This document shows positions 1 to 64,000 of a stretch of DNA of 64,000 nucleotides, piece by piece. The translations under genes were made by a program, and so were the position numbers. The stretch is taken from IMG/VR virus record IMGVR_UViG_2895221163_000002, positions 1-64,000 of that record; one strand, written 5' to 3'. Numbering within the stretch: the first letter of the stretch is position 1; every line of letters begins with the position of its first letter. The notes below the pieces were generated by a model that ran no database searches, had not been told where the DNA came from, and saw nothing but the letters and a program-made list of their open reading frames with translations. Origin of the DNA: a virus (taxonomy: Duplodnaviria > Caudoviricetes).

Positions 1-1260
1 ATGCGTGTCTACGGGCTGATCGACGGCAATTCGTTCTACTGCTCCTGCCAGCGCGCGTTTGAGCCTCGCCTGAAGCACAGGCCCGTTGTGGTGCTCAGCA
101 ACAATGACGGTTGCGCCATTGCGCGGACCCGCGAGGCCAAGGCGCTTGGTGTCAAAATGGGAGACGCCTGGCACATCGCCCGCAAACGTCCCGAGAGCCA
201 GTCGATCGTCTGGTACTCCTCGAACTATGCGCTGTATGCCGACATGTCGCGGCGGATGTATCAGGTCCTGGCAGAGCGACTGCCAGCCGTAGAGCCATAT
301 TCGATCGATGAGATGTTTCTTGATCTGAGTGACCTGCCCGGAGATCTGCATGAGCGCTGCCGGCAGATCCGCCAGGACGTGGCCGATCACGCGAAGATTC
401 CCACCTGTATCGGCTGGGGACCGACCAAGACGATCGCCAAGCTGGCGAATGGTCTCGCCAAGGATCACGTAGAACTGGACGGTCTGTGCGACCTAACAGA
501 CCCGGCCGTGCGCAAGGACTGGTATTGCCGGACAAGCATCGATGAAGTCTGGGGTATCGGCCGACAGACGAAGCAAAAGCTGTTGGGAGCAGGCATCAAG
601 ACGATCGCCGACTTCGTGGCCCTCGACGCAAAGACCGTGCGCCAGATGCTGACAGTCGTGGGCGCCCGAGTTCAGGCTGAACTGCGCGGCCAGTCGTGTC
701 TGCCTCTGTCAGATATCGCCGCCACCCGCAAAAGCATCGCCTCGACCCGGACGTTCGGCCGCCTGCTTCTAAAATGGGAGGAGATCCGGGAGGCTATTGC
801 ACACTATGCGAACAGGGCTGCGGAGAAACTGAGAGAAGATGGACTGGAAGCGGCACATCTGTCCGTCCTGATGCAGACCAATCCGCATAATGGCGACCCC
901 TGGTACGCCAAGCACGCGGCCGTCACGATCGAGCCGACGTCTGATGCTCGAGATCTGATCCGGCATGCCACAGCACTCGGACGTGCCATCTGGCTTCCGG
1001 GCTATCGGTATTTCAAGGCTGGCGTCGTTCTGTCGGACTTGCGCCCTGCTGGTAGTCAGGGCCTGATGTTCGCATTCCGGGATCCGGTCCAGTCTGCCAC
1101 GGTCATGGCCGCAATGGATGCAGTGAATGCCCGTTTTGGAAGTGGGACACTCCGCCCGGGATCAACGGGACTGAAGCGGACATGGTCGCCGCGACAGTCC
1201 CTGTTGTCAGCCCGTTACACGACCCGGTTGGAGGAGATCGTGAGGGCAAGGAGTTGGTAG
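1..1260 (+). CDS. umuC: Y-family DNA polymerase (Pol V catalytic subunit, UmuC-like)
   Basis: LIDGNSFYCSC, VVVLSNNDGC, SSNYALYADMS and YSIDE motifs; C-terminal SARYTT tail. Confidence 0.92.
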   Translation: MRVYGLIDGNSFYCSCQRAFEPRLKHRPVVVLSNNDGCAIARTREAKALGVKMGDAWHIARKRPESQSIVWYSSNYALYADMSRRMYQVLAERLPAVEPYSIDEMFLDLSDLPGDLHERCRQIRQDVADHAKIPTCIGWGPTKTIAKLANGLAKDHVELDGLCDLTDPAVRKDWYCRTSIDEVWGIGRQTKQKLLGAGIKTIADFVALDAKTVRQMLTVVGARVQAELRGQSCLPLSDIAATRKSIASTRTFGRLLLKWEEIREAIAHYANRAAEKLREDGLEAAHLSVLMQTNPHNGDPWYAKHAAVTIEPTSDARDLIRHATALGRAIWLPGYRYFKAGVVLSDLRPAGSQGLMFAFRDPVQSATVMAAMDAVNARFGSGTLRPGSTGLKRTWSPRQSLLSARYTTRLEEIVRARSW

Positions 1261-1380
1261 CTTCATCTTCTGTGTTATTCGTAGTTTTAAATTATATACT
1301 GGGGTTTTTAAGCAAGAATTAAATTATTACTTATAATTTTAAATCACAATAAAATGAAATCCGCCTTCGTTCGCGAAGCC

Positions 1381-3033
1381 TCAAAGAGGAATTCCGCGTC
1401 TTGATTTATCTTTAATCCAAGACGCAACTTTGTCGAGGAATACCCAGACGTCGTCGTTAGAGGGAAGAACATAATTCTCATCTTTGGGATCGCTTCCCAG
1501 CGCCTCGAATATATTGCGCAACCACCTTTTTTTGGTTCTATTGATTTTTAATTTCGGCAGCCAGTGTTCGACTTCCCCGTTTTGCAGGACAAAGAAACCA
1601 TATTTGTCCAGTGTCTCAAAAAGATTCTCAGCCCGCTCCCTCGCAACATTTTCAAGGAGAAGAATTCCTCCACCTGATTTGGGGTCCTTGCCGGCTGAGG
1701 TAAGATCATCCCAGACGACTTTGCGCTGCGATCTTATGGAGTCATGCGGTTTTGGATAGTATGTGGCATCCAAAAGAACGGAAAAATTGGTTTTAGGATT
1801 GAGGGCGTCGATGTCAACTATGATCGCAACAGGTATTCCAAGCGCCCGAAGCGGACCCACGATTTTATTAACTGAATCCTTACCGTTGGCGTTTAAGAAA
1901 AGGGTATTCGGTGCTCCTCGCCCAGATCCCGTTTCTAGAAGCCTCTCGTTAAGCTCTTGGTAGAAAGCGCGATCCGAATCCGCTTCGGCAACCACGACGC
2001 CTTCGTAGAAGACGCCGGACAAAGCATTTGCAGACCGTAGAAGTGGCTCTTGCATCATGGCACGTATGTCGTCGTTCGAAAGCATCCGAGCGGTAGCACT
2101 GCCTTGCTGATAGGTCAGGCGCACAACATTTGCGTTCACGCCAGACTGGATTGCTCCCATCAAAAACTGGCTGCTGTGGGTCGATACAAAAACCTGCTTG
2201 TCACCTTTGCTCGCAGCCTGAGCAAGTTCGCGACCAAGATTGTAGGCCAACGCGGGATGCAAAAAGGCTTCCGGCTCGTCGATAATCACGATCTTCGGGT
2301 CGCCGACACGTAACGCTAACAACATGCCTGTAAAGGCCTTTATTCCATCACTCGTCTCATCGATGGTACGAGCCTTAGCCATCCATTCGAGTGTGGCCTT
2401 CTCGACGGAACGCTCGTTTGGGGGCGGTGTATTTCCATACCGCAATTTGATTAGCGCTCCTTCAGAAATGTCGAGGCCAAGATAAAGGCCGAACGCTTCG
2501 AAGAGAACATCCCGCAGCGACTGCCGACAAGCATCGTCCGTTAGCAGTTTAGCAAAATCACTTTGCGGATTCTTTAGGTCGCCCCTGTCTTGTGCTGTTA
2601 TCAAACGAATTCTATTCTCTCCGTTGAGAATGAGTACACGATCAGCTGCATAGTTTTGAGCGAAACAATTTATATCCACATCAGGATCATGTAGTGCTTG
2701 ACGGAAGGCAGAGATATCTACTAATCTCCTATGATTTCCAATGCTGATATATTCCCAGCCAGGTGATTTCTGGTTTGTCAAAGTGTGGGTGTGATCTATT
2801 AATTCTTTAAGAATCGTTTCGATTTCTTCAGTTGACTGTCCGTTAAATTTGAGATCAGCAAGAATTGAGCCTCTAGGAATTCCTGATTTACTGAATTCAG
2901 CAATTTCGCTTAGGATCATACTTTTTCCTGAGTTGTTTGGCCCAACAAAAATGGTAATGCCAGGCTCATTCAACACCAGTGGCTCAGCCCCTTGGCTAGC
3001 ACCAAAACGCAATCTTAATTCCTTAATAAGCAC
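1381..3033 (-). CDS. OLD-family ATP-dependent nuclease (ABC ATPase + TOPRIM), probable anti-phage protein
   Basis: Walker A GPNNSGKS, Walker B/D-loop IIDEPEAFLHP, STHS, TOPRIM-like VAEADSD and IVDID; lower GC than its neighbours. Confidence 0.82.
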   Translation of the reverse strand: MLIKELRLRFGASQGAEPLVLNEPGITIFVGPNNSGKSMILSEIAEFSKSGIPRGSILADLKFNGQSTEEIETILKELIDHTHTLTNQKSPGWEYISIGNHRRLVDISAFRQALHDPDVDINCFAQNYAADRVLILNGENRIRLITAQDRGDLKNPQSDFAKLLTDDACRQSLRDVLFEAFGLYLGLDISEGALIKLRYGNTPPPNERSVEKATLEWMAKARTIDETSDGIKAFTGMLLALRVGDPKIVIIDEPEAFLHPALAYNLGRELAQAASKGDKQVFVSTHSSQFLMGAIQSGVNANVVRLTYQQGSATARMLSNDDIRAMMQEPLLRSANALSGVFYEGVVVAEADSDRAFYQELNERLLETGSGRGAPNTLFLNANGKDSVNKIVGPLRALGIPVAIIVDIDALNPKTNFSVLLDATYYPKPHDSIRSQRKVVWDDLTSAGKDPKSGGGILLLENVARERAENLFETLDKYGFFVLQNGEVEHWLPKLKINRTKKRWLRNIFEALGSDPKDENYVLPSNDDVWVFLDKVASWIKDKSRRGIPL

Positions 3034-3165
3034 CGCAAGTCCCTTTCAATATTGATCTCTAGACAAGAGAAATTGATTGGCCTGTCAATGCTGTCGTGTC
3101 GCACGCTCTCAACTGCAAGGAATTGCAGGTATATCTTGGAAGTTCTTGGCTTAACACATACGTTC

Positions 3166-3765
3166 CTACTCCTTGCTGAACCCTAAAAACGGTCTGGTAT
3201 TCGTTTCGCAAGAGGACGGGATAGCCGCGATTAGAAACTCGATATGCGCTGCCAGGGCTGTCCGGTCTGCTTCAACCCGCTCAGCCACGCGCTCCCGCAC
3301 AGCATCATTCTGCCCTAGCAACGCCCCGGCATAACCGACCCCTCGTCCTGCCTCGGCATCAGCCAGCGCCGACAGCGGCACAAACTGCACTGGCACGTTC
3401 AGGGTTTGGCCTTTCGTCCGACTGGCATCCGCCTGCAATCCGAAGACAGGCAGGGCCGAGGACGCCGAGACGGAGAAGGATCCCGACTGGCTGAACGTGC
3501 CAGACAGATCCATCGTCACCGGCCCGGCAATCATCGCCACGACCGGATCGGACGTGTTCTGCGCACACTGAAGCGCACGGACGTTCGCATCGAACCGGGC
3601 GGCCTGATCGGCGGTCCAGTGCTGCACACCCGAGACGCTGACCACGCCTGCCTTCGTCAGATCGGCCTGAACACCCGCAATGGCCTGGCTGATCGTGACG
3701 GACGACACGGATCCGGCCGAGCACGCGGAAAGGGCCAGAAGCGCGCAGAGTGCGAGGATCCTCAT
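3166..3765 (-). CDS. Lipoprotein, last gene of the lysis cassette
   Basis: Lipobox MRILALCALLALSA-C; start overlaps the upstream stop codon. Confidence 0.7.
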   Translation of the reverse strand: MRILALCALLALSACSAGSVSSVTISQAIAGVQADLTKAGVVSVSGVQHWTADQAARFDANVRALQCAQNTSDPVVAMIAGPVTMDLSGTFSQSGSFSVSASSALPVFGLQADASRTKGQTLNVPVQFVPLSALADAEAGRGVGYAGALLGQNDAVRERVAERVEADRTALAAHIEFLIAAIPSSCETNTRPFLGFSKE

Positions 3766-4511
3766 GCCGCCCTCACTTCTGCCAGCAGCGCCTCGAAATC
3801 CTCCCCGGTCGGCGCCGTGCCGGGAATGCCCAGCCAGTTCTCGCGCGACAGCAGGCCGTAAGCCTCATCCGCAATCCGCGTGAAGGTGTCCCACGGCATG
3901 AAAGTCCGCGTGCCCCAGGTGTTGAAGAACACGCCTTCTGGATTGTAGCCGACAAGCGCGATGGCATGGCCGCCCGCAGGTGTATGGTCTGAAAGCGCAT
4001 CCCAGTCCCATGTCTCGCCCAGACCCAGCTCAAGGAAGCCTTGCGGCACCTGCACACCCGCCAGCACGCCGCCCAGATAGGCAATGGCACGACGGATGCC
4101 CAAGACGTCAGTCGGCGCAATCGATCCATAGGCGGTCAGGTAATCGCGGGTCTGTCCCGGCCGGAGTAATCCATTGCGGCGCCAGGCGTTGAGTTCGTCT
4201 AGAAGGATGGTGCCCGGATCGTACCCGGTTTCGGCATTGAAGCCTGTCAGCGCCGCATAATTCGCCAGAACCGTTTCGGTCGAGAGCATCACAAGGCTCT
4301 GCGCGGCTTTCGTCCAGGTCGCCACCAGAGCAGCATGGGCAGCAAAGGCACAGCAGCCGAAGCGGTCATTGCCCCACATCTGATAGGGGACATTTTGCGA
4401 CCAGTCCCGCGCGGCAGGCACGGCCGGCAGACGCACGGCCAGCACCCGGCCGAGGCGATAGGTCCGCGGGTCATGTTTCGGGGCGCGCTTGCCCAGTTTT
4501 CTGTCCTGCAT
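3762..4511 (-). CDS. Papain-like (C1-like) cysteine peptidase
   Basis: GNDRFGCC (Cys), GGHAIALVGY (His) and NTWG motifs in papain order. Confidence 0.72.
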   Translation of the reverse strand: MQDRKLGKRAPKHDPRTYRLGRVLAVRLPAVPAARDWSQNVPYQMWGNDRFGCCAFAAHAALVATWTKAAQSLVMLSTETVLANYAALTGFNAETGYDPGTILLDELNAWRRNGLLRPGQTRDYLTAYGSIAPTDVLGIRRAIAYLGGVLAGVQVPQGFLELGLGETWDWDALSDHTPAGGHAIALVGYNPEGVFFNTWGTRTFMPWDTFTRIADEAYGLLSRENWLGIPGTAPTGEDFEALLAEVRAA

Positions 4512-4526
4512 GGGATCTCCGGAAAC

Positions 4527-4561
4527 AAAAAAAGAGGGGAGCAGCTGAAGCCGCTCCCCTT
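4527..4561 (-). terminator. Intrinsic terminator-like hairpin
   Basis: AGGGGAGCGGC-TTCA-GCTGCTCCCCT followed by CTTTTTTT on the minus strand. Confidence 0.7.
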
Positions 4562-4583
4562 GGGGCTGGTCAGGATCGAAAGA

Positions 4584-5084
4584 TCAGACGCCCTGATAGA
4601 TCCGGGCGCGGACCAGCTCCGGCGACTGGAGAGGTGCGGCATAGGACGCAGCCGTGACACCGGCCAAAGACTCGACCAGCGGAATCATCGCCTGGACGGT
4701 CTGCATGTAGGTGGCAGCCGAGGGCGAGTAGACCTTCACGATCGGCGTTGCGATCGCCAGCAGAGTTTCGAGATCCGCGCCGAGTGACTTGGCCCAGTCC
4801 TTGCCGGTCGCGACTGTAATCGAGCCATTGGAGTTGGCGGCCACCTGTGCGGACACGCTGCGGATCTGCGCGACCAGGTTGTCGAACTTCGCCTTGTCAG
4901 AGGCGGAGAGATGGCTTTCCAGTTCGGGAATGCCCTCGATCGCCTGGACGGCATAGGCGATGGCTGCGGCGTCATTGTTGAGCGCGGCCGTGTTGAAGGT
5001 CGCCGTGTTTGCGGTCGTGGTGCAGGCCGCCGTGGAGCCGAGAAGAAGGGCACCGAGGCTGAGGGCGAGAAAGCGATTACGCAT
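4584..5084 (-). CDS. Helical lipoprotein in the lysis cassette
   Basis: MRNRFLALSLGALLLGSTAA-C lipobox; GGAGA RBS upstream. Confidence 0.7.
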   Translation of the reverse strand: MRNRFLALSLGALLLGSTAACTTTANTATFNTAALNNDAAAIAYAVQAIEGIPELESHLSASDKAKFDNLVAQIRSVSAQVAANSNGSITVATGKDWAKSLGADLETLLAIATPIVKVYSPSAATYMQTVQAMIPLVESLAGVTAASYAAPLQSPELVRARIYQGV

Positions 5085-5099
5085 GATGTCTCCAGACAT

Positions 5100-5123
5100 A
5101 AAAAAACCGCCTCAGAGGGCGGC
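5100..5123 (-). terminator. Terminator-like hairpin + RBS repeat
   Basis: GCCGCCCTCTGAGGCGGTTTTTTT then TCTGGAGA. Confidence 0.65.
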
Positions 5124-5167
5124 GGAAGAAAGAGCGGTCTGACAGGCGGGAGCCTGCCTCCTTCGGG

Positions 5168-5503
5168 TCAGGCGGTCGATTTGGGCGGCTCGCCTGCCTT
5201 GGGATGGGTGGACGCCGGATCGAGGCCCAGCTTGGCCGCCTCGATCGTGCGGCTGGCCTCGGCCGGGATCATCAGCGCCTTGGCATCGGGCTGATAGGCG
5301 TTCGTGTTCCAGCCCTTCGACTGTGCCAGGCTGGAAACAACCTTGTAGAGCAGCGACAGCCTGCTTCCGGCCGCAGGAGGTTTCCAGAAGCGCATGACCA
5401 GAGCGGCCGCTGCGATCAGGAAGGTCAGGATCGAGACGATGTCTCCCGCATACCGCGCAGGCAGGTACGGCAGGACCGTCTGGAACAGAGTTGTCCAGTC
5501 CAT
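5168..5503 (-). CDS. Small membrane protein, holin-like
   Basis: Hydrophobic segment IVSILTFLIAAAALVMRFW; directly downstream of the lysozyme. Confidence 0.55.
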   Translation of the reverse strand: MDWTTLFQTVLPYLPARYAGDIVSILTFLIAAAALVMRFWKPPAAGSRLSLLYKVVSSLAQSKGWNTNAYQPDAKALMIPAEASRTIEAAKLGLDPASTHPKAGEPPKSTA

Positions 5504-5521
5504 GGGTGTTCTCCAGATATG

Positions 5522-5543
5522 AAAAAACCGCCTCGAGGGCGGC
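5522..5543 (-). terminator. Terminator-like hairpin + RBS repeat
   Basis: GCCGCCCTCGAGGCGGTTTTTT then CATATCTGGAGA. Confidence 0.65.
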
Positions 5544-5553
5544 ATCAGAATTT

Positions 5554-6057
5554 TCAGGCAGAGAGGAGCGTGTCCGTTGGTACGGATTGCCTCCCGAGGA
5601 AGACATCCCGCTCATAGGCGCGACGTTTGGCGAGGCCGGGCAGCTCAACCAGATGACCCCGAACGGTGGCCTTGTCCCAGCGCAGCAGTTCGTCGGCCGC
5701 CCCGGTATAATCTCCGGCATTCAGCTTGCGCAGCAGAGTCGAGCTTTCGACGGCAACGGTCCCGACATTGTACTGCCAAGACAGCAGGGCGGCGCGCTGG
5801 ACGTCCGACAGCGGCACCTGAACCAAGCGGGACAGCGCTGCATCAAACGTCGTCACGGCCAGAAGCAGGAGACTGTCAGCGGCTGCCTTATCGATGGGTG
5901 CAGTCCGGGCCGTGATTGGCTGTCCGTTGGCCAGCCAGCGGCTGCCATACCCGATCGTCCAGTATCCGGCGGGACAGACATAGGGCTTCGACCGAAAACC
6001 TTCGAACCCAGGCAGCCGCAGCAGCGCCGTGGCCAGAACGATGGCAGTGTCATACAT
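5554..6057 (-). CDS. Phage lysozyme/endolysin (GH24)
   Basis: FEGFRSKPYVCPAGYWTIGYG, YNVG, GLAKRRAYE. Confidence 0.92.
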   Translation of the reverse strand: MYDTAIVLATALLRLPGFEGFRSKPYVCPAGYWTIGYGSRWLANGQPITARTAPIDKAAADSLLLLAVTTFDAALSRLVQVPLSDVQRAALLSWQYNVGTVAVESSTLLRKLNAGDYTGAADELLRWDKATVRGHLVELPGLAKRRAYERDVFLGRQSVPTDTLLSA

Positions 6058-6256
6058 GGGGGATTTTCCATAAAAAAAAGCCGCCCGATTAGCGGTATGT
6101 TGCGCCTAAGAAAATAGGTACGAAACGGTTATTATAATAACGAAATACATAAAATTTTGCGGAATAGTGGAATGCAATGGTTTTTATTTTTCCTTAAAGG
6201 AAATCATTTTTTGTCGTAGGATGTTTATGACCAAAATGAGGTTAGGATAAAAATAC

Positions 6257-6538
6257 ATGCCTAGATTCACTGTTCGTGTCGAACTTCATAATGCCCAACC
6301 CCAAGATTACGAACTTCTGCATGAAGAAATGCTAAAATTTCATTTTAAGAGAACCATTGAGGGTACCGATGGAACGATCTATAAATTACCAACCGCCGAA
6401 TACAATATAATTAGCGCCGATACTGGCGAAGAGGTTCGTTCAAATGCATTTCAAGCAACTAAAAATATTGGGAAGTATGCATCTGTATTGGTAACCAAAT
6501 CTGATGGAATATTTTGGATTAATCTTGATGAAGAATAA
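6257..6538 (+). CDS. GhoS/DUF2622-like endoribonuclease (Cas2-like fold)
   Basis: FTVRVELH..DYELLHEEM..F.RTI..YKLPTAEY family pattern; AT-rich insert on the opposite strand. Confidence 0.75.
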   Translation: MPRFTVRVELHNAQPQDYELLHEEMLKFHFKRTIEGTDGTIYKLPTAEYNIISADTGEEVRSNAFQATKNIGKYASVLVTKSDGIFWINLDEE

Positions 6539-6596
6539 GGTAATTATTTTCCTTATTTATAATTATATAACACTATAATTTTATCTTTATCTACTA

Positions 6597-6935
6597 TCAT
6601 CTTCCAATCGACACCACCAAATGAACCACCCCGGACCCAAGGATTGACGTCGCCAGAGTAACGAGTGCCGTGACCACGGCCTTGCCGCCCATGACGCGAT
6701 CAAACTTGGATCCGAGGGCTTTGATCCCTGCCTCCAGTTCTTCTTTCAGGTCTTTGATCTGGGTGCGCAGGGACGCGATTTCCGAGCGCATCTCGGCGCG
6801 CAGATCAGACTGATTGTCTCCCAGGGCCGAGACCAGCGTTTCCAGTTTGAGAACCCGATCTTCCAGAGCACGGATGATGATGTCCTTGTCAGAGAGTGCT
6901 TTGTCGATCGGGGCAGTCATGGCGGTATCAGGCAT
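6597..6935 (-). CDS. Coiled-coil protein with C-terminal TM helix (holin/antiholin-like)
   Basis: Heptad-rich body, hydrophobic C-terminus, first gene of the lysis cassette. Confidence 0.55.
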   Translation of the reverse strand: MPDTAMTAPIDKALSDKDIIIRALEDRVLKLETLVSALGDNQSDLRAEMRSEIASLRTQIKDLKEELEAGIKALGSKFDRVMGGKAVVTALVTLATSILGSGVVHLVVSIGR

Positions 6936-6946
6936 GGTTTTTCCAT

Positions 6947-6969
6947 AAAAAAACCGCCTCATGGGCGGC
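6947..6969 (-). terminator. Terminator-like hairpin
   Basis: GCCGCCCATGAGGCGGTTTTTTT. Confidence 0.65.
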
Positions 6970-7031
6970 GGCTGTCTGTCAGGTTGTTCATCAGGTCATT
7001 TTGTTGGGTTATTGCTCTGAGTATTAACCTC

Positions 7032-9398
7032 CTAGTTGCATGCCGTTGCACTACGATAGAGCTGCCCTGATGAGTTCAGGCAGGCGTAAGCGTTCCCGGC
7101 TCCGTTCAGACTGGTAAGAACCACCCCATCCTTCATAACAGTCGTGCCTCCATTACCCCCGACAGTCAGGTTGCCTTGAATTGTGCCTGATCCCGTGACA
7201 GTCATATCGGCACTGATTGTCGTGGCATCCTTCATGCTAATGGAGCCGCCAAAGCCTCCCAGAACTGTATTCCCATGGGACGTCAGACCTCCTGTGATGA
7301 GCAGGTTACTGTTCAGGTTTGTCGGGATGTCGATATCGAAATGCGTATTCTGCCCAAGACCGGAGAGCACGACCGACGTGTCGCCAGTGCTGGCATCGGT
7401 TTGCTCTAAGAGCTGTGCAATGTTGGATCCGCTGGGACTCTGGAAAAACTGCGTTCCTTGAAGAACGATATTGGATTTGGCCGTGATTTGCTGATTGAAC
7501 GTCACCCCATCCTTGAACAGGGTGCTACCGCCATACCCACCGATAACAGCATTCCCATGTGTTTCCAGCCCCCCGGTGACAGTCAGGTCATTACCAACAG
7601 TCGTTGGCAGGTTAAACAGAACGGACGCGCCACCAGATGCCAAGCTTGAATACGCCAGTACGTTATTCTTCGATGCATCCGTGGATGCCGCTACTGCGAC
7701 GATGTTGTCGCCCGCCGTATTCTGGTAGTAGGTCGTCCCGGTCGTCACGAGGTTTGCATTCACGCTCACCTGATTTTTGAATGTTGCACCCCCGGCAACA
7801 TTGAGCGCGCCCGCCAACGATACATCACCGTTGCCAGCTACTGACAGGCCGCAATTCACGCCATATCCGCACAGCGCCACGCCGCCTGTGCTGCCCGGGA
7901 AGTCGATCTCGCCCAGCAGAGAGGCGGTATCCGTGCTGGACGTGTTGCCCTTCGTACCATTGATACGTGGCCCGAAGCGCAGGGTCGCGTTGGTGTAGCT
8001 TCCCGTTCCCGTGCCGTCGCTGGTGAGATGCGTTACCAGCCGCTCATTATACCCTGCGACGATCTGATGCAGTTCCGTCATATCGAAATCATAGACGGCT
8101 CCAACGGGAGTGAGAGCGAACAGAGAGCAGGCGGAAGGGAGATAGAGCTGATTGGTGTCGATCGCCATGTTTCCGCAGGCATCGGCAATCTCCAGATGAT
8201 GTGGCATGTCATTCGCCAGCATCAATTCGTAGCTTTCCGACGTAAACACCTGACCCGGAGTGATGGACGCTCCTGCCGGGACAGACTGGCCTCCGCCAAA
8301 CGTCAGACCGTGATAGCTCAAGGCTCCCGCCCGCGTCTCGTTCTGCACGTTGACGTCCACCTCGCCCCATTCGAGCTGATGAACTGACGACGTGTCGCGC
8401 GTACCTGCGCCCGTGAACGCGCCGTCGTACTGCATCATCGTATTGAACCCGAAGACTTTCGTCGGAGATCCCACGAACACGACAGGAGCGGGAGTTTTCG
8501 GGAAATAGAACGTATCCAGACCAGTAAGGCTCGGGGTTTGGCTGGCTCCTGAACGTCCCATCCGGTTCCAGGCCCAGACCGTGATAACGGCAGTCGGCCC
8601 CGTATTGTCCACGCTTCTGACGATGCCTGCCAGGAAATGGGGATTGTCCCATGTTTCAACATCTGATGCGGCGGGATCGGCGGAATTGGTGATGATGTAC
8701 TGGCCCTGATGGATCAACAGGAGCTGCTGCGGCGTCAGGGATACGCTTAAGGTCGCCGTTGTGGTGGTGTAAGCCGTTACGGGCAGAACCAGTCGCGCCT
8801 GACGTGACCCGGCCTCCCAGTAGATCCCAGCCGTGTCAAAGCTGATGGGAACGATCCGGCTATCCCCTTCGTAATCGTCACCGCCCAGTTCAGCCAGCAT
8901 AGTGTTCTGCTGGCCACCCGTCGTGAAGAGGCAAAGGCCGCACCCATTATTGAATGGTCCGTCGGGGTGGCTGGAAATGACCAGGCTCTGAGGCAACCCG
9001 GGTGATCCCATCGGGGAGTTTGCGACAGTCCCAAGGGGCGTGCCGCCCATCTGGAGCGTGTTGTTCCCGACCAATGGGCTGCCGAGAACGGCGGTCATGT
9101 CCTGCCCGACATACATTGACGGGTAAGCCGTCTGCGACTGGACGCCAAATGTTCCAGACGCGCTTAAAAGCGGCGCCGTCATGGCACCATTCATATTCAG
9201 TCCCGCCACACCCCCTGGCACATTCTTCTGGAGCGCGGCCATCACTGCGGCGATAGTCTGCCGATCCCAGAGTGTATTGGGGGCATTGATGATCGAAGCA
9301 CCGCTGATACCGTTGCCCGGAGCAATCCACTGGCTGGTAATAGGCGCGGCGCCTGCCAGCGACGGCAGGAGAGCCAGCGTCAGAATGAGTTTTTTCAT
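7032..9398 (-). CDS. Tail fibre/spike-like beta-rich protein with an N-terminal signal peptide
   Basis: Last gene of the tail module; G/T/S/N-rich; KNVPGGVAGL motif; tandem ~94-aa repeats; MKKLILTLALLPSLAGAA leader. Confidence 0.6.
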   Translation of the reverse strand: MKKLILTLALLPSLAGAAPITSQWIAPGNGISGASIINAPNTLWDRQTIAAVMAALQKNVPGGVAGLNMNGAMTAPLLSASGTFGVQSQTAYPSMYVGQDMTAVLGSPLVGNNTLQMGGTPLGTVANSPMGSPGLPQSLVISSHPDGPFNNGCGLCLFTTGGQQNTMLAELGGDDYEGDSRIVPISFDTAGIYWEAGSRQARLVLPVTAYTTTTATLSVSLTPQQLLLIHQGQYIITNSADPAASDVETWDNPHFLAGIVRSVDNTGPTAVITVWAWNRMGRSGASQTPSLTGLDTFYFPKTPAPVVFVGSPTKVFGFNTMMQYDGAFTGAGTRDTSSVHQLEWGEVDVNVQNETRAGALSYHGLTFGGGQSVPAGASITPGQVFTSESYELMLANDMPHHLEIADACGNMAIDTNQLYLPSACSLFALTPVGAVYDFDMTELHQIVAGYNERLVTHLTSDGTGTGSYTNATLRFGPRINGTKGNTSSTDTASLLGEIDFPGSTGGVALCGYGVNCGLSVAGNGDVSLAGALNVAGGATFKNQVSVNANLVTTGTTYYQNTAGDNIVAVAASTDASKNNVLAYSSLASGGASVLFNLPTTVGNDLTVTGGLETHGNAVIGGYGGSTLFKDGVTFNQQITAKSNIVLQGTQFFQSPSGSNIAQLLEQTDASTGDTSVVLSGLGQNTHFDIDIPTNLNSNLLITGGLTSHGNTVLGGFGGSISMKDATTISADMTVTGSGTIQGNLTVGGNGGTTVMKDGVVLTSLNGAGNAYACLNSSGQLYRSATACN

Positions 9399-9805
9399 TT
9401 GCCGTCATCCACCTGGGTTGCGACACCGGCATTGTTCTGAAAGCCGTTGAAATTGGTGCCAGCTCCCATGGTCGGACTTGCGGCCAGGAGTGCAGCGAGA
9501 GACGCGGCGAGAGCCTGAGGCGACAAGGGCATGCCAGACGCCGTGCCTGTCATGGCCGAATATGCAAATACGTCACCGTTCATCCACAGACCGCCGCCCT
9601 CCGGCGCTTTTGTTGGAAGCGTCTGCCCAAGCTGGAGAAGGCCCAGAGCTACGATCGACACCGCAAAATTGTTTGCGGTGATGTTGCAAGGCTCATAGCC
9701 GGTGACAGTATTCTGGGCATTGAGAACAGGCCGGAGGAAGACAAGCAGATCCGTCGCCTGCACGCTCGTTTGCGTGAGTGCGGGGTCAGACGCGAGTTGA
9801 GGCAT
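9395..9805 (-). CDS. Hypothetical tail-associated protein
   Basis: ORF coupled (ATGA overlap) to the 788-aa gene. Confidence 0.6.
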   Translation of the reverse strand: MPQLASDPALTQTSVQATDLLVFLRPVLNAQNTVTGYEPCNITANNFAVSIVALGLLQLGQTLPTKAPEGGGLWMNGDVFAYSAMTGTASGMPLSPQALAASLAALLAASPTMGAGTNFNGFQNNAGVATQVDDGK

Positions 9806-9810
9806 GGGGT

Positions 9811-10260
9811 CTATCCGAAGATCAGGGGGTTTCCGGAGGCATCAGGCACGATCGCCGAGCCAAGGAAAAAGGCATTCGGGGCATAGGCCGGGGCGTCACA
9901 GGTAATCAGCTGGGGCGCGCAGCGGACTATGATGGAGGCGGTAGCCGTGAAGACTGCGCCTGTGGCCGTGCGAACGGAAAGCGTTGCTGTTTGCGCGCCT
10001 GAGCACAGCCATTGCACCCACATAGTGGCCAGGGTTCCGAAAGTGCTGGTCCATGCGATCACGCCGCCGCTGCACATGGCTTCAACTTCCACGATCCGGT
10101 CGGAGCGCCCCAGAAGATGCGAGAAATCAATGCTGTAATCTGCAGATTCGTTCAGTGATGTTTCGGGCCAGCAAAGCCAGATGGGAGGGGAAGTCCCGCG
10201 AACTTGAAAAGATCGCGGGACTTCTGCGCGTAAGATACGCCGAGCCGGAACCCACGTCAT
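9811..10260 (-). CDS. Hypothetical tail-associated (adaptor-like) protein
   Basis: Start MTWVP overlaps the upstream stop; WPETSLNESADYSIDFS motif. Confidence 0.6.
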   Translation of the reverse strand: MTWVPARRILRAEVPRSFQVRGTSPPIWLCWPETSLNESADYSIDFSHLLGRSDRIVEVEAMCSGGVIAWTSTFGTLATMWVQWLCSGAQTATLSVRTATGAVFTATASIIVRCAPQLITCDAPAYAPNAFFLGSAIVPDASGNPLIFG

Positions 10261-10583
10261 GAAGTTACAGAGGCCGGGACCGCAGGCAGAACTGCACTGG
10301 CGGTGTCCGTCCCTTCCGCAATACCTTGAAGTGTCGAGACATATGCCCGCATCTGGGGGCCGAATGTATTCCCCATCGCAATGGCCAGCGCTGCCTCTCC
10401 TCTTACCGAGGTTAGCGCACCGATCGCCTGATCTTTCAGGGAGTTCATGAAGGTTGATTTGGCCGCCGCGTATTCGTCCGCCGTGCATGACACATAACCG
10501 TCCGGGATCGTCGTGCTGTTTCCCCAACTGGCGAGCCCGGTGACGGTGCCTGATGCGTTTTTCTGGAGTGCATAGATCGTCAT
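10257..10583 (-). CDS. Putative tail fibre assembly protein
   Basis: Small ORF directly after the tail fibre gene. Confidence 0.55.
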   Translation of the reverse strand: MTIYALQKNASGTVTGLASWGNSTTIPDGYVSCTADEYAAAKSTFMNSLKDQAIGALTSVRGEAALAIAMGNTFGPQMRAYVSTLQGIAEGTDTASAVLPAVPASVTS

Positions 10584-10592
10584 GATGCCGCC

Positions 10593-11492
10593 TTATGCCG
10601 GGATGTAGAGATAGCTGAGGGTGTGGCCGACATTCGGCGGATTGGTCGCCGATGTGCCGCAATATGACCCCACAGTTACAGGGCCAGCCGAAACCTTCAC
10701 GCATGAATGGTTGGTCATCGACGTTGAACCCGTTACCTGGTCTGCGCTGAGATTGGTGCCGTTAACGCTGATCGTCAGGTTTGTCTGATTGGTGTTCTGC
10801 ACCGAATAGTTCGCAGAGCCGACGACAAGCACATAACCGTCGAGAGGCGCATCGAATTCAAGAGAAATGGTTTTCGAGCCACCGGACGCGAGCGTATAAT
10901 ATTGCTCGGTCCAATCTCCGAGACCCAGCGTCTTGTTGCCGGTCATGGCGAAGTTGCCAAAGTCAGTTTCGTCAACCTTCGCCCCGATACGCGCCGCTCC
11001 TGAAGTAACCCCCTCGCGCAGACCGATATAGACTTGGTTTCCCGTTGCCAGAGCTCCGTCAGACAACCCCTGTTTGATGAACTGATTCCAGCCAAATATC
11101 TGCCAAGCTGCACCGTCGGTGTTCGGGGTCGTGGTATTGCTGCCTGCGGTTGAAATCCACAACAGCCCGACCGTTGCAGCGTCGGCAACGATGGCATTGA
11201 GAGGGTAGCCCCCAACGGCCATTGCAAAATCTGCAGAAAAAGGACGGACCAGTCCCAGCTTTTGAGCACCCAAGGCAATCTGATTGAGCTGATTTTTAGA
11301 TGGCGCAATTCCCGCCTCAGCCAATACACCCAACAACTCCTGCTGAACGATATTCAGCCAATCAGCTGTGACAACTGTAGCGGCCAATCCTGCTCCTGGA
11401 TTTCCCCCCGTGAAAAATCCAGGAACGCCTGCCGCCGACACGGCGGGCATTGATGTAGCAGCCGTCGCGTTATCGATTGCGTACATTTCCAC
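10593..11492 (-). CDS. Tail fibre protein
   Basis: Mu/SfV-type N-terminus GFFTGGNP..ATVVTADWLNIVQQEL. Confidence 0.85.
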   Translation of the reverse strand: MEMYAIDNATAATSMPAVSAAGVPGFFTGGNPGAGLAATVVTADWLNIVQQELLGVLAEAGIAPSKNQLNQIALGAQKLGLVRPFSADFAMAVGGYPLNAIVADAATVGLLWISTAGSNTTTPNTDGAAWQIFGWNQFIKQGLSDGALATGNQVYIGLREGVTSGAARIGAKVDETDFGNFAMTGNKTLGLGDWTEQYYTLASGGSKTISLEFDAPLDGYVLVVGSANYSVQNTNQTNLTISVNGTNLSADQVTGSTSMTNHSCVKVSAGPVTVGSYCGTSATNPPNVGHTLSYLYIPA

Positions 11493-11501
11493 TTCTCGCT
11501 T

Positions 11502-12137
11502 TCATTTACTGTCGCCACCAAAATTGCCGAGTAGGTCTTCGCCGCTCTGCGCGAACAGCACGCGCGTATGGGCGGGGCAACGACTTATGATTTCGCAATT
11601 GAGAACTGCATTTCCCCAAGATATTAACGGTTCCCCTGCAGAACCTGAGTTTGCGAGAAAATACTGCTCCGTGTAGCCGGGCGCATTCACCGTCCACACG
11701 AAGGCCCAGTCGGATCCGTAAACGGGTTCCCCCGCACGAAAGATATCCGCACGAGCAGGCGCATGCTCACTGATCGTTATTTCAAAGCCGAGCGCTGCCG
11801 CGAAAGCGGCATAATAAGAGATGGAAGATCCGCCACTATCTGTCAGACGCGCTACAACCTGAGATCTTCGCAAGGAGAGCGTAGGGCTTTCACCTGCACA
11901 GGGATCTGGAAGACCGGTTGTTTTTTCCCATTCTTCAAGAAGCTCGATAGTCGTTTCTGGAAAGATTTCCGTAAGAAGATCCGAGGCCCTTTCACTATTT
12001 CTGGCAAAAGTCTTGCCCCATACAGTGGCGAGCATAGATGGAAGAGCATCGCGCTCGCGTGACCAAATTGCGCCCCGAGGCAAAAGCTGCAGGAACGCCT
12101 GGCGGAAATTCTCCGCCGAGAAAACAGGCGCCCCCAC
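11502..12137 (-). CDS. Baseplate protein (Mu gp48/YmfQ-like)
   Basis: LLPRGAIW, LLEEWEK..GLPDPC, CPAHT. Confidence 0.87.
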   Translation of the reverse strand: MGAPVFSAENFRQAFLQLLPRGAIWSRERDALPSMLATVWGKTFARNSERASDLLTEIFPETTIELLEEWEKTTGLPDPCAGESPTLSLRRSQVVARLTDSGGSSISYYAAFAAALGFEITISEHAPARADIFRAGEPVYGSDWAFVWTVNAPGYTEQYFLANSGSAGEPLISWGNAVLNCEIISRCPAHTRVLFAQSGEDLLGNFGGDSK

Positions 12138-12139
12138 CG

Positions 12140-13255
12140 TCAGGACGCAAAACTAACTGTGCCCAAGACCGGCATGGCCCCGATATTTGCGGCGACAATT
12201 GATTCCGCGGGCGAGATTACAGCGAACCGATCGAGATCCAGCGCACCAATGGCCTCTGTCCATGCGCTCTGATACAGCGTCGTCCCAGGAGCAGACAGGC
12301 GCGTAAACATGTCCTGCAACGCGTTAATAATCAGGATTTGATTGGCCGTCGTGTTTCCATCTCCAAGGTCTGAAACCACGAAATTGACTGGCTGAGCGAC
12401 TGGTGCGCACACAATAACAAGTGCGGTGACAGGTCTCTGCAGATAAAGCGCGTTTGCCAAAAGCAACTGATCGCCCGTAGCTGTATTGTATCTCGCTTCA
12501 GCGCTTGCCGCGCCGTCGGTGCCCTGAGGAAGCCCACCTTGAGCAGACCTGACATTGTCCATAGCAAAATAGACAACAACGGTCCCTGCCCCGAACCCAT
12601 TAGCATTGACCCAGGCACGCGTTACGCCGCTGACCTCTTTGGCCCACCTGACATAATCAGCTGCATTTCCGTTCTCGCCGCCTTCTGCGAAGGCATCAAG
12701 AACACGCCCGCGGAGGTCGCTGTCATTTTCAATGTCAGCTCCACCCGTAAAAGCGAGAGTTACAGAACCCGTCGTCTGTATCCCGTCAACCGGGCTACCT
12801 AAAGTCGCGGTAGCCCCGACCGGAGCATTTCCTGCCGCCCCTGCCGCCTGTACAGCGCATGAGACGACCGTAACGCCATTGGCCGTTACACTATTATCGG
12901 TCGATATGGCAGTAAGGGCGCCGGTTATCTGGATGGTCGTGCCAGTAGGAACGGTTTTCGCGCCCGTCACACCGAAAGAGACCTGCCCGTATGCCGTAGT
13001 AGCCGGCTTGCGCGTAATCTTTTTCAGGCCGCCCCACGCCTCAAGAAAGACGCCTGTTGCAGTCCAGGGAACGGCCTGCTTCGCGATCCAGTCAAGATAA
13101 CCATAATGAAGATGCGCAAGGCCTGCGAGGACCATTGCAAGAACATAGAGGACTGAAAATCGAAGGAGTGCAGTAACCCCGGCGATCCCCCCATTCTGGA
13201 TGTCCTGAAGCGCCTGCTGCCGCAGATCTGTAAGCGTTGGACGACTGAATGCCAT
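12140..13255 (-). CDS. Baseplate J-like protein (Mu gp47)
   Basis: FSRPTL, GGADIE.D..LR.R, GN..DY.RWA.EVSGV.RAW. Confidence 0.9.
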   Translation of the reverse strand: MAFSRPTLTDLRQQALQDIQNGGIAGVTALLRFSVLYVLAMVLAGLAHLHYGYLDWIAKQAVPWTATGVFLEAWGGLKKITRKPATTAYGQVSFGVTGAKTVPTGTTIQITGALTAISTDNSVTANGVTVVSCAVQAAGAAGNAPVGATATLGSPVDGIQTTGSVTLAFTGGADIENDSDLRGRVLDAFAEGGENGNAADYVRWAKEVSGVTRAWVNANGFGAGTVVVYFAMDNVRSAQGGLPQGTDGAASAEARYNTATGDQLLLANALYLQRPVTALVIVCAPVAQPVNFVVSDLGDGNTTANQILIINALQDMFTRLSAPGTTLYQSAWTEAIGALDLDRFAVISPAESIVAANIGAMPVLGTVSFAS

Positions 13256-13758
13256 TACAGCCCCTCCCAGGCCCATGAAAACAGAAATGTCTGAGGCGCC
13301 GCCGCCCCGGGTTCGTACACGCCGATCGCAAATTCAGCCGTATTGGCGCTAACCGCGCTCCATGCAGTTCGGATGGAAATACTGGTCGCCACACCGTCAT
13401 CGATGAGCCACTGGAGACACTCCTTGAGAATGTCCTTGAGCTCGAGGAGGACAATCTTGTCGCCGACCTTGATGGCGCGACGTAATTGCCAGAGCCTCGA
13501 GCCAACCGGCAGCTTGTCCTGCTCATAAGCATCCCCCCACCAGCCGCGCCGGTCGTTCAAGCCGCTCATGGCTGCATTTCCAGGCGCTTGAATAGCGACT
13601 GCGGAATCCGCTGGCGAAGGCTGCTCCGGAGCGACCCGGTCCGTGAAGATGCTGACCATCACGGCTGAGCGCAGCGGGTTATCGAGAGCCAAATCACCGG
13701 ACACAATGGTCCAGTCGCCCCTGCATTCCCGGGCGTTCCAGATGATCGCAATATCCAC
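13255..13758 (-). CDS. Mu gp46-like baseplate protein
   Basis: AVMVSIFTDR, RGWWGD, GSRLWQL, LQWLIDDGVA. Confidence 0.9.
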   Translation of the reverse strand: MDIAIIWNARECRGDWTIVSGDLALDNPLRSAVMVSIFTDRVAPEQPSPADSAVAIQAPGNAAMSGLNDRRGWWGDAYEQDKLPVGSRLWQLRRAIKVGDKIVLLELKDILKECLQWLIDDGVATSISIRTAWSAVSANTAEFAIGVYEPGAAAPQTFLFSWAWEGL

Positions 13759-13766
13759 GAATTACC

Positions 13767-14279
13767 TCAGGAGGATGCCGGCGGCCCCGATTTTCCGGAA
13801 CCAGGCTCAACATCCGTTGTCAGATGATTCTGAAGAGAGATCTCTCCGGCCTTCACATCACCAGATGCGTTGAGATCGCCATTGATGATCACATCCGCAT
13901 TGATCATCAGCTTTTTCTCAGCCGGATTAATCTCGATTGAGCCGTCGCTTTTCAGCCAGATCCGACTGCCCGTCCGGGGGTGATAGACCGCGACGTCACC
14001 GGGCTCGAGATCGGACGGACGTCCCCGCTGATCCCCGGACGCTACAGCTACCGCCCGGGTACGATCACCGGAGATAAACATCAGCGCCAGATCGCTACCT
14101 GGTACCGAGCGGCTTGCAAAGCCGTAGAGCTGCATTACCGGCACGTCTGATCTCAGCTCACCGCTCGCCAGTGCAACCTGAACCGTTGATGTCGAACGTG
14201 ACTCATCGGTGTCCGCCGTCTGCCGCCCCAGGCCGAAGGCCATTGCGACACGACGCGCCAGACGGGCGAGTGAGGACAT
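13767..14279 (-). CDS. Baseplate spike/assembly protein (Mu gp45-like)
   Basis: YGFASR, GDR...V, LEPGDVAVY. Confidence 0.87.
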   Translation of the reverse strand: MSSLARLARRVAMAFGLGRQTADTDESRSTSTVQVALASGELRSDVPVMQLYGFASRSVPGSDLALMFISGDRTRAVAVASGDQRGRPSDLEPGDVAVYHPRTGSRIWLKSDGSIEINPAEKKLMINADVIINGDLNASGDVKAGEISLQNHLTTDVEPGSGKSGPPASS

Positions 14280-14288
14280 ATCAGTTTC

Positions 14289-15476
14289 CTAGCTGTTGAT
14301 CGCTTGGATTCCCTCATTGGAGAGAGCCGGCAGGAGCAGTGGCTCAGGCATCAGACCTTCAGGCGGTATCAGCACGAGATCCGCACGCGTCCCATCCTCG
14401 CCTTGCCGGAAGACAATCTCGGCAATCACGAGATCCATTTCCTCTCCGCTCTTGAGGCGGACAGGAGCCATGTGATTGACGGCCCACAAGTTGCCTGAGG
14501 TATCGCGCCAACTGTCGCACGTCACAGTTACCGTGTTCGCCCGCCCATATCGGCGCGCAACCTCCCATTGAACCCGCTTGGTTGTGACTGCATAGTCCTG
14601 ATCGCCAAGCTCAGCCGGGATCAGAAGCGGCCGGGTCCGGACAATACCCGGATCTTCTGCCACCGCCCCGGACGTGACGGCATCCATCTGTCCAATGTAG
14701 TCAGCATCCCCAGGCTCACTGAACAGGAGAGCCGTTGTCATCAGAACGGCGGTGATACTCGAGAACCGCCCTGCCGTGCTTCGAACGGTGGTCATCTGCT
14801 CGACATTTTCGCCGTAGATCAGACCGCTGGCCATGCGCTGACTTCCGACAGCTGCGAAAGCTACGTTCCCGTCTGGCAGGTCATAGAACAGCACACCTGC
14901 CAGGCGTGCCACTCGTTCGATGATCTCATAGGCCGTTTCGGTCAGGATGACGCTGAACTGCTGGAGGTCAATGTTCCCTGCCCCGTTGATCTGGACGACG
15001 TCGATCTCTGCGAATTTTGCTACCCTTTTTGCAAGGGCCAAGGCATTGGTCGAGTTCATCTGATACGTGGAGAACTCGGCCGAACAGTCCACCAGATCCA
15101 TGCTCTTGCTGGCGATCTGCAGGCGGAATTCATGCCTTTCCGGGCTGACAGCCTCGACGACTGTGACGACATAGCCGGTGATCAGAAGATCTGTTCCAAT
15201 CCGGACTTCAGCAACGTCCCCCTCATTCACCAAAGGAACGCCAGCTGGATTATTGAGATCGCCCAGCCAGTTCTCATTACTCTCTGATGCACTTTTTGCG
15301 GGCTGGTACTCTGTCATTCCCAGATCGGCAACCCACGGCATCAAATCGACACCACATCTTACCGTGACGTCAGTCCAGCCGGTAAGGAGCCTACCATTGA
15401 TCAGAACAGAAGCCGTCTTCTGAGCATCCTCGTCATAGCCGAGGATCTGCTCAATCTGATCAATGATGCCGCTCAT
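14289..15476 (-). CDS. Baseplate hub protein (Mu gp44/gpP-like)
   Basis: GWTDV, DLVDCSA, SWRD..G.LW..N. Confidence 0.87.
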   Translation of the reverse strand: MSGIIDQIEQILGYDEDAQKTASVLINGRLLTGWTDVTVRCGVDLMPWVADLGMTEYQPAKSASESNENWLGDLNNPAGVPLVNEGDVAEVRIGTDLLITGYVVTVVEAVSPERHEFRLQIASKSMDLVDCSAEFSTYQMNSTNALALAKRVAKFAEIDVVQINGAGNIDLQQFSVILTETAYEIIERVARLAGVLFYDLPDGNVAFAAVGSQRMASGLIYGENVEQMTTVRSTAGRFSSITAVLMTTALLFSEPGDADYIGQMDAVTSGAVAEDPGIVRTRPLLIPAELGDQDYAVTTKRVQWEVARRYGRANTVTVTCDSWRDTSGNLWAVNHMAPVRLKSGEEMDLVIAEIVFRQGEDGTRADLVLIPPEGLMPEPLLLPALSNEGIQAINS

Positions 15477-16771
15477 GAAGACAACGCCTCAAACTCAGTT
15501 GGCATGAATGCCGGGTGAACGGGATCAGCTCGATTCACCAGATCATCGGATCGGGTACCGTCCGCATAGAGCTGTTGGGCCAGTGTCAGTGCCGGCAGCG
15601 GCGCGTTTCGCTGGATCGTGACGATGTCAGGCAGTTTTGCCGCCCGCTTCATCAGATCCTGCGACACCTGAACCCGCAAAGCCTTCAGAGCCGCCCAACT
15701 GGCGTCATCCTGTGCATCGGCGGCGACCAACTCTTCAGCCTCGAACAGCGCGACCACGCGGCTGCACATTGTCTCTGCATCCTCTGACGAGGCGGGGGTC
15801 CAGTCCGAGCAGGCTTGAGCAATCGAAGCTAAAGCAGCACGCCGACACAGGGCAGCGGTTTCGGTCTGGGCCGTGGCCAGCGCGGCGCCGATCGGGGCAG
15901 TTGAGTTGATGACGTCGACTGAACATGAAGCCATTGGCCACAGAAGCGAGATTTGCACGCCTGGGTCTGCGATTGCCTCCCGAAGCGTCTCTGTCAAAGC
16001 TTGCACGGCCGAAGAAATCGCTGCTGCCGTTGTAAGGCTCGCGAGTGCTGCAGTTGCTTGCTCGATTGCATCCCGCGAGCCGCTGAGGGTCGTCAGAACA
16101 CTGTCTTCCGTAGCCGTCGCATCCGTTTCGGCCCCTGCCCCGGAAGCATACCGGCCATTATTGCCAGGAAGAACCGAGGCAGCAGACTGCATCGCTTCTG
16201 AAGAGCCAATCGCGGAAAGAGCACCGCCACTCCAACCGGCCCCTACTGATCGGGCTGCGGCAATGGCAGACCCGCCAGTCGCAAATGCTGACGATATGCG
16301 GCTGGAGTAACTGGAGGATGATGCAGATGAGAGCGCAATGCGTGCGACCGCGACGGCCGCATGAAGTGCTGTGACGACCAGAGTGCCCAGCAGGTTCTTC
16401 TGTTCGACAAACTCGAACTCGAGATCCACGACATTCAGCCGTCCGTCCCGTTCCCGCCAGTCAAAGCGGGTACATGCTGCCTGAATTGCCCCGATGGACG
16501 GATGCACCAGCAGGCCATTCCCCGGTCTTTCCACGACCGCTACCAGAGCGTCCCTTTGCACATAAGCCAGATCACCGACCACAAAGCCAAGGATCCGATA
16601 TCGCCGCGCCTTCTTGCCAAGGTCTTCAACCCAGACACCTGCGCGTCCGGGATAAGCATGCTCAGCCTGTTTGCGCCCACTGGAGCCGCCGCTGCCGATC
16701 ACGACAAACGGCACTCCACGGAACGAGCACTGAAGGTATTCAGCCGCCGTTCTGGCGAGAGTGCCGCTCAT
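15473..16771 (-). CDS. Mu gpN-like DNA circulation/tail protein
   Basis: SFRGVPF, EDLGK, LVHPS, LYADGTR..L, HPAFMP. Confidence 0.9.
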   Translation of the reverse strand: MSGTLARTAAEYLQCSFRGVPFVVIGSGGSSGRKQAEHAYPGRAGVWVEDLGKKARRYRILGFVVGDLAYVQRDALVAVVERPGNGLLVHPSIGAIQAACTRFDWRERDGRLNVVDLEFEFVEQKNLLGTLVVTALHAAVAVARIALSSASSSSYSSRISSAFATGGSAIAAARSVGAGWSGGALSAIGSSEAMQSAASVLPGNNGRYASGAGAETDATATEDSVLTTLSGSRDAIEQATAALASLTTAAAISSAVQALTETLREAIADPGVQISLLWPMASCSVDVINSTAPIGAALATAQTETAALCRRAALASIAQACSDWTPASSEDAETMCSRVVALFEAEELVAADAQDDASWAALKALRVQVSQDLMKRAAKLPDIVTIQRNAPLPALTLAQQLYADGTRSDDLVNRADPVHPAFMPTEFEALSS

Positions 16772-16798
16772 GTTAATTTTTCATCCCTGATTTGAAGG

Positions 16799-18661
16799 TT
16801 AATTCCCCACAGCGGTCAGCGCCGGATCCATCGCCCGATGCTGGCTGATGGCATGGACTTTCAGCCCCGGTGTCGTGCTTTTCACCTGTACCGATGATCC
16901 GGGCGGAGCATTCCGGTGGTCGATTTCGACGCGCAGTTGGGCAGTTTTTTGATCAATACTTTGCAGCGCCGGCGGCAGGGATAACTTGGCATCACTGAGT
17001 TTGCTGGCCCAGTGATCCGCCATCTCACCACGAATAGAACCTTCGTCTGCCAAATTGGCGGGAACTTCATACCCATACGAAACGGCCTGCGCCGCCTCTT
17101 GAGGGTTTCGGGCCATCCGGAGATTAGCGTCCGCGAGGGGGTACTTGTTCTTCAACTCCCAGTCATAGAACTGAAGCTGCTCAGCAAAAGTTGAGTCCCG
17201 GATATTCTTACCCATGTGCTTTTCGAAAAGCTTCTGCCGGTCCGGATGCCATTGTCCAATCCCGTAAGCCGATCCATTGTCTCCAACGCTGTCAGGAAGG
17301 AACTGGCTTTCACGGTCGATATTCGCGACCATGCCAAGCGATTCAGTGCGAGAGCGACCTTGCGACCGAAAATAGTTATAAGCCGCCTGCGCCTGCCCTT
17401 TTTCGCCTCCGGACAGACGCCAGATGCCGCGGCCGATGTGGTTACTGGCAGACGGCGGAGCGGTTTTAGGATCTTTGTAGTGCTCCCACGCAAGATAGAG
17501 CGCCCCAAGTCCTGCTATTGCACCGGTTGCAGCAAGGCCAATCCCCCCGATCGCCGTTGAGATACCAAGTATTGCCGTCGCAAGAGTTGCGACCCCAGCC
17601 AACACTGGCGCCGCATACAGCACCGCAATCCCTCCAAGAGCGATTTTCCCGGCAGTTCTCCAGCCACCCAAACCATCAACGACGAGCAGAACTTCGTCAT
17701 ATACGCCCCTGATATCACCCTTGATTTGGCTCCATCCGCCTGTCCGAAGCCAGGTGATGAAGCGGTGAACATATCCGGCGATATCCTGGGCAATCCACTC
17801 TCGGTTTGCCGAAATCCAGTCCCGCATCTCATTGACGACAGGCGTGATCACTGGCTCAACAGCCTGAGCCAGCGAATACCCAAACCCTTCAACTGCTTCC
17901 GTAAGTCCTGTCTGAGCCTGACGAAGCCGATCAGCGGCGTCAGCTCCGGCCCGGTTCATGACGCCCAGTCGTTCAGCTTCCTTTACGTTGGCCTGATACT
18001 GCTCTTCGGTTTGTTGCAGGATTGGCATCAACCCTTGCGCCGCCCCACCAAAGATCTGCGTTGCAGCGATCACCTTGGCGGCCGGGTCACGGATCGAACG
18101 GATACGCTTGGCGACCCGTTCAAACATGTCATCGGGCTTCATCCGCTGCAGTTCCTGCAGACTGATTCCAAGAGCTTTGAACTGGACAATAGCTTCCGGA
18201 GCAAAGCCGTGCGTAGCTTCCCAACGGGTCTGCGAAAGTCCCTGCAAAGCGCTGGACATCGCCTCTTCAGAGCCACCTGACAGACGCGCCGCGTTTTGCA
18301 TCGCCATGAGACGATTAGGCGCCATCCCCATGGAATTTGCCGCGGTTCTCAGGTTCGTTCCGAACTGGCCCCAGGCACTTGCCAGCTTATAGATGCCCGC
18401 TATGGACGCTGCTCCCGTAATCGTCCCGAGAACAGGAACGATCTGCGAAAGCGAACGGAACATGCCAAGACCAGCGCGGGCAACCTTGCCGACACCGCTT
18501 TGGAGGCGTGTCAGACCTGTAACGCTTGAAAAGCGATTGACGGCAGCCATTGTCCGCCGAACAGGAGCCTGAATAGCCGCGATCCTGGCATTGATGCGCT
18601 CAAGCGTCTGAGACGCCCGATCGACAGCCGAGATCGTTACCTTAACGCCTTTGTTGGCCAT
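16799..18661 (-). CDS. Tape measure protein with C-terminal tail lysozyme-like domain
   Basis: ISAVDRAS N-terminus; helical body; ANIDRES..AYGIGQWH..R..EQLQF. Confidence 0.87.
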   Translation of the reverse strand: MANKGVKVTISAVDRASQTLERINARIAAIQAPVRRTMAAVNRFSSVTGLTRLQSGVGKVARAGLGMFRSLSQIVPVLGTITGAASIAGIYKLASAWGQFGTNLRTAANSMGMAPNRLMAMQNAARLSGGSEEAMSSALQGLSQTRWEATHGFAPEAIVQFKALGISLQELQRMKPDDMFERVAKRIRSIRDPAAKVIAATQIFGGAAQGLMPILQQTEEQYQANVKEAERLGVMNRAGADAADRLRQAQTGLTEAVEGFGYSLAQAVEPVITPVVNEMRDWISANREWIAQDIAGYVHRFITWLRTGGWSQIKGDIRGVYDEVLLVVDGLGGWRTAGKIALGGIAVLYAAPVLAGVATLATAILGISTAIGGIGLAATGAIAGLGALYLAWEHYKDPKTAPPSASNHIGRGIWRLSGGEKGQAQAAYNYFRSQGRSRTESLGMVANIDRESQFLPDSVGDNGSAYGIGQWHPDRQKLFEKHMGKNIRDSTFAEQLQFYDWELKNKYPLADANLRMARNPQEAAQAVSYGYEVPANLADEGSIRGEMADHWASKLSDAKLSLPPALQSIDQKTAQLRVEIDHRNAPPGSSVQVKSTTPGLKVHAISQHRAMDPALTAVGN

Positions 18662-18833
18662 TCCGCTTGGCGTCCTTTTGGTGCTGTTCTGAGATCCGGT
18701 TCGCTTCTTCGACGTATCGCCAAAGATCTGTTCCGGTCAGATCTTCAGTTTCTGACCTGGACCAACCCGAGAAGAACTGGCTCAGATCTCCTGGTAGGCT
18801 GTCCCAGTTGGCGGGCCAGGTATAAAAAAACCC
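18642..18833 (-). other. -1 programmed frameshift extension of the tail chaperone (gpE'/gpT-like)
   Basis: GGGTTTTTTT at 18833-18824; the -1 frame is open to 18642 and reads ..WDSLPGDLSQFFSGWSRSETEDLTGTDLWRYVEEANR.. Confidence 0.8.
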
Positions 18834-19468
18834 GTCACGTAGTCTGCCGCCTCCGCAAACTTACTGATCGGCAGCCGCAGCAACGCAGCGCGATGCCATT
18901 CGCTGATTTCCTCTACCAAGGCCATTTCAGCCCGGAGCGCAGCCTCAATGGTGCCGGCACCTTCCCCCGATTTGAACCGCCGGCGTTCAGCTACAGAAGG
19001 CTCACGCAGCCTCATTTCGCTAAATTCTTTGCCGCCGCCTGGAATAGCGTCCCTAAAGATCAGGACCTTTTCAGGCCGGAGATCGAGGCTGCCCTGTAGA
19101 TCGGGATCGTTCATTTCCCGCCGTGCGCCACGCTCAAAGGCTGTGACGTATTCAACAGCACGATCCAGCGCGCGCGACGGCAGTTTCTGGATAACCACCT
19201 GCGGCACCCCAGCCGCTTTGGCGACAAGGACAATCTGGCTGTCATAGATGGACTGGAGCGACGGACGCTTGCCAATTACCTGAGCTGCGCCAAGGACGTC
19301 ATACAATGAAGGCTCACACAGATTGAGCCGGTCATATTCCTTCCCCTGATGCAGGATCGGAGTATCGAGTACGACGACACTATTGTCCTCTTCGTCGCTC
19401 TCGACGCCCTGGAAACCACTCGGAGAATAGAGCTCGAGGAGTTCCGCGTCAGACAACCCTCGGCTCAT
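18782..19468 (-). CDS. Tail assembly chaperone (two tandem gp41-like domains)
   Basis: Lies between tube and tape measure genes; repeated GKE..L.L.EPS..KLP motif; ends with a slippery site. Confidence 0.8.
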   Translation of the reverse strand: MSRGLSDAELLELYSPSGFQGVESDEEDNSVVVLDTPILHQGKEYDRLNLCEPSLYDVLGAAQVIGKRPSLQSIYDSQIVLVAKAAGVPQVVIQKLPSRALDRAVEYVTAFERGARREMNDPDLQGSLDLRPEKVLIFRDAIPGGGKEFSEMRLREPSVAERRRFKSGEGAGTIEAALRAEMALVEEISEWHRAALLRLPISKFAEAADYVTGFFIPGPPTGTAYQEI

Positions 19469-19851
19469 CCCGACACCACATCCACGGTCACGCTGTCGCT
19501 TTCAACGTGCAGCTCGAACGTGCCTTCCTGAGTGTTGATATTGATATTCTCGGTCTGCCAACCATTATCGACGGTCACGACTTTGCCGTTGGCCTGTTCG
19601 ATAATGATCGTCAGGCCGCTTGCGCCCTGGAAATCCAGCGGGTTCGTGTCACGACGGTCACGCAGGGTCATCTGAGCGAAACCCTGCGTCGGCATCTGCG
19701 AGAAACCCTCGACAGCGGACTGCCCCTTGAGGGTTTCGTTCTGCATCCCTGCCGCCTGATACTGGCACTCCCCCACGACGTTATAGACGACGCCGTTAAT
19801 GGTCGCGGTCGCGGTACCCGCAAGGGGGCCACGATATACGGATCCCGACAT
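19465..19851 (-). CDS. Tail tube protein (Mu-like)
   Basis: LAGTA, ETLKG..V.GF, ANGK, EG; follows the sheath gene. Confidence 0.87.
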   Translation of the reverse strand: MSGSVYRGPLAGTATATINGVVYNVVGECQYQAAGMQNETLKGQSAVEGFSQMPTQGFAQMTLRDRRDTNPLDFQGASGLTIIIEQANGKVVTVDNGWQTENININTQEGTFELHVESDSVTVDVVSG

Positions 19852-19860
19852 GGGCCCTCC

Positions 19861-21339
19861 TTAGGATTTTACGAACTGGACGCTGCCGGCGATGATCCGG
19901 AGCTGATTGGCGAAGTCGTACGGCATCAGCAGCTTGACGACGCCGTTGCCCGTATTCTCCGCAACGATATTGGCGGCGAATGTATCTGCATTCTGAACCC
20001 AGAGCTGTGTTGCCTGCCAGCGGTACCGCGATGCACAGGCCTTGCCGATCAGCTTCGCCGTGGTCGCTTTGGCACCAGCCGGGATCTTGGTCCCGTCAGC
20101 GACAAGGATGCACCCGCCATACTGGCTTCCGAGGAAGATCCGCATGTCTTGCATGCAGATCTCTGCCGTCAGCATGGTCTCGATATCGAGATAGCTGTTA
20201 TCCGGTAGACCCGAGGCGTTGGTCTGGTAGGTTGTCACCAGGCGCTCGATATTGACCGTGCCGCTGTCGTCGACGGTGAAGGTCGAGAGGCCATCATACA
20301 GGAGGCTGTTGCGCTGCTCTGTTGAGTAGCGGCCAGCATCGGTCGGCGGCATGACAGTCAGGGACAGTGCCGTGATCGGCAGCGCCGGATTGCTCCGCAT
20401 GCTCATCGCCGTTCGCGCTGCCACCTGAGCCGCCCAGGAAAGAGGATCAGACGGACTGTCCCCGATCGGCATGACCGTCGCGTGCTGATCATTCTGTGTC
20501 AGCCCGAAAGCTGTCGCCTGCCCGTATGTTCCACGATAGGCCGTGATGGCATGCCCGTAGAGCTGAAGCATCGGCGACCACCGACCAGCCGTATCGTTCA
20601 GCCATGCCTTCAGCGCGACCAGAGAGCCGCTATCCGTATAGGGGTGGCTGATCAGGTCATAAACGCGTTCGCCCTGTGTCGCGAGAGACGTCGCCAGCGT
20701 GGTCGGGTTCGTCTTGCCTCCGGACATCTGACCCAGAGCAACCGTCAGACCAGACGGAACCGACTGACCACCGGCAGTTCCGAGTACAGCAACTCCCAGA
20801 AGAATATCATTGCCAGACATTCCCTTGTTAATCGCAGTCAGCGTCACCGTCCCCGTTGACGAGGTCACAGATACCGGCAGAGCCGAGACGGCCGCCGCAG
20901 CGGTAGCGACACCAGAAGCGACCGTCGCGGCAGTATCACCCGCATTGACCGCGACACTGATCAGCTGATCGCCGACGTACAGCGGAAGCGTTCCCGCTTC
21001 TGTCGCGGCCCCGGAAATCGTGAATGTGCCTGTGGCAGCAGTAGCCGATGAATCATCGGTCAGCGGAAGAACCCAGATCTCACCTTGCGTGTCGATAGCC
21101 CGGTAGGCCTTGACCAAACGCGCGCACTGAGAAGCCGCGCCATATTTGCTGACCGCATCCGAATAACCGCCCGAGAGCGTGGCAACGCCAGCAACACCGC
21201 TGCCTGCGACCATCTGACCAATGATCAGCACGCGACGAGCGACAGCAGCCGTATTGGCCTTGGAGTTATCCAGAGCAAAGTAGAGACCCGGAACCCGGTT
21301 CGTGTCCGAGTAATTCGGTACCGTGATGGATCCGCTCAT
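19861..21339 (-). CDS. Tail sheath protein (Mu gpL-like)
   Basis: RVPGLY..DNS.A, HPYTD, LLYDGLST, IERLVTTYQ.N. Confidence 0.92.
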   Translation of the reverse strand: MSGSITVPNYSDTNRVPGLYFALDNSKANTAAVARRVLIIGQMVAGSGVAGVATLSGGYSDAVSKYGAASQCARLVKAYRAIDTQGEIWVLPLTDDSSATAATGTFTISGAATEAGTLPLYVGDQLISVAVNAGDTAATVASGVATAAAAVSALPVSVTSSTGTVTLTAINKGMSGNDILLGVAVLGTAGGQSVPSGLTVALGQMSGGKTNPTTLATSLATQGERVYDLISHPYTDSGSLVALKAWLNDTAGRWSPMLQLYGHAITAYRGTYGQATAFGLTQNDQHATVMPIGDSPSDPLSWAAQVAARTAMSMRSNPALPITALSLTVMPPTDAGRYSTEQRNSLLYDGLSTFTVDDSGTVNIERLVTTYQTNASGLPDNSYLDIETMLTAEICMQDMRIFLGSQYGGCILVADGTKIPAGAKATTAKLIGKACASRYRWQATQLWVQNADTFAANIVAENTGNGVVKLLMPYDFANQLRIIAGSVQFVKS

Positions 21340-21551
21340 GCCGCGGGTTCCTTTTCGGGCTCAGGGATTGCAGGAGACGCAGCCACTTCCGGCGCGGCGG
21401 GGGAGGCCTGCTCTTTGACCTCTTCGATATCGCCGTGCTTCAGGGCGAGAAGCCAGAAAGAGGTTTCAGGCACTTTCTCACCATCCGACTTGAGCAGCCG
21501 CATGGATCCGGGCCAGCGCACCGCTCGCCCGTCAGCAGGTTTTACAAACAT
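21336..21551 (-). CDS. Mu gp38/DUF2635-like protein
   Basis: MFVKPADGRAVRWP..FW..L.HGDI. Confidence 0.8.
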   Translation of the reverse strand: MFVKPADGRAVRWPGSMRLLKSDGEKVPETSFWLLALKHGDIEEVKEQASPAAPEVAASPAIPEPEKEPAA

Positions 21552-21559
21552 GGATTCCC

Positions 21560-22081
21560 CTATTCGGACGGAAACTTAACCGTCATGCCCGCGAATACGG
21601 GCTGGTCTGCCGTCCTGAGAGTTGCATCAATTTCGGTGAGCGGTACGCCATCAGGCGGGTAGGTCTCGATATACTGGAAACCGAGGATCATCTTGAACTC
21701 GCCGATGTGCGCGTTTCCCTCGCTGCTGATTTCCGTCGCGGTGGAAAATTCGGAAACCTGACTGATTGCGGCCTGCAGAGGCACATCCCGCATCAGAGCG
21801 AGTTCGATTTCTTCAGCGAACCTGTCGAGTAAAGCTTCGACTTTCGAAGGCGTCCCCGCTGAAACGTATCCCCTGATTCCCATCGTGGACGTACGTTCGA
21901 ACTGGACTTGGGCAGGACCCGGGCTTTCCCCACGATCCTCATAAATCTGCAGGTATAATGCTGGGAGGTTCCGCTCCCCGATTGGCAAAGACCGGCCTAC
22001 GAAGACATTCTCACCAGCCATTGTGCCGGCACACTTGAGCGCCGAGACCGCGAGATCACGGATAATCACCCGGTAGAGCAT
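21560..22081 (-). CDS. Tail terminator/completion protein
   Basis: Position; NVF.GR..P...LPAL motif. Confidence 0.7.
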   Translation of the reverse strand: MLYRVIIRDLAVSALKCAGTMAGENVFVGRSLPIGERNLPALYLQIYEDRGESPGPAQVQFERTSTMGIRGYVSAGTPSKVEALLDRFAEEIELALMRDVPLQAAISQVSEFSTATEISSEGNAHIGEFKMILGFQYIETYPPDGVPLTEIDATLRTADQPVFAGMTVKFPSE

Positions 22082-22421
22082 CGTTTTCTCCGGTCGCATC
22101 ATTCAGAATGAGCAGAGCCCCTCCTCGCCCGTCAGGCTGTACCTCATGAATGCGATACATTTTGCCGCGCATCTCGATCAGGTCCCCCTGATCAGGCTCA
22201 ACTGCCAGCGCGCTCAACTGAATCCCGAGAACCGGACGGGATGTCGTGACGTGAACACCACCCATCCCATCATCCCCACCAAGCGGATCCAGAGGATAAT
22301 AAGCGTCATCGTATACGCCCGTCATCGCTACCCAATCGCCCAGGCGGCCGGACTGCCACCTTGCAGACTCTGCAAAAGTCGTCATGCAGGGCCCAAGCGC
22401 CAGCTTGTCGAAATCAATCAT
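22056..22421 (-). CDS. Head-tail joining protein (gpFII-like)
   Basis: P.QGD, Y.I.EVQPDG.G..L.L; position. Confidence 0.75.
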   Translation of the reverse strand: MIDFDKLALGPCMTTFAESARWQSGRLGDWVAMTGVYDDAYYPLDPLGGDDGMGGVHVTTSRPVLGIQLSALAVEPDQGDLIEMRGKMYRIHEVQPDGRGGALLILNDATGENDALPGDYP

Positions 22422-22445
22422 TGATGGCCCTGCTTTCAAGATGAA

Positions 22446-22760
22446 TCAGGCCACGACAGGCGGTTTTGGTGGGGGAGGATCAATAGGAGGCGGCATGGCC
22501 TTACCCCCCGAAACAGGGTCGCCCAGATCCTTGTCGCCCTCGTTTTCCTCATCCTGATCATCAGGATCGAGATCAGGGCCTGTCATGTCTTCGTCCGTCG
22601 TCGGCATGCGTGCCGGCAGACAGTGTCCACAAGCCACCATCTGTCGGGCTTCTTTCGCGGCGAGCACGACAATGTCCCCCTCCTCGAGGAGTTCACCGTC
22701 ATGCCGAAAACGGCGCCCAGAGGCGACTTCAACTGCGAGTTTGCGATCTTTCCGGGCCAT
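22446..22760 (-). CDS. Hypothetical head protein
   Basis: ORF following the capsid gene. Confidence 0.6.
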   Translation of the reverse strand: MARKDRKLAVEVASGRRFRHDGELLEEGDIVVLAAKEARQMVACGHCLPARMPTTDEDMTGPDLDPDDQDEENEGDKDLGDPVSGGKAMPPPIDPPPPKPPVVA

Positions 22761-22762
22761 GA

Positions 22763-23842
22763 TCAGGTCGCCGCGCTGGTGACAGTGGCTGCCAGACAGG
22801 CATTAACCCGGCTGGGGATAACGAGCGGCGCAGACTGCATCATCAGGAAACGCTGAGCCGGGTCTTCCTGCATCCAGGACTTCGGCGCATAGGCTGTCGC
22901 CACATAACCCAGAGCAGGATCCTTGATGGCGCCATAAGCGCGGCTTCCGTTGAGCTGGTCAGAAACAGCCAGAACAGTCCCATCCGGGATCATCGGCAGT
23001 TCCTTATTGTCGTCGTCGACGTACCAGTCGTTATACAGCCAGACGCGATAGGTGCCCCAGTATCCCATCAGGACTGCACCAGGAGCGGCTACAGGCCCCT
23101 GCATGAGACGGGTGTCGTCGTTGGCGCGTACCGCCGAGTTCAGGATGGCGTTCTTGACCTCATCATCCTTGATGAGGGCGTTGTAAGGCGAATTGGTGAA
23201 GATCAGGTCGGTAATCTGGGCTCCACTGGCCTTCAGCATCTGAACCGACCACTCCCGGACGCTGTTCGTCGGGTTGGCTACGGTGCCCGCAGCGTCCCAC
23301 AGGCTTGTGCCAGTTTCGACGATTGTCAGGCTCGGGTCGCGCTGGAAATCGATGGTCGAGGTCGGGAAACCATCTCCCGAGACCGTCAGCTTGCCCGTAA
23401 CGAGCGCCTGGGCTGCCATCCATTCCTGACGACGCTTGAGCATGTCGACCTGATCGGCCAGCTCGAAGACCAGATTGGCCTCCATACGCTCGCCAGCCGT
23501 CAGGGGAGCGCCGCCGTTGATCAGCTCACCGCCCGCGATGCGCTCGCCAAGCATACGGCGGACGGGACGCATCAGATCCGGAGCGCGCTTGTCCTTGATG
23601 TAAGGCGGCTCGAAGACGTTCGTCTGGATACGACGTGCTTCGACAAGTCTGCCCTCTACGAGCGGACTGACGAACGGCGACATCCGGCGCTTGCCGACGT
23701 CGACATCGATCGACACGTACTGAGTGTCGCTTTCCACGATGTTCGGAAAGAAACCGTCCAGCAGAAAGGTCTGGGCCACCTTGAGGTTGGCAACAACCTG
23801 AATCAGGACGTTTGTGTCAAAGATGGAGATCGCTTGAGTCAC
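22763..23842 (-). CDS. Major capsid protein (lambda gpE family)
   Basis: FLLD.FF, SPFVSP, F.PPYIK.K, RR.EWMAAQAL, MQSAPL. Confidence 0.93.
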   Translation of the reverse strand: MTQAISIFDTNVLIQVVANLKVAQTFLLDGFFPNIVESDTQYVSIDVDVGKRRMSPFVSPLVEGRLVEARRIQTNVFEPPYIKDKRAPDLMRPVRRMLGERIAGGELINGGAPLTAGERMEANLVFELADQVDMLKRRQEWMAAQALVTGKLTVSGDGFPTSTIDFQRDPSLTIVETGTSLWDAAGTVANPTNSVREWSVQMLKASGAQITDLIFTNSPYNALIKDDEVKNAILNSAVRANDDTRLMQGPVAAPGAVLMGYWGTYRVWLYNDWYVDDDNKELPMIPDGTVLAVSDQLNGSRAYGAIKDPALGYVATAYAPKSWMQEDPAQRFLMMQSAPLVIPSRVNACLAATVTSAAT

Positions 23843-23853
23843 AACGCTATTCC

Positions 23854-24276
23854 TCAGGTCGGGTCAGCCGCGCTTACGGCAGACTTCAGGTAGATGTTGT
23901 TCGGGCGGAAGGCGGCTTTCAGGGTGGCAGCTGCCCAGCCGGTACCCATGGTGACGGCGTTTTCATTGAACTCGCCTGTCAGATAGACACCCGCCCCGAC
24001 AACGTCTCCGGCGGTCGTGTCATAGGTGTCGGCCAGGATCACCACCGGGGCCTGACTGCCATCGGTGGCTGCCGATGCGGACGGAATATACTTGCCGGAG
24101 GCCGTCACGAGCCCAAGGGCTGTTCCACGCGCCACAATGCCATTTCCGCCCGCAAGTGTGACGTTGTCGGTGACCCGAGGGTAGACGCCGGCGATCAGCT
24201 GATCGGGCTGATACGTGGCATCGAACATGGCTGGCGTCTGGGGATAGATGCCGTTTACGGAGTTGGTATCACTCAT
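23854..24276 (-). CDS. Head decoration protein (gpD-like)
   Basis: PDQLIAG, RGT.LG, DGSQ.P..IL, Y..GEFN. Confidence 0.87.
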   Translation of the reverse strand: MSDTNSVNGIYPQTPAMFDATYQPDQLIAGVYPRVTDNVTLAGGNGIVARGTALGLVTASGKYIPSASAATDGSQAPVVILADTYDTTAGDVVGAGVYLTGEFNENAVTMGTGWAAATLKAAFRPNNIYLKSAVSAADPT

Positions 24277-24281
24277 GATGC

Positions 24282-24977
24282 TTACTTCCTGAAGGCGCGA
24301 GCGCGTTCGACCATACGGGCCGCGACGGATCTCGGTGATGACGGATCAGGGCGCCCCTGCCGCTCTTCCTGCGCAGGGATTGGGGCGCGGCGAGAGCGCG
24401 ACATGCGCTGATCGAGGGCGCTGATTGCGGAAGATTGATTCTCTTCCTCAAATTCTGCCTCGACCGCAGACGCCTTTGCTGGCGCACGAACACCAGACGC
24501 CATCGATCCATTCAGAATGCTGATGGCCTTGCTGCGCGGCAGATTTGTCGTGAAGGCCAGCTCCGCCGCGAGCGCAGGGTTTGCGGCAGCACCAGGCGCG
24601 GAGAAGATTGCCGCTCCACGGCCACGCTCACGGGCGCGGGCAGAGGCCTTCTCCCCGTCGTCTTCATCCTCTTCGTCGGAAGCATCATCGCCCTCTTCTT
24701 CAGCGACCTCATCGTCCTGTCCGTCCGAATCCTCGTCGCCGTCATCATCGGCGCGACCCGCCTTCTTGGCCTTTTTGGCTTTCTTGGACTTGTCAGCGCG
24801 ACGCGCCTTACGGTTCTTGGGCTTCTCGTCTTCACCCTCGTCCTCACCGCCCTCGTTTTCAGACGAGTTGGCGTTGTGATCATCGGTGTTGTTCTCATCG
24901 TCTTCCGCAGCCCGTGCGGGCGCGCGGAAAAGGTGGGCAAACCGGGAAGGCTTGGCCATAGACTGTCTCCCAGACAT
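24282..24977 (-). CDS. Acidic, low-complexity protein, probable scaffold (Nu3-like)
   Basis: D/E/K-rich; ERGR..AIF..P.A..A..LA motif; between protease and gpD. Confidence 0.65.
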   Translation of the reverse strand: MSGRQSMAKPSRFAHLFRAPARAAEDDENNTDDHNANSSENEGGEDEGEDEKPKNRKARRADKSKKAKKAKKAGRADDDGDEDSDGQDDEVAEEEGDDASDEEDEDDGEKASARARERGRGAAIFSAPGAAANPALAAELAFTTNLPRSKAISILNGSMASGVRAPAKASAVEAEFEEENQSSAISALDQRMSRSRRAPIPAQEERQGRPDPSSPRSVAARMVERARAFRK

Positions 24978-25010
24978 GAAAAAGGCCCCAGAGGGGCCGG
25001 TTTTTGAAGT

Positions 25011-25808
25011 TCAGAGCTTGAGAAAGGCGGCTATGGCCTCTTCCGGCGTGGCGATCTCGTCTGCCAGGCCGATCTCCACCCCATGCCGCCCCAAATAGGT
25101 ACCGGCCTGGGTATTTCTCACCACGTCCGCTTCAATCCCGCGATTACGCGCGACTGTCTGCACAAAGAAATCGCCCATTTCATCGATTTCTGCCTGCGCC
25201 CGCTCACGAGCAGGATCCGTCATCGGCGTGGTTGGATAACCATCAGTCTTTCGGGCGCCGTACTGGAATGTCGTCACCTTGATGCCAGCCTTGTCCAGCG
25301 CATCCGTGATGTCGACATGCATGCCGACGCAACCGATCGATCCGGTTCCACCCATCTGCGGAACCGTGATGAAATCAGCTGCTGAAGCGACGGCATAGGC
25401 CGCCGAGAAGGCTGCATCATTCAGGATCGCCCAGATCGGCTTTTCCCCCCGCGCCCGATAAATCATCTCGGCAGTATCAAAGCATTCACTTACGGTCCCG
25501 CCTGGAGAATTCACCATCAGTGCAATCCGGCTGACGGATGCGTCGTCAAGCGCCGCATTCAGGGCTTTTCGGATGTCCTGATAATATGTTGCCCCAGACC
25601 AGCTCCATCCGGTTCCCGGAAGAAGAATTCCGGAGACCGGGATCAGAGCGACGCCCTGCACGACTTCATATGACTGGGCCTCAGTGTCACGCTCACCAAA
25701 GAAGGCCTCAGCCCCCGCTCCGGCCTCAAACGACCGCTTCAGCAATGCTGATCGAGCGTTCGACAGCATCAGTGGCCGATTCAGGAAAAGAGATGCGGCC
25801 TGTGTCAT
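25011..25808 (-). CDS. S49 family head maturation protease (gpC-like)
   Basis: NSPGG, AFSAAYAVAS, GSIG. Confidence 0.9.
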   Translation of the reverse strand: MTQAASLFLNRPLMLSNARSALLKRSFEAGAGAEAFFGERDTEAQSYEVVQGVALIPVSGILLPGTGWSWSGATYYQDIRKALNAALDDASVSRIALMVNSPGGTVSECFDTAEMIYRARGEKPIWAILNDAAFSAAYAVASAADFITVPQMGGTGSIGCVGMHVDITDALDKAGIKVTTFQYGARKTDGYPTTPMTDPARERAQAEIDEMGDFFVQTVARNRGIEADVVRNTQAGTYLGRHGVEIGLADEIATPEEAIAAFLKL

Positions 25809-27493
25809 TTCGCGTCCTCCTCCTTTGGTTGAGCGGCATCCTCTGCCGCAACACCGCTGAGCGCCCATTCCGGAGGTGTGAGCCCCAGTTCCCTGAAACG
25901 ATTGACCTCGACAGCACGTTGATCGACCTTTTCTTCCCAGTCCGCCCCACTGTTCTCGGCGATCTCGTCCTCGAGCGTTGTCAGGCCGGCATCGATGCCC
26001 ATGATCGAACCTTTCCGTTCGGCCACAGGATCGATCCAGCCACGTCCGGGTCCAAGCCAGTTACACCGTGAAAGCGGCGTTCGCAGGCGGGGGAAATACT
26101 TGGCCAGAAACCCGCGCGGCGCACCTGCCGGCAATGGCAGTTCGTCATAAAGAGCTACGCATTCTTCAAGCCATGCGGTTCGCATGGGAGAAGCGTAGCC
26201 CTGAGCGAAGTTCTTTCGCCGACGATCCATCGTCTTCCATGCCTCGAGCATGGCCGCACGAGCAGAAGAATAGTTCACGTCTGACCAGTTATTACTGACC
26301 TGCATGGACGAGACCCCCGCGCCGGAGGCAACATTCCGCAAAACGGCGCTCTCGAACGCTGCAAAGTTGGAATTCGGCCGCGCTGCATCAACAGTGTTGA
26401 TCTTCTCGCCCGGAGCCAACATTGGCATGCGAACCCCACCCAGCATGACCCGGTTTTCATCATGGAACGCCGTCCGGACGTCCTGATAAGCCATGACACC
26501 GTCACCCCCACCCGCACCCAGAGCGTCTGCCACCATCTCCTGATCGTAAGGAGATTCGACGTACGCCCCGAAAATGGAATTGACGATCGCGGCGTCCAGT
26601 TCTGTTCCATCATACTTGATGAGCATCTTCAGCCGTTGAACGACTGGGGCGAGAATTCCCGCTCCGCCGCGATGCTGGCCTGCACGCTCAGTCTGGAAAT
26701 GGTGCACCATACTTGCGCGGCCCCATTCGGTCTCACGCTCGATATAATCCCATTCCTGCGTTTCTGCCGCCGAGAACCAGTCTCCCTGATGAGCCCGCCG
26801 AATATGGTATCCGAGTGGTGCACCCCATTCGTCGATCTGGACGCCGCCGCGGCAGTATTTCAGATCCCAGTTATTCTGGGGGACAGACAGTCTGTCCGGA
26901 TCGATCAGGTTGAAACAGGTTGCATATTCGGCCCGCCCTTCCCCGATCCGCTCTGGAAGCCAGCAGACTTGGGCAAGGCTGTCGCCATCCACCAGGTCGT
27001 GCCGCAAGCCTGTCCAGCACATTTGCGTAAAGCTGAGCCTGCGGCCGACATCGCAATATCGATTTTCGTCTTCAGCGAACCCCCGCCAGTGGCTGTCGAC
27101 AGCCCTCCCCCATTCGTCCGCCCATACCGCATCGAATGACAGGCCGGTCTTCACGCGCAATGCACGATAGTCTGGCTTGCTGATTGCGCGAAAGGAGCCG
27201 CCGATTGCGTTGTCCAGAACACGGGTGATTGTGCCCGAAGCCCAGCCATCGTTTCGAACCAGGTCCCTGATGCGGGAGACGATTCGGTCGCGATAGACAT
27301 TCAGCTCAACGTCCGGCGACCACAGCAGCGGATTCCAGGCCTCCATGTGAGGCCCGGTGATGTCCGCGGCATCATAAGGGGTCTGCCCCCAACCACCCGC
27401 CAGTCCCATCGCGCGACGACGACGTGGCAGCGCAGGCGTCCGGGGCATCCCTTTTCCATCAGGCCCGAGAATGACTGCGCTGCGATCTGTCAT
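25805..27493 (-). CDS. Portal protein (lambda gpB family)
   Basis: RDLVRNDGWA, GQHRG, NYSSARA, GRGWIDP. Confidence 0.93.
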   Translation of the reverse strand: MTDRSAVILGPDGKGMPRTPALPRRRRAMGLAGGWGQTPYDAADITGPHMEAWNPLLWSPDVELNVYRDRIVSRIRDLVRNDGWASGTITRVLDNAIGGSFRAISKPDYRALRVKTGLSFDAVWADEWGRAVDSHWRGFAEDENRYCDVGRRLSFTQMCWTGLRHDLVDGDSLAQVCWLPERIGEGRAEYATCFNLIDPDRLSVPQNNWDLKYCRGGVQIDEWGAPLGYHIRRAHQGDWFSAAETQEWDYIERETEWGRASMVHHFQTERAGQHRGGAGILAPVVQRLKMLIKYDGTELDAAIVNSIFGAYVESPYDQEMVADALGAGGGDGVMAYQDVRTAFHDENRVMLGGVRMPMLAPGEKINTVDAARPNSNFAAFESAVLRNVASGAGVSSMQVSNNWSDVNYSSARAAMLEAWKTMDRRRKNFAQGYASPMRTAWLEECVALYDELPLPAGAPRGFLAKYFPRLRTPLSRCNWLGPGRGWIDPVAERKGSIMGIDAGLTTLEDEIAENSGADWEEKVDQRAVEVNRFRELGLTPPEWALSGVAAEDAAQPKEEDAK

Positions 27494-27777
27494 CGGAATA
27501 CAAACCTTACTGGACGCCTGCGAGAGATCCCCAGCTGCTTCTGAAGGAGCTGGATATACTGAAGAAGGTCCGTCTTATTGGCTGCGGTATAGGTGACGGA
27601 TCGGGACCCGTTTACCTGCGAGTACGAGACCGCAACCGGCTTTCCGCCGATCATCAGGTCGTTATAGGCCTGTTGTGCTGCAGCCAGATTGGCCTGAAGC
27701 TGCGCTGTCGTGACCCCAGACATGCTGGTTTGGGGAGGCCTGCGGACATACTGCCCGCGTCCGGTAAGGGATGTCAT
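27490..27777 (-). CDS. Head-tail joining protein (gpW-like)
   Basis: AY.DLM.G.., SV.YT.A...L..YI..L..QLG..RRRP. Confidence 0.85.
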   Translation of the reverse strand: MTSLTGRGQYVRRPPQTSMSGVTTAQLQANLAAAQQAYNDLMIGGKPVAVSYSQVNGSRSVTYTAANKTDLLQYIQLLQKQLGISRRRPVRFVFR

Positions 27778-28526
27778 CGCAAACCTCTTCTGCGGAAAAC
27801 TTTGATGATCTCTTCATTGACGACCCGGTCCTGACGGCGCGCGATTGTCTCATTCACGATCTGCTCTACTGGCAGACGCGCCTTGTAGTGAGGCTGTGAC
27901 ACGAACCGGAGAATTTCTCCGATCTTACCCGGCCCAATCAGCTTGAAAATCCCACGCGGACGTCGGTTTCCGCGCTCGTAACCCACAAAGAATTCGCTGT
28001 GCGATCCGCGAGCATTTTTGAGCTGTTTTGCAATCCGTCGCGCCGTCCGGTCGCCCATGTTTGATGTCGGGTCAAGCATGAGGTTCAGACGACTCAGGAT
28101 CTGGATGATGATGCCCCGCTTGATGTTTCCGTTTTCGTCCAGCGGACAGTCTTTTCCTGGAACAACATATTGACCGCCCGATACCGTTCGAAGCGCCTTT
28201 TCAAACCGTTTCATGTCGCGCTCGCCGCCATGGATCTGTGGCCCAAGATAAGTAATCGCAGGCGTCCCGCGCCGCGCAAAATCCCGGGTCGCCACCCAGG
28301 CTTCCAGATTTTTCCCGGTCGCAGGCCTCGTAAAGAACCCGTTCAGCGTGAAGGCATTGGGCCGGTCAAAAACCTCTTTCATCCGGTCAACGACCTTCAT
28401 ACGGGCTCCAGTAGCCAAGCGGTTCAGTGCAGAAGCTGCAGCCTTGGGAATTTCGTTTTCTGCCAAGGCGCTCAGATCTCTCTGGAGCGCCTTGGCATCG
28501 AGGCCGACTTTAAGATCCATCGGCAT
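27774..28526 (-). CDS. Basic phage protein (gpZ/minor tail-like)
   Basis: A.A.ALNR.A..FDRP..FT motif; YL.PQ.HGG.R. Confidence 0.6.
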   Translation of the reverse strand: MPMDLKVGLDAKALQRDLSALAENEIPKAAASALNRLATGARMKVVDRMKEVFDRPNAFTLNGFFTRPATGKNLEAWVATRDFARRGTPAITYLGPQIHGGERDMKRFEKALRTVSGGQYVVPGKDCPLDENGNIKRGIIIQILSRLNLMLDPTSNMGDRTARRIAKQLKNARGSHSEFFVGYERGNRRPRGIFKLIGPGKIGEILRFVSQPHYKARLPVEQIVNETIARRQDRVVNEEIIKVFRRRGLR

Positions 28527-28536
28527 CTTGAATTTC

Positions 28537-30690
28537 CTATCCCGGTAGACGCTTAACCAGGCGGCGCAACCGCTCCTGTCGAGACTGGCGAGCTGTCTCG
28601 ACGGGTTTCGGTGCTTCCGCCCTTTTCTCGTTGCTCCAGCCGCTTACGACCTGCGTAATTTTCGACAGGTTTTCCACGAGGATTTCTGTCGATGAGACCA
28701 CATTACTGTTCTCGTCCCACGGAGCTGCCCAGACAGGCGGAGAGTTCCATGGCATCCGGGCAATTCCGAACAGGAAAGCCAGGACGTTCGTCATAACCAT
28801 CAGATCCAGCGCCTCATTCCGGGCCGATGGTGTGACTTTCGCCCACCGTCCGTCTGGACGCCTCTGTTCCGCCACTAGCTGCTCGAAAAAGGGATGCGGA
28901 GGTTCATTCGCCAGCAAGCCTGCCGGAAAATGAACGCGCCAGGCCCCGATGTCAGCGACCTGTAACTGGGTCGAAGCATCATCCTTGAAGCGGTTCGGGT
29001 TGAAGAACCCAACCGGGATCTCGCCTCGTGCCGCTGCCGAACGATCTTTTCTCTGAGTGTCCGGATAGGTGACCACCAGCGCCGGAGCGTTGATTGTACT
29101 CGCACCCTTGAGCGGGAGGATGGTCCAGCCATCCCGCCCGTCAAACCGCCCCATCCGTTTTGCGCTCCGCCGCCTGCGTGCCCTCCTCCATGCGCCATAG
29201 GCCTGTAGGGTCACGCCGTCCTGACCGCCGCTGTCATATCCGACCGCGAGGATCTTCATGGCGCGGCTTGAGCCATCAGCAAGGGGATATCTTGCCTCCT
29301 CGAGAGAGGTCAGTAGATCGTCCCAGTCCTTCTGGCTCGTCGCAGGATCTGCAGCGACCTTCTGGTAATCGATGATCCAGCTTTCTCCGTCGACCCCCCA
29401 ACCACGCACCATGTACTCGAAGCGATTAGCCTGAACGTCCACGGCAGCCGTCAGGAACCGGACACCCTCAGGGATAAAGCCGAGACGAAGCCCCGGTTCT
29501 GCCCGGTTGGCAATTGCCTGTGAGTCCAATGATCCAGCCGCCCTAGGCGGCTGGTATGGAAGTCCCCAGCGCTTGACCGTGACGGCCCGGAGATCCTTGT
29601 CATCACCTGTTGTCTCGAAGTCACGCTGCGCTTTGACCATGTCATAGGCGAGCGATCCCATGCCGCCGATAATGAAAGGCGACATAAGGCCTGTGATCCA
29701 GAAACCGGCCGTGGTGCTCGCCACCAGTTCGCCAGACACCTCACCATCATGACTGATGTCCTGACCTCTGCCGACCCAGACCCCGTCCCGGTTCATGGCG
29801 CGACGCCACTTGTCTTCGATCAGTGTTCCACAATGCGGGCACAGGAGCGCCGCGTTGTCGCGGATCTCATCGAGCGGCGCGTCTGCATTCCAGTGCAGTG
29901 TCATCGGCACAGATGACGTCGGGTTCGGACTGGAGAAGCCGTTGCAATGCGGGCATGGCCACCACCAGATGCGGCGATCGCTGTCCCGATAGAGCTTCAT
30001 GATCCCGTTTGTCCACCTGGACGGGTCGCTGCCGAGAGCAGCGTCAGGATGACTCTCGGCAAGCACCATGCTCTCTTGTCCGAAGGTCTCACGCCTGATG
30101 GACGCCAGAGCGTAAGCATCACCAAGATTGGCCGGATAGGCATCGATTTCGGTCATGATGATCCGCGGTGCGGACTTATTGATCAGGTTGTTGTAGGCGG
30201 CCGCCAGAAACTCGATCCACATGGACCGGAAGCGCTTGAACTTGAGTGAATTGTCGACCGGACGCGTACCCAGCTTTTCCTTCATAGAAAGATGGGCATC
30301 GATCATGGGCGCGATTTCGCGCTTGACGTAACTTTCGATGACGTCGTCGGTCTGGGCATAGACCAAGAAGTCTGCAGGGTCGACGTCCACTGATTGAAGA
30401 AGCCAGTTCTGCCCAATCGTCGTCTTGCCCGACCGCGCAGGTCCGACCACGGCCGTCGTGAGGTATTGCTGCTCTGTCAGGGCTTCCATGGGCCCTACGA
30501 GGTAGGGGGCCTCATCATGGCTCCAACGACCCACGAAGCCGCCGCCCCTGTTGTCCAGAATCCGATGCTTCGCAGCATAGTCGGCAACATTGATCTCTTC
30601 GGCAGGACGGTATGATTCGATCGCCTGGGCGATGATGGAGCGTGGATCAGCGAACAGGACTTCCTCAGGTGAGATGAAGCTGTCGCTCAT
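28537..30690 (-). CDS. Terminase large subunit (lambda gpA family)
   Basis: GPARSGKT, WPCPHC and CPHC zinc motifs, AAVDVQ.NR, RNEALD. Confidence 0.93.
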   Translation of the reverse strand: MSDSFISPEEVLFADPRSIIAQAIESYRPAEEINVADYAAKHRILDNRGGGFVGRWSHDEAPYLVGPMEALTEQQYLTTAVVGPARSGKTTIGQNWLLQSVDVDPADFLVYAQTDDVIESYVKREIAPMIDAHLSMKEKLGTRPVDNSLKFKRFRSMWIEFLAAAYNNLINKSAPRIIMTEIDAYPANLGDAYALASIRRETFGQESMVLAESHPDAALGSDPSRWTNGIMKLYRDSDRRIWWWPCPHCNGFSSPNPTSSVPMTLHWNADAPLDEIRDNAALLCPHCGTLIEDKWRRAMNRDGVWVGRGQDISHDGEVSGELVASTTAGFWITGLMSPFIIGGMGSLAYDMVKAQRDFETTGDDKDLRAVTVKRWGLPYQPPRAAGSLDSQAIANRAEPGLRLGFIPEGVRFLTAAVDVQANRFEYMVRGWGVDGESWIIDYQKVAADPATSQKDWDDLLTSLEEARYPLADGSSRAMKILAVGYDSGGQDGVTLQAYGAWRRARRRRSAKRMGRFDGRDGWTILPLKGASTINAPALVVTYPDTQRKDRSAAARGEIPVGFFNPNRFKDDASTQLQVADIGAWRVHFPAGLLANEPPHPFFEQLVAEQRRPDGRWAKVTPSARNEALDLMVMTNVLAFLFGIARMPWNSPPVWAAPWDENSNVVSSTEILVENLSKITQVVSGWSNEKRAEAPKPVETARQSRQERLRRLVKRLPG

Positions 30691-31267
30691 GTTCGGTGTC
30701 TGTATCCTGTTTGAGCATGGTCAGAACGCTGTTGACTGACTTTAGCTGTACGTCCTTTAGGCGGCTCTCAGCCTGTCGCAGGACTGCGTCAGGCCAACTC
30801 TGATCCCGGGCCAGCTGACGCAGAAACGCTCCGGTGTCCCGAGCCAGCATTGCGAAGGCCGTGGCCATCATGTCCTGCATCTGATCTGCGATGACCAGCT
30901 TGCCGCATCGCTCGGCCTCTTTCCGCTTTAAATCGCGAAGGCGCCAGATATCGATCTGCTCTTTGGTGGAGACGAAGCCAGACCGTGCAGGCTGTTCCTC
31001 TTCCGCGAAGAGATCATCGAACTGCAACTGCAGTTCCATGAGTTTTTCGTCGCGGCCGATGGTCGCCTTTTCTTCCTCTTCCCGCCTCGCGGCAAGAAAG
31101 TCGAAGACGGCGTGAGGATTGAAGCTCCAGCTCTTGCCGTTGGTGCCTCGATGATCGGCAGGGAAGTCTGGCCACCGGTCGATCCAATTGGTGAGGGTCG
31201 GCAGCGAGACCTTCAGTCGCTTGGCCATCTGGGCTTTGTTCAGCGTGACTGCCTCATGCGCCTCCAT
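30665..31267 (-). CDS. Terminase small subunit (Nu1-like)
   Basis: N-terminal winged HTH LNKAQMA..L.VS..TL.NW; precedes gpA. Confidence 0.85.
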   Translation of the reverse strand: MEAHEAVTLNKAQMAKRLKVSLPTLTNWIDRWPDFPADHRGTNGKSWSFNPHAVFDFLAARREEEEKATIGRDEKLMELQLQFDDLFAEEEQPARSGFVSTKEQIDIWRLRDLKRKEAERCGKLVIADQMQDMMATAFAMLARDTGAFLRQLARDQSWPDAVLRQAESRLKDVQLKSVNSVLTMLKQDTDTEHERQLHLT

Positions 31268-31340
31268 TGCCGGTTCCTCATGAGACGACAACAACAACAA
31301 CACCAACCCATTTTCAGATTTGCTCGAAAAGTGCCTCTTA

Positions 31341-31387
31341 CCGGGGTGCGAATTACCCCCGGACGGCTACCCCTCCAGGAGGGACCC
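31341..31387 (-). other. Putative lambda-type cos site (cosQ-like + cosN-like)
   Basis: GGGTCCC followed by CCGGGG-GTAATTCGCA-CCCCGG, just upstream of the terminase small subunit. Confidence 0.6.
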
Positions 31388-31506
31388 ACGAATTCTGTGG
31401 CTTTCTGGCCACACGACCCCGCCCCGACCGCCCGGTCGCGCATCAGAGCGACCCAACGAGAAAGGGGACGCAGCCCTTGCGAGCATACGTCCCCTCATCA
31501 TGCCAA

Positions 31507-31980
31507 CTACATATGTTCAAAATGGCGGATGTGGCGAGAGAAAAATTCACTACGGCTGATTTTTTTTCCTACCGCCGCGCATGCCTCTGCATGCCAGTCT
31601 TTGGCAGTCTCATGGTTGATCCCCAGTTTCCCGCCGATTTTGCGCCACGTCCACCTGTGCTGACCTGAAATCGGATGAACGATCAATCGCATGTTGACCA
31701 CGGCCTTTTGCCCGCGATCAGTCAGCATCGGCACCCATGACAGCGCAAGATCCATGCGGCTCACTTCATCTGACGTCGGCGTGGGTGGTCGAATGTCGCT
31801 CTCCATTGGCCAGTCGAGATCATCACGGTCGGCGACAATGTCAGGCCAGTAGGATCGCATTCCGCCAGGCCAGCATCCGTTCGCCGGCATGGCCGCTAGC
31901 GTGAAGGCTGCATCAGTCAGCCAGTCCGCCACCTGTTCTGGCACGTCGCGCCCAAGATCGATCCGCTTGACGCCCTTCAT
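31507..31980 (-). CDS. Putative late-gene regulator (Q-like position, C-terminal HTH)
   Basis: SYWPD, MD.AL.W, W.KIG..LG; directly upstream of the packaging genes. Confidence 0.65.
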   Translation of the reverse strand: MKGVKRIDLGRDVPEQVADWLTDAAFTLAAMPANGCWPGGMRSYWPDIVADRDDLDWPMESDIRPPTPTSDEVSRMDLALSWVPMLTDRGQKAVVNMRLIVHPISGQHRWTWRKIGGKLGINHETAKDWHAEACAAVGKKISRSEFFSRHIRHFEHM

Positions 31981-32921
31981 GCCGCAACCTGGACAAGGAA
32001 GTCAGCCAGTTCCGGACGACGCAGGCCGATTTCACCGCTTGCGATGGCGCTGGAATAGTCCTGCATGGCCTGCTCCCATGCACGCTCTGCCTTGCGCTGT
32101 TCTGCAGTTTTCGGCGCTTCAGGGATATCGCCTTGAGCAATCGCCTGCTCGACCGCCTTCGTGAAGTAGCCCAGATGCGAAACCGGAGCGCCGCGTTCCC
32201 GCTGCCTCTCTGCCACTGCTGTCACGACGGATGTCACCAGCAGTTCAGTCTGATCGTCCGTCAGGCCTTTCGCGACCGCCGCAGCGCACCAGGTCCGAGT
32301 GATGCCGTAGTTCGGCATATCCTTCGCGTCATCGAAGCCAGCCGCCGTAAACGCCTTAGGTCCAATGCGTTTGAACATCGCGTCCAGCCTAAGCTTATCT
32401 TCGGAAGAAGATTTAGAAGCTAAGCTAAGCTTATCGCGCGCACCCGTGAGGTGGGTTTTCGCTGGGTTTTCGCGTGCCACGTCTTTGCCTCCGGAAATGG
32501 GTAGAACAATGTTGCCCTGGCGCTGATCCGCCACGACGCCTGTTTTCGGTGTTTTTCGCGGTCTTCCGCCCTTTGCGCCATTCGCACGGGACGCAATCTG
32601 CCGTGCTGTCATCCCGAGGCCAGCCGGGAGGCCAATGGTCTGCGCATCGCGGTTCCAGGTTATCAGCTGGGTTTTGGCGTAGGTTTCGAGGTAGGTTTCG
32701 ATCAGGTTTGCGTCACAGAAAACCTTTGTCCGCGCCAACGCCGCCAGCGCGCCCGGAAACGACACGTCCAGCACGCCGTCTGCCGTGTTGAGGATCAGAT
32801 ATGTGACCAGACGTACCCAGGACAGCACCTGAACGGCCTCTAGGGCATTGAGCGCCAGATTTTCGACCTGCATCAGGGCGATCCGGGACAGCTGGTCGCG
32901 ATGTGTTGCACTGACCTTCAC
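31977..32921 (-). CDS. Putative replication initiator protein
   Basis: SRANGAKGGRP motif; internal AAACCT repeats; follows dnaB. Confidence 0.65.
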   Translation of the reverse strand: MKVSATHRDQLSRIALMQVENLALNALEAVQVLSWVRLVTYLILNTADGVLDVSFPGALAALARTKVFCDANLIETYLETYAKTQLITWNRDAQTIGLPAGLGMTARQIASRANGAKGGRPRKTPKTGVVADQRQGNIVLPISGGKDVARENPAKTHLTGARDKLSLASKSSSEDKLRLDAMFKRIGPKAFTAAGFDDAKDMPNYGITRTWCAAAVAKGLTDDQTELLVTSVVTAVAERQRERGAPVSHLGYFTKAVEQAIAQGDIPEAPKTAEQRKAERAWEQAMQDYSSAIASGEIGLRRPELADFLVQVAA

Positions 32922-32972
32922 GTCAGAAACTCCTGCACCCGCCAGCGTGGCGGGATTGAAAACCTAGAAAAC

Positions 32973-33254
32973 CTAATAGGATGCGAGCCGGTATCCGGAT
33001 CCGACGGGCTCAAGCACGCCACACTGGACGAGTGAGGGCAGAGCATCGCGAACCGCACCGGCATCCGCCGCCAGATAGCGGGCGATGTCGTCTGACGTGG
33101 CACCGGTGCGGCCAGGCGCGCGGATGCTCGGCACGACGTCGCCGACATCCGTCAGCCCCAGCCAGATTGCCCGCGCCGCGAGCGACAGGGGCTGCCAGCG
33201 TCGATCGGACATGACGGCCCGCGCGTGCTTTCCCGGACGCTCGCGGCGCGACAT
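32973..33254 (-). CDS. Small winged-HTH replication-region protein
   Basis: LSLAARAIW..L; coupled to dnaB. Confidence 0.55.
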   Translation of the reverse strand: MSRRERPGKHARAVMSDRRWQPLSLAARAIWLGLTDVGDVVPSIRAPGRTGATSDDIARYLAADAGAVRDALPSLVQCGVLEPVGSGYRLASY

Positions 33255-34804
33255 CAGGCGAACTCCAGACCTGCACCCCATGCCGGGCTGCGCATGTCCT
33301 CGCCCGCATCGCGGAACCATGTCGTTTCATTGTCGAACAGCATCCGGCAGCGACCTTCAGGTCCGTGCCGGTTTTTCACGACGAACACGTCGCCCTTACC
33401 GCGCGCGGCATCAAGACGCTCCTGAAACTCCTGACAGCGCACATTGAATGCGTCGTGGGTTTCCTTGTCCCGTTTGACCAGACCGCCCGAGGACGCCTCT
33501 TTCTGAATGTAGTAATGTTCGCGATGGATCAGGGCTACCGCATCCGCATCCTTCTCAAGAGAGCCTGTATCTCCTAAATCCGACATCATTGGCCGCTTGT
33601 TCTCCCGCTTTTCCGATTCACGGTTGAGCTGAGCCAAAACGACAAGGGGTACCCCTAATTCCATGGCGAGCGATTTTAATTCTCTACTGACTTCCGATAG
33701 CTCCTCATGGCGCATGCGCCCTTGGACACGCGACGAGCCCTTCATCAGTTGCACATAATCCAGCACAATCGCGTCCAGTCCGCGTTTGGATCTCTTCATG
33801 CGGCGCGCACGCGAGCGAAGTTGTCCGACGGTTAGACCTCCACGGGAGTCGATCTCGAGCGGAAGCTTCTGGGCTTCGTCACAGGCTCCTTGAAGAGCAT
33901 TCCATTGCCACGCTTCGAGTTCCGGCTGCTGACCGGTTTCTGCGTCCTCGGGTACATCCCAGCGACGGCCCGAAAAAACAGAGCGCAGATTCAGGCCAGC
34001 CCTTGCGGCCCCACCACGAGCACCGACCTGTTCGGCCGTCATTTCACCGGACCAGAACAACGTCCTCTTGCCACCCGATGCGATGCGCAACGCGATCCCG
34101 AGGCCAAGAGATGTCTTGCCCATCGCTGGCCGTGCCCCGATCACATACATATTCCCGCCGACCAGACCGTTCGTCAGCCGATCGAGCGACCGATAACCCC
34201 AGGACAGACCGGCCAGCGCGGAACCGCGTTCGACGGCTTCACGGGCCGAGATCAGGGCATTGCACAGAGCCTCGTGGAACGTGACGTTCGGCTGACTGTC
34301 AGACATGCCCATGGCAATGTGCAGCAGAGCTGATTCGTGCCCTTCGACAATATCTTCCGCACGCTGATCTTCCGGCCGACTGCACAGATCTGATGTCTGC
34401 TGACACAGCGTCATTAACTCACGACGCATTGCAGCGTCGCGGATCTCACGGGCATAATCCAGCGCGACCAGCGGGCTGACATAGGCATTCATCAGCTTGG
34501 CGAGATATTCTCGGGGGTTCAGTTTGCCCCAGACCAGTTCGTCCGGATGCTCGAAATGCCTGATGATCGTCAGGATATCGACCTTGCGCGCCTCATTGTA
34601 CATGAGGAGAGCCTTCTCATAGATCTGGGCGTTCACCGGATCCGAGAAATGTTCAGGCCGCAGGATCTCTTCCACGGCTTCCAGTGTCTTCTTTGAGTCG
34701 ACCAGAACCGAACCCAGCAAACCATGCTCACACCCAAGGTTCTGCGGCACCGACCGCAAAGCGCCACCGAACAGGCCGGGATCAACGGGTTTATGAATAC
34801 TCAT
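33254..34804 (-). CDS. dnaB: Replicative DNA helicase (phage DnaB)
   Basis: GARPAMGKT, DYVQLM, LAQLNR, RP.MSDL.DTGSLEKDAD, KNRHG. Confidence 0.93.
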   Translation of the reverse strand: MSIHKPVDPGLFGGALRSVPQNLGCEHGLLGSVLVDSKKTLEAVEEILRPEHFSDPVNAQIYEKALLMYNEARKVDILTIIRHFEHPDELVWGKLNPREYLAKLMNAYVSPLVALDYAREIRDAAMRRELMTLCQQTSDLCSRPEDQRAEDIVEGHESALLHIAMGMSDSQPNVTFHEALCNALISAREAVERGSALAGLSWGYRSLDRLTNGLVGGNMYVIGARPAMGKTSLGLGIALRIASGGKRTLFWSGEMTAEQVGARGGAARAGLNLRSVFSGRRWDVPEDAETGQQPELEAWQWNALQGACDEAQKLPLEIDSRGGLTVGQLRSRARRMKRSKRGLDAIVLDYVQLMKGSSRVQGRMRHEELSEVSRELKSLAMELGVPLVVLAQLNRESEKRENKRPMMSDLGDTGSLEKDADAVALIHREHYYIQKEASSGGLVKRDKETHDAFNVRCQEFQERLDAARGKGDVFVVKNRHGPEGRCRMLFDNETTWFRDAGEDMRSPAWGAGLEFA

Positions 34805-35250
34805 GCCGCGACGGCCTCCCCGGCCGGTTTCGTGGAGCGACGCCGGTAGCAGGTCAGCCGCACATAGCCCATGACGCGGAGCAGATCGTCCGTCGCCTTG
34901 GCTTCATCATTGAGGAATTTGGAGACGCTCGAAGCGTTGAGGCCGTTCACCCGACAAAAGCCGCGCAACGAGCCCACAGTGCGAATGCGTGTTTCCACTT
35001 TTGTAAAAAACTGGAAGTTATTGATCAGCGAAGCATCTTTCCCGCCGCCGACCGCGCGATAGCGTGGAAAGCAATCAAAACCAGCTGCATCCAAGAAAGC
35101 AGCCGACGGGAGCCGTCTGCCGTTCAGGATCTGCGAAACCGTCGTATGCGACATGCCGATCTGCTCGGCATATCGAACCTGATTTCCAGCCGCGCTGACG
35201 TCTGTTTCCAGTTCCGCACAAAATCCAATGAAATCCAGAATGTCAGCCAC
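34801..35250 (-). CDS. Protein with two tandem HTH-like repeats
   Basis: YAEQIGMSHTTVSQILNG and FCRVNGLNASSVSKFLND. Confidence 0.65.
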   Translation of the reverse strand: MADILDFIGFCAELETDVSAAGNQVRYAEQIGMSHTTVSQILNGRRLPSAAFLDAAGFDCFPRYRAVGGGKDASLINNFQFFTKVETRIRTVGSLRGFCRVNGLNASSVSKFLNDEAKATDDLLRVMGYVRLTCYRRRSTKPAGEAVAA

Positions 35251-35521
35251 GCCCTGAACCCCACTGCGCCGGCATCTTCATGCGCCCACCCTCGACGAGC
35301 GTCATGCCGGACGAGAAGCGCCGCACCTGATTGTGCAGATCGGGCCTGATGCGCGCACTCTCGCGGATCGCTTTGGCATCGAGAGGTTCGGGGAACCGAA
35401 CGTAAGCTCCCTTCCCTCCGACCGGCCATTTCTCATGGCGCGAACCCTCAACAGGCAGCGCGCACTCGCCCTGAACCAAGCTTTCTGCCACAGCCTCGGT
35501 CATGCCTACGCGATCAAGCAT
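35243..35521 (-). CDS. Hypothetical phage protein
   Basis: Overlapping ORF chain. Confidence 0.5.
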   Translation of the reverse strand: MLDRVGMTEAVAESLVQGECALPVEGSRHEKWPVGGKGAYVRFPEPLDAKAIRESARIRPDLHNQVRRFSSGMTLVEGGRMKMPAQWGSGRG

Positions 35522-35756
35522 TGACGCCTCCCAGCACGAGACCCATTCCAACCGGCATCGGTCGACGAACTGGGCGCCGCCGCGTCGTGGTCGCGACGAC
35601 CTGTCGCGTCAGCCCCAGACGGCCAATCAGGCCATGAGCGCTGCCAACGGAGATCCCCGCCTGGCGCGCGATGCGCTGCACACCATGGCCGTCCGCGTGA
35701 AGGCGACGCACCATAGGTTCGAGACGAGTGTAATCATGGGAGGGTCGGGCCATCAT
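35514..35756 (-). CDS. Small HTH protein
   Basis: G.GVQRIARQAGIS. Confidence 0.55.
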   Translation of the reverse strand: MMARPSHDYTRLEPMVRRLHADGHGVQRIARQAGISVGSAHGLIGRLGLTRQVVATTTRRRPVRRPMPVGMGLVLGGVNA

Positions 35757-35760
35757 TTCC

Positions 35761-35952
35761 TCAGAGGGTCTGGATCCAGCCTTCGAGGAGACGCATCACT
35801 TTGCGGATGCGCCTGTCTCGACGCTGGATTGATTGGATCTCCCGTCCGATCCACCACTGCACAATGAAAATGACGACGCCGCGCGCCCTGAAGCGCGCAT
35901 AAATCAGCCAGTTTTCAGCAATGGGACCGAACAGAAAAACGAGAACTGTCAT
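35761..35952 (-). CDS. Hypothetical small protein
   Basis: Coupled to the upstream ORF. Confidence 0.4.
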   Translation of the reverse strand: MTVLVFLFGPIAENWLIYARFRARGVVIFIVQWWIGREIQSIQRRDRRIRKVMRLLEGWIQTL

Positions 35953-36299
35953 GCGGCGCCCCTGTCATTGAGGCTGTCCAGCTGCTGCTGGAGCCGGAGC
36001 TGCCGCGCCTGAAGTGTCTGAATGCGGGCCTCGCGAACGGCTTCCCATTCGCCAGCCGTGACCGAACGGATCTCATGGTGCCAGCAGGCGCGAACGCGGC
36101 GCTCCGTCAGGCCGAACAGGCGCGCAACCTCACGGAATGCGCCCTTCAGCCCGAGGCCGCGCCGATCGCGGACCTCCTCATTCACCATGTCCTGGAAGCG
36201 TTCGGTCAGCGCATCAGACATGGCACTGAACCGGGCCTTGGGTGAAATACCCGCGCGCTTGGGTGAAATACCCAACATCTTGGGCGTCCTTCCTGTCAT
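35949..36299 (-). CDS. HTH regulator (CII-like position)
   Basis: AFREVARLFGLTERRVRACW. Confidence 0.6.
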   Translation of the reverse strand: MTGRTPKMLGISPKRAGISPKARFSAMSDALTERFQDMVNEEVRDRRGLGLKGAFREVARLFGLTERRVRACWHHEIRSVTAGEWEAVREARIQTLQARQLRLQQQLDSLNDRGAA

Positions 36300-36475
36300 T
36301 GTTCTGGGTGTTGAGTGCCGGAACAGTTGACGGGAAGAAGGAGACCAAATGACGAAGAGCAGCCTTTACGTGGGATATTGTGAAGCCCGGTTCAGGATTG
36401 CGAATTTTCCAGTAATGGCCGGGGATTCGACACCCCGGCCATTTCGGATCACCATGGAAGGGACCAACCAAACCC

Positions 36476-36733
36476 ATGGAGATTCTGATGTCAGAAACCC
36501 AGTCGGCACTTCCCGTCATCATGAGCATGAAACTGAAAGAAGGAGGAAACCTGAAGGTAAAAGTGTATCTGCCGCCTTCGGACCCGGCATACGTCGGCCA
36601 TGAACTCACCCTCGCCATTCCCGTTCTTGGCAGCGGCATTGGGGAACCCAACCGACAAATGCTCGCAAATGCACTGGAGCGTCTGGGGCAAGACGTCGAT
36701 ACCGCAATCATGCGCCTTCGCGGCCTTCGTTAG
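36476..36733 (+). CDS. Hypothetical protein, antisense to the early operon
   Basis: Protein-like composition; fills the gap between minus-strand ORFs. Confidence 0.5.
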   Translation: MEILMSETQSALPVIMSMKLKEGGNLKVKVYLPPSDPAYVGHELTLAIPVLGSGIGEPNRQMLANALERLGQDVDTAIMRLRGLR

Positions 36734-37181
36734 AGACTGCGCGCAAATATGGCTGGTGGCGTCCAGCGACGTCCCAAACGCTTTCGTGAGAGTCCGGACG
36801 CTTTCGTGCAACCTCGGCAAAGCTCACCATGAGGCGATTGATCTGGTCCCGAAACTCAGGAGCACTCATCGCCTCAACGGTCTCGGCATACGGCGCACAG
36901 GCATCGATCGCACGACGTGCATGATTCAGCGCGCGAAGAAGTTCTGCCCGTTCATCAGCCGCCCCGACTACACCAAGCGCCATGAACCGCTTCATTTCCT
37001 CACGGCGCTGAGTCATTGCTTCGAGCCAGTATTCGGAGCCGGTCTCTGGCGTGCTGTCGCGGGATTCCTCTTCGCCCTTAAAAAGATTGGAGAAATCGAA
37101 TTGCAGATTCATGAGATTCTCATCTCGATCATTCCGCCGTGAAAGTCGCTGCCGGATTTTCTGTATGATCGAACGCATCAC
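36708..37181 (-). CDS. Hypothetical phage protein
   Basis: Helical ORF in the early operon. Confidence 0.5.
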   Translation of the reverse strand: MMRSIIQKIRQRLSRRNDRDENLMNLQFDFSNLFKGEEESRDSTPETGSEYWLEAMTQRREEMKRFMALGVVGAADERAELLRALNHARRAIDACAPYAETVEAMSAPEFRDQINRLMVSFAEVARKRPDSHESVWDVAGRHQPYLRAVSNEGREGA

Positions 37182-37279
37182 GCTGCCTGCTCCCGGTTCT
37201 GTTCGGGGCCGAAAACATCAGGGCGGAAAAACGCCATGATGCTTTTCCCGATTGGCCCCATCATTAAAGAGAAGTTGAT

Positions 37280-37819
37280 ATGCAGTTTATTGTTGGCGTG
37301 ATCGCCCTTGCGGGTCTTATCGCCTACTTCACTGGCATAAATTTTATCAAAGTCACCGAATACACTATCGGAACGATAGTTGTTCTGTGGATCACGTGGA
37401 TTATTACCTCGGCGGTTATGGTATTCACGCCGCTTGGCGACCGGTTGCCTACAGCCCAGAAACAGCGATTCAGAGGGAAGAATGCCCCCGGAACGCAGAT
37501 CGAACCACCCAACACGCGTCGCCGGGAAGACGCTGCCCACACAGATTCGATCCGCATTGAACATGTCCGCGTTACGATCCAGTTCAGCGCTTGGGGTAGC
37601 GGGCGCGGAATTGTTACGTCGCGAACGATTGTTCCCTACGAGATGCATTATTTCGTCGACCGCAAGGGTATCACTGTCCCGACCGCGATTGAGGCCTACT
37701 GTGAGCTTCGAAAGGAAATGCGAACATTTCGCTATCGTCGCATTATGAATGCGTATGATCCCATTACGGGCGAGATCATTGATAATTTGGGATTGTACCT
37801 GTGGGACCGGCAGCGATGA
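37280..37819 (+). CDS. Membrane-anchored WYL-domain protein
   Basis: Two N-terminal hydrophobic helices; AYCELRKEMRTFRYRRI WYL-type signature. Confidence 0.65.
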   Translation: MQFIVGVIALAGLIAYFTGINFIKVTEYTIGTIVVLWITWIITSAVMVFTPLGDRLPTAQKQRFRGKNAPGTQIEPPNTRRREDAAHTDSIRIEHVRVTIQFSAWGSGRGIVTSRTIVPYEMHYFVDRKGITVPTAIEAYCELRKEMRTFRYRRIMNAYDPITGEIIDNLGLYLWDRQR

Positions 37820-37824
37820 GTAAA

Positions 37825-38043
37825 TCATGCGGCTTGCCCCGGCTCTTCAATAGAAATCTCGTGAATGAGATCACTCGCCGTAACTTGCCCGTCGGTGGCT
37901 CTGTGTATTGCTCCCAGCATTCGTGGCGAGGGAATGGTTTGCCGCGAAATCCACCGTGAAACAGTCGTATGCGACACACCCAAACGCCGCGCGAGCGACA
38001 TTTGGTTTTCTCTGTTGGCCGTCATCCATGCTTCGAGCTTCAT
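37825..38043 (-). CDS. Cro-like repressor
   Basis: XRE HTH LARRLGVSHTTVSRW; divergent from CI. Confidence 0.85.
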   Translation of the reverse strand: MKLEAWMTANRENQMSLARRLGVSHTTVSRWISRQTIPSPRMLGAIHRATDGQVTASDLIHEISIEEPGQAA

Positions 38044-38051
38044 GTAATTTA

Positions 38052-38084
38052 TGTGCACCCCATGCACTGTGCATGTCAAGCACA
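38052..38084. promoter_or_regulatory. Two operator palindromes (OR-like) of prophage A
   Basis: TGTGCACCCCATGCACT and TGTGCATGTCAAGCACA, overlapping a minus-strand TTGACA. Confidence 0.75.
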
Positions 38085-38135
38085 TTGTGCGTGAGGCGGC
38101 GTGGCATCTCCCTGAAAGGGGCGTGAGACTGCGAT

Positions 38136-38456
38136 ATGCCTAAGATGAACCTCTCCCTTCAGTCCCACCTACGCGCATGGCGCAAACAAGTAGGGTTGTC
38201 ACAAGAACAATTAGGGAACAAAATGGATGTCGCGCATACAACTGTAGGCCGATGGGAGCGTGGAGAAGTGCCACTTACGTCCGACCAATTCGAGCATTTG
38301 GCCCGGATTTTCGAGGTTTCTCCAGCTGAACTTCTTGTCGCGCCACCTGACGCAGCCTCCGTCCGAGTCCTGCATGAAACATATGAAATAGTCCGGAACA
38401 TGAGCCCTGAGACGCTTAGGCACTGGCTCGAAATCGGCAAGAAGCTCAGTTCATAA
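38136..38456 (+). CDS. CI-like XRE repressor (no peptidase domain)
   Basis: LRAWRK..GLSQEQLG..TVGRWERG. Confidence 0.85.
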   Translation: MPKMNLSLQSHLRAWRKQVGLSQEQLGNKMDVAHTTVGRWERGEVPLTSDQFEHLARIFEVSPAELLVAPPDAASVRVLHETYEIVRNMSPETLRHWLEIGKKLSS

Positions 38457-38463
38457 ATTTATA

Positions 38464-38515
38464 TGTGCATGGTGCGCACAATTTAGGTTGACAGACAATG
38501 TGCACGAAATGCACA
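38464..38515 (+). promoter_or_regulatory. Two operator palindromes (OL-like) flanking TTGACA
   Basis: TGTGCATGGTGCGCACA and TGTGCACGAAATGCACA. Confidence 0.75.
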
Positions 38516-38549
38516 TTCCTCCCATCGCCACCCGCGATGGAGAGGTTTC

Positions 38550-38840
38550 ATGTCGTTTCAGTCGACCCGCGGACATCACTTGCGGTCCGCCCTGGACACG
38601 GTCCAGTGCTTTTTCCCAAAGATATTCCGTAGCTATCACCGCAGTCGCAGTCTTGCCCGTATAGCCGCGCTTCCGACCGAGGCGTTCCTCGCCCAGGCAG
38701 ACAGCTACGACAAACTCGCCCAGTTCTATGGCACCGCCCCTGCTGGCAATCCCCTCGCCGTCCTGTTCCGCGATCTCGCCGACAGATGGCGCTGCCGCGC
38801 CCCGTCACGCCAGATCGCGCATGATCGAGGTGCGGCATGA
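38550..38840 (+). CDS. Hypothetical early protein
   Basis: RBS GGAGAGG; first gene after the operators. Confidence 0.6.
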   Translation: MSFQSTRGHHLRSALDTVQCFFPKIFRSYHRSRSLARIAALPTEAFLAQADSYDKLAQFYGTAPAGNPLAVLFRDLADRWRCRAPSRQIAHDRGAA

Positions 38841-39262
38841 TCCGCAAGCCTCATCCCGCCGTTGGTGGACACACGCAGGAAAGCTTCGACGACTTCCTGC
38901 GCGGATATCATCCGGACATCCGTGAGCAGGCCCGCGACCTTCGGACGCGCATGGACTGGTGCCATATGTTGGCCAATGACTACGGCTCCATTGAGCCGCG
39001 AACTGAACGGTTCACTGTCATGGCGAAAACGTGGAGCGAGTCAGCCGACAGTCTGGAAGAGCAGCTCATACTGCTCCTTTATGCGAACCGGCTTCCGGAT
39101 CCTGTCCCGGGCATTCCGCCCGTCCCCGCCCATGCCGTTCAGAGCACGCCTCCTGTGGCACGTCAGTCCTCTCACGAAAGAGCGCGCCTGCGGACGTGGT
39201 GCGACAAGGCTGTCCGCAATCTGAGAGTGCTCGCCTACGCTGCACCGCGGGAGGGCTTGTGA
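38837..39262 (+). CDS. Hypothetical early protein
   Basis: ATGA coupling. Confidence 0.6.
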   Translation: MIRKPHPAVGGHTQESFDDFLRGYHPDIREQARDLRTRMDWCHMLANDYGSIEPRTERFTVMAKTWSESADSLEEQLILLLYANRLPDPVPGIPPVPAHAVQSTPPVARQSSHERARLRTWCDKAVRNLRVLAYAAPREGL

Positions 39263-39495
39263 TGGCCGGCAAACGTCGCAGCAACAAGCCATTCTCGATC
39301 TGTGATGGTCGAGGACAGATTGCTGCCCGCTACAGCACCCTCTGGCATGCCCATATGGCTGCTTCCGCATGGTGTCGGCAGAAGCGCGTCTCCGTCCCTG
39401 TCCGCAAGGGATGCAAGATCGTCGCCATTGCGCGCCCCATCGAGGGCGGTCGCGTCACGCTCGACTGGGGCGATGCCCAGGAGCTGGCGCTATGA
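39262..39495 (+). CDS. Hypothetical early protein
   Basis: Coupled ORF starting MAGKRR, with RBS. Confidence 0.55.
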   Translation: MAGKRRSNKPFSICDGRGQIAARYSTLWHAHMAASAWCRQKRVSVPVRKGCKIVAIARPIEGGRVTLDWGDAQELAL

Positions 39496-39962
39496 CCGTC
39501 ACGATCGTCGACATCCTTCAGGCGCTTCGTCGCAGGAAGGAGCCTGTTGCTGTAGCGGCTTTCTTTGAAATCCCAGAAACAGCCGTCCACGAGGTGTGGG
39601 ATAATCTGTTCGAGTGCGGGATTGCTGCCGCGACGGTGTATCCGGCCGAGGTTACCGAACCCGCCGTCGTCGAAACGAGCCCGCCAGAAGGCATCACTGA
39701 ACTGCCGCCCGCCAAGCCACGGCGAAAAGGCGATCCGCCCCCTACTGGACGCCCAAAAGGCGGACGGCCGGTGCCCAGCCACAGTTCCGACCCTTCAAAG
39801 ATGAGCCCTCTTCACCAGGAAATGCTCCGCCTCCTTAAAGAAGGGCGCGGTACCGCCGAAGTCTCCCGAATGCTGAACGTGACGACCGCCACGGTCTCGA
39901 CGCGTCGCCGGAAATTCGAGGACGCCAGCCTTCTCCCGGTCTCAAAATTCAGGAAACCCTGA
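39492..39962 (+). CDS. Protein with C-terminal LuxR-like HTH
   Basis: MLRLLKEGRGTAEVSRMLNVT..TV. Confidence 0.6.
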   Translation: MTVTIVDILQALRRRKEPVAVAAFFEIPETAVHEVWDNLFECGIAAATVYPAEVTEPAVVETSPPEGITELPPAKPRRKGDPPPTGRPKGGRPVPSHSSDPSKMSPLHQEMLRLLKEGRGTAEVSRMLNVTTATVSTRRRKFEDASLLPVSKFRKP

Positions 39963-39963
39963 C

Positions 39964-40644
39964 ATGTCTCGAATTCTCATTGAGGCTCGCGCACTGGCGT
40001 TTGCTTCATTTGCCGTTAACCCCGACAGCAATCGCTACCATCTGCGTGGAGTGCGGATTGAGCATCATGCCGGTCATGCCGTCTGTATTGCCACTGATGG
40101 CCTCATGCTGCTGTTTGCGCGGTCTTCCTTCCAGACGGATCCGTTCGAGCCATTCACCCTGAATTTTCGCAAGAGCGGGCGCCTGTTCGTCTGCGCGCGC
40201 AAGATGGGTCCCATGGTCTCAATCACTATCGGTCCGGATGGAGAGGCGGTCTGGGCAATCGAGCGCATGAACGGCACCGTGATCGAACGCGGGTTCGTTG
40301 AATTGCTGGATGCTGAAGATCAGTTTCCCGAATGGCGGGCCCTTCTGCCTCGTAGTCCTGTTCCTGTCTCACCAATGCCGATCGATGTCTGGCACAAGCC
40401 GATACGCTGGCTCTGCCGCGCCGTCGATAATTATCAAGGTGACGTTGCCTGCACACTCCGTCTGGCCTCCCCAGGTCCGGGACAACCGATTGTTGCCGTT
40501 CTGCCCGCCACGCCAGGAGTCGGCGGCCTGATCGTCCCCGTCTCATGCGAGCAAGGCATGGAGATCGTTTTCCCTGACTGGACGATGCTGGAGCCACAGA
40601 ACGGAGAGGCAGCCAAAGACCCGGTCGTGGAGGATGCAGCATGA
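39964..40644 (+). CDS. Truncated DNA polymerase III beta-clamp-like protein
   Basis: RYHLRGVRIE..IATDG and FPEWRALLP resemble DnaN RYYLNG..VATDG and FPDYRRVLP. Confidence 0.72.
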   Translation: MSRILIEARALAFASFAVNPDSNRYHLRGVRIEHHAGHAVCIATDGLMLLFARSSFQTDPFEPFTLNFRKSGRLFVCARKMGPMVSITIGPDGEAVWAIERMNGTVIERGFVELLDAEDQFPEWRALLPRSPVPVSPMPIDVWHKPIRWLCRAVDNYQGDVACTLRLASPGPGQPIVAVLPATPGVGGLIVPVSCEQGMEIVFPDWTMLEPQNGEAAKDPVVEDAA

Positions 40645-40853
40645 GGACGTCTTCTGATTTCCGAAGCCTGCGCGCCCAAGCGGCCTGCATGGGCTGGAAG
40701 CCATCAAAGACCAATGGCGGCCACATCCGCTGGCGTCATGCGTGCGGTGCAATTGTATTCGCCCCGTCCACCCCAAGTGATTGCCGTTCACGCAAAAACA
40801 CTCTGGCACAATTGAAGCGCTCCACTCCCGCGCTGAAAGCACAGGCATCATGA
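40641..40853 (+). CDS. HicA-like small protein
   Basis: GW....GGH.RW.H..G..V..STPSD. Confidence 0.65.
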   Translation: MRTSSDFRSLRAQAACMGWKPSKTNGGHIRWRHACGAIVFAPSTPSDCRSRKNTLAQLKRSTPALKAQAS

Positions 40854-41404
40854 GCAAGATCCTGATCACAAAGGCCGGTCAGGACGTTCTGGCCCGGAAA
40901 ATGAAGCACGCCCTTGATACAGCATTGCTGGAGGGGCCTCGGACGACTGAAGAGATCATGATCTCTCTGGTGGTCCTGCTGATTGGCGGAAAATATGACT
41001 ACAAGGTCATACTGGACCGCATCACGGGCCAGGATGGTGACGGCGGATTTCGTCGCATGGAGCAGGTCGACGTCGAGGACATAGCGATAGAGACGATCCA
41101 GCGTCTCACGCAGATCATTCCTCCGTACAAGCGCACAAGCGCTGGCCGACCGGATGAATCCTGTCAGGTCGGCGAACTGATCGGTGCGATCGTCAACGCC
41201 GACACCTATCTGCCGAACATGGCGACTGAGGACGTCCTGACACACGTTCCCAGGCACACACTTCTGGAACTCATCCCCGCAGATTCTGGCCCAGAGAAGC
41301 ATGTCAGGCGCGCGAAGCTTGGAGATCTCCGCGCCATGATCGTGGAGGCGAAAGCCGAATGGCACCCCACGTCCTTCAGCTCATTCACGGAGGATCTGTC
41401 ATGA
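40850..41404 (+). CDS. Hypothetical phage protein
   Basis: ATGA-coupled ORF. Confidence 0.6.
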   Translation: MSKILITKAGQDVLARKMKHALDTALLEGPRTTEEIMISLVVLLIGGKYDYKVILDRITGQDGDGGFRRMEQVDVEDIAIETIQRLTQIIPPYKRTSAGRPDESCQVGELIGAIVNADTYLPNMATEDVLTHVPRHTLLELIPADSGPEKHVRRAKLGDLRAMIVEAKAEWHPTSFSSFTEDLS

Positions 41405-41525
41405 AGAGCTTCCTGAAGCAAATCTGGCGCGTCTTTAGCGCGAAGCTCGCGCTGCCTAAGCGGTGGGCTGAAGACGAATATCAGGGCAGCGACATTCATA
41501 TGGATAACTGGTGAGTTCGTGACTG

Positions 41526-41921
41526 ATGAAGATTGATGAAATTCCTAAAGTCTACACCGTCAACGATCTTCTGGATCACCTGAAGGGTCGTATCGGTCGG
41601 GGAAAACTGATGCAGCACCTTTCTCAAGTCCCTGAGTTCGGCGATGGCCCCACGCACCGTCGCTGGTCCAACCGGATCGTTTTTTATCCCGAAGATATTA
41701 CCCGTCTGCTGTCGAGCCTCGAATGTCCCTTAAAATCGTCAAACGCCACAACACGAACAACCTCTATATCCGCGGCACCATCCGGGGCACGAGCGTATGC
41801 GAAAGCACTGGAACTTCTGACCCCACGCGGGCGGAAGAATTCCGTGCCAAGCGCGAGGCCGAACTCTGGACCGAGAGCATCTATGGCAAGAAGGCAACCG
41901 TCACATTCGCCCATGCCGTAG
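41526..41921 (+). CDS. Excisionase-like protein (prophage A)
   Basis: Directly upstream of and overlapping int; homologous to 45618-45992. Confidence 0.6.
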   Translation: MKIDEIPKVYTVNDLLDHLKGRIGRGKLMQHLSQVPEFGDGPTHRRWSNRIVFYPEDITRLLSSLECPLKSSNATTRTTSISAAPSGARAYAKALELLTPRGRKNSVPSARPNSGPRASMARRQPSHSPMP

Positions 41922-42832
41922 CGGCCTATCTGGAGGCAGAGGAACGATCAGAGACGACCAAGTTCCACCTCCGCCGCCTTCTGAACTATTTCGGCACCAC
42001 GCGACTGATCGAGATTGCACAGCCTCAGCTGGACGATGCCTATCGCAAGATTCTACGGGACGGTATTGCCGCCAGCTCCGCCACAAAAATGCGCGGCGTG
42101 CTGACACCATTGCGCGCTGTTCTAGAGTTCGCCGCGATTCGCCAATGGTGCGATCGACCGGCTTTCGACACGCCCCGCATTCAACGCGGTCGAACAACCT
42201 ATCTGAAGCCGGCCGAGGTCAGGCGTCTGATTGACGCCGCCGCCCCTCACCTGAAGCCGCTGCTGACGTTCTTGGTCGGAACAGGCGTCAGGATGTCCGA
42301 AGCGTTGGATCTGGAATGGAAGGACGTTGATCTGCGCGGGAAACAGGCTGTCGTCTGGCAAAAGCAGGGGAATGAACGCAGACTGGAGCTTGTGCCAGTA
42401 GTGATGGAAGCGCTTAAAGCCCTGCCCCACCGACACGGCCACGTTTTCCGTCCGGTCCAGATCCGTAGACGATTCAAGGGAGCCGATCCGGAGAGGATTA
42501 TTGGCGAGCGCTACCATAACAACGGCCGCACTAGCGGTGGGCAGATTAAATCAGGTTGGGCGGCCGCATGTCGCAAAGCTAAGCTGCCAGGAAAATTCCG
42601 GGTCTGGATCCCCAAAGGCGAAACCACAGAGCGCCGCGTCTTCGTCCCTGACATCACTCCTCACGATCTCCGCCATACCTGGGCCACCTGGCATTACTGT
42701 CTACACAAAGATCTCCTCCGTCTGAAAGACGAAGGAGGCTGGAGCACGATCAATATGGTGACGCGGTATGCGAAGCAGATGTCTATTGTCTATATTGCTG
42801 AAGTCAAAGAATTTATATCATCTTATAAGTGA
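41723..42832 (+). CDS. int: Tyrosine integrase (prophage A)
   Basis: TGVRMSEAL, HDLRHTWATW, GGW..MV.RY. Confidence 0.93.
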   Translation: MSLKIVKRHNTNNLYIRGTIRGTSVCESTGTSDPTRAEEFRAKREAELWTESIYGKKATVTFAHAVAAYLEAEERSETTKFHLRRLLNYFGTTRLIEIAQPQLDDAYRKILRDGIAASSATKMRGVLTPLRAVLEFAAIRQWCDRPAFDTPRIQRGRTTYLKPAEVRRLIDAAAPHLKPLLTFLVGTGVRMSEALDLEWKDVDLRGKQAVVWQKQGNERRLELVPVVMEALKALPHRHGHVFRPVQIRRRFKGADPERIIGERYHNNGRTSGGQIKSGWAAACRKAKLPGKFRVWIPKGETTERRVFVPDITPHDLRHTWATWHYCLHKDLLRLKDEGGWSTINMVTRYAKQMSIVYIAEVKEFISSYK

Positions 42833-42835
42833 CAG

Positions 42836-43366
42836 TTAATCATTCTTATACTCCTCACTAAAAAGTGCATGTGATCTTTTTGTTACCATAAGTAAATTAA
42901 GTAGGAAATGAGAATAAATAAATGCGGATATGTCGGAATATAAAATTCTATTAGACATTTTTGTTTGAGTTAATATGGAATACACCAGAATAAAATAAAC
43001 AAGAGATATTATACATATAAAAACAAGATAAGATATATTACAATCCACTTCGTTTATAAGCTTATTTCTGATTTCAAACTTATACTCTACTATGATATTC
43101 TCATCTGAATTTTTTGACCACTTCCTAGTAAATATGCCAAAGATTGCAACTTGTATGTTCAATAGCAGTGCTATAAAAATCCCAAAGAATGTTATTGATG
43201 TATTATAAAAATCTTTGTCAAAGCGAATATGTAATAAATTTATAATTACCCCAAATATTATTGGCACCACAAAGAAAATAAAAACATCAAAATTGTTAAT
43301 TTTTTTATTTTCATCTCGCAAGGTATTAAAGTGGTCTATAACAATATCTGTCATGGAGATTTTCAT
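42836..43366 (-). CDS. Four-TM membrane protein, candidate defence effector
   Basis: Four hydrophobic segments; very AT-rich; ATGA-coupled to the upstream gene. Confidence 0.72.
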   Translation of the reverse strand: MKISMTDIVIDHFNTLRDENKKINNFDVFIFFVVPIIFGVIINLLHIRFDKDFYNTSITFFGIFIALLLNIQVAIFGIFTRKWSKNSDENIIVEYKFEIRNKLINEVDCNISYLVFICIISLVYFILVYSILTQTKMSNRILYSDISAFIYSHFLLNLLMVTKRSHALFSEEYKND

Positions 43367-44274
43367 TCTTTTTTACCTATAAATCTATGAGAGATGCTCC
43401 TTTGTATCTCGGCAGATTGTTGAACTAGACTCTGCAAGGTCGGATGGCCATTAGGCGAAAAATCAACATCTTCTGAAATATCTATCAGGCCAGCATCTTT
43501 ATTGATTCCAAAAATAGAAACTTTACGTGTTTTTCCACCAATATTTATGCTTGCATCAGCCTCGTTAAAATCTATTCCGGAGCAAGTTATTAGAGATCCT
43601 TCAGAGTGCCTGAACTTTTCTACTACTTCTCCAAGAATGCCTATTTTCTGCTTTCGTCTAGCTGAGATGGTTAGTTCAATGTCTACTGACTCTGGCATTG
43701 TGTTTACAAGAAGATCAGCGATATCCGTGCTTGTGTTTCTTTTTATGAAAGTAACTTTTTTGACAGGAGAGTCCTTTAGAACACCATCTGTAAAATCCTG
43801 AGGAATTACTCTTTGGAACCATAGTTTGTATCCGGGATGAGTCCTTTCGAACCACTCTCGCAATACAGTCCAAGTCAATGACACGCACGATTTGCCCGAA
43901 AAAGTTTGTAGAGATAGAAATATGTTTCTATCATCAGGCATCCAAAAATCATAGAAAAGAGGTATTTCTTCGACGTCTGATGACTTTCTAGCATATTTTT
44001 TAGTCTTGGTTCTAAGGTCTTTTATAGTGCTCTCATATCCAAAGGTGCCATAATCTATATATCCATATATTCTATTTGGATCATTATTAAGTTTTTCAAT
44101 TACCCAGCTTCTCTCAGTTTTGTGGTCTGCAACATGAGTATTTTGTCCCTGAATGAATTCACTAACAAAATTCACCAGCTCGTTGTTCTTTTTGTATTTT
44201 ACTTTTTCTACTGGGTTACTGGATTCCTCGTAAACGCTTATAGCATAAATGCGTAGACCAATTGATGCGGGCAT
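43363..44274 (-). CDS. Soluble hypothetical protein, candidate defence sensor
   Basis: 303-aa AT-rich ORF with no motif I recognise with certainty. Confidence 0.72.
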   Translation of the reverse strand: MPASIGLRIYAISVYEESSNPVEKVKYKKNNELVNFVSEFIQGQNTHVADHKTERSWVIEKLNNDPNRIYGYIDYGTFGYESTIKDLRTKTKKYARKSSDVEEIPLFYDFWMPDDRNIFLSLQTFSGKSCVSLTWTVLREWFERTHPGYKLWFQRVIPQDFTDGVLKDSPVKKVTFIKRNTSTDIADLLVNTMPESVDIELTISARRKQKIGILGEVVEKFRHSEGSLITCSGIDFNEADASINIGGKTRKVSIFGINKDAGLIDISEDVDFSPNGHPTLQSLVQQSAEIQRSISHRFIGKKE

Positions 44275-44578
44275 AGTCTATTTCCAAATCCCTCGAAGTG
44301 TTCGCCGAGGCTAACTCATGTTTCAAACTAAGACTATATGAATCGCAAACCAAATTTTTCTCTGACTTCTTTGGTTTATGGCTAAATTCATTTCAGGAAT
44401 ATGAAATGAATTGGACGCGATAAGAATCGCCTTAGAGCGCACAAGTCTTCAGGGGTATCCGGATTTTCTCCAGATTCATCGCCGATTCAAACAGGCAGAT
44501 TCAATCTGAAACGACATATAGATAAAGTCTGAACATCATCACTGATGATGAATTATATGTATTTTTAAGGAGTTAGGA

Positions 44579-44626
44579 TGGTGGGCGCGACAGGGATTGA
44601 ACCTGTGACCCCTGCCGTGTGAAGGC
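44579..44626 (-). tRNA. 3' half of tRNA-Val(CAC): truncated copy forming the att core
   Basis: Minus strand GCC-TTCACAC-GGCAGGGGTC-ACAGG-TTCAATC-CCTGT-CGCGCCC-ACCA; 5' half and D-arm absent; adjacent to an integrase. Confidence 0.88.
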
Positions 44627-44670
44627 GAAGGAGGCCTTCTGTAAGTATCTGATAAACAGATATTTTAGTT

Positions 44671-45798
44671 CTAATTTCCTTTGCGGGCACCGATTTGGCA
44701 CGTCAGGACAATATCAGGCCAGTCCGTGTGTGCAAGCCAGCGGATCACGCCTTCCCGATGATAGTCAGGCATCTTCTTGGCATAGCGTGTCACGATCCCA
44801 ATCGTCTGCCAGCCCCCCTCTTCCTTTAGTCGTAATAGATCTCGATGAATGCAGTAGTGCCACGTCGCCCATGTATGGCGCAGGCAATGCGGTGTGAGGT
44901 CGGGCACGAAAGTCCGTTTCTCTGTGAGAGATCCTTTGGGTATCCAGATTCTCTCTCGGCCGGGCAGACCAGATCTCTTGCAGGCGTAAGCCCAAGCATT
45001 CTTGATCTGACCGCCACCATTGCGTCCGGTGTCATGGTACGCGTCGCCCATCGCTTGGCCGCGATATGGCCTAAATACCCTTCCCTCTCTGTGTGGTAGT
45101 CCACTTAAAGCCAGCACGACAACGGGCGGCAAATCAATGTGACGTTCTGTATCCTGTTTTTGCCATACTACGACGCGTGCGGCTGGCAGATCCACGTCTC
45201 GCCAATCCAATTCCAACGCTTCAGACATGCGAGCGCCAGTGCCGATCAGGAATACGAGCAGCGGCCGTACATGGGGCGCGGCCTCATTTACCAGGTCCGT
45301 TGCCTCGTTTGGTCTCAGGAACTGCATTTTCGTACGGGGGATCTTCGGGCTTGCGAAGGCTGGCTTGTCGCACCAGTCTCTCAGCGCTGCAAATTCTAGA
45401 ATGGCCCGAAGGGGAGTTAAAACGCCCCGGAGCTTTGTGGCCGGAGCTGCTGCCGCTCCCTTCGAGAGAATGGCTTTATATGCCTGGTCGACGTCTTCTT
45501 GCTTGATGGCATTCAGCTTGCGCGTACCAAAATGCCGCAGTAGCCGTTCGATATGAAACAACGTCGTCTCGCTCCGCTGTTCAGCCTCCAGATAAGCTGA
45601 AACGGCGGATGCAAAAGTTACGACCGCGCGTTTGCCGTAGACTGATTCTTCCCAGAGTTCCGCTTCCCGTTTTGCTCTGAAAGCCTCTGCCTGCTGCGGG
45701 TCAGGTGTGCCAGCGCATTCGTATATGCTTTGTCCTCGGACGGTTCCGCGGATGTAAAGCGATTCGCGGCCTTTCCGCTTGACGACTGACAGGGGCAT
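44671..45798 (-). CDS. int: Tyrosine integrase (prophage B)
   Basis: TGARMSEAL, HCLRHTWATW, GGW..IV.RY; ends ~45 bp from the att core. Confidence 0.93.
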   Translation of the reverse strand: MPLSVVKRKGRESLYIRGTVRGQSIYECAGTPDPQQAEAFRAKREAELWEESVYGKRAVVTFASAVSAYLEAEQRSETTLFHIERLLRHFGTRKLNAIKQEDVDQAYKAILSKGAAAAPATKLRGVLTPLRAILEFAALRDWCDKPAFASPKIPRTKMQFLRPNEATDLVNEAAPHVRPLLVFLIGTGARMSEALELDWRDVDLPAARVVVWQKQDTERHIDLPPVVVLALSGLPHREGRVFRPYRGQAMGDAYHDTGRNGGGQIKNAWAYACKRSGLPGRERIWIPKGSLTEKRTFVPDLTPHCLRHTWATWHYCIHRDLLRLKEEGGWQTIGIVTRYAKKMPDYHREGVIRWLAHTDWPDIVLTCQIGARKGN

Positions 45799-45992
45799 TC
45801 TAGGCTTTCGATAAGGGTTCGGATGTCTTCAGGACGAAACATGATTTTGATGCCGATACGGCGGTGGGTCGGTGCTCCGTTAAACTCGGGCACTTGTTTG
45901 AGGTGATGCAACAGTTTCGTGCGCCCGATGACGCCCTGTAGGTCATCAGCGAGAACTGAAGCCATGCTTCGGAGAACTATGCGATCACTCAT
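45618..45992 (-). CDS. Excisionase-like protein (prophage B)
   Basis: IGRTKL..HL.QVPEF...PTHRR, shared with the prophage A homolog. Confidence 0.6.
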   Translation of the reverse strand: MSDRIVLRSMASVLADDLQGVIGRTKLLHHLKQVPEFNGAPTHRRIGIKIMFRPEDIRTLIESLECPCQSSSGKAANRFTSAEPSEDKAYTNALAHLTRSRQRLSEQNGKRNSGKNQSTANARS

Positions 45993-46165
45993 GCCCGTTC
46001 CTCCGCGTCCATAGCTGCGTCGATGGCGGCGCGGAATGAAGCGCGCCAATTACCGCCTCGGACGTCCCACTCCACACCTTTGGTGGAATCATTCCATCTT
46101 GATCGGGCCCGCGCGCAGTTCTGATCAAACCAATCGAGCAGTTCTGTGTCTGTGCGCTCGCTCAT
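45989..46165 (-). CDS. Small phage protein
   Basis: MSERTDTELLDW..RAAIDAAM; ATGA-coupled. Confidence 0.55.
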   Translation of the reverse strand: MSERTDTELLDWFDQNCARARSRWNDSTKGVEWDVRGGNWRASFRAAIDAAMDAEERA

Positions 46166-46410
46166 GCGTAACGGCTCCCGAAGTCCGTCAGGTCCACCGA
46201 GATCTTCCCGGCGAAAGACGGGGCGCTGACGGTGGCGACCAGACGGCTGCCGAGATAGATGTCGTGAGCGCAGATCGTGCGGCGCGTGTCTTCTTTGGCG
46301 CGGCGTTCGGCGTCCCGGTATTCGGCAAAGCCCTGATCCCGCTGTGGGCTGGGCCGCATTCCCAGCAGAGTGACGCGAAAGAGGTCCGGCGATCGGGATG
46401 ACGCTCTCAT
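46162..46410 (-). CDS. Hypothetical early protein
   Basis: GGAGG RBS; coupled ORF. Confidence 0.5.
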   Translation of the reverse strand: MRASSRSPDLFRVTLLGMRPSPQRDQGFAEYRDAERRAKEDTRRTICAHDIYLGSRLVATVSAPSFAGKISVDLTDFGSRYA

Positions 46411-46533
46411 GGCGCCTCCTTCGGGCCGAGCCCCTGCATCCACGCGTCAGCCTTGGCGATGACAAGCCCGGTGATGATCCCTGCCCCATACAACCCGGCA
46501 ACCAGCGCGCACGGGAGGAGCACGTCTATGACT

Positions 46534-46998
46534 TCAGTGGACATCGCGCCCTCCCGGAAGAAGATCCGTGCAGAAGCGCAGGAAGCTCGCGATGCGAAGA
46601 CCGCGGACTTGCGGGGCGGAATGCTCCAGCAGCTCGTCCAGCGTCTGCGGGCCGATCACAACAGGCGGCTCGGGAAACGGCACCGGATCGGCCGGGCGCG
46701 TTGCGTGCAGTAGAGCGATCAGTTCGTTCTCTACTTCGTTCGCGGTCTGGGCATAGGCCTTGGCGATGCCTGCGTTGGGCGCATCTTTGGCCCGTTCCCG
46801 CGCATAGATCAGGCAGACACGTTTCTCACGTGCCTTGCCCTGAACGGCGACAGACCGGTCGGACAGATATTCTGTGAACGTGCGATCCGTATGACCCCGC
46901 AGCAGAGGGTGAAGCGGGCGCAGTAAGGGAACGGAAGCGGCAGCCCTGAGGCTGATGGTTGCGTGAGACTGGCGCGTCTCACCTGCGGGCAATGACAT
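46534..46998 (-). CDS. Hypothetical early protein
   Basis: First gene after the operators; GGAGA RBS. Confidence 0.55.
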   Translation of the reverse strand: MSLPAGETRQSHATISLRAAASVPLLRPLHPLLRGHTDRTFTEYLSDRSVAVQGKAREKRVCLIYARERAKDAPNAGIAKAYAQTANEVENELIALLHATRPADPVPFPEPPVVIGPQTLDELLEHSAPQVRGLRIASFLRFCTDLLPGGRDVH

Positions 46999-47030
46999 AT
47001 CGATCTCCATCGCGTTGGTGCGATGGAGAT

Positions 47031-47084
47031 AGTTTCACCAGAAGAAACTTATTGGTCAATAAAAAATTTCATCAGAAGAAATTT
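47031..47084. promoter_or_regulatory. Two operator repeats (OL-like) of prophage B
   Basis: AGTTTCACCAGAAGAAACT and AATTTCATCAGAAGAAATT. Confidence 0.72.
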
Positions 47085-47085
47085 C

Positions 47086-47436
47086 TTACTTTCCTTTCAT
47101 TGCTTTTCCAGCATTGATCCACGCATCAAATGCTCCGGCGTCCAAGCTGGCTGCCAATGCAGCAGCCTCTTTATATCGCTGTGACATATCAAGCTCAGAA
47201 GGATCGAAAAGAAGAGATTCTGGGGTAGTTTCAAGAATTTCTGCCACCCGCACGAATTGCGATAACGTCATATTAACCTTGCCATTCAGCCATTTAGAGA
47301 CTGATGGTTCGGACATATCTAATGCTTCAGCCAATTTCCGTTGCGTATATCCCTTGAGCTTCATCCATGCCTTAACAAACCGCAGAGTATGTCGGTTTTT
47401 GGCGACTTCTTGAGGGGAGAGCTCTTTCTCGATCAT
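47086..47436 (-). CDS. CI-like XRE repressor
   Basis: GYTQRKLAEALDMSEPSVSKWLNG. Confidence 0.85.
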   Translation of the reverse strand: MIEKELSPQEVAKNRHTLRFVKAWMKLKGYTQRKLAEALDMSEPSVSKWLNGKVNMTLSQFVRVAEILETTPESLLFDPSELDMSQRYKEAAALAASLDAGAFDAWINAGKAMKGK

Positions 47437-47492
47437 GCTGCCATTTTGGCGGCTAAAGCGTAAAAGCGGGATGCCTCCACATGAAAACTTTC

Positions 47493-47523
47493 TTGACCTG
47501 AAAGTTTCATCAGAATAAATTTT
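47493..47523 (+). promoter_or_regulatory. Cro promoter/operator (OR-like)
   Basis: TTGACC followed by AAGTTTCATCAGAATAAATT, matching the repeats at 47031 and 47065. Confidence 0.68.
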
Positions 47524-47527
47524 CTGC

Positions 47528-47767
47528 ATGTCGTTGAAAGCTATCCTCATCGAGCGCGGGATCACCCAGACTCAACTGGCTGCACAAGTGCAAATGAGCG
47601 AGCCGACCGTATCTCGGTGGGTGAAAGGGGCTTCGTGCATCCCTACGCACAAGCTGAGAGAAGTCGCGTCAGCGCTAAATGTGTCACTGGACGCTCTCGT
47701 GCCGCTTCGTTCGGCAAGATCCAATAACGCCTCACAGCACGGTTCGATTAGTGAGACAGCAGTATGA
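47528..47767 (+). CDS. Cro-like repressor
   Basis: GITQTQLA..MSEPTVSRWV.G; recognition helix resembles that of CI. Confidence 0.85.
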   Translation: MSLKAILIERGITQTQLAAQVQMSEPTVSRWVKGASCIPTHKLREVASALNVSLDALVPLRSARSNNASQHGSISETAV

Positions 47768-47854
47768 GCATCCTTCATAAACCCGAAGGTAAGCAACGCT
47801 CATGCTGCCGTCAGCAAGATGATGTCTTGCAGCCTTGCCCGTTCTTAACGGGGC

Positions 47855-48106
47855 TTAGTGGATCTCGCCTTGCGGCTTCTGAAGAAGAATTTCCGCAGCA
47901 TCGAGCAGATCACGCCCCAGTTCGGCGGCCGTCTGCGGAGACAGTGAGAACTGTTCGAGCTTATCGCCTTCCGGGAAGTGCTCTGGCGCGGTTGCGGCCT
48001 TCACCTGCAGCACGACAGCGCCGTCCTGAATCACCACCGTGCGGAAGCCTGTCAGGCTCGAAATATCGAGATTGCCGTCTTCCTTCAGTTTCCATTCATC
48101 AGCCAT
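47855..48106 (-). CDS. Small antisense protein (BssS-like pattern)
   Basis: LTGF...AVVLQ...QFSLSPQTAAELG..L; GGAG RBS. Confidence 0.5.
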   Translation of the reverse strand: MADEWKLKEDGNLDISSLTGFRTVVIQDGAVVLQVKAATAPEHFPEGDKLEQFSLSPQTAAELGRDLLDAAEILLQKPQGEIH

Positions 48107-48170
48107 GTGCCGTCACTCCGTTCGCTTTAGATGCGCGCAAGATGGCTGATCGTCGTGCGTGGGTGAAGCC

Positions 48171-48620
48171 ATGAATCACGTCCCTGCCCTCAAGACGGCC
48201 ACGCAAATGGCTGTTCGGGCGATTGGCGGCATTGATGCCGCGGCAGCCGTTACCCGCGTCGGTCGGGCTCGGATTTCGGAATATCAAAACCGAAACTCCA
48301 CAACGACAGCCCCGGTAGATATCGCCATTGTGCTGGACGAGTTCGCCCAGGAGCCTTTCATTCTCCAGACCATGGCGCATGAGCTTGGCTACAACCTGAC
48401 GCCGATCCAGTTGGGTCATGGCGATGTGGCCGAGATCATGGAAGACGTGGCGGACAAGGCCAACGACACCATGAAGATGACGATCCGCGTTCTGGCGGAT
48501 GGCATTGTGACGGTCGAGGAAGCCCACAGCCTTGGCCATGAGCTGACCAAGCTACGCCGCGTTGTGGATCATGCCCTCAAGATCGTGCGCGGGATAGAAA
48601 AGACAGGAGCCTCGGCATGA
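48171..48620 (+). CDS. CII-like phage regulatory protein
   Basis: LK.AT...GG..AAA, P.D....D, LADG.VT..E. Confidence 0.7.
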   Translation: MNHVPALKTATQMAVRAIGGIDAAAAVTRVGRARISEYQNRNSTTTAPVDIAIVLDEFAQEPFILQTMAHELGYNLTPIQLGHGDVAEIMEDVADKANDTMKMTIRVLADGIVTVEEAHSLGHELTKLRRVVDHALKIVRGIEKTGASA

Positions 48621-49819
48621 TGCTCCAGATCCCCACCACCTTCGATCGGGACGACGTTCCGTCTATGGCCTTTCTAAAGGTTCTGCCGGCCGAGCTGCGT
48701 GGCGTTTTCCATTCCCTGATGGACGCTCTGAAATCTGCCCGCGACGTGGTGTTCCGTGTCGGCGGCCGTGCGCTCGATGACGTCCAAGTGGCGCAGATGG
48801 CGTGTGAAAACGTCGAGGTGTTGCGCCGCGTCCTGCCGGAACTCGAGTTCACGCGGTTTATCCTTCGTGATGAAGACGGCGCGCTCTACAGCCCTCACCT
48901 CGTGGAACGGCAGATCCGCCGTGAGGAACGCGCTCAGGCTCGTGCTGAGCGGCAGCGTCGTCTGGAAGAGTTTCAGGCCCGTCAGGAGGCCGGAGAGTTC
49001 GCACCAGAAGCCGGCGTGAAGGCTATGACCTCTCGGGCGAATGCCTCCAAGGGCGGCCGCCCGCGCAAGGGGGAGAAAGCAGAAGACGCTTATGTGCGTC
49101 GGCAGCGCGAAGCCGTCGAGCAGCGTGAAATGCGCTTGCTGTCGTCTATCGACGGTGGGGCGATTTCGGAAACCGAAAACCAAAACCAGTTTTCAAAAGC
49201 GGTTTTGGTTTCCGGGGTTTCGGTTTCAAAACCGGTTTCTGGGTTTTCCGTAGATCTAGAATTAGAGAAAGATATATCCCCTTCTGATTCTAATTCTACG
49301 AAACCGGCAGAAACCGAAACCGACAAACCGGCCTTGGAGATTTCGGAAGCCCTGATCTCCCAGACCGTCGCCCGCGTCCTCAAGGTTGGACGTCTGCCAG
49401 ACGGTCAGGCCGGGTTCGCCAAGAGCATCTGCGGTCGTTTCCTTCGGGACGGCGTTCCAGCCGATGTGTTGGTCGAGGCTGTGAAGCAGCATGCCGAGAA
49501 AATGGCTCTGAACGGCGACACAGCCTACAAAATGGGCGCTTTCCGCAAGCCGATCGAGCGGTTCTGGGCAGATCATCAAGCCGGCGTCTCAACCGCACCG
49601 GCTCCAGAGCCAGTGGCTCGGGAAGACTGGGAAGAACGCGCGCTGGGAGTCTATGCCAAGGCACAAGAGGTCTGGAGCGAAGCCTTCCGCCTGAAGCGAG
49701 ATTTCTCGGCTGTTAAGCGGGACTGGCCGGAGCTGGCGCAAGCCCATGACCTACCCACCTGCCCCGTCGAGCGCGCTGCGTATCTGGACTGGTATCGCCC
49801 GCAGGCTCAGGCCGCATGA
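48617..49819 (+). CDS. Putative replication initiator with internal origin
   Basis: DEDGALYS..LV, SRANASKGGRP, iteron-encoded ETE/VS repeats. Confidence 0.72.
   Translation: MMLQIPTTFDRDDVPSMAFLKVLPAELRGVFHSLMDALKSARDVVFRVGGRALDDVQVAQMACENVEVLRRVLPELEFTRFILRDEDGALYSPHLVERQIRREERAQARAERQRRLEEFQARQEAGEFAPEAGVKAMTSRANASKGGRPRKGEKAEDAYVRRQREAVEQREMRLLSSIDGGAISETENQNQFSKAVLVSGVSVSKPVSGFSVDLELEKDISPSDSNSTKPAETETDKPALEISEALISQTVARVLKVGRLPDGQAGFAKSICGRFLRDGVPADVLVEAVKQHAEKMALNGDTAYKMGAFRKPIERFWADHQAGVSTAPAPEPVAREDWEERALGVYAKAQEVWSEAFRLKRDFSAVKRDWPELAQAHDLPTCPVERAAYLDWYRPQAQAA
49169..49330. repeat. AAACC/GGTTT iteron cluster (putative origin)
   Basis: More than ten direct and inverted copies around an AT-rich spacer inside the replication gene. 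Confidence 0.65.
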
Positions 49820-50028
49820 AGGCGCTGCGCAGAGCCCTCGCCTCTTTCACCCATTCTGAATTCCTCACGGTTCGCTCCGAACGTGACCAGGCGCAGCATG
49901 CTGCTCTGGCACTGGAGCGGACTGTTGCGGATCAAGCCCTGGAGATTGTCACGCTCCAGGCCCGTCTGGCTCGGCTCACCTCGAACCGGGATGCCGACGG
50001 CCGATTTATGAAGCGCAACCCCACATGA
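49816..50028 (+). CDS. Small coiled-coil phage protein
   Basis: Ends with RDADGRF; coupled ORF. Confidence 0.6.
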   Translation: MKALRRALASFTHSEFLTVRSERDQAQHAALALERTVADQALEIVTLQARLARLTSNRDADGRFMKRNPT

Positions 50029-50035
50029 ACGTGGA

Positions 50036-50542
50036 ATGCAAATGACTACTGCCGCTGAGGCAACTCGACCAATTGAAGAAGCCGTCCCCATGCAGGGGGC
50101 TTGGAAAAACCGCATCGCTCTGGCTGAACTGGACCAGGGAAAAGACAGGCCACCAATCGAAGTCCTACGCCGTGGAGCTGGCCTCTACGGCTTGCTACGT
50201 TCCGGCACGATCACCCAACGTCACGTCGACGCCGCCCAACGTTGGGCATGTGATTTCGAGACGGGAATTATGGGTGCTTCCAATCCCGAGATTCGGTCAA
50301 CGGGGCAAGGAAGTCTGGAGGACTCTCTTCTAGCGAGGTCTTTTGCCGTCGCCCGATGTGAAGGCGTCCGGAGGACACTAGGCCGATATGCTGGCGACCT
50401 TCTCGTGCTGTTAGTTTTGGACGGTCTTTCGGTAGCAAGGATCTCTGAAATGTACGGTAAAAACCGTCAAGGGATGACTGGCGCAATCGAACTGCTTCTT
50501 GAGCAACTGACCGATTATTATGAAGGAAGCCAAATCCATTAA
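50036..50542 (+). CDS. Putative late transcription regulator
   Basis: G.IT.R...AA.RW..D; C-terminal HTH; last gene of the early operon. Confidence 0.62.
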   Translation: MQMTTAAEATRPIEEAVPMQGAWKNRIALAELDQGKDRPPIEVLRRGAGLYGLLRSGTITQRHVDAAQRWACDFETGIMGASNPEIRSTGQGSLEDSLLARSFAVARCEGVRRTLGRYAGDLLVLLVLDGLSVARISEMYGKNRQGMTGAIELLLEQLTDYYEGSQIH

Positions 50543-50594
50543 AAACCTGTTGACCTGAAACAGATTTGGACAGTAATAGTATATGATTATCGAT

Positions 50595-50629
50595 GGGCGT
50601 GTGGCTGGAATAAGCCTGCGCCCTTTTTT
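50595..50629 (+). terminator. Intrinsic terminator-like hairpin
   Basis: GGGCGTG..GGCT..AGCCTGCGCCC followed by TTTTTT. Confidence 0.55.
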
Positions 50630-50783
50630 GTTGATGTTCTGCCTTCTTTTAATGGGCAATATCGTAGCTCTCTCAAACAAAGCATGGCTATGGCGCTTAC
50701 TCCCTAAATTTAGGTAAAATCACAAATTCATTGACGTAACGGGATATTTCAGAATTATTGTAAAATAATAATTACTGTCCGAG

Positions 50784-51941
50784 ATGGCAATGTACTCAAC
50801 CCTTATTACGTCCAGCAAATCGCTCTTACATGTATCCGAAGGCGTTCTCGGTCACGCTAGCCCGACCGAAGTCGTAGACCCTGTTTATGCTTGGCGCGCG
50901 GAAGCTAACAGTGATGTAATCTACCTAATGGCTGCATCTGGAGAGCCATTCTGGATCATGGGTGATTTCGGGCAGAGGGCGATATTTTCGTTTAAAATTC
51001 GTCGCCAAGTTGGTGGTGGAATAGCAATCGAACATCCCAGCAACGCAAAAATATTCAGGGCTTCGGATGATGGACGGATCTACATTGATGGAGAAAATGG
51101 CGGATTAGATAAAATATTTTTTGAAGAATCCATTAATATTTCTCCGAATGAGATACGTATAAAATACCAGAAAATACTTTCAAATACCCTCGAAAATAAT
51201 CTTATTTCTCTATCGAAAATGTCACCATTCGTCGAGATGGCTGATATGGCCTATGCGATAACACGGCTTGAGAGTTTTTCATCCTATTCACATGTTATCG
51301 ATCAAATCAAAGAGCTCCCAAGTTACGAGTTTATCTTCCCGTCGATTCAATTATTGATGAAATCTGAGTTTGCAGGCAGCGGACGAAATTTTCATGCTCA
51401 TTACGCGTGGGGCGGCGGTGATTTCGTCGATGTAGGAAAATATTCCTACGGTTTTCCACGTATCCTTCCATACCCGCCAGCACGGCTGAAGGTTAGTGCG
51501 TTTTGCTCGATTGCTGAAGACGTCACAGTTGTGCTCGGAAACCATCTAACCAAAGCCGCAACCACGTTTCCGTTTCAGGACGAGGCTTTTCGGTGGCCTT
51601 CGCGGCACGCAGACATCGGAAAATTTGAAGATAGTATCTCCTCGGGGGTGGTGATCGGCAATGATGTTTGGATTGGTCGTGGGGTTACCATTCTTCCTGG
51701 TGCAGTTATAGGAGACGGCTGCATCGTTGGCGCTGAATCTGTGGTTCGAGGAAAAGTCGAGCCTTACTCAATATATCTGGGTAATCCGGGGTATGTTTTG
51801 AAACCACGATTTGATGCCCAAACCACCTCTCGCCTGTTGGCGCTCAAATGGTGGGAGTGGCCAGAATGGAAAATTGACCGATACTGCGGAATGATGATGA
51901 CCGATTTGCAAGGTTTTTTGGATAAAGCCGAAAAGATCTGA
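50784..51941 (+). CDS. CatB/Vat-type hexapeptide O-acetyltransferase with ~200-aa N-terminal extension
   Basis: VGKYSYG, FCSIA, IGNDVWIG, IGDGCIVGA, GNP, WWEW; AT-rich. Confidence 0.85.
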   Translation: MAMYSTLITSSKSLLHVSEGVLGHASPTEVVDPVYAWRAEANSDVIYLMAASGEPFWIMGDFGQRAIFSFKIRRQVGGGIAIEHPSNAKIFRASDDGRIYIDGENGGLDKIFFEESINISPNEIRIKYQKILSNTLENNLISLSKMSPFVEMADMAYAITRLESFSSYSHVIDQIKELPSYEFIFPSIQLLMKSEFAGSGRNFHAHYAWGGGDFVDVGKYSYGFPRILPYPPARLKVSAFCSIAEDVTVVLGNHLTKAATTFPFQDEAFRWPSRHADIGKFEDSISSGVVIGNDVWIGRGVTILPGAVIGDGCIVGAESVVRGKVEPYSIYLGNPGYVLKPRFDAQTTSRLLALKWWEWPEWKIDRYCGMMMTDLQGFLDKAEKI

Positions 51942-52006
51942 CGTTTGTCTGAATGAGGGTCTCCATACCCTTTAGAAATGACAATTAGAGTGCTTTAGCC
52001 CGACAC

Positions 52007-52104
52007 GATAACTCGGAGTTATCTGACAAGCCCGAAAGGACAGACTGTCAGATAACCCACCGAAAGGGTTCGGAACCCGTCAGATAATTACAGTTATCTG
52101 ACGG
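52007..52104. other. Putative recombination (res) site: repeats of TCAGATAA including a perfect 11-6-11 palindrome
   Basis: CCGTCAGATAA-TTACAG-TTATCTGACGG at 52077-52104; further arms at 52007, 52019 and 52046. Confidence 0.7.
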
Positions 52105-52145
52105 TTTTTCAGGGTCTCCGCAGGATCGGAAACCTTTATAATTCA

Positions 52146-53021
52146 ATGACTTGTCGGAGACCTGGGCCAATGGCACCAGCAGCGGTCGCGAAAACGCCCC
52201 GTATCTCTGATGACGATCGCCTCGTGAATATGTGGCTTCATAATCGCTCAGTGAACACCGCCCGCGCCTATCGTGCGGACGTGGACGCCTTCCGCCAGTG
52301 GGCTGGCAAGCCTCTGGCAGATGTCGTGCTGGACGACCTGCAAGGCTGGTTTGATAGCCTCACGGGATCGGATGCCACACGCCGCAGAAAGCTGGCCTCC
52401 GTCAAATCGGCTCTGGCCTTCGGGGTCCGCGTTGGTTTTCTGGATGTGGACGTTGGCGCAGCGCTGCGCCTCGAGCGCGGGCGAGATCGTCTCAGTGAGC
52501 GCATTCTCACGGAAGAGGATGTGCGGCGCATTATCGACCAGGAGCCGTGCCCACGAAAGCGGGTCGCGCTCCGGGTTCTGTACTTCATGGGGCTGCGCAT
52601 TTCTGAAATGTGCGCCCTCACTTGGCGAGATATGACACGGCGTCAGCAGGGAGGCGTGGCCTCCGTGTTCGGCAAGGGAAACAAGACACGTCATGTGCTT
52701 GTGCCCGCAAAGCTGTGGAAAGAGATCGTGGCTGTGAGAGCTGACGACTGGCGTCCTGAAACGCCTGTTGTCCCCGGCCACGATGGGAGCCCGCTTCACT
52801 TGAGAGCTGCACATCGCCTCGTGAAGCGGGCGGCGAAGCGTGCCGGATTGCCAGATGCCTCGGCGCACTGGTTCCGGCACGCCCACGCCTCACACGCCCT
52901 GGACAATGGCGCGCCCGCGCATGTCGTCCAGCAGACTTTGGGACATTCCGACCTGAAGACCACGACACGATACGCCCACGTCCGCGAAGGCGACGGTGGC
53001 GGCAATTACCTGAAAGACTGA
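52146..53021 (+). CDS. XerC/ResD-like tyrosine recombinase (resolvase)
   Basis: GLRISE, GKGNK.R, SAHWFRH..ASHALD, LGH...TT.RY. Confidence 0.92.
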   Translation: MTCRRPGPMAPAAVAKTPRISDDDRLVNMWLHNRSVNTARAYRADVDAFRQWAGKPLADVVLDDLQGWFDSLTGSDATRRRKLASVKSALAFGVRVGFLDVDVGAALRLERGRDRLSERILTEEDVRRIIDQEPCPRKRVALRVLYFMGLRISEMCALTWRDMTRRQQGGVASVFGKGNKTRHVLVPAKLWKEIVAVRADDWRPETPVVPGHDGSPLHLRAAHRLVKRAAKRAGLPDASAHWFRHAHASHALDNGAPAHVVQQTLGHSDLKTTTRYAHVREGDGGGNYLKD

Positions 53022-53063
53022 CGCCTCACGAAAAGGCGGCGTCGGCCATTAGTGGAGAGCGAA

Positions 53064-53261
53064 ATGAGCACTCGATACCGACGCCGACCTGAAACGCCTG
53101 AGCAGATCCGGGCCGAGCACATCGATTTCTGGACCCGGACTGCCGAGCGTTACGAACGCACGGCGCAACATGCGCGGATGCCGGGAATGAAGATCTGGGC
53201 CGCAGCTGAAGCACGCCGCGCCCGCGCAATCGAAGCCGATCGCAAGCGAGAACAGGCATGA
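53064..53261 (+). CDS. Small hypothetical protein
   Basis: GGAG RBS; coupled to the next gene. Confidence 0.55.
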   Translation: MSTRYRRRPETPEQIRAEHIDFWTRTAERYERTAQHARMPGMKIWAAAEARRARAIEADRKREQA

Positions 53262-53869
53262 GCCACAATCCCGACGATTACATGAAGGATTCCGCTGGCC
53301 GTCTGGTGCCACGGGCGAACGTGAAGCCGGAAGACCTGTTGCAGGACGAGCTGGTGCGCAAGCTGTTCGAGCGTGCGCGCTCCATTCGTGAGATCATGCG
53401 CCAGTTTCGTGAGGATGCAGACAGCGACATTCGCGCTTTTCTGGATCTTCTGGCGGAACAGTACGGAGCCAAGAAAGGTGGTGCCAAGGGCAATCTGACG
53501 CTGGCGACCTACGACGGCTGCGAGCGCGTGACTATCGCCATCAGCGACACCATCACCTTCGGCCCGGAACTTCAGATCGCCAAGGAACTGGTGGACAGCT
53601 GCCTGACGCGCTGGACGGAAGGCGGCAACGCCAACATCCGCGCCGTCGTCACCGATGCCTTTGACGTCGGCAAGGAAGGCAAGCTGAACGTGTCCAAGAT
53701 CCTCGGACTGCGCCGTCTTTCGATCGACGATGATGAATGGAAACGCGCCATGCAGGCCATCACCGACGCGGTGAAGGTGAACGCATCGCGCAGCTACATC
53801 CGGTTTCACGAACGCGCATCACCGGACAGCGCGTTCGTTCAGGTACCCTTGGATATTGCCAAAGCATAA
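53258..53869 (+). CDS. DUF3164-like protein (typical of Mu-like phages)
   Basis: YMKD..GRLVP, GG.KGN.TL..YDG, AK.LVD.CL..W, W.RAM.AI. Confidence 0.85.
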   Translation: MSHNPDDYMKDSAGRLVPRANVKPEDLLQDELVRKLFERARSIREIMRQFREDADSDIRAFLDLLAEQYGAKKGGAKGNLTLATYDGCERVTIAISDTITFGPELQIAKELVDSCLTRWTEGGNANIRAVVTDAFDVGKEGKLNVSKILGLRRLSIDDDEWKRAMQAITDAVKVNASRSYIRFHERASPDSAFVQVPLDIAKA

Positions 53870-53928
53870 AAAAGGCCGGAACAATGTCCGACCTTTCGCA
53901 GTTAACGGCGCTTGGTCACGTTTCAGAA

Positions 53929-54234
53929 TCAACAGGCATAGTCTCTGAGCTGACATACGGACTGAGTATCGCCTTCAGGCAGCCTTACTCTGACGATGAA
54001 TGCCATACCCGATTCGTTATTCGGATCCTGCATAATAGTTTTGAAGGATGACGGAGCTGGCATGTCACATCCTTCCTCGATCATTCCTTCAATGTGAAAA
54101 GCCAAAGCCTCGTAGGCCATGACGTGTGCTTCAGCCAATGTATCACCAACTGTTATGCAGCCCGGAAAGTCTGGGAAACTGACACCGAAATCGCTATCGG
54201 GATCTTTGTGAACGAGACCAAGGTATTCAGTCAT
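53929..54234 (-). CDS. HicB-like antitoxin (orphan)
   Basis: GVSFPDFPGCITVGDT..EA...A.EAL..H. Confidence 0.85.
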   Translation of the reverse strand: MTEYLGLVHKDPDSDFGVSFPDFPGCITVGDTLAEAHVMAYEALAFHIEGMIEEGCDMPAPSSFKTIMQDPNNESGMAFIVRVRLPEGDTQSVCQLRDYAC

Positions 54235-54243
54235 TACACCGTC

Positions 54244-54501
54244 TCAATGAGACAATGAGGCTTTAAGCGCCTCGTTAATTCTTGTCTGCCAACCAGCACC
54301 TTGCCGCTTGAAAGCGTCCAGGACGTCAGCATCCAGTCGCAACGTGACCTGCTGCTTTCGATGCGGATTAGTCGGACGTCCGCGACGCACGACCGTTTCA
54401 CCGTTCCGAACGGTTGCGGCTTCAAAGAAAGCATCGGTGAGTTCCGGAGCATCGTCCGGATCAACCCATTCTGGCTTTCCACTCTTGTTCTTCGCGTTCA
54501 T
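54244..54501 (-). CDS. brnA: BrnA antitoxin
   Basis: DDAPELT..FF, RGRP, K.QVTLRLDADVL..F...GWQTRIN.AL. Confidence 0.9.
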   Translation of the reverse strand: MNAKNKSGKPEWVDPDDAPELTDAFFEAATVRNGETVVRRGRPTNPHRKQQVTLRLDADVLDAFKRQGAGWQTRINEALKASLSH

Positions 54502-54733
54502 GTGCATGCCTCATGGAGATAATGCGGCGAGCATCGCCACGTGGTGTCCAGACCATCACGACAAGGCGTTCATTCAACATCCCGGCCGTAATGAAACGCT
54601 CTTCGCCATAGTCTTTTCGTAAGTCCGGCGCGGTTGCTGTCATCCCTTCGAAAACGGCAGCAGCGTCGGCGAAGTCGAGACCGCGTTCAGACAAGGTTTT
54701 ATCGCGCTTGGCGTTATCGAACTCGACTTTCAT
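54461..54733 (-). CDS. brnT: BrnT ribonuclease toxin
   Basis: EFD.AK...L..RGLDF, DYGE.R, R...RRIISMR.A..RE. Confidence 0.9.
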   Translation of the reverse strand: MKVEFDNAKRDKTLSERGLDFADAAAVFEGMTATAPDLRKDYGEERFITAGMLNERLVVMVWTPRGDARRIISMRHAHEREEQEWKARMG

Positions 54734-54805
54734 GAACTTGATGTAGCTACGAATAATCCATAAAGCAAGGATATAATGTAGTTACAAATAATAGCGAGAA
54801 GCATC

Positions 54806-55120
54806 ATGGCACTGCTGCGTTGCATCAACAGCGGGCTGACAGTGCTGGACACCAGCATCGCCCGCGAACCCCCCAAGCGCGCGGACGCGTTCTACGTCTC
54901 GAAGGAATGGCGCGCCCTGATGGGCACCATCCTGAAGCAGCGTGGACGCGTCTGCGAGCGTTGCGGCCGCTCAGGCTGCCGGATCTTCGGTGACCACATC
55001 GTCGAACTGAAAGACGGTGGCGCGAAGCTGGACCCCAAGAACGTCCAGCTGCTCTGCGGCTCGTGCCACACGGCCAAGACGGCACGGGCAAAAGCACAGC
55101 GCGCTGCGAAAAACTGGTGA
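54806..55120 (+). CDS. HNH endonuclease (terminase-associated)
   Basis: FY...W, CERC, DHI.E..DGG, N...LC..CH..KT. Confidence 0.92.
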   Translation: MALLRCINSGLTVLDTSIAREPPKRADAFYVSKEWRALMGTILKQRGRVCERCGRSGCRIFGDHIVELKDGGAKLDPKNVQLLCGSCHTAKTARAKAQRAAKNW

Positions 55121-55186
55121 AAAACAGCGGAAAACAGCCATTTTCTCACGTTTTCGACCCAAAAGCTGACCAAAACGGTCCGGATT

Positions 55187-55260
55187 GAGGGGGGCGGGTC
55201 AAATCTTCGGCCCGACCGCGGGGGCGTAACCGCGCCAGTTCCACGCGTGAAAAATTTTCC
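55187..55260 (+). other. Putative HK97-type cos region
   Basis: G-run GGGGGGCGGGTCAAATC..ACCGCGCC..CACGCG.GAAAAATTTT between HNH and terS. Confidence 0.55.
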
Positions 55261-55308
55261 TGCAATTACGAAATGAGGTGCGCACCATCCTGCGCAGGAC
55301 GGTCCAGA

Positions 55309-55908
55309 ATGTCGAAAAAACCGCCCGCAAACTGGGAGGATATTGCCAGCGCCTACTGCGCAGAAAGCCTGTCAAACCGCCAGATTGCTAAGAAATTCGG
55401 GATTGCGGAAAGCACCCTGCGCAAGCGTATCGCGTCTGAAGGATGGGAGAAAGCAGGTGCGCAAAAGGTGCGCACTCGCACTCCAAAAGTGCGCACCGCT
55501 GCGCACTCAGAGCAGCCTGCGCAAAAACGTCCCTCCCCGATCGTCGCCGAAGCCATCCCGGACGACATCGAGGGCCGCCTGCTCTGCCTGGCAGAACGCA
55601 TGACCGACGAACTGGAGCAGATCACGGCGCACCATGGCGAGATTACGGAAGCCATCGAAATTGAGACGATGGACGACGAAAACCCGCGACGCCGTGAGGC
55701 AATGCAGAAAGCCATCAGCCATCCAGTCCGAGCCAATTCGCTCAAGACGCTTGCGCAGTCCGTCGCGCTGCTGGGCGGAAAAGCTGCGGGCAAAAAAGGT
55801 AAGAAAGAGCAGCTCAAGGATGCTGCTGACACGGCATCCTCTGGGAAATTTGCGCCCATGACTCAACCGAAACTGGTAGTGAACAATGGCAAGCGACGGG
55901 ACAGTTAA
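55309..55908 (+). CDS. Terminase small subunit
   Basis: N-terminal HTH; GKKEQ...A...GKFAP...PKL tail; upstream of terL. Confidence 0.8.
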   Translation: MSKKPPANWEDIASAYCAESLSNRQIAKKFGIAESTLRKRIASEGWEKAGAQKVRTRTPKVRTAAHSEQPAQKRPSPIVAEAIPDDIEGRLLCLAERMTDELEQITAHHGEITEAIEIETMDDENPRRREAMQKAISHPVRANSLKTLAQSVALLGGKAAGKKGKKEQLKDAADTASSGKFAPMTQPKLVVNNGKRRDS

Positions 55909-57667
55909 AGTTAGCTCTCGGGGGCGGAAAACTGCATCCAGCCGGACTGGAATGCGCAAGGCTCTCAAGCAAGCTCCCGTCCCTCCTGCGCTCACATGGT
56001 CAACGGCGTGCCACACCTGGGAAAAACGGATTGTTGCCCGCGAAAGCATCATCCCCTGCCCGCCGCTTTTCCCGGCAGCAGCCAAGCAGGGCATGGATGT
56101 CTTCAATGCTCTGAAGCTCGTCGATGTGATGGGCGAACCGACGATCGGTGAGTCCTGCCGATCCTGGCTGAAGGACTTCGCGGAATCCTTCTTCGGGTCC
56201 TACGATCCGGATACCGGTGTCCGGCACATCAGCGAGTTCTTCCTGCTGGTCAGCAAGAAGAACACCAAGTCGACCATCGCGGCTGGCGTCATGCTGACCC
56301 AGCTGGTTCTGAACTGGCGCCGTTCTGCTGAATTCCTGATCCTGGCACCGACCAAGGAAGCGGCCGACAACGCCTTCAAACCCGCCCGGGACATGGTCCT
56401 GAACGACCCGGACCTGGATGCGATCTTTCACGTCCAGAAGTACAACCGCGTCATCGAGCATCGCCAGACCGGGGCCACGCTCAAGGTCGTGGCTGCTGAC
56501 GGCCAGTCGGTGGTCGGCAAGAAGGCGACCGGCATTCTGGTCGACGAACTCTGGGAGTTTGGCAAAAAGCCGACAGGCGAGAACATGCTCATGGAAGCCA
56601 TGGGCGGCATTTCGTCCCGTCCTGAAGGCTTCGTCATCTATCTTTCCACCCAGTCGGATGAAGAGCCAGCCGGCGTCTTCAAGTCGAAGCTGGAATATGC
56701 CCGCTCCATTCGGGACGGGAAGATCCAGAATAAGAAGTTCTTTCCTGTCATCTACGAGTTTCCGGCCGCGCTGATCGAGGCTGAGAAACACAAGGATCCG
56801 GACTACTGGTACGTCCCCAACCCAAACCTCGGCCTGTCGGTCGGGACCGAGTTCCTGACCAGCCAGTATGACCAGCAGAAGGAAGCCGGCGAAGGCCCGT
56901 TGCGGGTCTGGATGGCCAAGCACCTCAATGTGCAGGTCGGGCTCTCCCTGGGAGAGAAAGCCTGGGCGGGTGCGAAATATTGGGAGCAGCGAGGGGATCC
57001 CAACCTCACCCTGGACGATGTGGTCAGACGCTCCAGTGTCCTGGTCGTGGGAATCGACGGTGGCGGCCTGGACGACTTTCTGTCCATGGCCGTTCTGGGC
57101 TGCGATGCCGAGACCGATGAGTGGCTGCACTGGCAGCGCAGCTGGGTCTATTGCGATGTGCTGAAGACCCGAAAGGAAGAAGCGCCTCGGTATCTCGATT
57201 TCGAGAAACAGCAGGACCTCGTGCTCGTCACGACCATGGCGGACGATATCATCGAGCTGGGCGAAATCGCCGCGGATCTCAACCGATCGGGCAAGTTGGC
57301 GCTAATTGGGCTCGACCCAGCCGGCGTGGCGGAGATCGTCTTCGAGCTGCGTCGGCAGGGGATCGAGGAAAGCCAGATCGTCGGTGTCAGTCAGGGCTGG
57401 AAGCTCACCGGCCCGATCAAAACGCTTGAACGCAAACTGGCAGATGGGTCTTTCCACCATGGCGGCCGGCCGATCATGGCCTGGGCCGTTGGCAATGCGA
57501 AAGCCCAGGCCAAAGGCAACAACATCGAAATTACCAAGCAGCTGGCGGGCGGAAAGAAGATCGATCCCCTGATGGCGCTGTTCGATGCCGTGGCCTGCAT
57601 GTCCAAAAACCCGGAGCCACCCGGACCGAAAAGCATTTTTGACCGTGAGGACCTATGGGATTCCTGA
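55886..57667 (+). CDS. Terminase large subunit
   Basis: KKNTKST, VDELW, GIDGGGLDD, KIDP. Confidence 0.92.
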   Translation: MASDGTVKVSSRGRKTASSRTGMRKALKQAPVPPALTWSTACHTWEKRIVARESIIPCPPLFPAAAKQGMDVFNALKLVDVMGEPTIGESCRSWLKDFAESFFGSYDPDTGVRHISEFFLLVSKKNTKSTIAAGVMLTQLVLNWRRSAEFLILAPTKEAADNAFKPARDMVLNDPDLDAIFHVQKYNRVIEHRQTGATLKVVAADGQSVVGKKATGILVDELWEFGKKPTGENMLMEAMGGISSRPEGFVIYLSTQSDEEPAGVFKSKLEYARSIRDGKIQNKKFFPVIYEFPAALIEAEKHKDPDYWYVPNPNLGLSVGTEFLTSQYDQQKEAGEGPLRVWMAKHLNVQVGLSLGEKAWAGAKYWEQRGDPNLTLDDVVRRSSVLVVGIDGGGLDDFLSMAVLGCDAETDEWLHWQRSWVYCDVLKTRKEEAPRYLDFEKQQDLVLVTTMADDIIELGEIAADLNRSGKLALIGLDPAGVAEIVFELRRQGIEESQIVGVSQGWKLTGPIKTLERKLADGSFHHGGRPIMAWAVGNAKAQAKGNNIEITKQLAGGKKIDPLMALFDAVACMSKNPEPPGPKSIFDREDLWDS

Positions 57668-58980
57668 AGAGTATTTTCGGCGGCTCTCAGCGTCCTCCTT
57701 CGGAGCGCAGAGAGCCTGTTCTGGCGCAGAGCCTCGAAAACCCCAGCACGCCTCTGTCTGAGATTGGCAACTGGAGCGAGTTTCTAGGACTACCGGGGAG
57801 CAGTGATGACTGGATACCACCCACCAGTGAGCGCACAGCCATGGCCTGCTCGGCCGTCTATCGCTGCGTCACGCTGGAAGCCGGCGTTATCGCCGGACTG
57901 CCTCTGAAGATTTATCGTCTCTCGGCCGATGGGCAGCGCGAAGAACTGCCGAACCATCGACTGATACCGCTCCTTCAGACAGCGCCGTTTCCAGGACGTT
58001 CTCTGACGGCCTTCTCATGGCGGGAACTCTGGGGGGTGAATGTCCTGCTCTGGGGCAACCACTACAGCGCCATCCGATATGACGGCGCAGGTCGTGTGAT
58101 TGGCTTTGAAGCCTTTATGCCGTGGCAGGTTCGTGTGGTGCGTCTTCCAAGTAAGCCAGGCGTGAACTTCTATGTCCTGACGCATGAGGATGGCAGCGTT
58201 GAAACCCTTCATCAGGAAGACATGCTGCACATTCCTGGTCCGGGTTTTGACGGGATCAAGGGGCTCTCCCGGATCCAGTCTTTCGCACGCGGCTCTGTCG
58301 GGCTGGCGCGCTCTATGGAAGAGCGCACGGGTCGGGTCCATCAGAACGCCTCGATGCCGAGCGGCATCATGCAGGTGCAGGGCAAAATGTCAGATGACGG
58401 CTTTCGTCGTCTAAGACGCCAACTTCAGGAAGCCCATTCCGGCGTTGCCAACTGGGGAAAGACTGTCATCGCGGATGAAGGGTCGAAATACACGCCCTTT
58501 CAGCTGTCTCCACAGGATCTCCAGACGATCGAAGCCAGACGCTACCAAGTCGCCGATATCTCGCGTTTCTTCGGTGTGCCCCTGCATCTTCTGAACGAAA
58601 CGGACAAGACATCGTCCTGGGGGACCGGTCTGTCCGAGAACACGCTGGCTTACCTGATCTTCTCGCTCGATGCAGACCTGCGCCGGATCGAAAGTGAGCT
58701 GAATTACAAGCTGTTCTCCAACAGTCCTCTTTTCGTGGAATTTGACCGTGATGGCTTGCTGTCTATGGATCCGGAAAAGACCGCAACGGTCATGCAGAGC
58801 GAGATCTCCAGCGGTGTCAGCACGATCAACGAGGCACGCCGGAAGAAAAATCGTCCTCCCGTACCGGGCGGCGATACCCCGCTGATCAACAGCACCAACG
58901 TGCCGTTGACGACACAGGCGGCGAAAGGGCCAGACCAGCCCGCGCCTGTTCCTCCACCTTCACCAGGGCAACAGGAATGA
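57655..58980 (+). CDS. Portal protein (HK97 family)
   Basis: AVY.CV..IA.LPL, GN.Y, G.S.I, I.R.FGVP, T.NE.R. Confidence 0.93.
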   Translation: MGFLKSIFGGSQRPPSERREPVLAQSLENPSTPLSEIGNWSEFLGLPGSSDDWIPPTSERTAMACSAVYRCVTLEAGVIAGLPLKIYRLSADGQREELPNHRLIPLLQTAPFPGRSLTAFSWRELWGVNVLLWGNHYSAIRYDGAGRVIGFEAFMPWQVRVVRLPSKPGVNFYVLTHEDGSVETLHQEDMLHIPGPGFDGIKGLSRIQSFARGSVGLARSMEERTGRVHQNASMPSGIMQVQGKMSDDGFRRLRRQLQEAHSGVANWGKTVIADEGSKYTPFQLSPQDLQTIEARRYQVADISRFFGVPLHLLNETDKTSSWGTGLSENTLAYLIFSLDADLRRIESELNYKLFSNSPLFVEFDRDGLLSMDPEKTATVMQSEISSGVSTINEARRKKNRPPVPGGDTPLINSTNVPLTTQAAKGPDQPAPVPPPSPGQQE

Positions 58981-59711
58981 AACGCTATGATGCCCAGGCG
59001 GGCCGGTTTTCGAACCGAGCCCTTCTGGCCTTCACGCAGGCAGGGCTCCCGCAGACCCTGAGCAGCCGGCCACGGGCTGACGGCAAGCCGGCCGAGATCC
59101 TGCTCTATGACGAAATCGGCTTCTGGGGCGTGACGGCCAAGGACTTTGCCGGCCAGCTGGCGCAGGTCGGTCCCGGGCCAATTAATCTACGGATCAACAG
59201 TCCAGGCGGGGATGTCTTTGACGGCCTCGCCATCTATTCGTCGCTCAAGCAGCATGATGGCGCAGTCAACGTCATCATCGACGGCCTGGCGGCCTCGGCG
59301 GCCTCCTATATCGCTCTTGCCGGCGATACGGTCTCGATTGCGCCCAATGCGTTTATGATGATCCACAACGCCTGGGGGCTTGTGATCGGCAACAAGGCCG
59401 ACATGACGGCAACGGCAGGTGTCATGTCCAAGATCGACGGCCAGATGGCGGCGCTCTATTCGGGCAAGACAGGCCAGAGCGTCGACGCCATTTCGGCCCA
59501 GATGGATGCCGAGACCTGGTTCACGGCCCAAGAAGCCCTGGATGCAGGTCTGGCGGATGTCATTGTCGATGATGACCGCTCCGGAGGCAGTGCTCCTTCC
59601 GCCAAGGCGACGCAGTCTCCGCCTGAGGATCTGCTCGCTCAGGCTGGGGAAATCGCCCTTGCGTCGCGCCGGCGTATGGCCCGTCTGGCTGAAGCCGAAA
59701 ACACTCTCTGA
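58977..59711 (+). CDS. ClpP-type head maturation protease
   Basis: INSPGGDVFDG, GLAASAAS, MIHN, ETWF.A.EA. Confidence 0.92.
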   Translation: MKRYDAQAGRFSNRALLAFTQAGLPQTLSSRPRADGKPAEILLYDEIGFWGVTAKDFAGQLAQVGPGPINLRINSPGGDVFDGLAIYSSLKQHDGAVNVIIDGLAASAASYIALAGDTVSIAPNAFMMIHNAWGLVIGNKADMTATAGVMSKIDGQMAALYSGKTGQSVDAISAQMDAETWFTAQEALDAGLADVIVDDDRSGGSAPSAKATQSPPEDLLAQAGEIALASRRRMARLAEAENTL

Positions 59712-59815
59712 CCATGCCCTGACCTCCCTGCGAGGCAAGATCAGGTCATGACCCTTTTGGGATGCCGCCGATAGAGCGTGGCAGCCCCCCTTTCATTGCA
59801 AAAACAGGAATATCC

Positions 59816-61060
59816 ATGCGTTCCAAGGAACTGCGCGCCAAGCGTGCAAAGCTGATTTCTGACGCCAGCGCCCTGATCAACGGCGAGACCGTCACTGCCG
59901 AACAGACTGCCCAGTTCGATGCCATGATGGCCGAAGCGGACGAGCTCAAGGCGCGAATTGACCGCATTGAGAGCGCAGAAGCGGCTGAAGCGGAACTGGC
60001 TGGCCAGATCGCGGCTCGTGGCGAAAACGACGGTCGTGGCGCTGATGAACAGCGCGATCGTGAGACGCAGGAAGTCCGCGTTTTCGGTGCGTGGCTTCGT
60101 GGCGGCATGGATAGCCTCTCTGGTGAGGATCGGGCTTTTGCTGCTCTGCAAGCGCAGCGTGGTAGCGAATTCCGCGCCGCTCAGAGCACACAAACGGGTC
60201 CTGCTGGTGGCTATCTCGTTCCGCCCCTTTTCGCAGACCAGATCCTGACAGCTCTGAAGGCTTACTTCACGGCTTTGGATCTGTTTGACGAAATCCCGAC
60301 CGCAACAGGCGCTCCCCTGCCCTGGCCTACCAATGATGACACGGCCGCCCGCGCCAAGATCATCGGCGAGAACACGACGATCGGCACAAGCGACCTGAAA
60401 TTCGGGCTGTCCAACGTCTTGGCCTATCTGTACGCCACAGACGCCGTTCTGGTGCCCTGGACGTTGATGCAGGATTCCTTCCTGGATCTGGACACCTTCC
60501 TCACCTCTGCTCTGTCCACCCGTTTTGGACGTACGTTGGCTGACGATTTGACGAATGGCACGGGCACGAACATGCCACAGGGTGTCTGCACTGCGGCTGG
60601 CGTTGGTTTTACGACAGCGGCCGTGGATATCGGCTATGACGATATCATCGAACTGATCCATAGCGTGGACCCGGCTTATCGCCAGGGTGCGACGTTTATG
60701 TTCAACGACACGACCCTCAAAGTCCTGCGCAAGATGAAGGATAATGAAGGTCGCCCGCTTTGGTCGCCCGCGGTCGCAGTCGGCGCGCCTGATACGTTTG
60801 CCGGCTATGCCATGAATATCAATCAGAGCATGCCAAGCGTTGCAGCTGGCAATAAAGCCATGCTGTTCGGCAGCTTCAAGAACTACAAGTTCCGCAACGT
60901 AAAAGGCATGTCCGTGGTGCGCCTCAATGAGCGTTACGCGGACGCTTTGCAGACGGCTTTCTTCGGATATGGCCGTTATGGCGGCGGCATGCCGACGCCT
61001 GGTGCTGCCATCCAGGCTCTCGTCACTGGTGCCGCTGCCAGTGGCGGCTCAGGCGGCTAA
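59816..61060 (+). CDS. Major capsid protein (HK97 family)
   Basis: GGYLVP, G.G...P.G, KD.EGRPLW, FG.F..Y. Confidence 0.93.
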   Translation: MRSKELRAKRAKLISDASALINGETVTAEQTAQFDAMMAEADELKARIDRIESAEAAEAELAGQIAARGENDGRGADEQRDRETQEVRVFGAWLRGGMDSLSGEDRAFAALQAQRGSEFRAAQSTQTGPAGGYLVPPLFADQILTALKAYFTALDLFDEIPTATGAPLPWPTNDDTAARAKIIGENTTIGTSDLKFGLSNVLAYLYATDAVLVPWTLMQDSFLDLDTFLTSALSTRFGRTLADDLTNGTGTNMPQGVCTAAGVGFTTAAVDIGYDDIIELIHSVDPAYRQGATFMFNDTTLKVLRKMKDNEGRPLWSPAVAVGAPDTFAGYAMNINQSMPSVAAGNKAMLFGSFKNYKFRNVKGMSVVRLNERYADALQTAFFGYGRYGGGMPTPGAAIQALVTGAAASGGSGG

Positions 61061-61081
61061 TGACACGCAGGAGGCTGATCA

Positions 61082-61732
61082 GTGAGAAGCATTCCTATCG
61101 GATCAGCTCCTGTAACGGTTCCCCTGGCATCCGTGCAGGATCTGATGACGGATCTGGGCATCACGGATGCCCAGGCCTCAGATACGCTTGAGCAGCATCT
61201 TCTGGATGCAACCGAGGCCGTTCTGGCGTTCATCGGCCGGCCGATCCTGTCCCAGACCTGGCAGGATCAGGTCTTTGTCCGACACTTCCCCCGGACCTTG
61301 TCCCTTCTGGTTGCGGCCTACCCCGTCCAGAAGGTTCTGGGGATCGTCCGCAACGGGACAGCGTTGTCTCAGGATGAAATTGACGGTCTCGTCATCGCGG
61401 ATGAAACCGGCGAGATCTTCCGTCCGGATGCAGAGCGTCCGTTCTGGCATCCAGGACGCTATGAAATCACCTATCAGGCCGGATATCAGCTTCCGGCCAC
61501 GCAGGACGATGGCACGGCGCTTCCTGGGAACATTCCTCGGCCGATCCAGCTCGCTGTCCGCAGGGTTGCGGCAGCGGCCTACTATGCAGAAGGTCGTGAC
61601 CCCTCCCTGAAGTCCGAAAGTGCCCAGGGCATTGGCTCGACCAGCTGGGTCACACCTGACCCAGCCCTGGGTGGCCTGACACCTGAAGCGGCTGGCCTCG
61701 TCCAGCGCTACCAGTCTCCGGGGACGGCGTGA
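61082..61732 (+). CDS. Head-tail connector protein
   Basis: GR.I..QT, Y.AGY, P..I..A; follows the capsid gene. Confidence 0.75.
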   Translation: MRSIPIGSAPVTVPLASVQDLMTDLGITDAQASDTLEQHLLDATEAVLAFIGRPILSQTWQDQVFVRHFPRTLSLLVAAYPVQKVLGIVRNGTALSQDEIDGLVIADETGEIFRPDAERPFWHPGRYEITYQAGYQLPATQDDGTALPGNIPRPIQLAVRRVAAAAYYAEGRDPSLKSESAQGIGSTSWVTPDPALGGLTPEAAGLVQRYQSPGTA

Positions 61733-62058
61733 TGGGATATCAGGCAGACTGCCGTCGTCGGCAGATCCGCAAGAAAGGCCGGCTGATGACACTGTCACGG
61801 CCGAGCGAGAGCAGCCCGGTCACGCTGATGGCCTATGCCGCACCGCCCGCGACAGCCGCACTGGAATCAGGCGTGTCCGTCATGCCGTTTGTGGCCGAGA
61901 CCCTGAATGACGAGCTGGCGGCAGCGGGTTACGGCCAGCCCCGGAATGCTGACATCCTAACGGATGGCGGTCGTCAATACGCGCTGACAGACGCCACGCC
62001 CGTTTATGACGGTAGTGAAATCTGCGGCTGGAAACTCATTGCAGCAGGTGGAACATGA
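61729..62058 (+). CDS. Head closure protein
   Basis: Position and size. Confidence 0.6.
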   Translation: MMGYQADCRRRQIRKKGRLMTLSRPSESSPVTLMAYAAPPATAALESGVSVMPFVAETLNDELAAAGYGQPRNADILTDGGRQYALTDATPVYDGSEICGWKLIAAGGT

Positions 62059-62477
62059 CCTCTCCCATCGTCTGGCAGGATGCCTTTGACCGTGCCACGG
62101 CCGCTGCTGCTCCGCTGGGGCTGGCGGTCAAGGACATTCTTGCTCAGAACCTCGATCAGAACACGGCCCCATGGGTCTATTTCGAGACAGCCAGTGCCTC
62201 TGCCGGCCGCCTGGGCATGGGTGAGATCGTCGACGAAGAAACCGGCCAGATCTGGCTGCACCTAATGGTGCGGCGCGGAACGGGCGCGATCGACGCCATC
62301 ACGAAACGCAAGGCTCTGTCCGTCGCGTTTCGGGTGCCGGTCGCGCCGCTCCCTGCCGGTCTGTTCTACGATGATCAGGGCTTTGATCCGCCCGACGACG
62401 ACCAGACCGGCAACTGGGTCCGCTTCTCCCTGATGGTGGACTATCGCTACCAGGACATCGTCCTGCCGGCATCCTGA
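62055..62477 (+). CDS. Tail terminator protein
   Basis: PWV, E.G, G.G; precedes the tail tube gene. Confidence 0.7.
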   Translation: MTSPIVWQDAFDRATAAAAPLGLAVKDILAQNLDQNTAPWVYFETASASAGRLGMGEIVDEETGQIWLHLMVRRGTGAIDAITKRKALSVAFRVPVAPLPAGLFYDDQGFDPPDDDQTGNWVRFSLMVDYRYQDIVLPAS

Positions 62478-62490
62478 AATTCCTGACACA

Positions 62491-62513
62491 GCCACCTCCG
62501 GGTGGCTTTTTTT
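62491..62513 (+). terminator. Terminator-like hairpin before the major tail gene
   Basis: GCCACCTCCGGGTGGC followed by TTTTTTT. Confidence 0.65.
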
Positions 62514-62525
62514 ATGAGGTGAGAC

Positions 62526-63494
62526 ATGGCCTTTACCGGTGCCACGGCAGGCTATCAGGCCGCCGCGCAGGCGAACGATACCGCCATTTCCTATGCCATG
62601 GAGCCGAACTACGGCGTCCCGGCCACGGGAAACTACCAGCGCACCCGCTTTACGGGTGAAAACTTCAAACCGACGGACACGACCCAGCGCCCGGACGAGA
62701 TCAACGCTGACATCGAAGCGGCGCAGGCTGTCCTGACGCAGACCTCTGTGGCCGGCACACTGTCGGGCGCGCTGTCTTATGGCACCTATGACGACATGCT
62801 GGCGGCCGTGCTGGGTGCAGACTGGGCTGACAACGTCGTGCAGAACGGTGCGGTCGTGAAGACCTGGACGCTCATCGAAAAGATGAACGCCAAATGGCTG
62901 GTGCGTCCAGGCAGCTACTGCACACAGGCACAGCTGACTTTTGCCCAGGGCAGCTTTGCCTCTACGTCTTTCGACTTCTCCTGCAAGCAGCAGACGCTCG
63001 CGGATGCCGATCCGGCCACGACCTACACGGACGCGCCCACAGGGCGTGTGTTCAACACGGTCGACAACTTCGTCGGCATGACCGTGAACGGCGTGGCTCC
63101 GGATGGCTGCGTCAAGCAGGTCCAGATTACGCTGGCCCGCGACGGCTCGGGGTCGGACTATGGCATGGGCCATGCCGATGCCTGCGGGATCCGCCCCGGC
63201 CAGATCCTCGCCTCCGGATCGACGCAGATCTTTTTCAAGACCTGGGATCTGTATCAGGTCTGGGCCAATGGAACGCAGGGACCGATCGCCGTTACGGTCA
63301 AGGATGCGGACGGCAACAGCTATGTCCTGACCTTCCTGAATGCGGCGCTGCGCAATCCGGTGATCGATGTCGGCAGCAAAAACACCTCGATCATCGCCAC
63401 CTTCGACATCGAGGGCAATCCGCAGGCCGGCGGTGGCACCTTCAAGATCCAGCGCATCCCGGCCGCACCGCCAGCCGCGCCTTCTGGCGGCTGA
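62526..63494 (+). CDS. Major tail tube protein
   Basis: E..YG.P, R.TGE, G.LSYG.YD; T/G-rich; no sheath gene. Confidence 0.83.
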   Translation: MAFTGATAGYQAAAQANDTAISYAMEPNYGVPATGNYQRTRFTGENFKPTDTTQRPDEINADIEAAQAVLTQTSVAGTLSGALSYGTYDDMLAAVLGADWADNVVQNGAVVKTWTLIEKMNAKWLVRPGSYCTQAQLTFAQGSFASTSFDFSCKQQTLADADPATTYTDAPTGRVFNTVDNFVGMTVNGVAPDGCVKQVQITLARDGSGSDYGMGHADACGIRPGQILASGSTQIFFKTWDLYQVWANGTQGPIAVTVKDADGNSYVLTFLNAALRNPVIDVGSKNTSIIATFDIEGNPQAGGGTFKIQRIPAAPPAAPSGG

Positions 63495-63545
63495 TCCCCG
63501 GAGCTCCGAACTTTTTATCCCTCATTTCAGACTGGAAAAATTAAC

Positions 63546-63983
63546 ATGGCCAAGCTCTCTGCCTTTTCGCGCGACCTCAGCAAGGTGTCTTCCGGCGAGG
63601 AGATCGAAGTCGGTCCGGAAGGGAATACCTTCTTCATCACCACGCGCGGCTTCACGCCGGCGTACCGCGACACGCTCTATGCGCTGCGTCTGGAAGCAGC
63701 CCGTGAGCTGAACCGCTCCCAGCGTGCCGGTGCTGGTTTCTACGCTCCGGATGCCCTGCCCCCGACCACGGATGATGTCTGTCAGGGCAAGGCGATTGCC
63801 CGTGAATGCGTCCAGGGTGTGCGTGGTCTGGAGGGTACGGATGATCAGCCCGTCTCTGTCGATGACTTCCGCGGCATGCTGGAAAGCGGCAACTACCCGG
63901 CTCTGACTACGCTCGCCATCATGGCAGCCGGCCGTGTCGGCAGCGACCGCGCCGAACAAGCCAAGGCCGCAGCGGGAAACTGA
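63546..63983 (+). CDS. Tail assembly chaperone (gpG-like) with GGGAAAC slippery site
   Basis: Follows the tube gene; ends A-G-N-stop on G GGA AAC. Confidence 0.78.
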   Translation: MAKLSAFSRDLSKVSSGEEIEVGPEGNTFFITTRGFTPAYRDTLYALRLEAARELNRSQRAGAGFYAPDALPPTTDDVCQGKAIARECVQGVRGLEGTDDQPVSVDDFRGMLESGNYPALTTLAIMAAGRVGSDRAEQAKAAAGN

Positions 63984-64000
63984 TTGCAGCACTCCAGTGG

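Follow-up and report, generated by a model that had tools for sequence, protein, structure and literature searches.

A lysis cassette without a recognisable spanin pairs a papain-family peptidase with two lipoproteins in a prophage of a Gluconobacter-like bacterium

The cassette and its genes

The minus strand at positions 3166-6935 of the window (the whole 64,000-nucleotide stretch of DNA analysed) holds the lysis cassette that ends the late operon of a myovirus prophage from a Gluconobacter-like acetic acid bacterium. Upstream, the same strand encodes the terminase, portal, sheath, tape measure, baseplate and tail fibre. The six genes that the sequence-only reading had placed here were all recovered from the ORF list and the sequence, in the transcription order it gave: a coiled-coil protein, a GH24 endolysin, a protein with one transmembrane segment (TM1), a lipoprotein (LP1), a papain-family peptidase (PEP) and a second lipoprotein (LP2). 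Gene starts were refined by ribosome-binding site, and position 6935, where that reading had ended the cassette, is the true ATG of the first gene.

The coiled-coil protein (6597-6935, minus strand; 112 aa) has a C-terminal membrane anchor, with 17-residue hydropathy windows of at least 1.4 confined to residues 81-95. Its Pfam matches are weak and of coiled-coil type only, and phrog_937 ('hemolysin') is matched at E = 0.034. In 9 of 79 PEP loci a homologue precedes the endolysin, and phages phiKX1 and phiKM1 carry an analogue. The protein appears XhlA-like in architecture and in its position upstream of the endolysin. A plus-strand ORF (6257-6538; phrog_8894, 2.8e-25), set in an A+T-rich island between this gene and the lysozyme gene, had been missed by the sequence-only reading. 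The endolysin (5554-6057, minus strand) matches Pfam Phage_lysozyme (PF00959, E = 2.1e-36) and the phrog_7 endolysin family (6.2e-46). Only ~18 residues precede its catalytic Glu, and it is predicted to be cytoplasmic, without a signal or SAR segment.

TM1 (5168-5503, minus strand; 111 aa) has a single strong hydrophobic segment at residues 16-41 followed by a hydrophilic C-terminal tail. It has no family match in Pfam, NCBIfam or PHROG (phrog_36423 at 0.0037 only), and it is kept directly behind non-homologous endolysins in phiKX1 and phiKM1. Its topology and position suggest that TM1 is the likeliest candidate for the holin. LP1 (4584-5084, minus strand; 166 aa) has the signal ...LGSTAA-C21, with Cys21 in the lipobox, and a mature part of ~145 aa with 4% Pro. 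None of its 54 homologues is annotated beyond 'lipoprotein', and relatives carry twin-arginine signals (seen in the alignment; Pfam TAT_signal 0.0059 for phiKX1).

The AlphaFold model of PEP (3762-4511, minus strand; 249 aa) is of high quality (pLDDT 91, pTM 0.90). The best Foldseek match in the PDB is xylellain (3ois; E = 5.5e-13, TMq 0.69), followed by cathepsins B, K and L, and a profile search against the PDB finds cathepsin K (1.3e-4). All 23 sequences compared keep Cys54, His182, Asn48 and Trp199, and the protein also matches phrog_19005 (3e-26). No hydropathy window reaches 1.4, and neither a signal peptide nor a transmembrane segment is predicted. The earlier assignment of a Cys/His papain-like peptidase is thus borne out: model and alignment mark PEP as a genuine papain-fold (C1), xylellain-like cysteine peptidase that lacks a signal peptide.

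LP2 (3166-3765, minus strand; 199 aa; signal ...LALSA-C15) has a start codon that overlaps the PEP stop codon (ATGA), and its translation is probably coupled to that of PEP. It matches phrog_28078 (2e-51), and C15, P74, G89 and C186 are invariant across the 113 representative clusters of its family. The AlphaFold model of the monomer is poor (pLDDT 59); segment 84-122, which it leaves unplaced, is strongly conserved.

Five of the six cassette genes are directly preceded by a terminator-like hairpin and T-run, a feature that the earlier reading had overlooked. On the minus strand, these elements occur before the coiled-coil gene (6953-6969), GH24 (6081-6095), TM1 (5527-5543), LP1 (5106-5123) and PEP (4535-4560), and there is none between PEP and LP2. 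Shuffled sequence gives 8.0 +/- 2.8 terminator-like sites where positions 1200-10000 contain 16, and five of the 16 lie just before cassette gene starts. The word GGCGGTTTTTT, which is common to these elements, has four copies in the window where 0.02 are expected. Among relatives, a hairpin precedes LP1 in 22 of 31 and LP2 in 0 of 33.

The cassette has no spanin recognisable by topology or by family. A heuristic lipobox scan of the transcribed strand at 3000-7100, and of both strands of window positions 1-50000, matched LP1 and LP2 only; therefore no nested or overlapping Rz1-type ORF is present, as had been claimed from the sequence. Hydropathy gives neither lipoprotein a C-terminal transmembrane segment. 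LP1, LP2 and TM1 match no spanin family in Pfam, NCBIfam or PHROG. In tblastn searches of 50,697 phage records, LP2, TM1 and an LP1 relative (locus L081) matched only 'hypothetical' proteins of Komagataeibacter phages. A protease and two lipoproteins in the place of spanins may point to an undescribed way in which phages burst Gram-negative cells.

Conservation and linkage to lysis genes

Conservation of the gene neighbourhood, proposed earlier as a check, is evident: the block TM1-LP1-PEP-LP2 has three copies in the window's own genome and is widespread in Gluconobacter prophages. The 79 PEP loci collected from genomes contain LP1 upstream of PEP in 54 cases, TM1 in 39 and LP2 in 35 (it is absent from 44). 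Thus, of the three-gene module of peptidase and two lipoproteins first envisaged, the association of PEP with lysis genes in very different phages stands, but these counts speak against a fixed trio. In Komagataeibacter phages, morons lie between the PEP-LP2 pair and the lysis genes, which also speaks against it. PEP-LP2 pairing is frequent and not obligate. In loci L007, L008, L009 and L011 the two genes are separated by an ORF of 480-600 aa (tail-fibre-like in L008), and for six LP2 copies from five other genera PEP is adjacent in three, elsewhere in the genome in one and not found in two. Distant PEP loci have other partners, and broad LP2 and Trypco2 profiles matched nothing in them.

The endolysins that accompany PEP are diverse. 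Its relatives occur in lysis cassettes with GH24, GH25, GH108, Hydrolase_2, Amidase_2 and M15 enzymes; the upstream endolysin is GH24 here, Hydrolase_2 in L081, GH108 in L085 and another type, with no Pfam match, in phiKX1. In phage MW202816 the PEP homologue overlaps the end of an amidase endolysin gene. Across 28 distinct distant viral loci, a same-strand interval of -2.6/+1.3 kb around PEP contains a Pfam wall hydrolase over the cut-off in nine and a LydA holin in one; random placement expects ~3.8 such loci, so that enrichment near endolysins is only ~2.4-fold. Several metagenome-assembled genomes retain a five-to-six-gene island (wall hydrolase, membrane protein, LP1, PEP and a lipoprotein) without other phage genes. 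The persistence of this isolated island fits a working lysis unit and not the exclusion of other phages.

A possible outer-membrane step and its alternatives

Our preferred reading, which we hold tentatively and at somewhat less than even chances, is that the holin opens the inner membrane, PEP enters the periplasm, and its cutting of LP2, of host envelope tethers or of both breaches the outer membrane. We infer the compartment switch, the substrates of PEP and the outer-membrane role. The endolysin and PEP, both without export signals, would wait in the cytoplasm until TM1, as the likeliest holin, opens the inner membrane. Both enzymes could then reach the periplasm, where the endolysin would cut the wall and PEP would cut proteins that hold or seal the outer membrane. 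The favoured target in this lineage would be LP2, a co-translated and presumably outer-membrane lipoprotein; loss of its C-terminal helical part would arm a pore or lesion in that membrane. Host tethers that join the outer membrane to the wall might be an alternative or additional target, and LP1, always beside the holin-like gene, may be a further envelope-acting lipoprotein.

Circumstantial support for processing of a lipoprotein by the protease comes from a possible likeness of LP2 to Pepco/Trypco2, a small protein whose trimming by a neighbouring protease lets it form a beta-barrel pore and that, paired with the protease, constitutes a known antiphage defence module (bioRxiv 10.1101/2025.11.14.688446; eLife PMC7159879). 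Residues ~22-127 of LP2 are a candidate Trypco2/Pepco-like domain, apparently followed by a helical C-terminal extension. Trypco2 is the sole recurring Pfam match of the family (7 of 20 members, best E = 0.012; 1 of 98 representatives), with no score reaching the gathering cut-off (14.8 bits where 24.2 are required), and an Atlas feature search with LP2 gave Trypco2 clusters for 3 of 30 matches (score 0.90). Because Trypco2 was chosen as the top Pfam match, the tests that follow depend in part on that choice. A 93-sequence LP2 alignment, set against 12 true Trypco2 proteins in hhalign, gave P = 2.9e-4 (40% probability; Trypco2 positions 3-80), compared with 0.084-0.57 for controls, and its score was reached by none of 254 shuffles (0/127 column, 0/127 block). 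The shallow LP2 alignment A2 gave P = 0.21. These comparisons suggest a weak link.

The strongest alternative, which we consider unlikely, is that PEP is a second wall-degrading lysin that cuts peptidoglycan stem peptides or cross-links, with the lipoproteins acting independently. PEP would then correspond, as a protein in its own right, to the papain-like domains at the N-terminus of actinophage endolysins; PMC3314691 describes such a papain-family domain, N5, in mycobacteriophage Lysin A. The BFVD structural matches of PEP, which also count towards its linkage to lysis genes, agree with this idea and include phage C1 domains in N-acetylmuramidase or peptidoglycan-binding proteins and actinophage lysins, with names that include endolysin and Lysin A. 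So do its immediate GH25, GH108 or amidase neighbours (L116, L120, L136, L137 and MW202816) and the 44 loci without LP2. However, its nearest structures are genuine protein-cleaving C1 enzymes (xylellain and cathepsins) and not NlpC/P60 or CHAP wall amidases, the predicted translational coupling to LP2 or LP3-type lipoproteins would be left unexplained, and a spanin-less phage would have no agent for the outer-membrane step.

It is quite improbable that PEP-LP2 is a prophage-end moron unrelated to lysis, a protease with a Pepco-like effector that serves defence, abortive infection or lysogenic conversion. The pair has a typical moron position, which also weighs against the preferred reading: it is last in the prophage and is followed in the window by an OLD-family defence nuclease (PADLOC Old, 7.9e-26), and in the Komagataeibacter phages phiKX1 and phiKM1 it lies at the prophage end next to the integrase, with antirepressor, HicAB and RelA/SpoT-like morons between it and the lysis genes. 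Known Pepco-protease defence pairs and lone PEP genes in host-like context in nine Acetobacter loci are also compatible with this role. Yet neither PEP nor LP2 matches a PADLOC model (2023 library), PEP has no sensor domain, and LP2 is predicted to be an exported lipoprotein with two conserved Cys, whereas Pepco works from the cytoplasm. PEP is moreover co-oriented with the late operon and is found within lysis cassettes of unrelated phages; in L085 it has the lysis genes on one side and the tail chaperone and tape measure on the other.

We give still less credence to TM1 and LP1 as a divergent 'separated' two-component spanin, with PEP and LP2 as extras in a functionally conventional cassette. 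The place directly 3' of the endolysin, taken here by a membrane protein and then a lipoprotein, is where spanins canonically lie, this pair is kept behind different endolysins, and PMC6139136 reports separated spanins and o-spanins without proline-rich regions. The same paper gives an average upper bound of ~250 aa, which the 277 aa of TM1 plus LP1 exceed. Neither protein has a family match, and no coiled coil is predicted in TM1. Basic residues directly after its transmembrane segment, and a second hydrophobic helix seen by eye in relatives, suit a holin more than a type II i-spanin. If TM1 were a spanin, cassettes of the L081 and L085 types, with a single membrane protein, would have no holin.

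Least probable of all is that LP1 and LP2 are superinfection-exclusion or surface-modifying prophage lipoproteins, with outer-membrane disruption unneeded or left to shear: such roles are common for phage lipoproteins encoded close to lysis genes, and LP2 lacks a detectable PEP in two genera, but in 54 of the 79 loci LP1 is fixed between the holin-like gene and PEP, LP2 is apparently coupled to PEP, and the lysis-type island persists alone.

Comparison with known systems

The cassette shares with that of lambda (holin S, endolysin R, spanins Rz/Rz1) its clustered late genes, a predicted cytoplasmic endolysin that would need a holin, and a membrane protein and lipoprotein directly 3' of the endolysin. 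Unlike lambda, it lacks both a type II coiled-coil protein of the inner membrane and a small lipoprotein whose gene is embedded or overlapped, and nothing in it matches a spanin family; two large lipoproteins and a C1 protease are found instead.

Xylellain, a C1A cysteine protease of Xylella fastidiosa and the closest structure to PEP (17% identity), shares with it a short N-terminal extension that has a G-x-x-P...D-x-R motif ahead of the catalytic Cys. It is encoded on the chromosome, has been studied as a protease of the bacterium and is not known to be linked to lysis, whereas PEP resides in a phage cassette. Pepco (Trypco1/Trypco2) modules likewise encode a small non-enzymatic protein beside a serine or cysteine protease, and LP2 may share the amphipathic helix at the N-terminus and the beta-hairpin region that comes after it. 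Pepco is cytoplasmic and ~117 aa long, whereas LP2 has 199 aa, which include an insertion of 28 residues and a C-terminal extension of 70, and is predicted to be exported and lipidated; PEP is a C1 enzyme that has no sensor and is encoded in the late operon of a phage, and the target membrane of LP2 would be the outer one, reached from the periplasm.

As a papain-family peptidase acting as a lysis enzyme, PEP would resemble the N5 domain of mycobacteriophage Lysin A. N5 is fused to an amidase or muramidase in phages of Actinobacteria, whereas PEP is a free-standing gene in a phage of a Gram-negative host. Lysin B, an additional enzyme by which the outer layer is freed from the wall, offers a functional analogy for tether cutting by PEP. 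Finally, the spanin-less phage phiKT also has a Gram-negative host and reportedly uses an alternative lysis-cassette gene for the last step (bioRxiv 10.1101/515445); its gp28 is a small cationic membrane-active peptide that disrupts the outer membrane, whereas the candidates here are a protease and lipoproteins.

The prophage and its lysis genes

Judging from homologues of the genes studied, which are named from Gluconobacter, Acetobacter and their relatives, the window comes from the chromosome of an acetic acid bacterium resembling Gluconobacter. A myovirus prophage spans roughly 3.1-42 kb of it. The late genes lie on the minus strand and include those for the terminase (28537-30690), the sheath (19861-21339), a head maturation protease (25011-25868), the portal, the major head protein, the tape measure, the baseplate and a tail fibre; the integrase gene is at 41723-42832. 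A comparison of 1200-3300 with 38000-50000 for exact words of at least 13 bases gave no attachment-site repeats, and a nucleotide search of the region against phages matched just two patches of 60-70 bases.

The lysis cassette is the very end of the late gene series. ORF listing and sequence reading recover all six of the genes that the sequence-only reading had placed there, each on the minus strand. The first (6597-6935) encodes a coiled-coil protein of 112 aa with weak Pfam coiled-coil matches, and its sole hydrophobic segment covers residues 81-112. It is followed by a GH24 lysozyme (5554-6057; PF00959, 2.1e-36, 125.4 bits against a cut-off of 22.3), by TM1 (5168-5503), a 111-aa protein with a single strong transmembrane (TM) segment at residues 16-41, and by LP1 (4584-5084), a lipoprotein with lipobox Cys21. 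The last two genes encode the peptidase PEP (3762-4511) and a second lipoprotein, LP2 (3166-3765; lipobox Cys15); the LP2 start codon and the PEP stop codon overlap (ATGA). We considered the GH24 enzyme as a SAR endolysin and rejected this because the hydrophobic stretch at its N-terminus is not long enough. Three full TM1-LP1-PEP-LP2 copies, this one included, are present in the window's own genome. The other two belong to further prophage copies (C6:113935-118548 and C18:21418-23777; PEP identity 72-96%), and an LP2 pseudogene fragment with two in-frame TAG stops occupies a 2-kb contig (C51:129-488).

Two features of the region were absent from the sequence-only reading. The first is a plus-strand ORF of 93 aa (6257-6538) within an A+T-rich island (6060-6600) that splits the first lysis gene from the endolysin gene. 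Its product matches phrog_8894 (2.8e-25) and, below cut-off, YmfI (4.8e-11) and GhoS (0.0015), and the island is probably a moron. The second is a set of terminator-like G+C hairpins with runs of six to eight T on the minus strand (4535-4560, 5106-5123, 5527-5543, 6081-6095 and 6953-6969), which stand 10-20 bases ahead of the starts of five consecutive lysis genes, or five of the six in the cassette. A similar element lies at 55315-55325. Three of the window's hairpins have GCCGCCC..GAGGCGG in common. Among related loci (L007-L046), such hairpins stand before 22 of 31 LP1 genes, 14 of 34 TM1 genes, 5 of 39 PEP genes and 0 of 33 LP2 genes. These elements may reflect antitermination of the late operon or modular gene-start units.

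Directly after LP2 comes a minus-strand gene for an OLD-family ATPase/TOPRIM nuclease (1381-3033; Pfam AAA_21, AAA_15 and OLD-like_TOPRIM; PADLOC Old, 7.9e-26), likely a defence gene at the prophage edge. Beyond it, a plus-strand ORF at 1-1260 was identified by eye as a putative Y-family polymerase.

Spanins and the candidate holin

The sequence-only reading saw no proline-rich o-spanin nested in, or overlapping, an i-spanin. We scanned all start codons heuristically for lipoprotein signals, on the transcribed strand of 3000-7100 and on both strands of window positions 1-50000. LP1 and LP2 alone emerged in either range, which confirms the absence of an embedded or overlapping o-spanin. By the same reading, lipoprotein matches to known spanin families would have counted against an undescribed module; LP1, LP2 and TM1 all lack matches to the spanin families of Pfam, NCBIfam and PHROGs. 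When LP2, TM1 and the LP1 relative of locus L081 were compared by tblastn with 50,697 phage records, the matches were to Komagataeibacter 'hypothetical' proteins only. A unimolecular spanin of the T1 gp11 type would combine an N-terminal lipoprotein signal with a C-terminal TM segment, and the latter is absent from both lipoproteins: the hydrophobic windows of LP1 are confined to its signal peptide, and LP2 has one borderline window, at residue 170, with His and Glu inside it. We agree that a canonical spanin appears to be absent from the cassette.

A divergent spanin composed of TM1 and LP1 would stand in the classical position, with the two genes right after the endolysin, and spanin gene pairs in a separated layout are on record (PMC6139136). 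LP1 does lie directly after TM1 in such a layout, and its mature form is about 145 aa with 4% proline. However, the features of TM1 are holin-like and no coiled coil of the i-spanin kind was matched in it, so that we consider a TM1-LP1 spanin very unlikely. TM1 looks more like a holin than a spanin subunit, since it combines the lack of a coiled coil with basic residues after the TM segment and a hydrophilic tail, and its size, TM content and position also favor a holin role. By eye, a Pro-Pro turn in its relatives leads into a second hydrophobic helix, and in the cassettes of two other loci (L081 and L085) the protein at the TM1 position is the sole membrane protein available as a holin. Neither TM1 nor the coiled-coil protein matches a described holin family in Pfam, NCBIfam or PHROGs.

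The topology predicted for the coiled-coil protein also bears on this question, because its TM segment is C-terminal, unlike the N-terminal TM segment of an i-spanin. We infer that this segment is an anchor and that the highly charged N-terminal part is cytoplasmic. XhlA-type lysis proteins consist of a charged N-terminal part and a C-terminal membrane anchor, and the window's protein has this same architecture, whereas that of i-spanins differs.

PEP and its gene neighbourhoods

PEP, a signal-less protein of 249 aa, has no match in NCBIfam or in Pfam (E <= 0.1, Peptidase_C1 included), and its PHROG (phrog_19005, 3e-26) is of unknown function. A large protein search found 56 relatives, several of them named by their source as 'C1 family peptidase' or 'C39-like'. 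Asn48, Cys54, His182, Trp199, Asp215 and Glu216 are invariant in the 23 sequences that were aligned. The AlphaFold model (pLDDT 91.0, pTM 0.90) has xylellain as its first Foldseek match in the PDB (3ois, E = 5.5e-13, TMq 0.69). Cathepsins B, K and L come next, along with mite allergens including Der p 1, and 248 matches reach E <= 0.001. A PEP profile searched against PDB sequences finds cathepsin K (1.3e-4), and Cys54 and His182 align with the catalytic pair. The papain-like Cys/His peptidase proposed in the sequence-only reading is therefore upheld by the Foldseek matches and the two invariant residues. The profile match, the predicted structure and the NCBI name 'C1 family peptidase' together place PEP in family C1, with a modeled papain fold and a catalytic Cys-His dyad in canonical positions. 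No hydrophobic windows occur in PEP, and thus it would remain cytoplasmic until the membrane is opened.

Among predicted viral structures, the best matches to PEP are phage 'Peptidase_C1' proteins. Some matches are longer and annotated as N-acetylmuramidase or peptidoglycan-binding, and weaker ones include actinophage endolysins and Lysin A. As a precedent, a domain of the papain family (N5) has been described in the Lysin A of mycobacteriophages (PMC3314691). The PADLOC library of 2023 gives no match for PEP, LP1, LP2 or TM1. We rejected PEP as a prohead protease because the prophage has a separate head maturation protease at 25011-25868.

A scan of one genome per species yielded 79 PEP loci, on which we ran a six-frame iterative profile search; genes were called with a simple home-made caller that is imperfect. 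PEP is found in all 79 loci, LP1 in 54, TM1 in 39, LP2 in 35, the coiled-coil protein in 9 and GH24 in 4. Conservation of the gene neighbourhood, which the sequence-only reading had suggested as a check, therefore holds in part: the TM1-LP1-PEP-LP2 series recurs in Gluconobacter, but across all of these loci LP1 and LP2 are found in only 54 and 35, respectively. The Gluconobacter order is [endolysin] TM1 LP1 PEP LP2 followed by oppositely oriented genes, and the endolysin is either GH24 or a protein of 159-166 aa that looks SLT-like by eye and has no Pfam match.

Two other arrangements place PEP among lysis genes. In L066-L084 the order is a Hydrolase_2 enzyme (6.9e-8), a membrane protein of about 116 aa, a twin-arginine LP1, sometimes a proline-rich lipoprotein of 92-96 aa, PEP, and a lipoprotein of another kind and about 150 aa ('LP3'). 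In L083 and L085 a GH108 enzyme (1.8e-20), a small two-TM protein and a 160-aa lipoprotein precede PEP, and genes for a tail assembly chaperone and tape measure follow it. Nine Acetobacter loci (L053, L054, L058-L062, L065 and L074) instead have a PEP homologue (41-47% identity) on its own, in conserved surroundings that lack lysis genes and, by eye, look chromosomal or housekeeping; these loci count against a strict link of PEP to lysis.

Several further features of these loci were observed. The L066-L084 arrangement forms islands of five to six genes in metagenome-assembled genomes (for example, L081:6439-9304 and L077:6182-9232) of Acetobacteraceae, Rhodospirillales and Lichenihabitans; by eye, the same host-looking genes lie on both flanks and no other phage genes were seen, and such an island may be a domesticated lysis module. 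In four Gluconobacter prophages (L007, L008, L009 and L011), PEP and LP2 are separated by an ORF of 480-600 aa. The only one tested (L008:8842-10644) has a Gp77 fibre-adaptor domain and collagen repeats and is thus tail-fibre-like. An extra ORF of about 150-200 aa between LP1 and PEP occurs in L034 (7381-7995) and L036 (7708-8004), with similar ones of 147-204 aa in L017, L025, L075, L091, L092 and L096. On visual inspection, its Cys/His motifs recall those of permuted papain-like amidases, and the two versions tested, from L034 and L036, have no Pfam match at E <= 0.01. Clear twin-arginine signals (S-R-R-x-F-L) are present in several LP1 relatives (L034:6753-7331, L036:6872-7480, L081:7315-7872 and L001:3690-4265), and the window's LP1 has a degenerate R-N-R-F-L in their place. 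A Tat-exported lipoprotein is unusual in a lysis cassette. An Atlas search with LP1 returned unnamed lipoprotein clusters only.

PEP also occurs in phage genomes. The homologue in phage record MW202816 (35.5% identity) overlaps the end of an amidase endolysin gene, and in the Komagataeibacter phages phiKX1 and phiKM1 the PEP-LP2 pair is at the prophage end, with morons between it and the lysis genes, a position that also counts against a strict link to lysis. IMG/VR provided 54 further PEP loci, from which 26 were set aside: 17 that were window-type or held a PEP fragment only (L087-L099, L103, L111, L114 and L140), 8 apparent duplicates (L107-L110, L117, L121, L122 and L139), and L135, where the home-made caller found no PEP gene. 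For the 28 analyzed, same-strand neighbours from -2.6 to +1.3 kb (118 proteins) were scanned against Pfam. A wall hydrolase scores over its cut-off in nine loci: GH25 in L113, L116 and L120, Amidase_2 in L105, L133 and L136, GH108 in L137, Hydrolase_2 in L129 and Peptidase_M15_4 in L138. L104 has a LydA holin near PEP, L101 has a sub-threshold Rv2525c-like match, and 17 of the 28 have no recognisable lysis gene. Random placement of one endolysin gene per contig predicts about 3.8 loci against the 9 observed, with a probability of at least nine between 0.0012 (p = 0.10) and 0.018 (p = 0.15). The enrichment of PEP near wall hydrolases is real but modest, and the figure is a minimum, as Pfam misses some endolysins.

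LP2 and a possible route through the outer membrane

LP2 belongs to phrog_28078 (2e-51), also of unknown function. A word-based search gives 159 relatives, and an exhaustive profile search gives 113 representative clusters at E <= 0.001, of which 66 pass 1e-10; most are about 170-270 aa long. No match outside the window's genome was found with LP2 profile A4 in 400 other phylum genomes (7 candidates scored per genome), and four family representatives (P0285, P0255, P0237 and P0234) have no relatives among viral contigs. Four positions never vary in an alignment of 63 sequences, namely the lipobox Cys, Pro74, Gly89 and Cys186, and Gln66 and Cys67 are almost invariant. The two conserved cysteines of the mature part would fit a periplasmic, disulfide-bonded protein.

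The sole Pfam family that recurs for LP2, always below cut-off, is Trypco2 (PF19631). It matches the window's LP2 with E = 0.034 (14.8 bits, where the cut-off is 24.2). Of 20 close members, 7 match it at E <= 0.1 (best 0.012), and of 98 representatives one does (E = 0.0023). Trypco2 clusters also account for 3 of 30 matches in a language-model feature search with LP2 (score 0.90, 180 shared features). True Trypco2 proteins, scoring over cut-off, numbered 12, from 2 of 301 class genomes and 10 of 401 phylum genomes. A shallow LP2 alignment (A2) compared with Trypco2 by hhalign is not significant (P = 0.21). An alignment of 93 sequences (Neff 6.5) reaches a probability of 40% (P = 2.9e-4, score 27.8) and pairs LP2 22-127 with Trypco2 3-80, with LP2 44-71 as an insertion. 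The controls give P values of 0.3 for reversed LP2, 0.084 for PEP and 0.57 for LP1. In the shuffle test, the observed score of 28.8 is reached by 0 of 127 column shuffles (maximum 17.9) and 0 of 127 shuffles in blocks of eight (maximum 21.0).

Kaur et al. define Trypco1 and Trypco2 as proteins encoded next to trypsin-like peptidases in conflict systems (PMC7159879), and Evans et al. have renamed them Pepco (bioRxiv 10.1101/2025.11.14.688446). [quoted passage not shown] LP2 is likewise beside a protease gene, through the ATGA overlap in the window and in 35 of 79 PEP loci. The pairing is not obligate in either direction, distant PEP loci have other partners, and broad LP2 and Trypco2 profiles run over 133 PEP loci found nothing new. 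The AlphaFold monomer of LP2 is poor (pLDDT 59). Residues 84-122, which it leaves unplaced, are Ser/Gly-rich and highly conserved with alternating hydrophobic residues, as might be expected of a hairpin that becomes ordered only in an oligomeric barrel. The similarity of LP2 to Pepco is a lead rather than membership, because it is below cut-off, has a probability of 40%, and joins proteins that differ in size and compartment.

We propose a five-step mechanism, in which the first two steps draw on observed features of the genes and the last three are inferred. LP1 and LP2 would be exported and lipidated before lysis. In E. coli the residue at +2 of a lipoprotein decides sorting to the outer membrane, and by this rule the Ser of LP2 and the Thr of LP1 predict an outer-membrane destination for both. 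GH24 and PEP would meanwhile build up in the cytoplasm. TM1 would then trigger and make holes, and GH24 could degrade the wall. Finally, PEP might cut LP2, probably taking off the C-terminal helical region 131-199, which would arm a barrel of the Pepco type in the outer membrane. Instead of LP2, or besides it, PEP could cut host proteins that link the outer membrane with the wall.

A bolder form of the LP2-cleavage mechanism is that phages of acetic acid bacteria have replaced spanins with a device of two parts that was taken from the protease-pore modules of bacterial defence or is their ancestor. In it, a latent Pepco-like lipoprotein would wait in the outer membrane for a cytoplasmic papain-type protease that reaches it only when the holin fires, and cleavage would arm a beta-barrel lesion that breaks this membrane. 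Cathepsin zymogens are activated by acid, and as pure speculation the acidic periplasm of acetic acid bacteria might similarly help to switch PEP on. We put this forward tentatively and think it unlikely to be correct as a whole.

How spanin-less phages pass the outer membrane is an open question. Such phages are put at about 15%, with a cationic peptide as the one worked-out alternative (bioRxiv 10.1101/515445). Our literature search found no C1 or papain-like protease in the lysis cassettes of phages of Gram-negative hosts, and in the portion of an acetic acid bacterial phage paper covered by a term search (PMC8566455) lysis genes are not discussed. The PEP cassette is a concrete and genetically tractable candidate, with its strength in a C1 protease gene that is conserved inside the lysis cassettes of many unrelated phages and that, in one lineage, is coupled to a lipoprotein resembling a protease-activated pore former. 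If the proposal is right, it would define a new class of lysis enzyme and a mechanistic tie between phage lysis and prokaryotic protease-effector immunity, and it would provide tools against Gram-negative envelopes and a means of phage lysis control in vinegar and gluconate fermentations. Lysis cassettes, C1 proteases and lipoproteins are each of known kinds. As far as the literature was searched, what is new is that a stand-alone C1 protease recurs in the lysis cassettes of phages of Gram-negative hosts, and that in a phage without spanins it is coupled to a lipoprotein that may be Pepco-like.

Follow-up and report, generated by a model that had tools for sequence, protein, structure and literature searches.

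Assembly of tailed-phage virions is regarded as an entirely cytoplasmic process, under reducing conditions. The Sec-exported proteins of tailed phages include signal-peptide or SAR endolysins, the T4 antiholin RI, T5 Llp, and Lom and Bor of lambda; the genes of T5 Llp and lambda Lom adjoin receptor-binding genes. These exported proteins act in lysis, exclusion or conversion, and are not large fibre-like or spike-like proteins occupying the receptor-binding slot. A search of the full-text literature, with most subscription journals lying outside it, gave no report of a tailed phage whose tail fibre or spike bears a signal peptide; the matches consulted dealt with endolysins.

On the bacterial side, passages of PMC7949094 describe WceF of Pantoea stewartii, a trimeric stewartan glycanase resembling a tailspike, which is encoded by the host and exported; it has a Tat leader, and its gene is placed in an EPS gene cluster. 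Passages of PMC10769870 describe the mosaic adhesive trimer (MAT) fibres of Bdellovibrio, chromosomal proteins of the predator in which a signal peptide is followed by a conserved N-terminal domain (~130 aa, beta-rich) and a fibre with interchangeable tips. Among phage proteins, the nearest solved tailspike depolymerase to the protein considered here is Solidus_gp83 of Acinetobacter phage Solidus (PDB 24qj).

That protein, P0001, is encoded in the window, i.e., the whole stretch of 64,000 nucleotides that was analyzed. It differs from WceF in having a Sec-type leader and a gene in a phage tail operon; its assignment as a WceF-like exported glycanase member was rejected on the lack of RR in the leader and on the location of the gene. 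By analogy, P0001 may work like WceF. The likeness of the P0001 family to the MATs described in those passages (leader, N-terminal domain and varied tips) is architectural only, and P0001 is a phage gene. With the phage tailspike depolymerases it shares a place in the tail module and an exchangeable N-terminal module, although only part of its core aligns with 24qj. Our first-choice reading, held tentatively and somewhat short of probable, takes P0001 for a receptor-binding or depolymerase protein of the tailspike type whose chain is exported instead of folding in the cytoplasm.

The tail operon and the slot of P0001

The prophage is a complete Mu/phiAP1-like myovirus with genes for terminase, portal, capsid E, sheath, lysozyme and integrase, and its host is probably Gluconobacter. 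Upstream of P0001 are Mu-type baseplate genes and, directly before it, a fibre gene and a Gp77-like gene (Table 1).

Table 1. Features of the P0001 locus (coordinates in the window; aa, amino acids)
Feature	Position	Strand	Remarks
P0001, 788-aa leader-bearing tailspike-like protein	7032..9398	-	final gene of the tail operon
P0001 codons 1-17, Sec-type leader (MKK/LILTLALLPSL/AGA)	9348..9398	-	
P0001 residues 18-70, mature N-terminal module (APITSQWIAPGNGISGAS...)	9189..9347	-	moves together with the leader and the P0002 variant, independently of the body
P0001 residues 107-540, conserved family core with Cys pairs 153/156, 408/424 and 510/516	7779..9080	-	
P0001 residues 541-788, duplicated ~94-aa fibre-like unit and small C-terminal tip (GNAYACLNSSGQLYRSATACN), Cys 773/787	7035..7778	-	
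Terminator-like hairpin and T-run	6952..6973	-	directly 3' of the P0001 stop; consensus scan only
P0002, 136 aa, no leader	9395..9805	-	always immediately upstream of a leader-bearing spike
149-aa Gp77-like protein (fibre-tail adaptor family), no leader	9811..10260	-	
108-aa gene, related to phiAP1_550	10257..10583	-	
299-aa tail fibre, no leader	10593..11492	-	N-terminal match to tail-fibre PHROGs
Phage lysozyme (PF00959)	5554..6057	-	lysis region downstream of P0001

The translational coupling of P0001 that had been described in the earlier note was confirmed: the ATG overlaps the stop codon of P0002 as AAATGAAAA, an ATGA shared by start and stop, with GGTGGA about 9 nt upstream of the ATG. 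In 10/10 loci, a P0002-like gene is followed, with this 4-nt overlap, by a gene for a leader-bearing protein of 545–850 aa; in two of the ten, the body is unrelated and the protein falls outside the P0001 family. None of nine P0002-like proteins bears a leader.

These data bear on the reading of P0001 as passenger cargo from the chromosome, self-expressed in the lysogen (lysogenic conversion), e.g., as a surface adhesin or receptor mask, with no role in the phage cycle. Cargo genes often follow tail-fibre genes, the C-terminal 570 nt of the P0001 gene and the region downstream are of lower GC (reduced to 0.525 in the stretch for residues 541-788), and one pair of a P0002-like gene and a family member lies outside any phage (L072). 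Nevertheless, P0001 is coupled to the upstream tail gene, its slot is kept in all ten modules, and the consensus scan gave no promoter-like site inside 7000-10600, the three sites in 6000-11600 being in line with the 3.6 expected by chance. We consider the cargo reading very improbable.

Concerning the neighbours, the two small adaptor-like genes proposed earlier are real, as relatives of equal length were found for them. The match of the 149-aa protein to PF23148 (Gp77) is weak (25.6 bits, cut-off 27), while proteins in the same position exceed the cut-off in L045 (62 bits) and L036-L038 (31–36 bits). P0002 is a candidate adaptor (or export chaperone). Its fold model was unusable (pLDDT 44.4); in the ESM Atlas, its nearest clusters were viral and the nearest named ones were tail-attachment families, with scores of 0.86–0.91 that are to be taken as leads only. 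The match of the 299-aa fibre to tail-fibre PHROGs is confined to its first ~78 residues. Phage phiAP1 has a leaderless 640-aa protein at a similar position; no significant similarity was found between P0002 and phiAP1_560 with hhalign, or between P0001 and phiAP1_570 with BLASTP. A term search of the phiAP1 paper (PMC8566455) gave nothing on tail fibres, signal peptides or proteins of the virion.

The 108-aa gene had been overlooked in the earlier note. From its position, its product is possibly a fibre assembly protein.

Tailspike descent and module exchange

P0001 belongs to an unnamed family of 76 clusters that has no Pfam, PHROG or NCBIfam model, and scans of these collections gave no family for either P0001 or P0002. 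No Pfam model matched more than one of 72 family members, two single matches being at chance level (E 0.005–0.006), and no S74 domain was found with Pfam in P0001 or its relatives. Searches with P0001 itself gave no match by tblastn in 50,697 phage records and 0 matches by phmmer in the PDB sequences. Structure 24qj was reached by the family profile only, with E 3.3e-5 over ~170 residues (residues 72-244 only of the 24qj chain). A seven-row family alignment led to one IMG/VR locus.

The same structure is the best fold match of P0001 (VIA Z 9.5, rmsd 5.3, 143 residues), covering part of the core in a monomer model that is weak (mean pLDDT 65.8); Foldseek gave E 2.9e-7 for this pair. The first part of the P0001 core is the region homologous to the solved depolymerase. 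The ESM Atlas score of P0001 was 0.82, a lead only. At least four types of C-terminal tip occur across the family. The ~94-aa duplication that precedes the tip is visible at the protein level only, and Tandem Repeats Finder gave no DNA repeat within the gene.

Comparison of the modules indicates that the leader and the first ~50 mature residues swap as a single unit, independently of the body. Between P0001 of the window and its counterparts in L068 and L069, the N-terminal module is 60–72% identical and the body 26–29%; between L054 and L070, the figures are 87–89% and 33%. The reverse case is given by L054 and L071, with bodies 97.6% identical and leaders 22%. The KNVPGGVAGL motif reported earlier is present at residues 58-67. 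An early N-terminal motif of this PGG type occurs in 12/14 adaptor-linked proteins versus 1/14 copies without nearby tail genes, in a comparison of non-independent rows with a motif defined after looking. As to the link between the C-terminal variant of P0002 and the N-terminus of the spike, it may be plain linkage because both stretches abut in the DNA. In short, P0001 resembles a tailspike in several respects: a gene of the tail module placed behind baseplate and adaptor genes, a conserved N-terminal anchor and an exchangeable body.

The leader and the cysteines

The signal-peptide-like leader reported earlier corresponds to residues 1-17 (MKKLILTLALLPSLAGA). It fits the Sec layout (positive n-region, uncharged hydrophobic h-region of 7–15 residues, small residues at -3 and -1), with MKK as the n-region, LILTLALLPSL as the h-region and A15-G16-A17 at its end. 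From the -3/-1 rule, and from conservation that starts at A17 A18 P19 I20 T21, cleavage by signal peptidase I would be expected after A17. The leader contains KK and no RR, and the first cysteine of P0001 is at residue 153, so there is no lipobox cysteine. Across the family, the leaders can be considered Sec-type because only 4/79 contain a twin-arginine RR and only 3/79 a lipobox-like Cys.

Conservation of the leader in homologs, which the earlier note had left as a question, was also found. A crude, home-made test was positive in 59/77 family representatives, most of the negatives being N-terminally cut fragments, and in 10/10 related modules. The background of the same test was 437/2679 greedy ORFs of the same genome (16%), or 105/506 (21%) for those of at least 500 aa, and it gave false positives in 2/27 other late-region ORFs of the prophage. 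An internal start producing a leaderless isoform was considered and rejected, M53 being unconserved (W or F in L068 and L069).

The cysteines of P0001 are exactly eight, in the four local pairs that had been described: 153/156 (CxxC), 408/424 (Cx15C), 510/516 (Cx5C) and 773/787 (Cx13C). The count is even in 63/65 full-length family members, and cysteines are gained or lost pairwise across the family. Both residues of the pair 153/156 are present in 45 of 65 members, one in 6 and neither in 14; the corresponding numbers are 15, 2 and 48 for 408/424, and 41, 2 and 22 for 510/516. At the positions of the family CxxC, 24qj has A and S. The genome contains two DsbA-family matches. The retention of the leader, the pairwise co-variation of the cysteines and the A and S of 24qj strongly favour the export and disulfide bonding put forward in the earlier note. 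Judged from such sequence comparisons, export and periplasmic oxidation of P0001 appear well supported, and P0001 is probably sent to the periplasm, unlike the usual tail parts built in the cytoplasm.

It could be argued instead that the leader is unused for export in the phage, and that P0001 follows the ordinary path of cytoplasmic folding and addition to the baseplate, with its hydrophobic N-terminus buried in the adaptor or otherwise removed and its disulfides formed only after release. Cytoplasmic assembly is the rule in tailed phages, and the other tail proteins of the prophage have no convincing leader. However, the leaders are 22–89% identical between modules and yet always keep the n/h/c layout, which is unexpected for a buried structural segment. 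Furthermore, chromosomal members of the family, without a baseplate to bind, bear a leader of the same kind as phage members, the pairing of the cysteines is conserved, and a conserved internal start is missing. It seems thus unlikely that the leader is unused.

Chromosomal relatives and attachment to virions

Of the first 20 loci examined, 13 have the family member in a housekeeping context without phage genes in the vicinity; in one further locus, its neighbours are IS and integrase fragments. On a quick tree, phage copies are interleaved with chromosomal ones, with at least five changes of context; therefore, the family clearly works without a virion too. The abundance of members that are lone chromosomal genes far from phage genes favours the secreted adhesin or decoy that the earlier note had offered as an alternative.

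The main rival explanation is that P0001 is exported but never joins the virion, and is a glycanase or adhesin derived from a tailspike, soluble in the periplasm or secreted. Such a protein might trim or destroy host surface polysaccharide in late infection, easing release and keeping progeny off debris, or might act like the chromosomal family members, with P0002 escorting the chain in the cytoplasm and keeping it competent for export. To the interleaved tree and the lone members in housekeeping contexts can be added a precedent: in the passages of PMC7949094, WceF is, like the lone chromosomal members, a bacterium-encoded, exported protein of tailspike-like fold, and it serves as a model for those members. 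With three secretin matches in the genome, a route across the outer membrane is also possible. On the other hand, 10/10 modules have the gene at a fixed place, the side-spike slot that follows a Gp77-like adaptor gene, the N-terminal module and the body recombine separately, as in receptor-binding proteins, the PGG-type motif goes with adaptor-linked proteins (subject to its post hoc definition and non-independent rows), and the atlas leads of P0002 point to viral and tail-attachment proteins. We regard a purely soluble role as a real possibility, though not a likely one.

If P0001 is instead an exported tailspike, as we tentatively prefer, the unfolded chain would pass through Sec by means of its leader, be cut by signal peptidase I after A17, fold in the periplasm, probably trimerise, and gain four disulfides. 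On finished baseplates, the leaderless adaptor pair would then serve as the docking site of the newly exposed mature N-terminus (APITSQWIAPGNG...), once lysis by holin and lysozyme mixes the cytoplasm with the periplasm. Attachment to virions after lysis is plausible, with indirect support from the slot, the adaptor genes and the mosaic N-terminal module. A likely benefit would be an oxidised, acid-stable spike for a host of acidic ferments. The spike may be dispensable because the phage already has an ordinary fibre.

If this is true, a receptor-binding protein that passes through the periplasm would represent a new assembly route, infectivity would be tied to the Sec and Dsb systems of the host, and the disulfides of the phage spike, which may aid stability in acidic ferments, would be accounted for. 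From a practical point of view, production of active spike may need periplasmic expression.

A wider proposal, which we put forward as possible rather than likely, is that a lineage of temperate myoviruses of acetic acid bacteria has a two-compartment tail and that its spikes have been repeatedly captured by hosts and retaken. The baseplate and adaptors would be made in the cytoplasm, and the side spike would pass through Sec, become oxidised in the periplasm and be joined only at lysis; hosts would repeatedly capture exported spikes as chromosomal surface or matrix proteins, and phages would retake them. The P0001 family, ~76 clusters described here for the first time, documents traffic between phage spikes and host exported fibre or glycanase proteins of the WceF and MAT kind. 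Among the lone members in housekeeping contexts, a gyrA-coaD-ppiB neighbourhood is conserved in three genera, and the genome's own P0001 paralogue lies between mazG and queA.

The tailspike-like gene and its prophage

The features of the window that surround P0001, the tailspike-like protein encoded by the last gene of the tail operon, are collected in the table. Taken together, the tape measure, baseplate, fibre, sheath, capsid E, portal, terminase, integrase and lysozyme genes indicate that the prophage is complete and belongs to a temperate myovirus. Among named phages, Acetobacter phage phiAP1 is closest to it, with 59.6% identity in baseplate J. A Gluconobacter is the probable host, because relatives of P0002, the leaderless candidate adaptor preceding P0001, carry the source label Gluconobacter spp. 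Near-identical DNA occurred in 20 runs of 8 studies, wine and food-fermentation metagenomes among them.

Features of the window around P0001
Feature	Position	Strand	Remark
UmuC-like polymerase gene	1-1260		left end of prophage region
OLD-like AAA/TOPRIM gene	1381-3033		left end; defence-type protein
Phage lysozyme	5554-6057		downstream of P0001
Low-GC islet	6000-6800		GC 0.40-0.43, ~0.58-0.60 around
Islet ORF, 93 aa	6257-6538	+	weak match to YmfI-family phage protein (43 bits; cut-off 140)
121-aa ORF	6597-6973		after P0001; coiled coil, C-terminal hydrophobic helix
Terminator-like hairpin and T-run	6952-6973		3′ of P0001 stop; consensus scan only
P0001, 788 aa	7032-9398	-	ORF call
P0002, 136 aa	9395-9805	-	directly upstream of P0001
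Gp77-like protein, 149 aa	9811-10260	-	upstream of P0002; PF23148 (Gp77, fibre-tail adaptor) 25.6 bits, cut-off 27
108-aa gene	10257-10583	-	between fibre and Gp77-like gene
Fibre, 299 aa		-	upstream of P0001; first ~78 residues match tail-fibre PHROGs
Mu gp44-, gp45-, baseplate-J- and gp48-type genes		-	upstream of P0001
DNA-circularisation-N / baseplate hub gene	15473-16771	-	upstream of P0001
Tape measure with lysozyme domain	16799-18661	-	upstream of P0001
Sheath, capsid E, lambda-type portal, gpA terminase			farther upstream than baseplate and tape-measure genes
Integrase	41723-42832	+	
Second integrase-like gene	44671-45798	-	

The earlier description of P0001 was correct as to the ORF, the coupling to P0002 (ATG and P0002 stop share the sequence ATGA, and a GGTGGA precedes the start by about 9 nt), the leader, the KNVPGGVAGL motif (residues 58-67) and the arrangement of all eight cysteines in four pairs (153/156, 408/424, 510/516 and 773/787). 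Residues 1-17 (MKK / LILTLALLPSL / AGA) are laid out in n-, h- and c-regions like a Sec signal peptide, and positions -3 and -1 hold small residues. A fibre-like unit of about 94 aa is duplicated in P0001 and single in its 78% and 72% relatives. The upstream genes previously described also stood, except that the 108-aa gene had been omitted. The Gp77-like gene begins at 10260; the mechanical ORF list gives it 297 aa (9811-10704), a frame that overlaps the 108-aa gene, and its relatives in five loci have 149 aa.

Some minor observations concern the rest of the window. The low-GC islet, which separates the tail operon from the lysis genes, has the appearance of an inserted cargo gene. The 121-aa ORF matched no family in the scans; translation may in fact begin at a later Met, since the listed ATG falls inside the terminator-like hairpin, and a relative also follows the spike in another locus (L067). 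A related prophage (L045) likewise ends with a UmuC-like gene. The two integrase-like genes have similar N-termini and flank a stretch of GC 0.425; at 41723-45798 there may be another integrated element next to the prophage.

Leaders, paired cysteines and probable export

The earlier note had proposed that P0001 is exported, disulfide-bonded in the periplasm and attached to particles at lysis, or else acts as a secreted adhesin or decoy, and had raised conservation of the leader as a check. In a crude, home-made n/h/c test, which measures enrichment and is no classifier, 59 of 77 family representatives with a start codon were positive, and a downstream Met added two; of the 16 negatives, most are fragments that start within the core or were missed for technical reasons. 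The background among greedily called ORFs of the same genome was 437/2679 (16%), or 105/506 (21%) for those of at least 500 aa, and 2 of 27 other late ORFs of the prophage were false positives. Tat and lipoprotein leaders were rejected on the rarity of RR (4/79) and of a lipobox-like Cys (3/79), and the leaders are thus of Sec type.

Cysteine pairs co-occur or vanish together across the family. Both, one or neither residue was present in 45, 6 and 14 members for 153/156, in 15, 2 and 48 for 408/424, and in 41, 2 and 22 for 510/516; the C-terminal pair was left out of this count because the tips do not align. The number of cysteines after residue 30 is even in 63 of 65 members of at least 450 aa. 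In the tailspike 24qj, A and S occupy the aligned CxxC positions. The genome that carries the window contains two DsbA-family and three secretin matches. Altogether, these sequence features give good support to export and disulfide bonding, and P0001 is very probably an exported protein.

Tailspike descent and copies outside phages

The P0001 family was previously undescribed. No Pfam, PHROG or NCBIfam model matched P0001, tblastn against 50,697 phage records found no match, and no Pfam family was matched by more than one of 72 aligned members (two chance-level single matches, DUF3712 and SUKH-3, had E 0.005-0.006). A phmmer search of 1.84 billion cluster representatives gave 76 matches, 53 at E ≤1e-10 and 19 at E ≤1e-30, with a conserved core at about residues 107-540. 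Among solved chains, the family profile matched only 24qj, the tailspike depolymerase Solidus_gp83 from an Acinetobacter phage (E 3.3e-5 over ~170 residues). The AlphaFold2 monomer model of P0001 is mediocre (mean pLDDT 65.8), being good at 200-310 and 400-530. Its best fold match was again 24qj (Foldseek E 2.9e-7; VIA Z 9.5, rmsd 5.3 over 143 aligned residues, next rows Z <7), and tail-fibre proteins ranked first in a viral library search. The agreement of profile and fold match places the family among the descendants of tailspikes, enzyme activity aside.

The C-terminal tips are of at least four interchangeable kinds. One, GNAYACLNSSGQLYRSATACN, is also found at the end of small proteins (110-205 aa; P0073, P0077-P0082), of which P0073, P0078 and P0081 have a leader; this tip is apparently a mobile knob clamped by a disulfide.

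When 201 genomes of the taxonomic family of the source genome were searched with the profile, 29 had matches, many of them more than one. Twenty loci of 20 kb were inspected (greedy ORF calls, neighbours scanned with Pfam; L052 judged by synteny with L051), and at all of them the family member has a leader-like N-terminus. Six lie in tail gene clusters: in L036-L038 and L045 the member follows a Gp77-domain protein (Mu-type baseplate genes are present as well in L038 and L045), and in L042 and L043 it adjoins an E217-like sheath and tube. In the latter two the member is immediately upstream of the neck-terminator, sheath and tube cluster; a transporter gene on its other side in L043 may mark a tailocin-like cluster or prophage edge. 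In L041 the surroundings are IS and integrase fragments, and the remaining 13 loci have housekeeping or unannotated neighbours and no phage gene. Three of these 13, from three genera, share a gyrA-coaD-ppiB neighbourhood (L047, L049, L050). Among the 13 is also a paralogue of 717 aa that the source genome itself carries between mazG and queA (G000:C12:24776-26467; L002, L053); it is 33% identical, with its own leader, a different tip and no phage genes nearby. In a quick maximum-likelihood tree of 27 rows, rooted only at the midpoint, phage and chromosomal copies interleave, with at least five context changes. The family is therefore both a phage-slot gene and a host gene.

Bacteria are already known to export tailspike-like proteins, and phages to export proteins of lysis and exclusion. 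That many chromosomal copies stand alone shows that this type of protein also works by itself, so that a soluble exported glycanase or adhesin remains a strong rival to a virion spike. In working alone these copies resemble WceF (PMC7949094) or the Bdellovibrio MAT fibres (PMC10769870).

The P0002-spike module

Of 30 genomes in the genus, 11 have P0002-like genes, nine at E ≤4.5e-13. In all ten module loci (eight from these genomes, the window and one IMG/VR contig) the next gene, with a 4-nt overlap, encodes a leader-bearing protein of 545-850 aa. The spikes of L070 and L073 fall outside the family by profile, yet they keep the leader. The crude leader test flagged 0/9 P0002-like proteins, 1/5 Gp77-like proteins and 2/9 fibres, the last two being at its false-positive level. 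Cysteine counts are even in 9 of the 10 spikes.

The leader and the first ~50 mature residues swap as one unit, apart from the body. Identities over leader (1-18), mature N-terminus (19-70) and body (71-end) are 61, 62 and 26% for the window against L068, 72, 60 and 29% against L069, 89, 87 and 33% for L054 against L070, and 22, 44 and 97.6% for L054 against L071. This exchange has the mosaic pattern of receptor-binding proteins, with a conserved anchor and a swappable body. The first ~100 residues of P0002 are conserved and its C-terminus is variable, particular C-terminal variants accompanying particular spike N-termini; since these stretches are adjacent in the DNA, physical linkage may account for the association in place of co-adaptation. 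An early PGG-type motif, defined post hoc and with near-copies among the rows, is present in 12/14 adaptor-linked proteins versus 1/14 copies without tail genes.

If P0001 is exported, its slot, the neighbouring adaptor genes and the mosaic make-up of its N-terminal module favour the reading as a virion spike. Such a spike could join its leaderless partners only once lysis has occurred. Spikes or fibres of P22 and T4 are well known to join particles in vitro, which makes post-lysis attachment chemically plausible. Full-text searches of a limited literature turned up no account of a leader-bearing protein that tailed phages keep in their receptor-binding slot.

At a similar position phiAP1 encodes proteins of 208 aa and 640 aa, both leaderless and with no detectable relation to P0002 or P0001. 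P0002 contains two copies of the motif LPT..P..GG.W.N.G, with a third in 191-aa relatives (P0091, P0094), and a similar motif ends phiAP1_560 (L003 13698-14324). Finally, a bare pair of P0002-like gene and family member lies beside an MFS transporter gene in L072 (G215:C1:413700-425200), the 11.5 kb there containing no further tail genes; it is either a remnant or a captured two-gene cassette.
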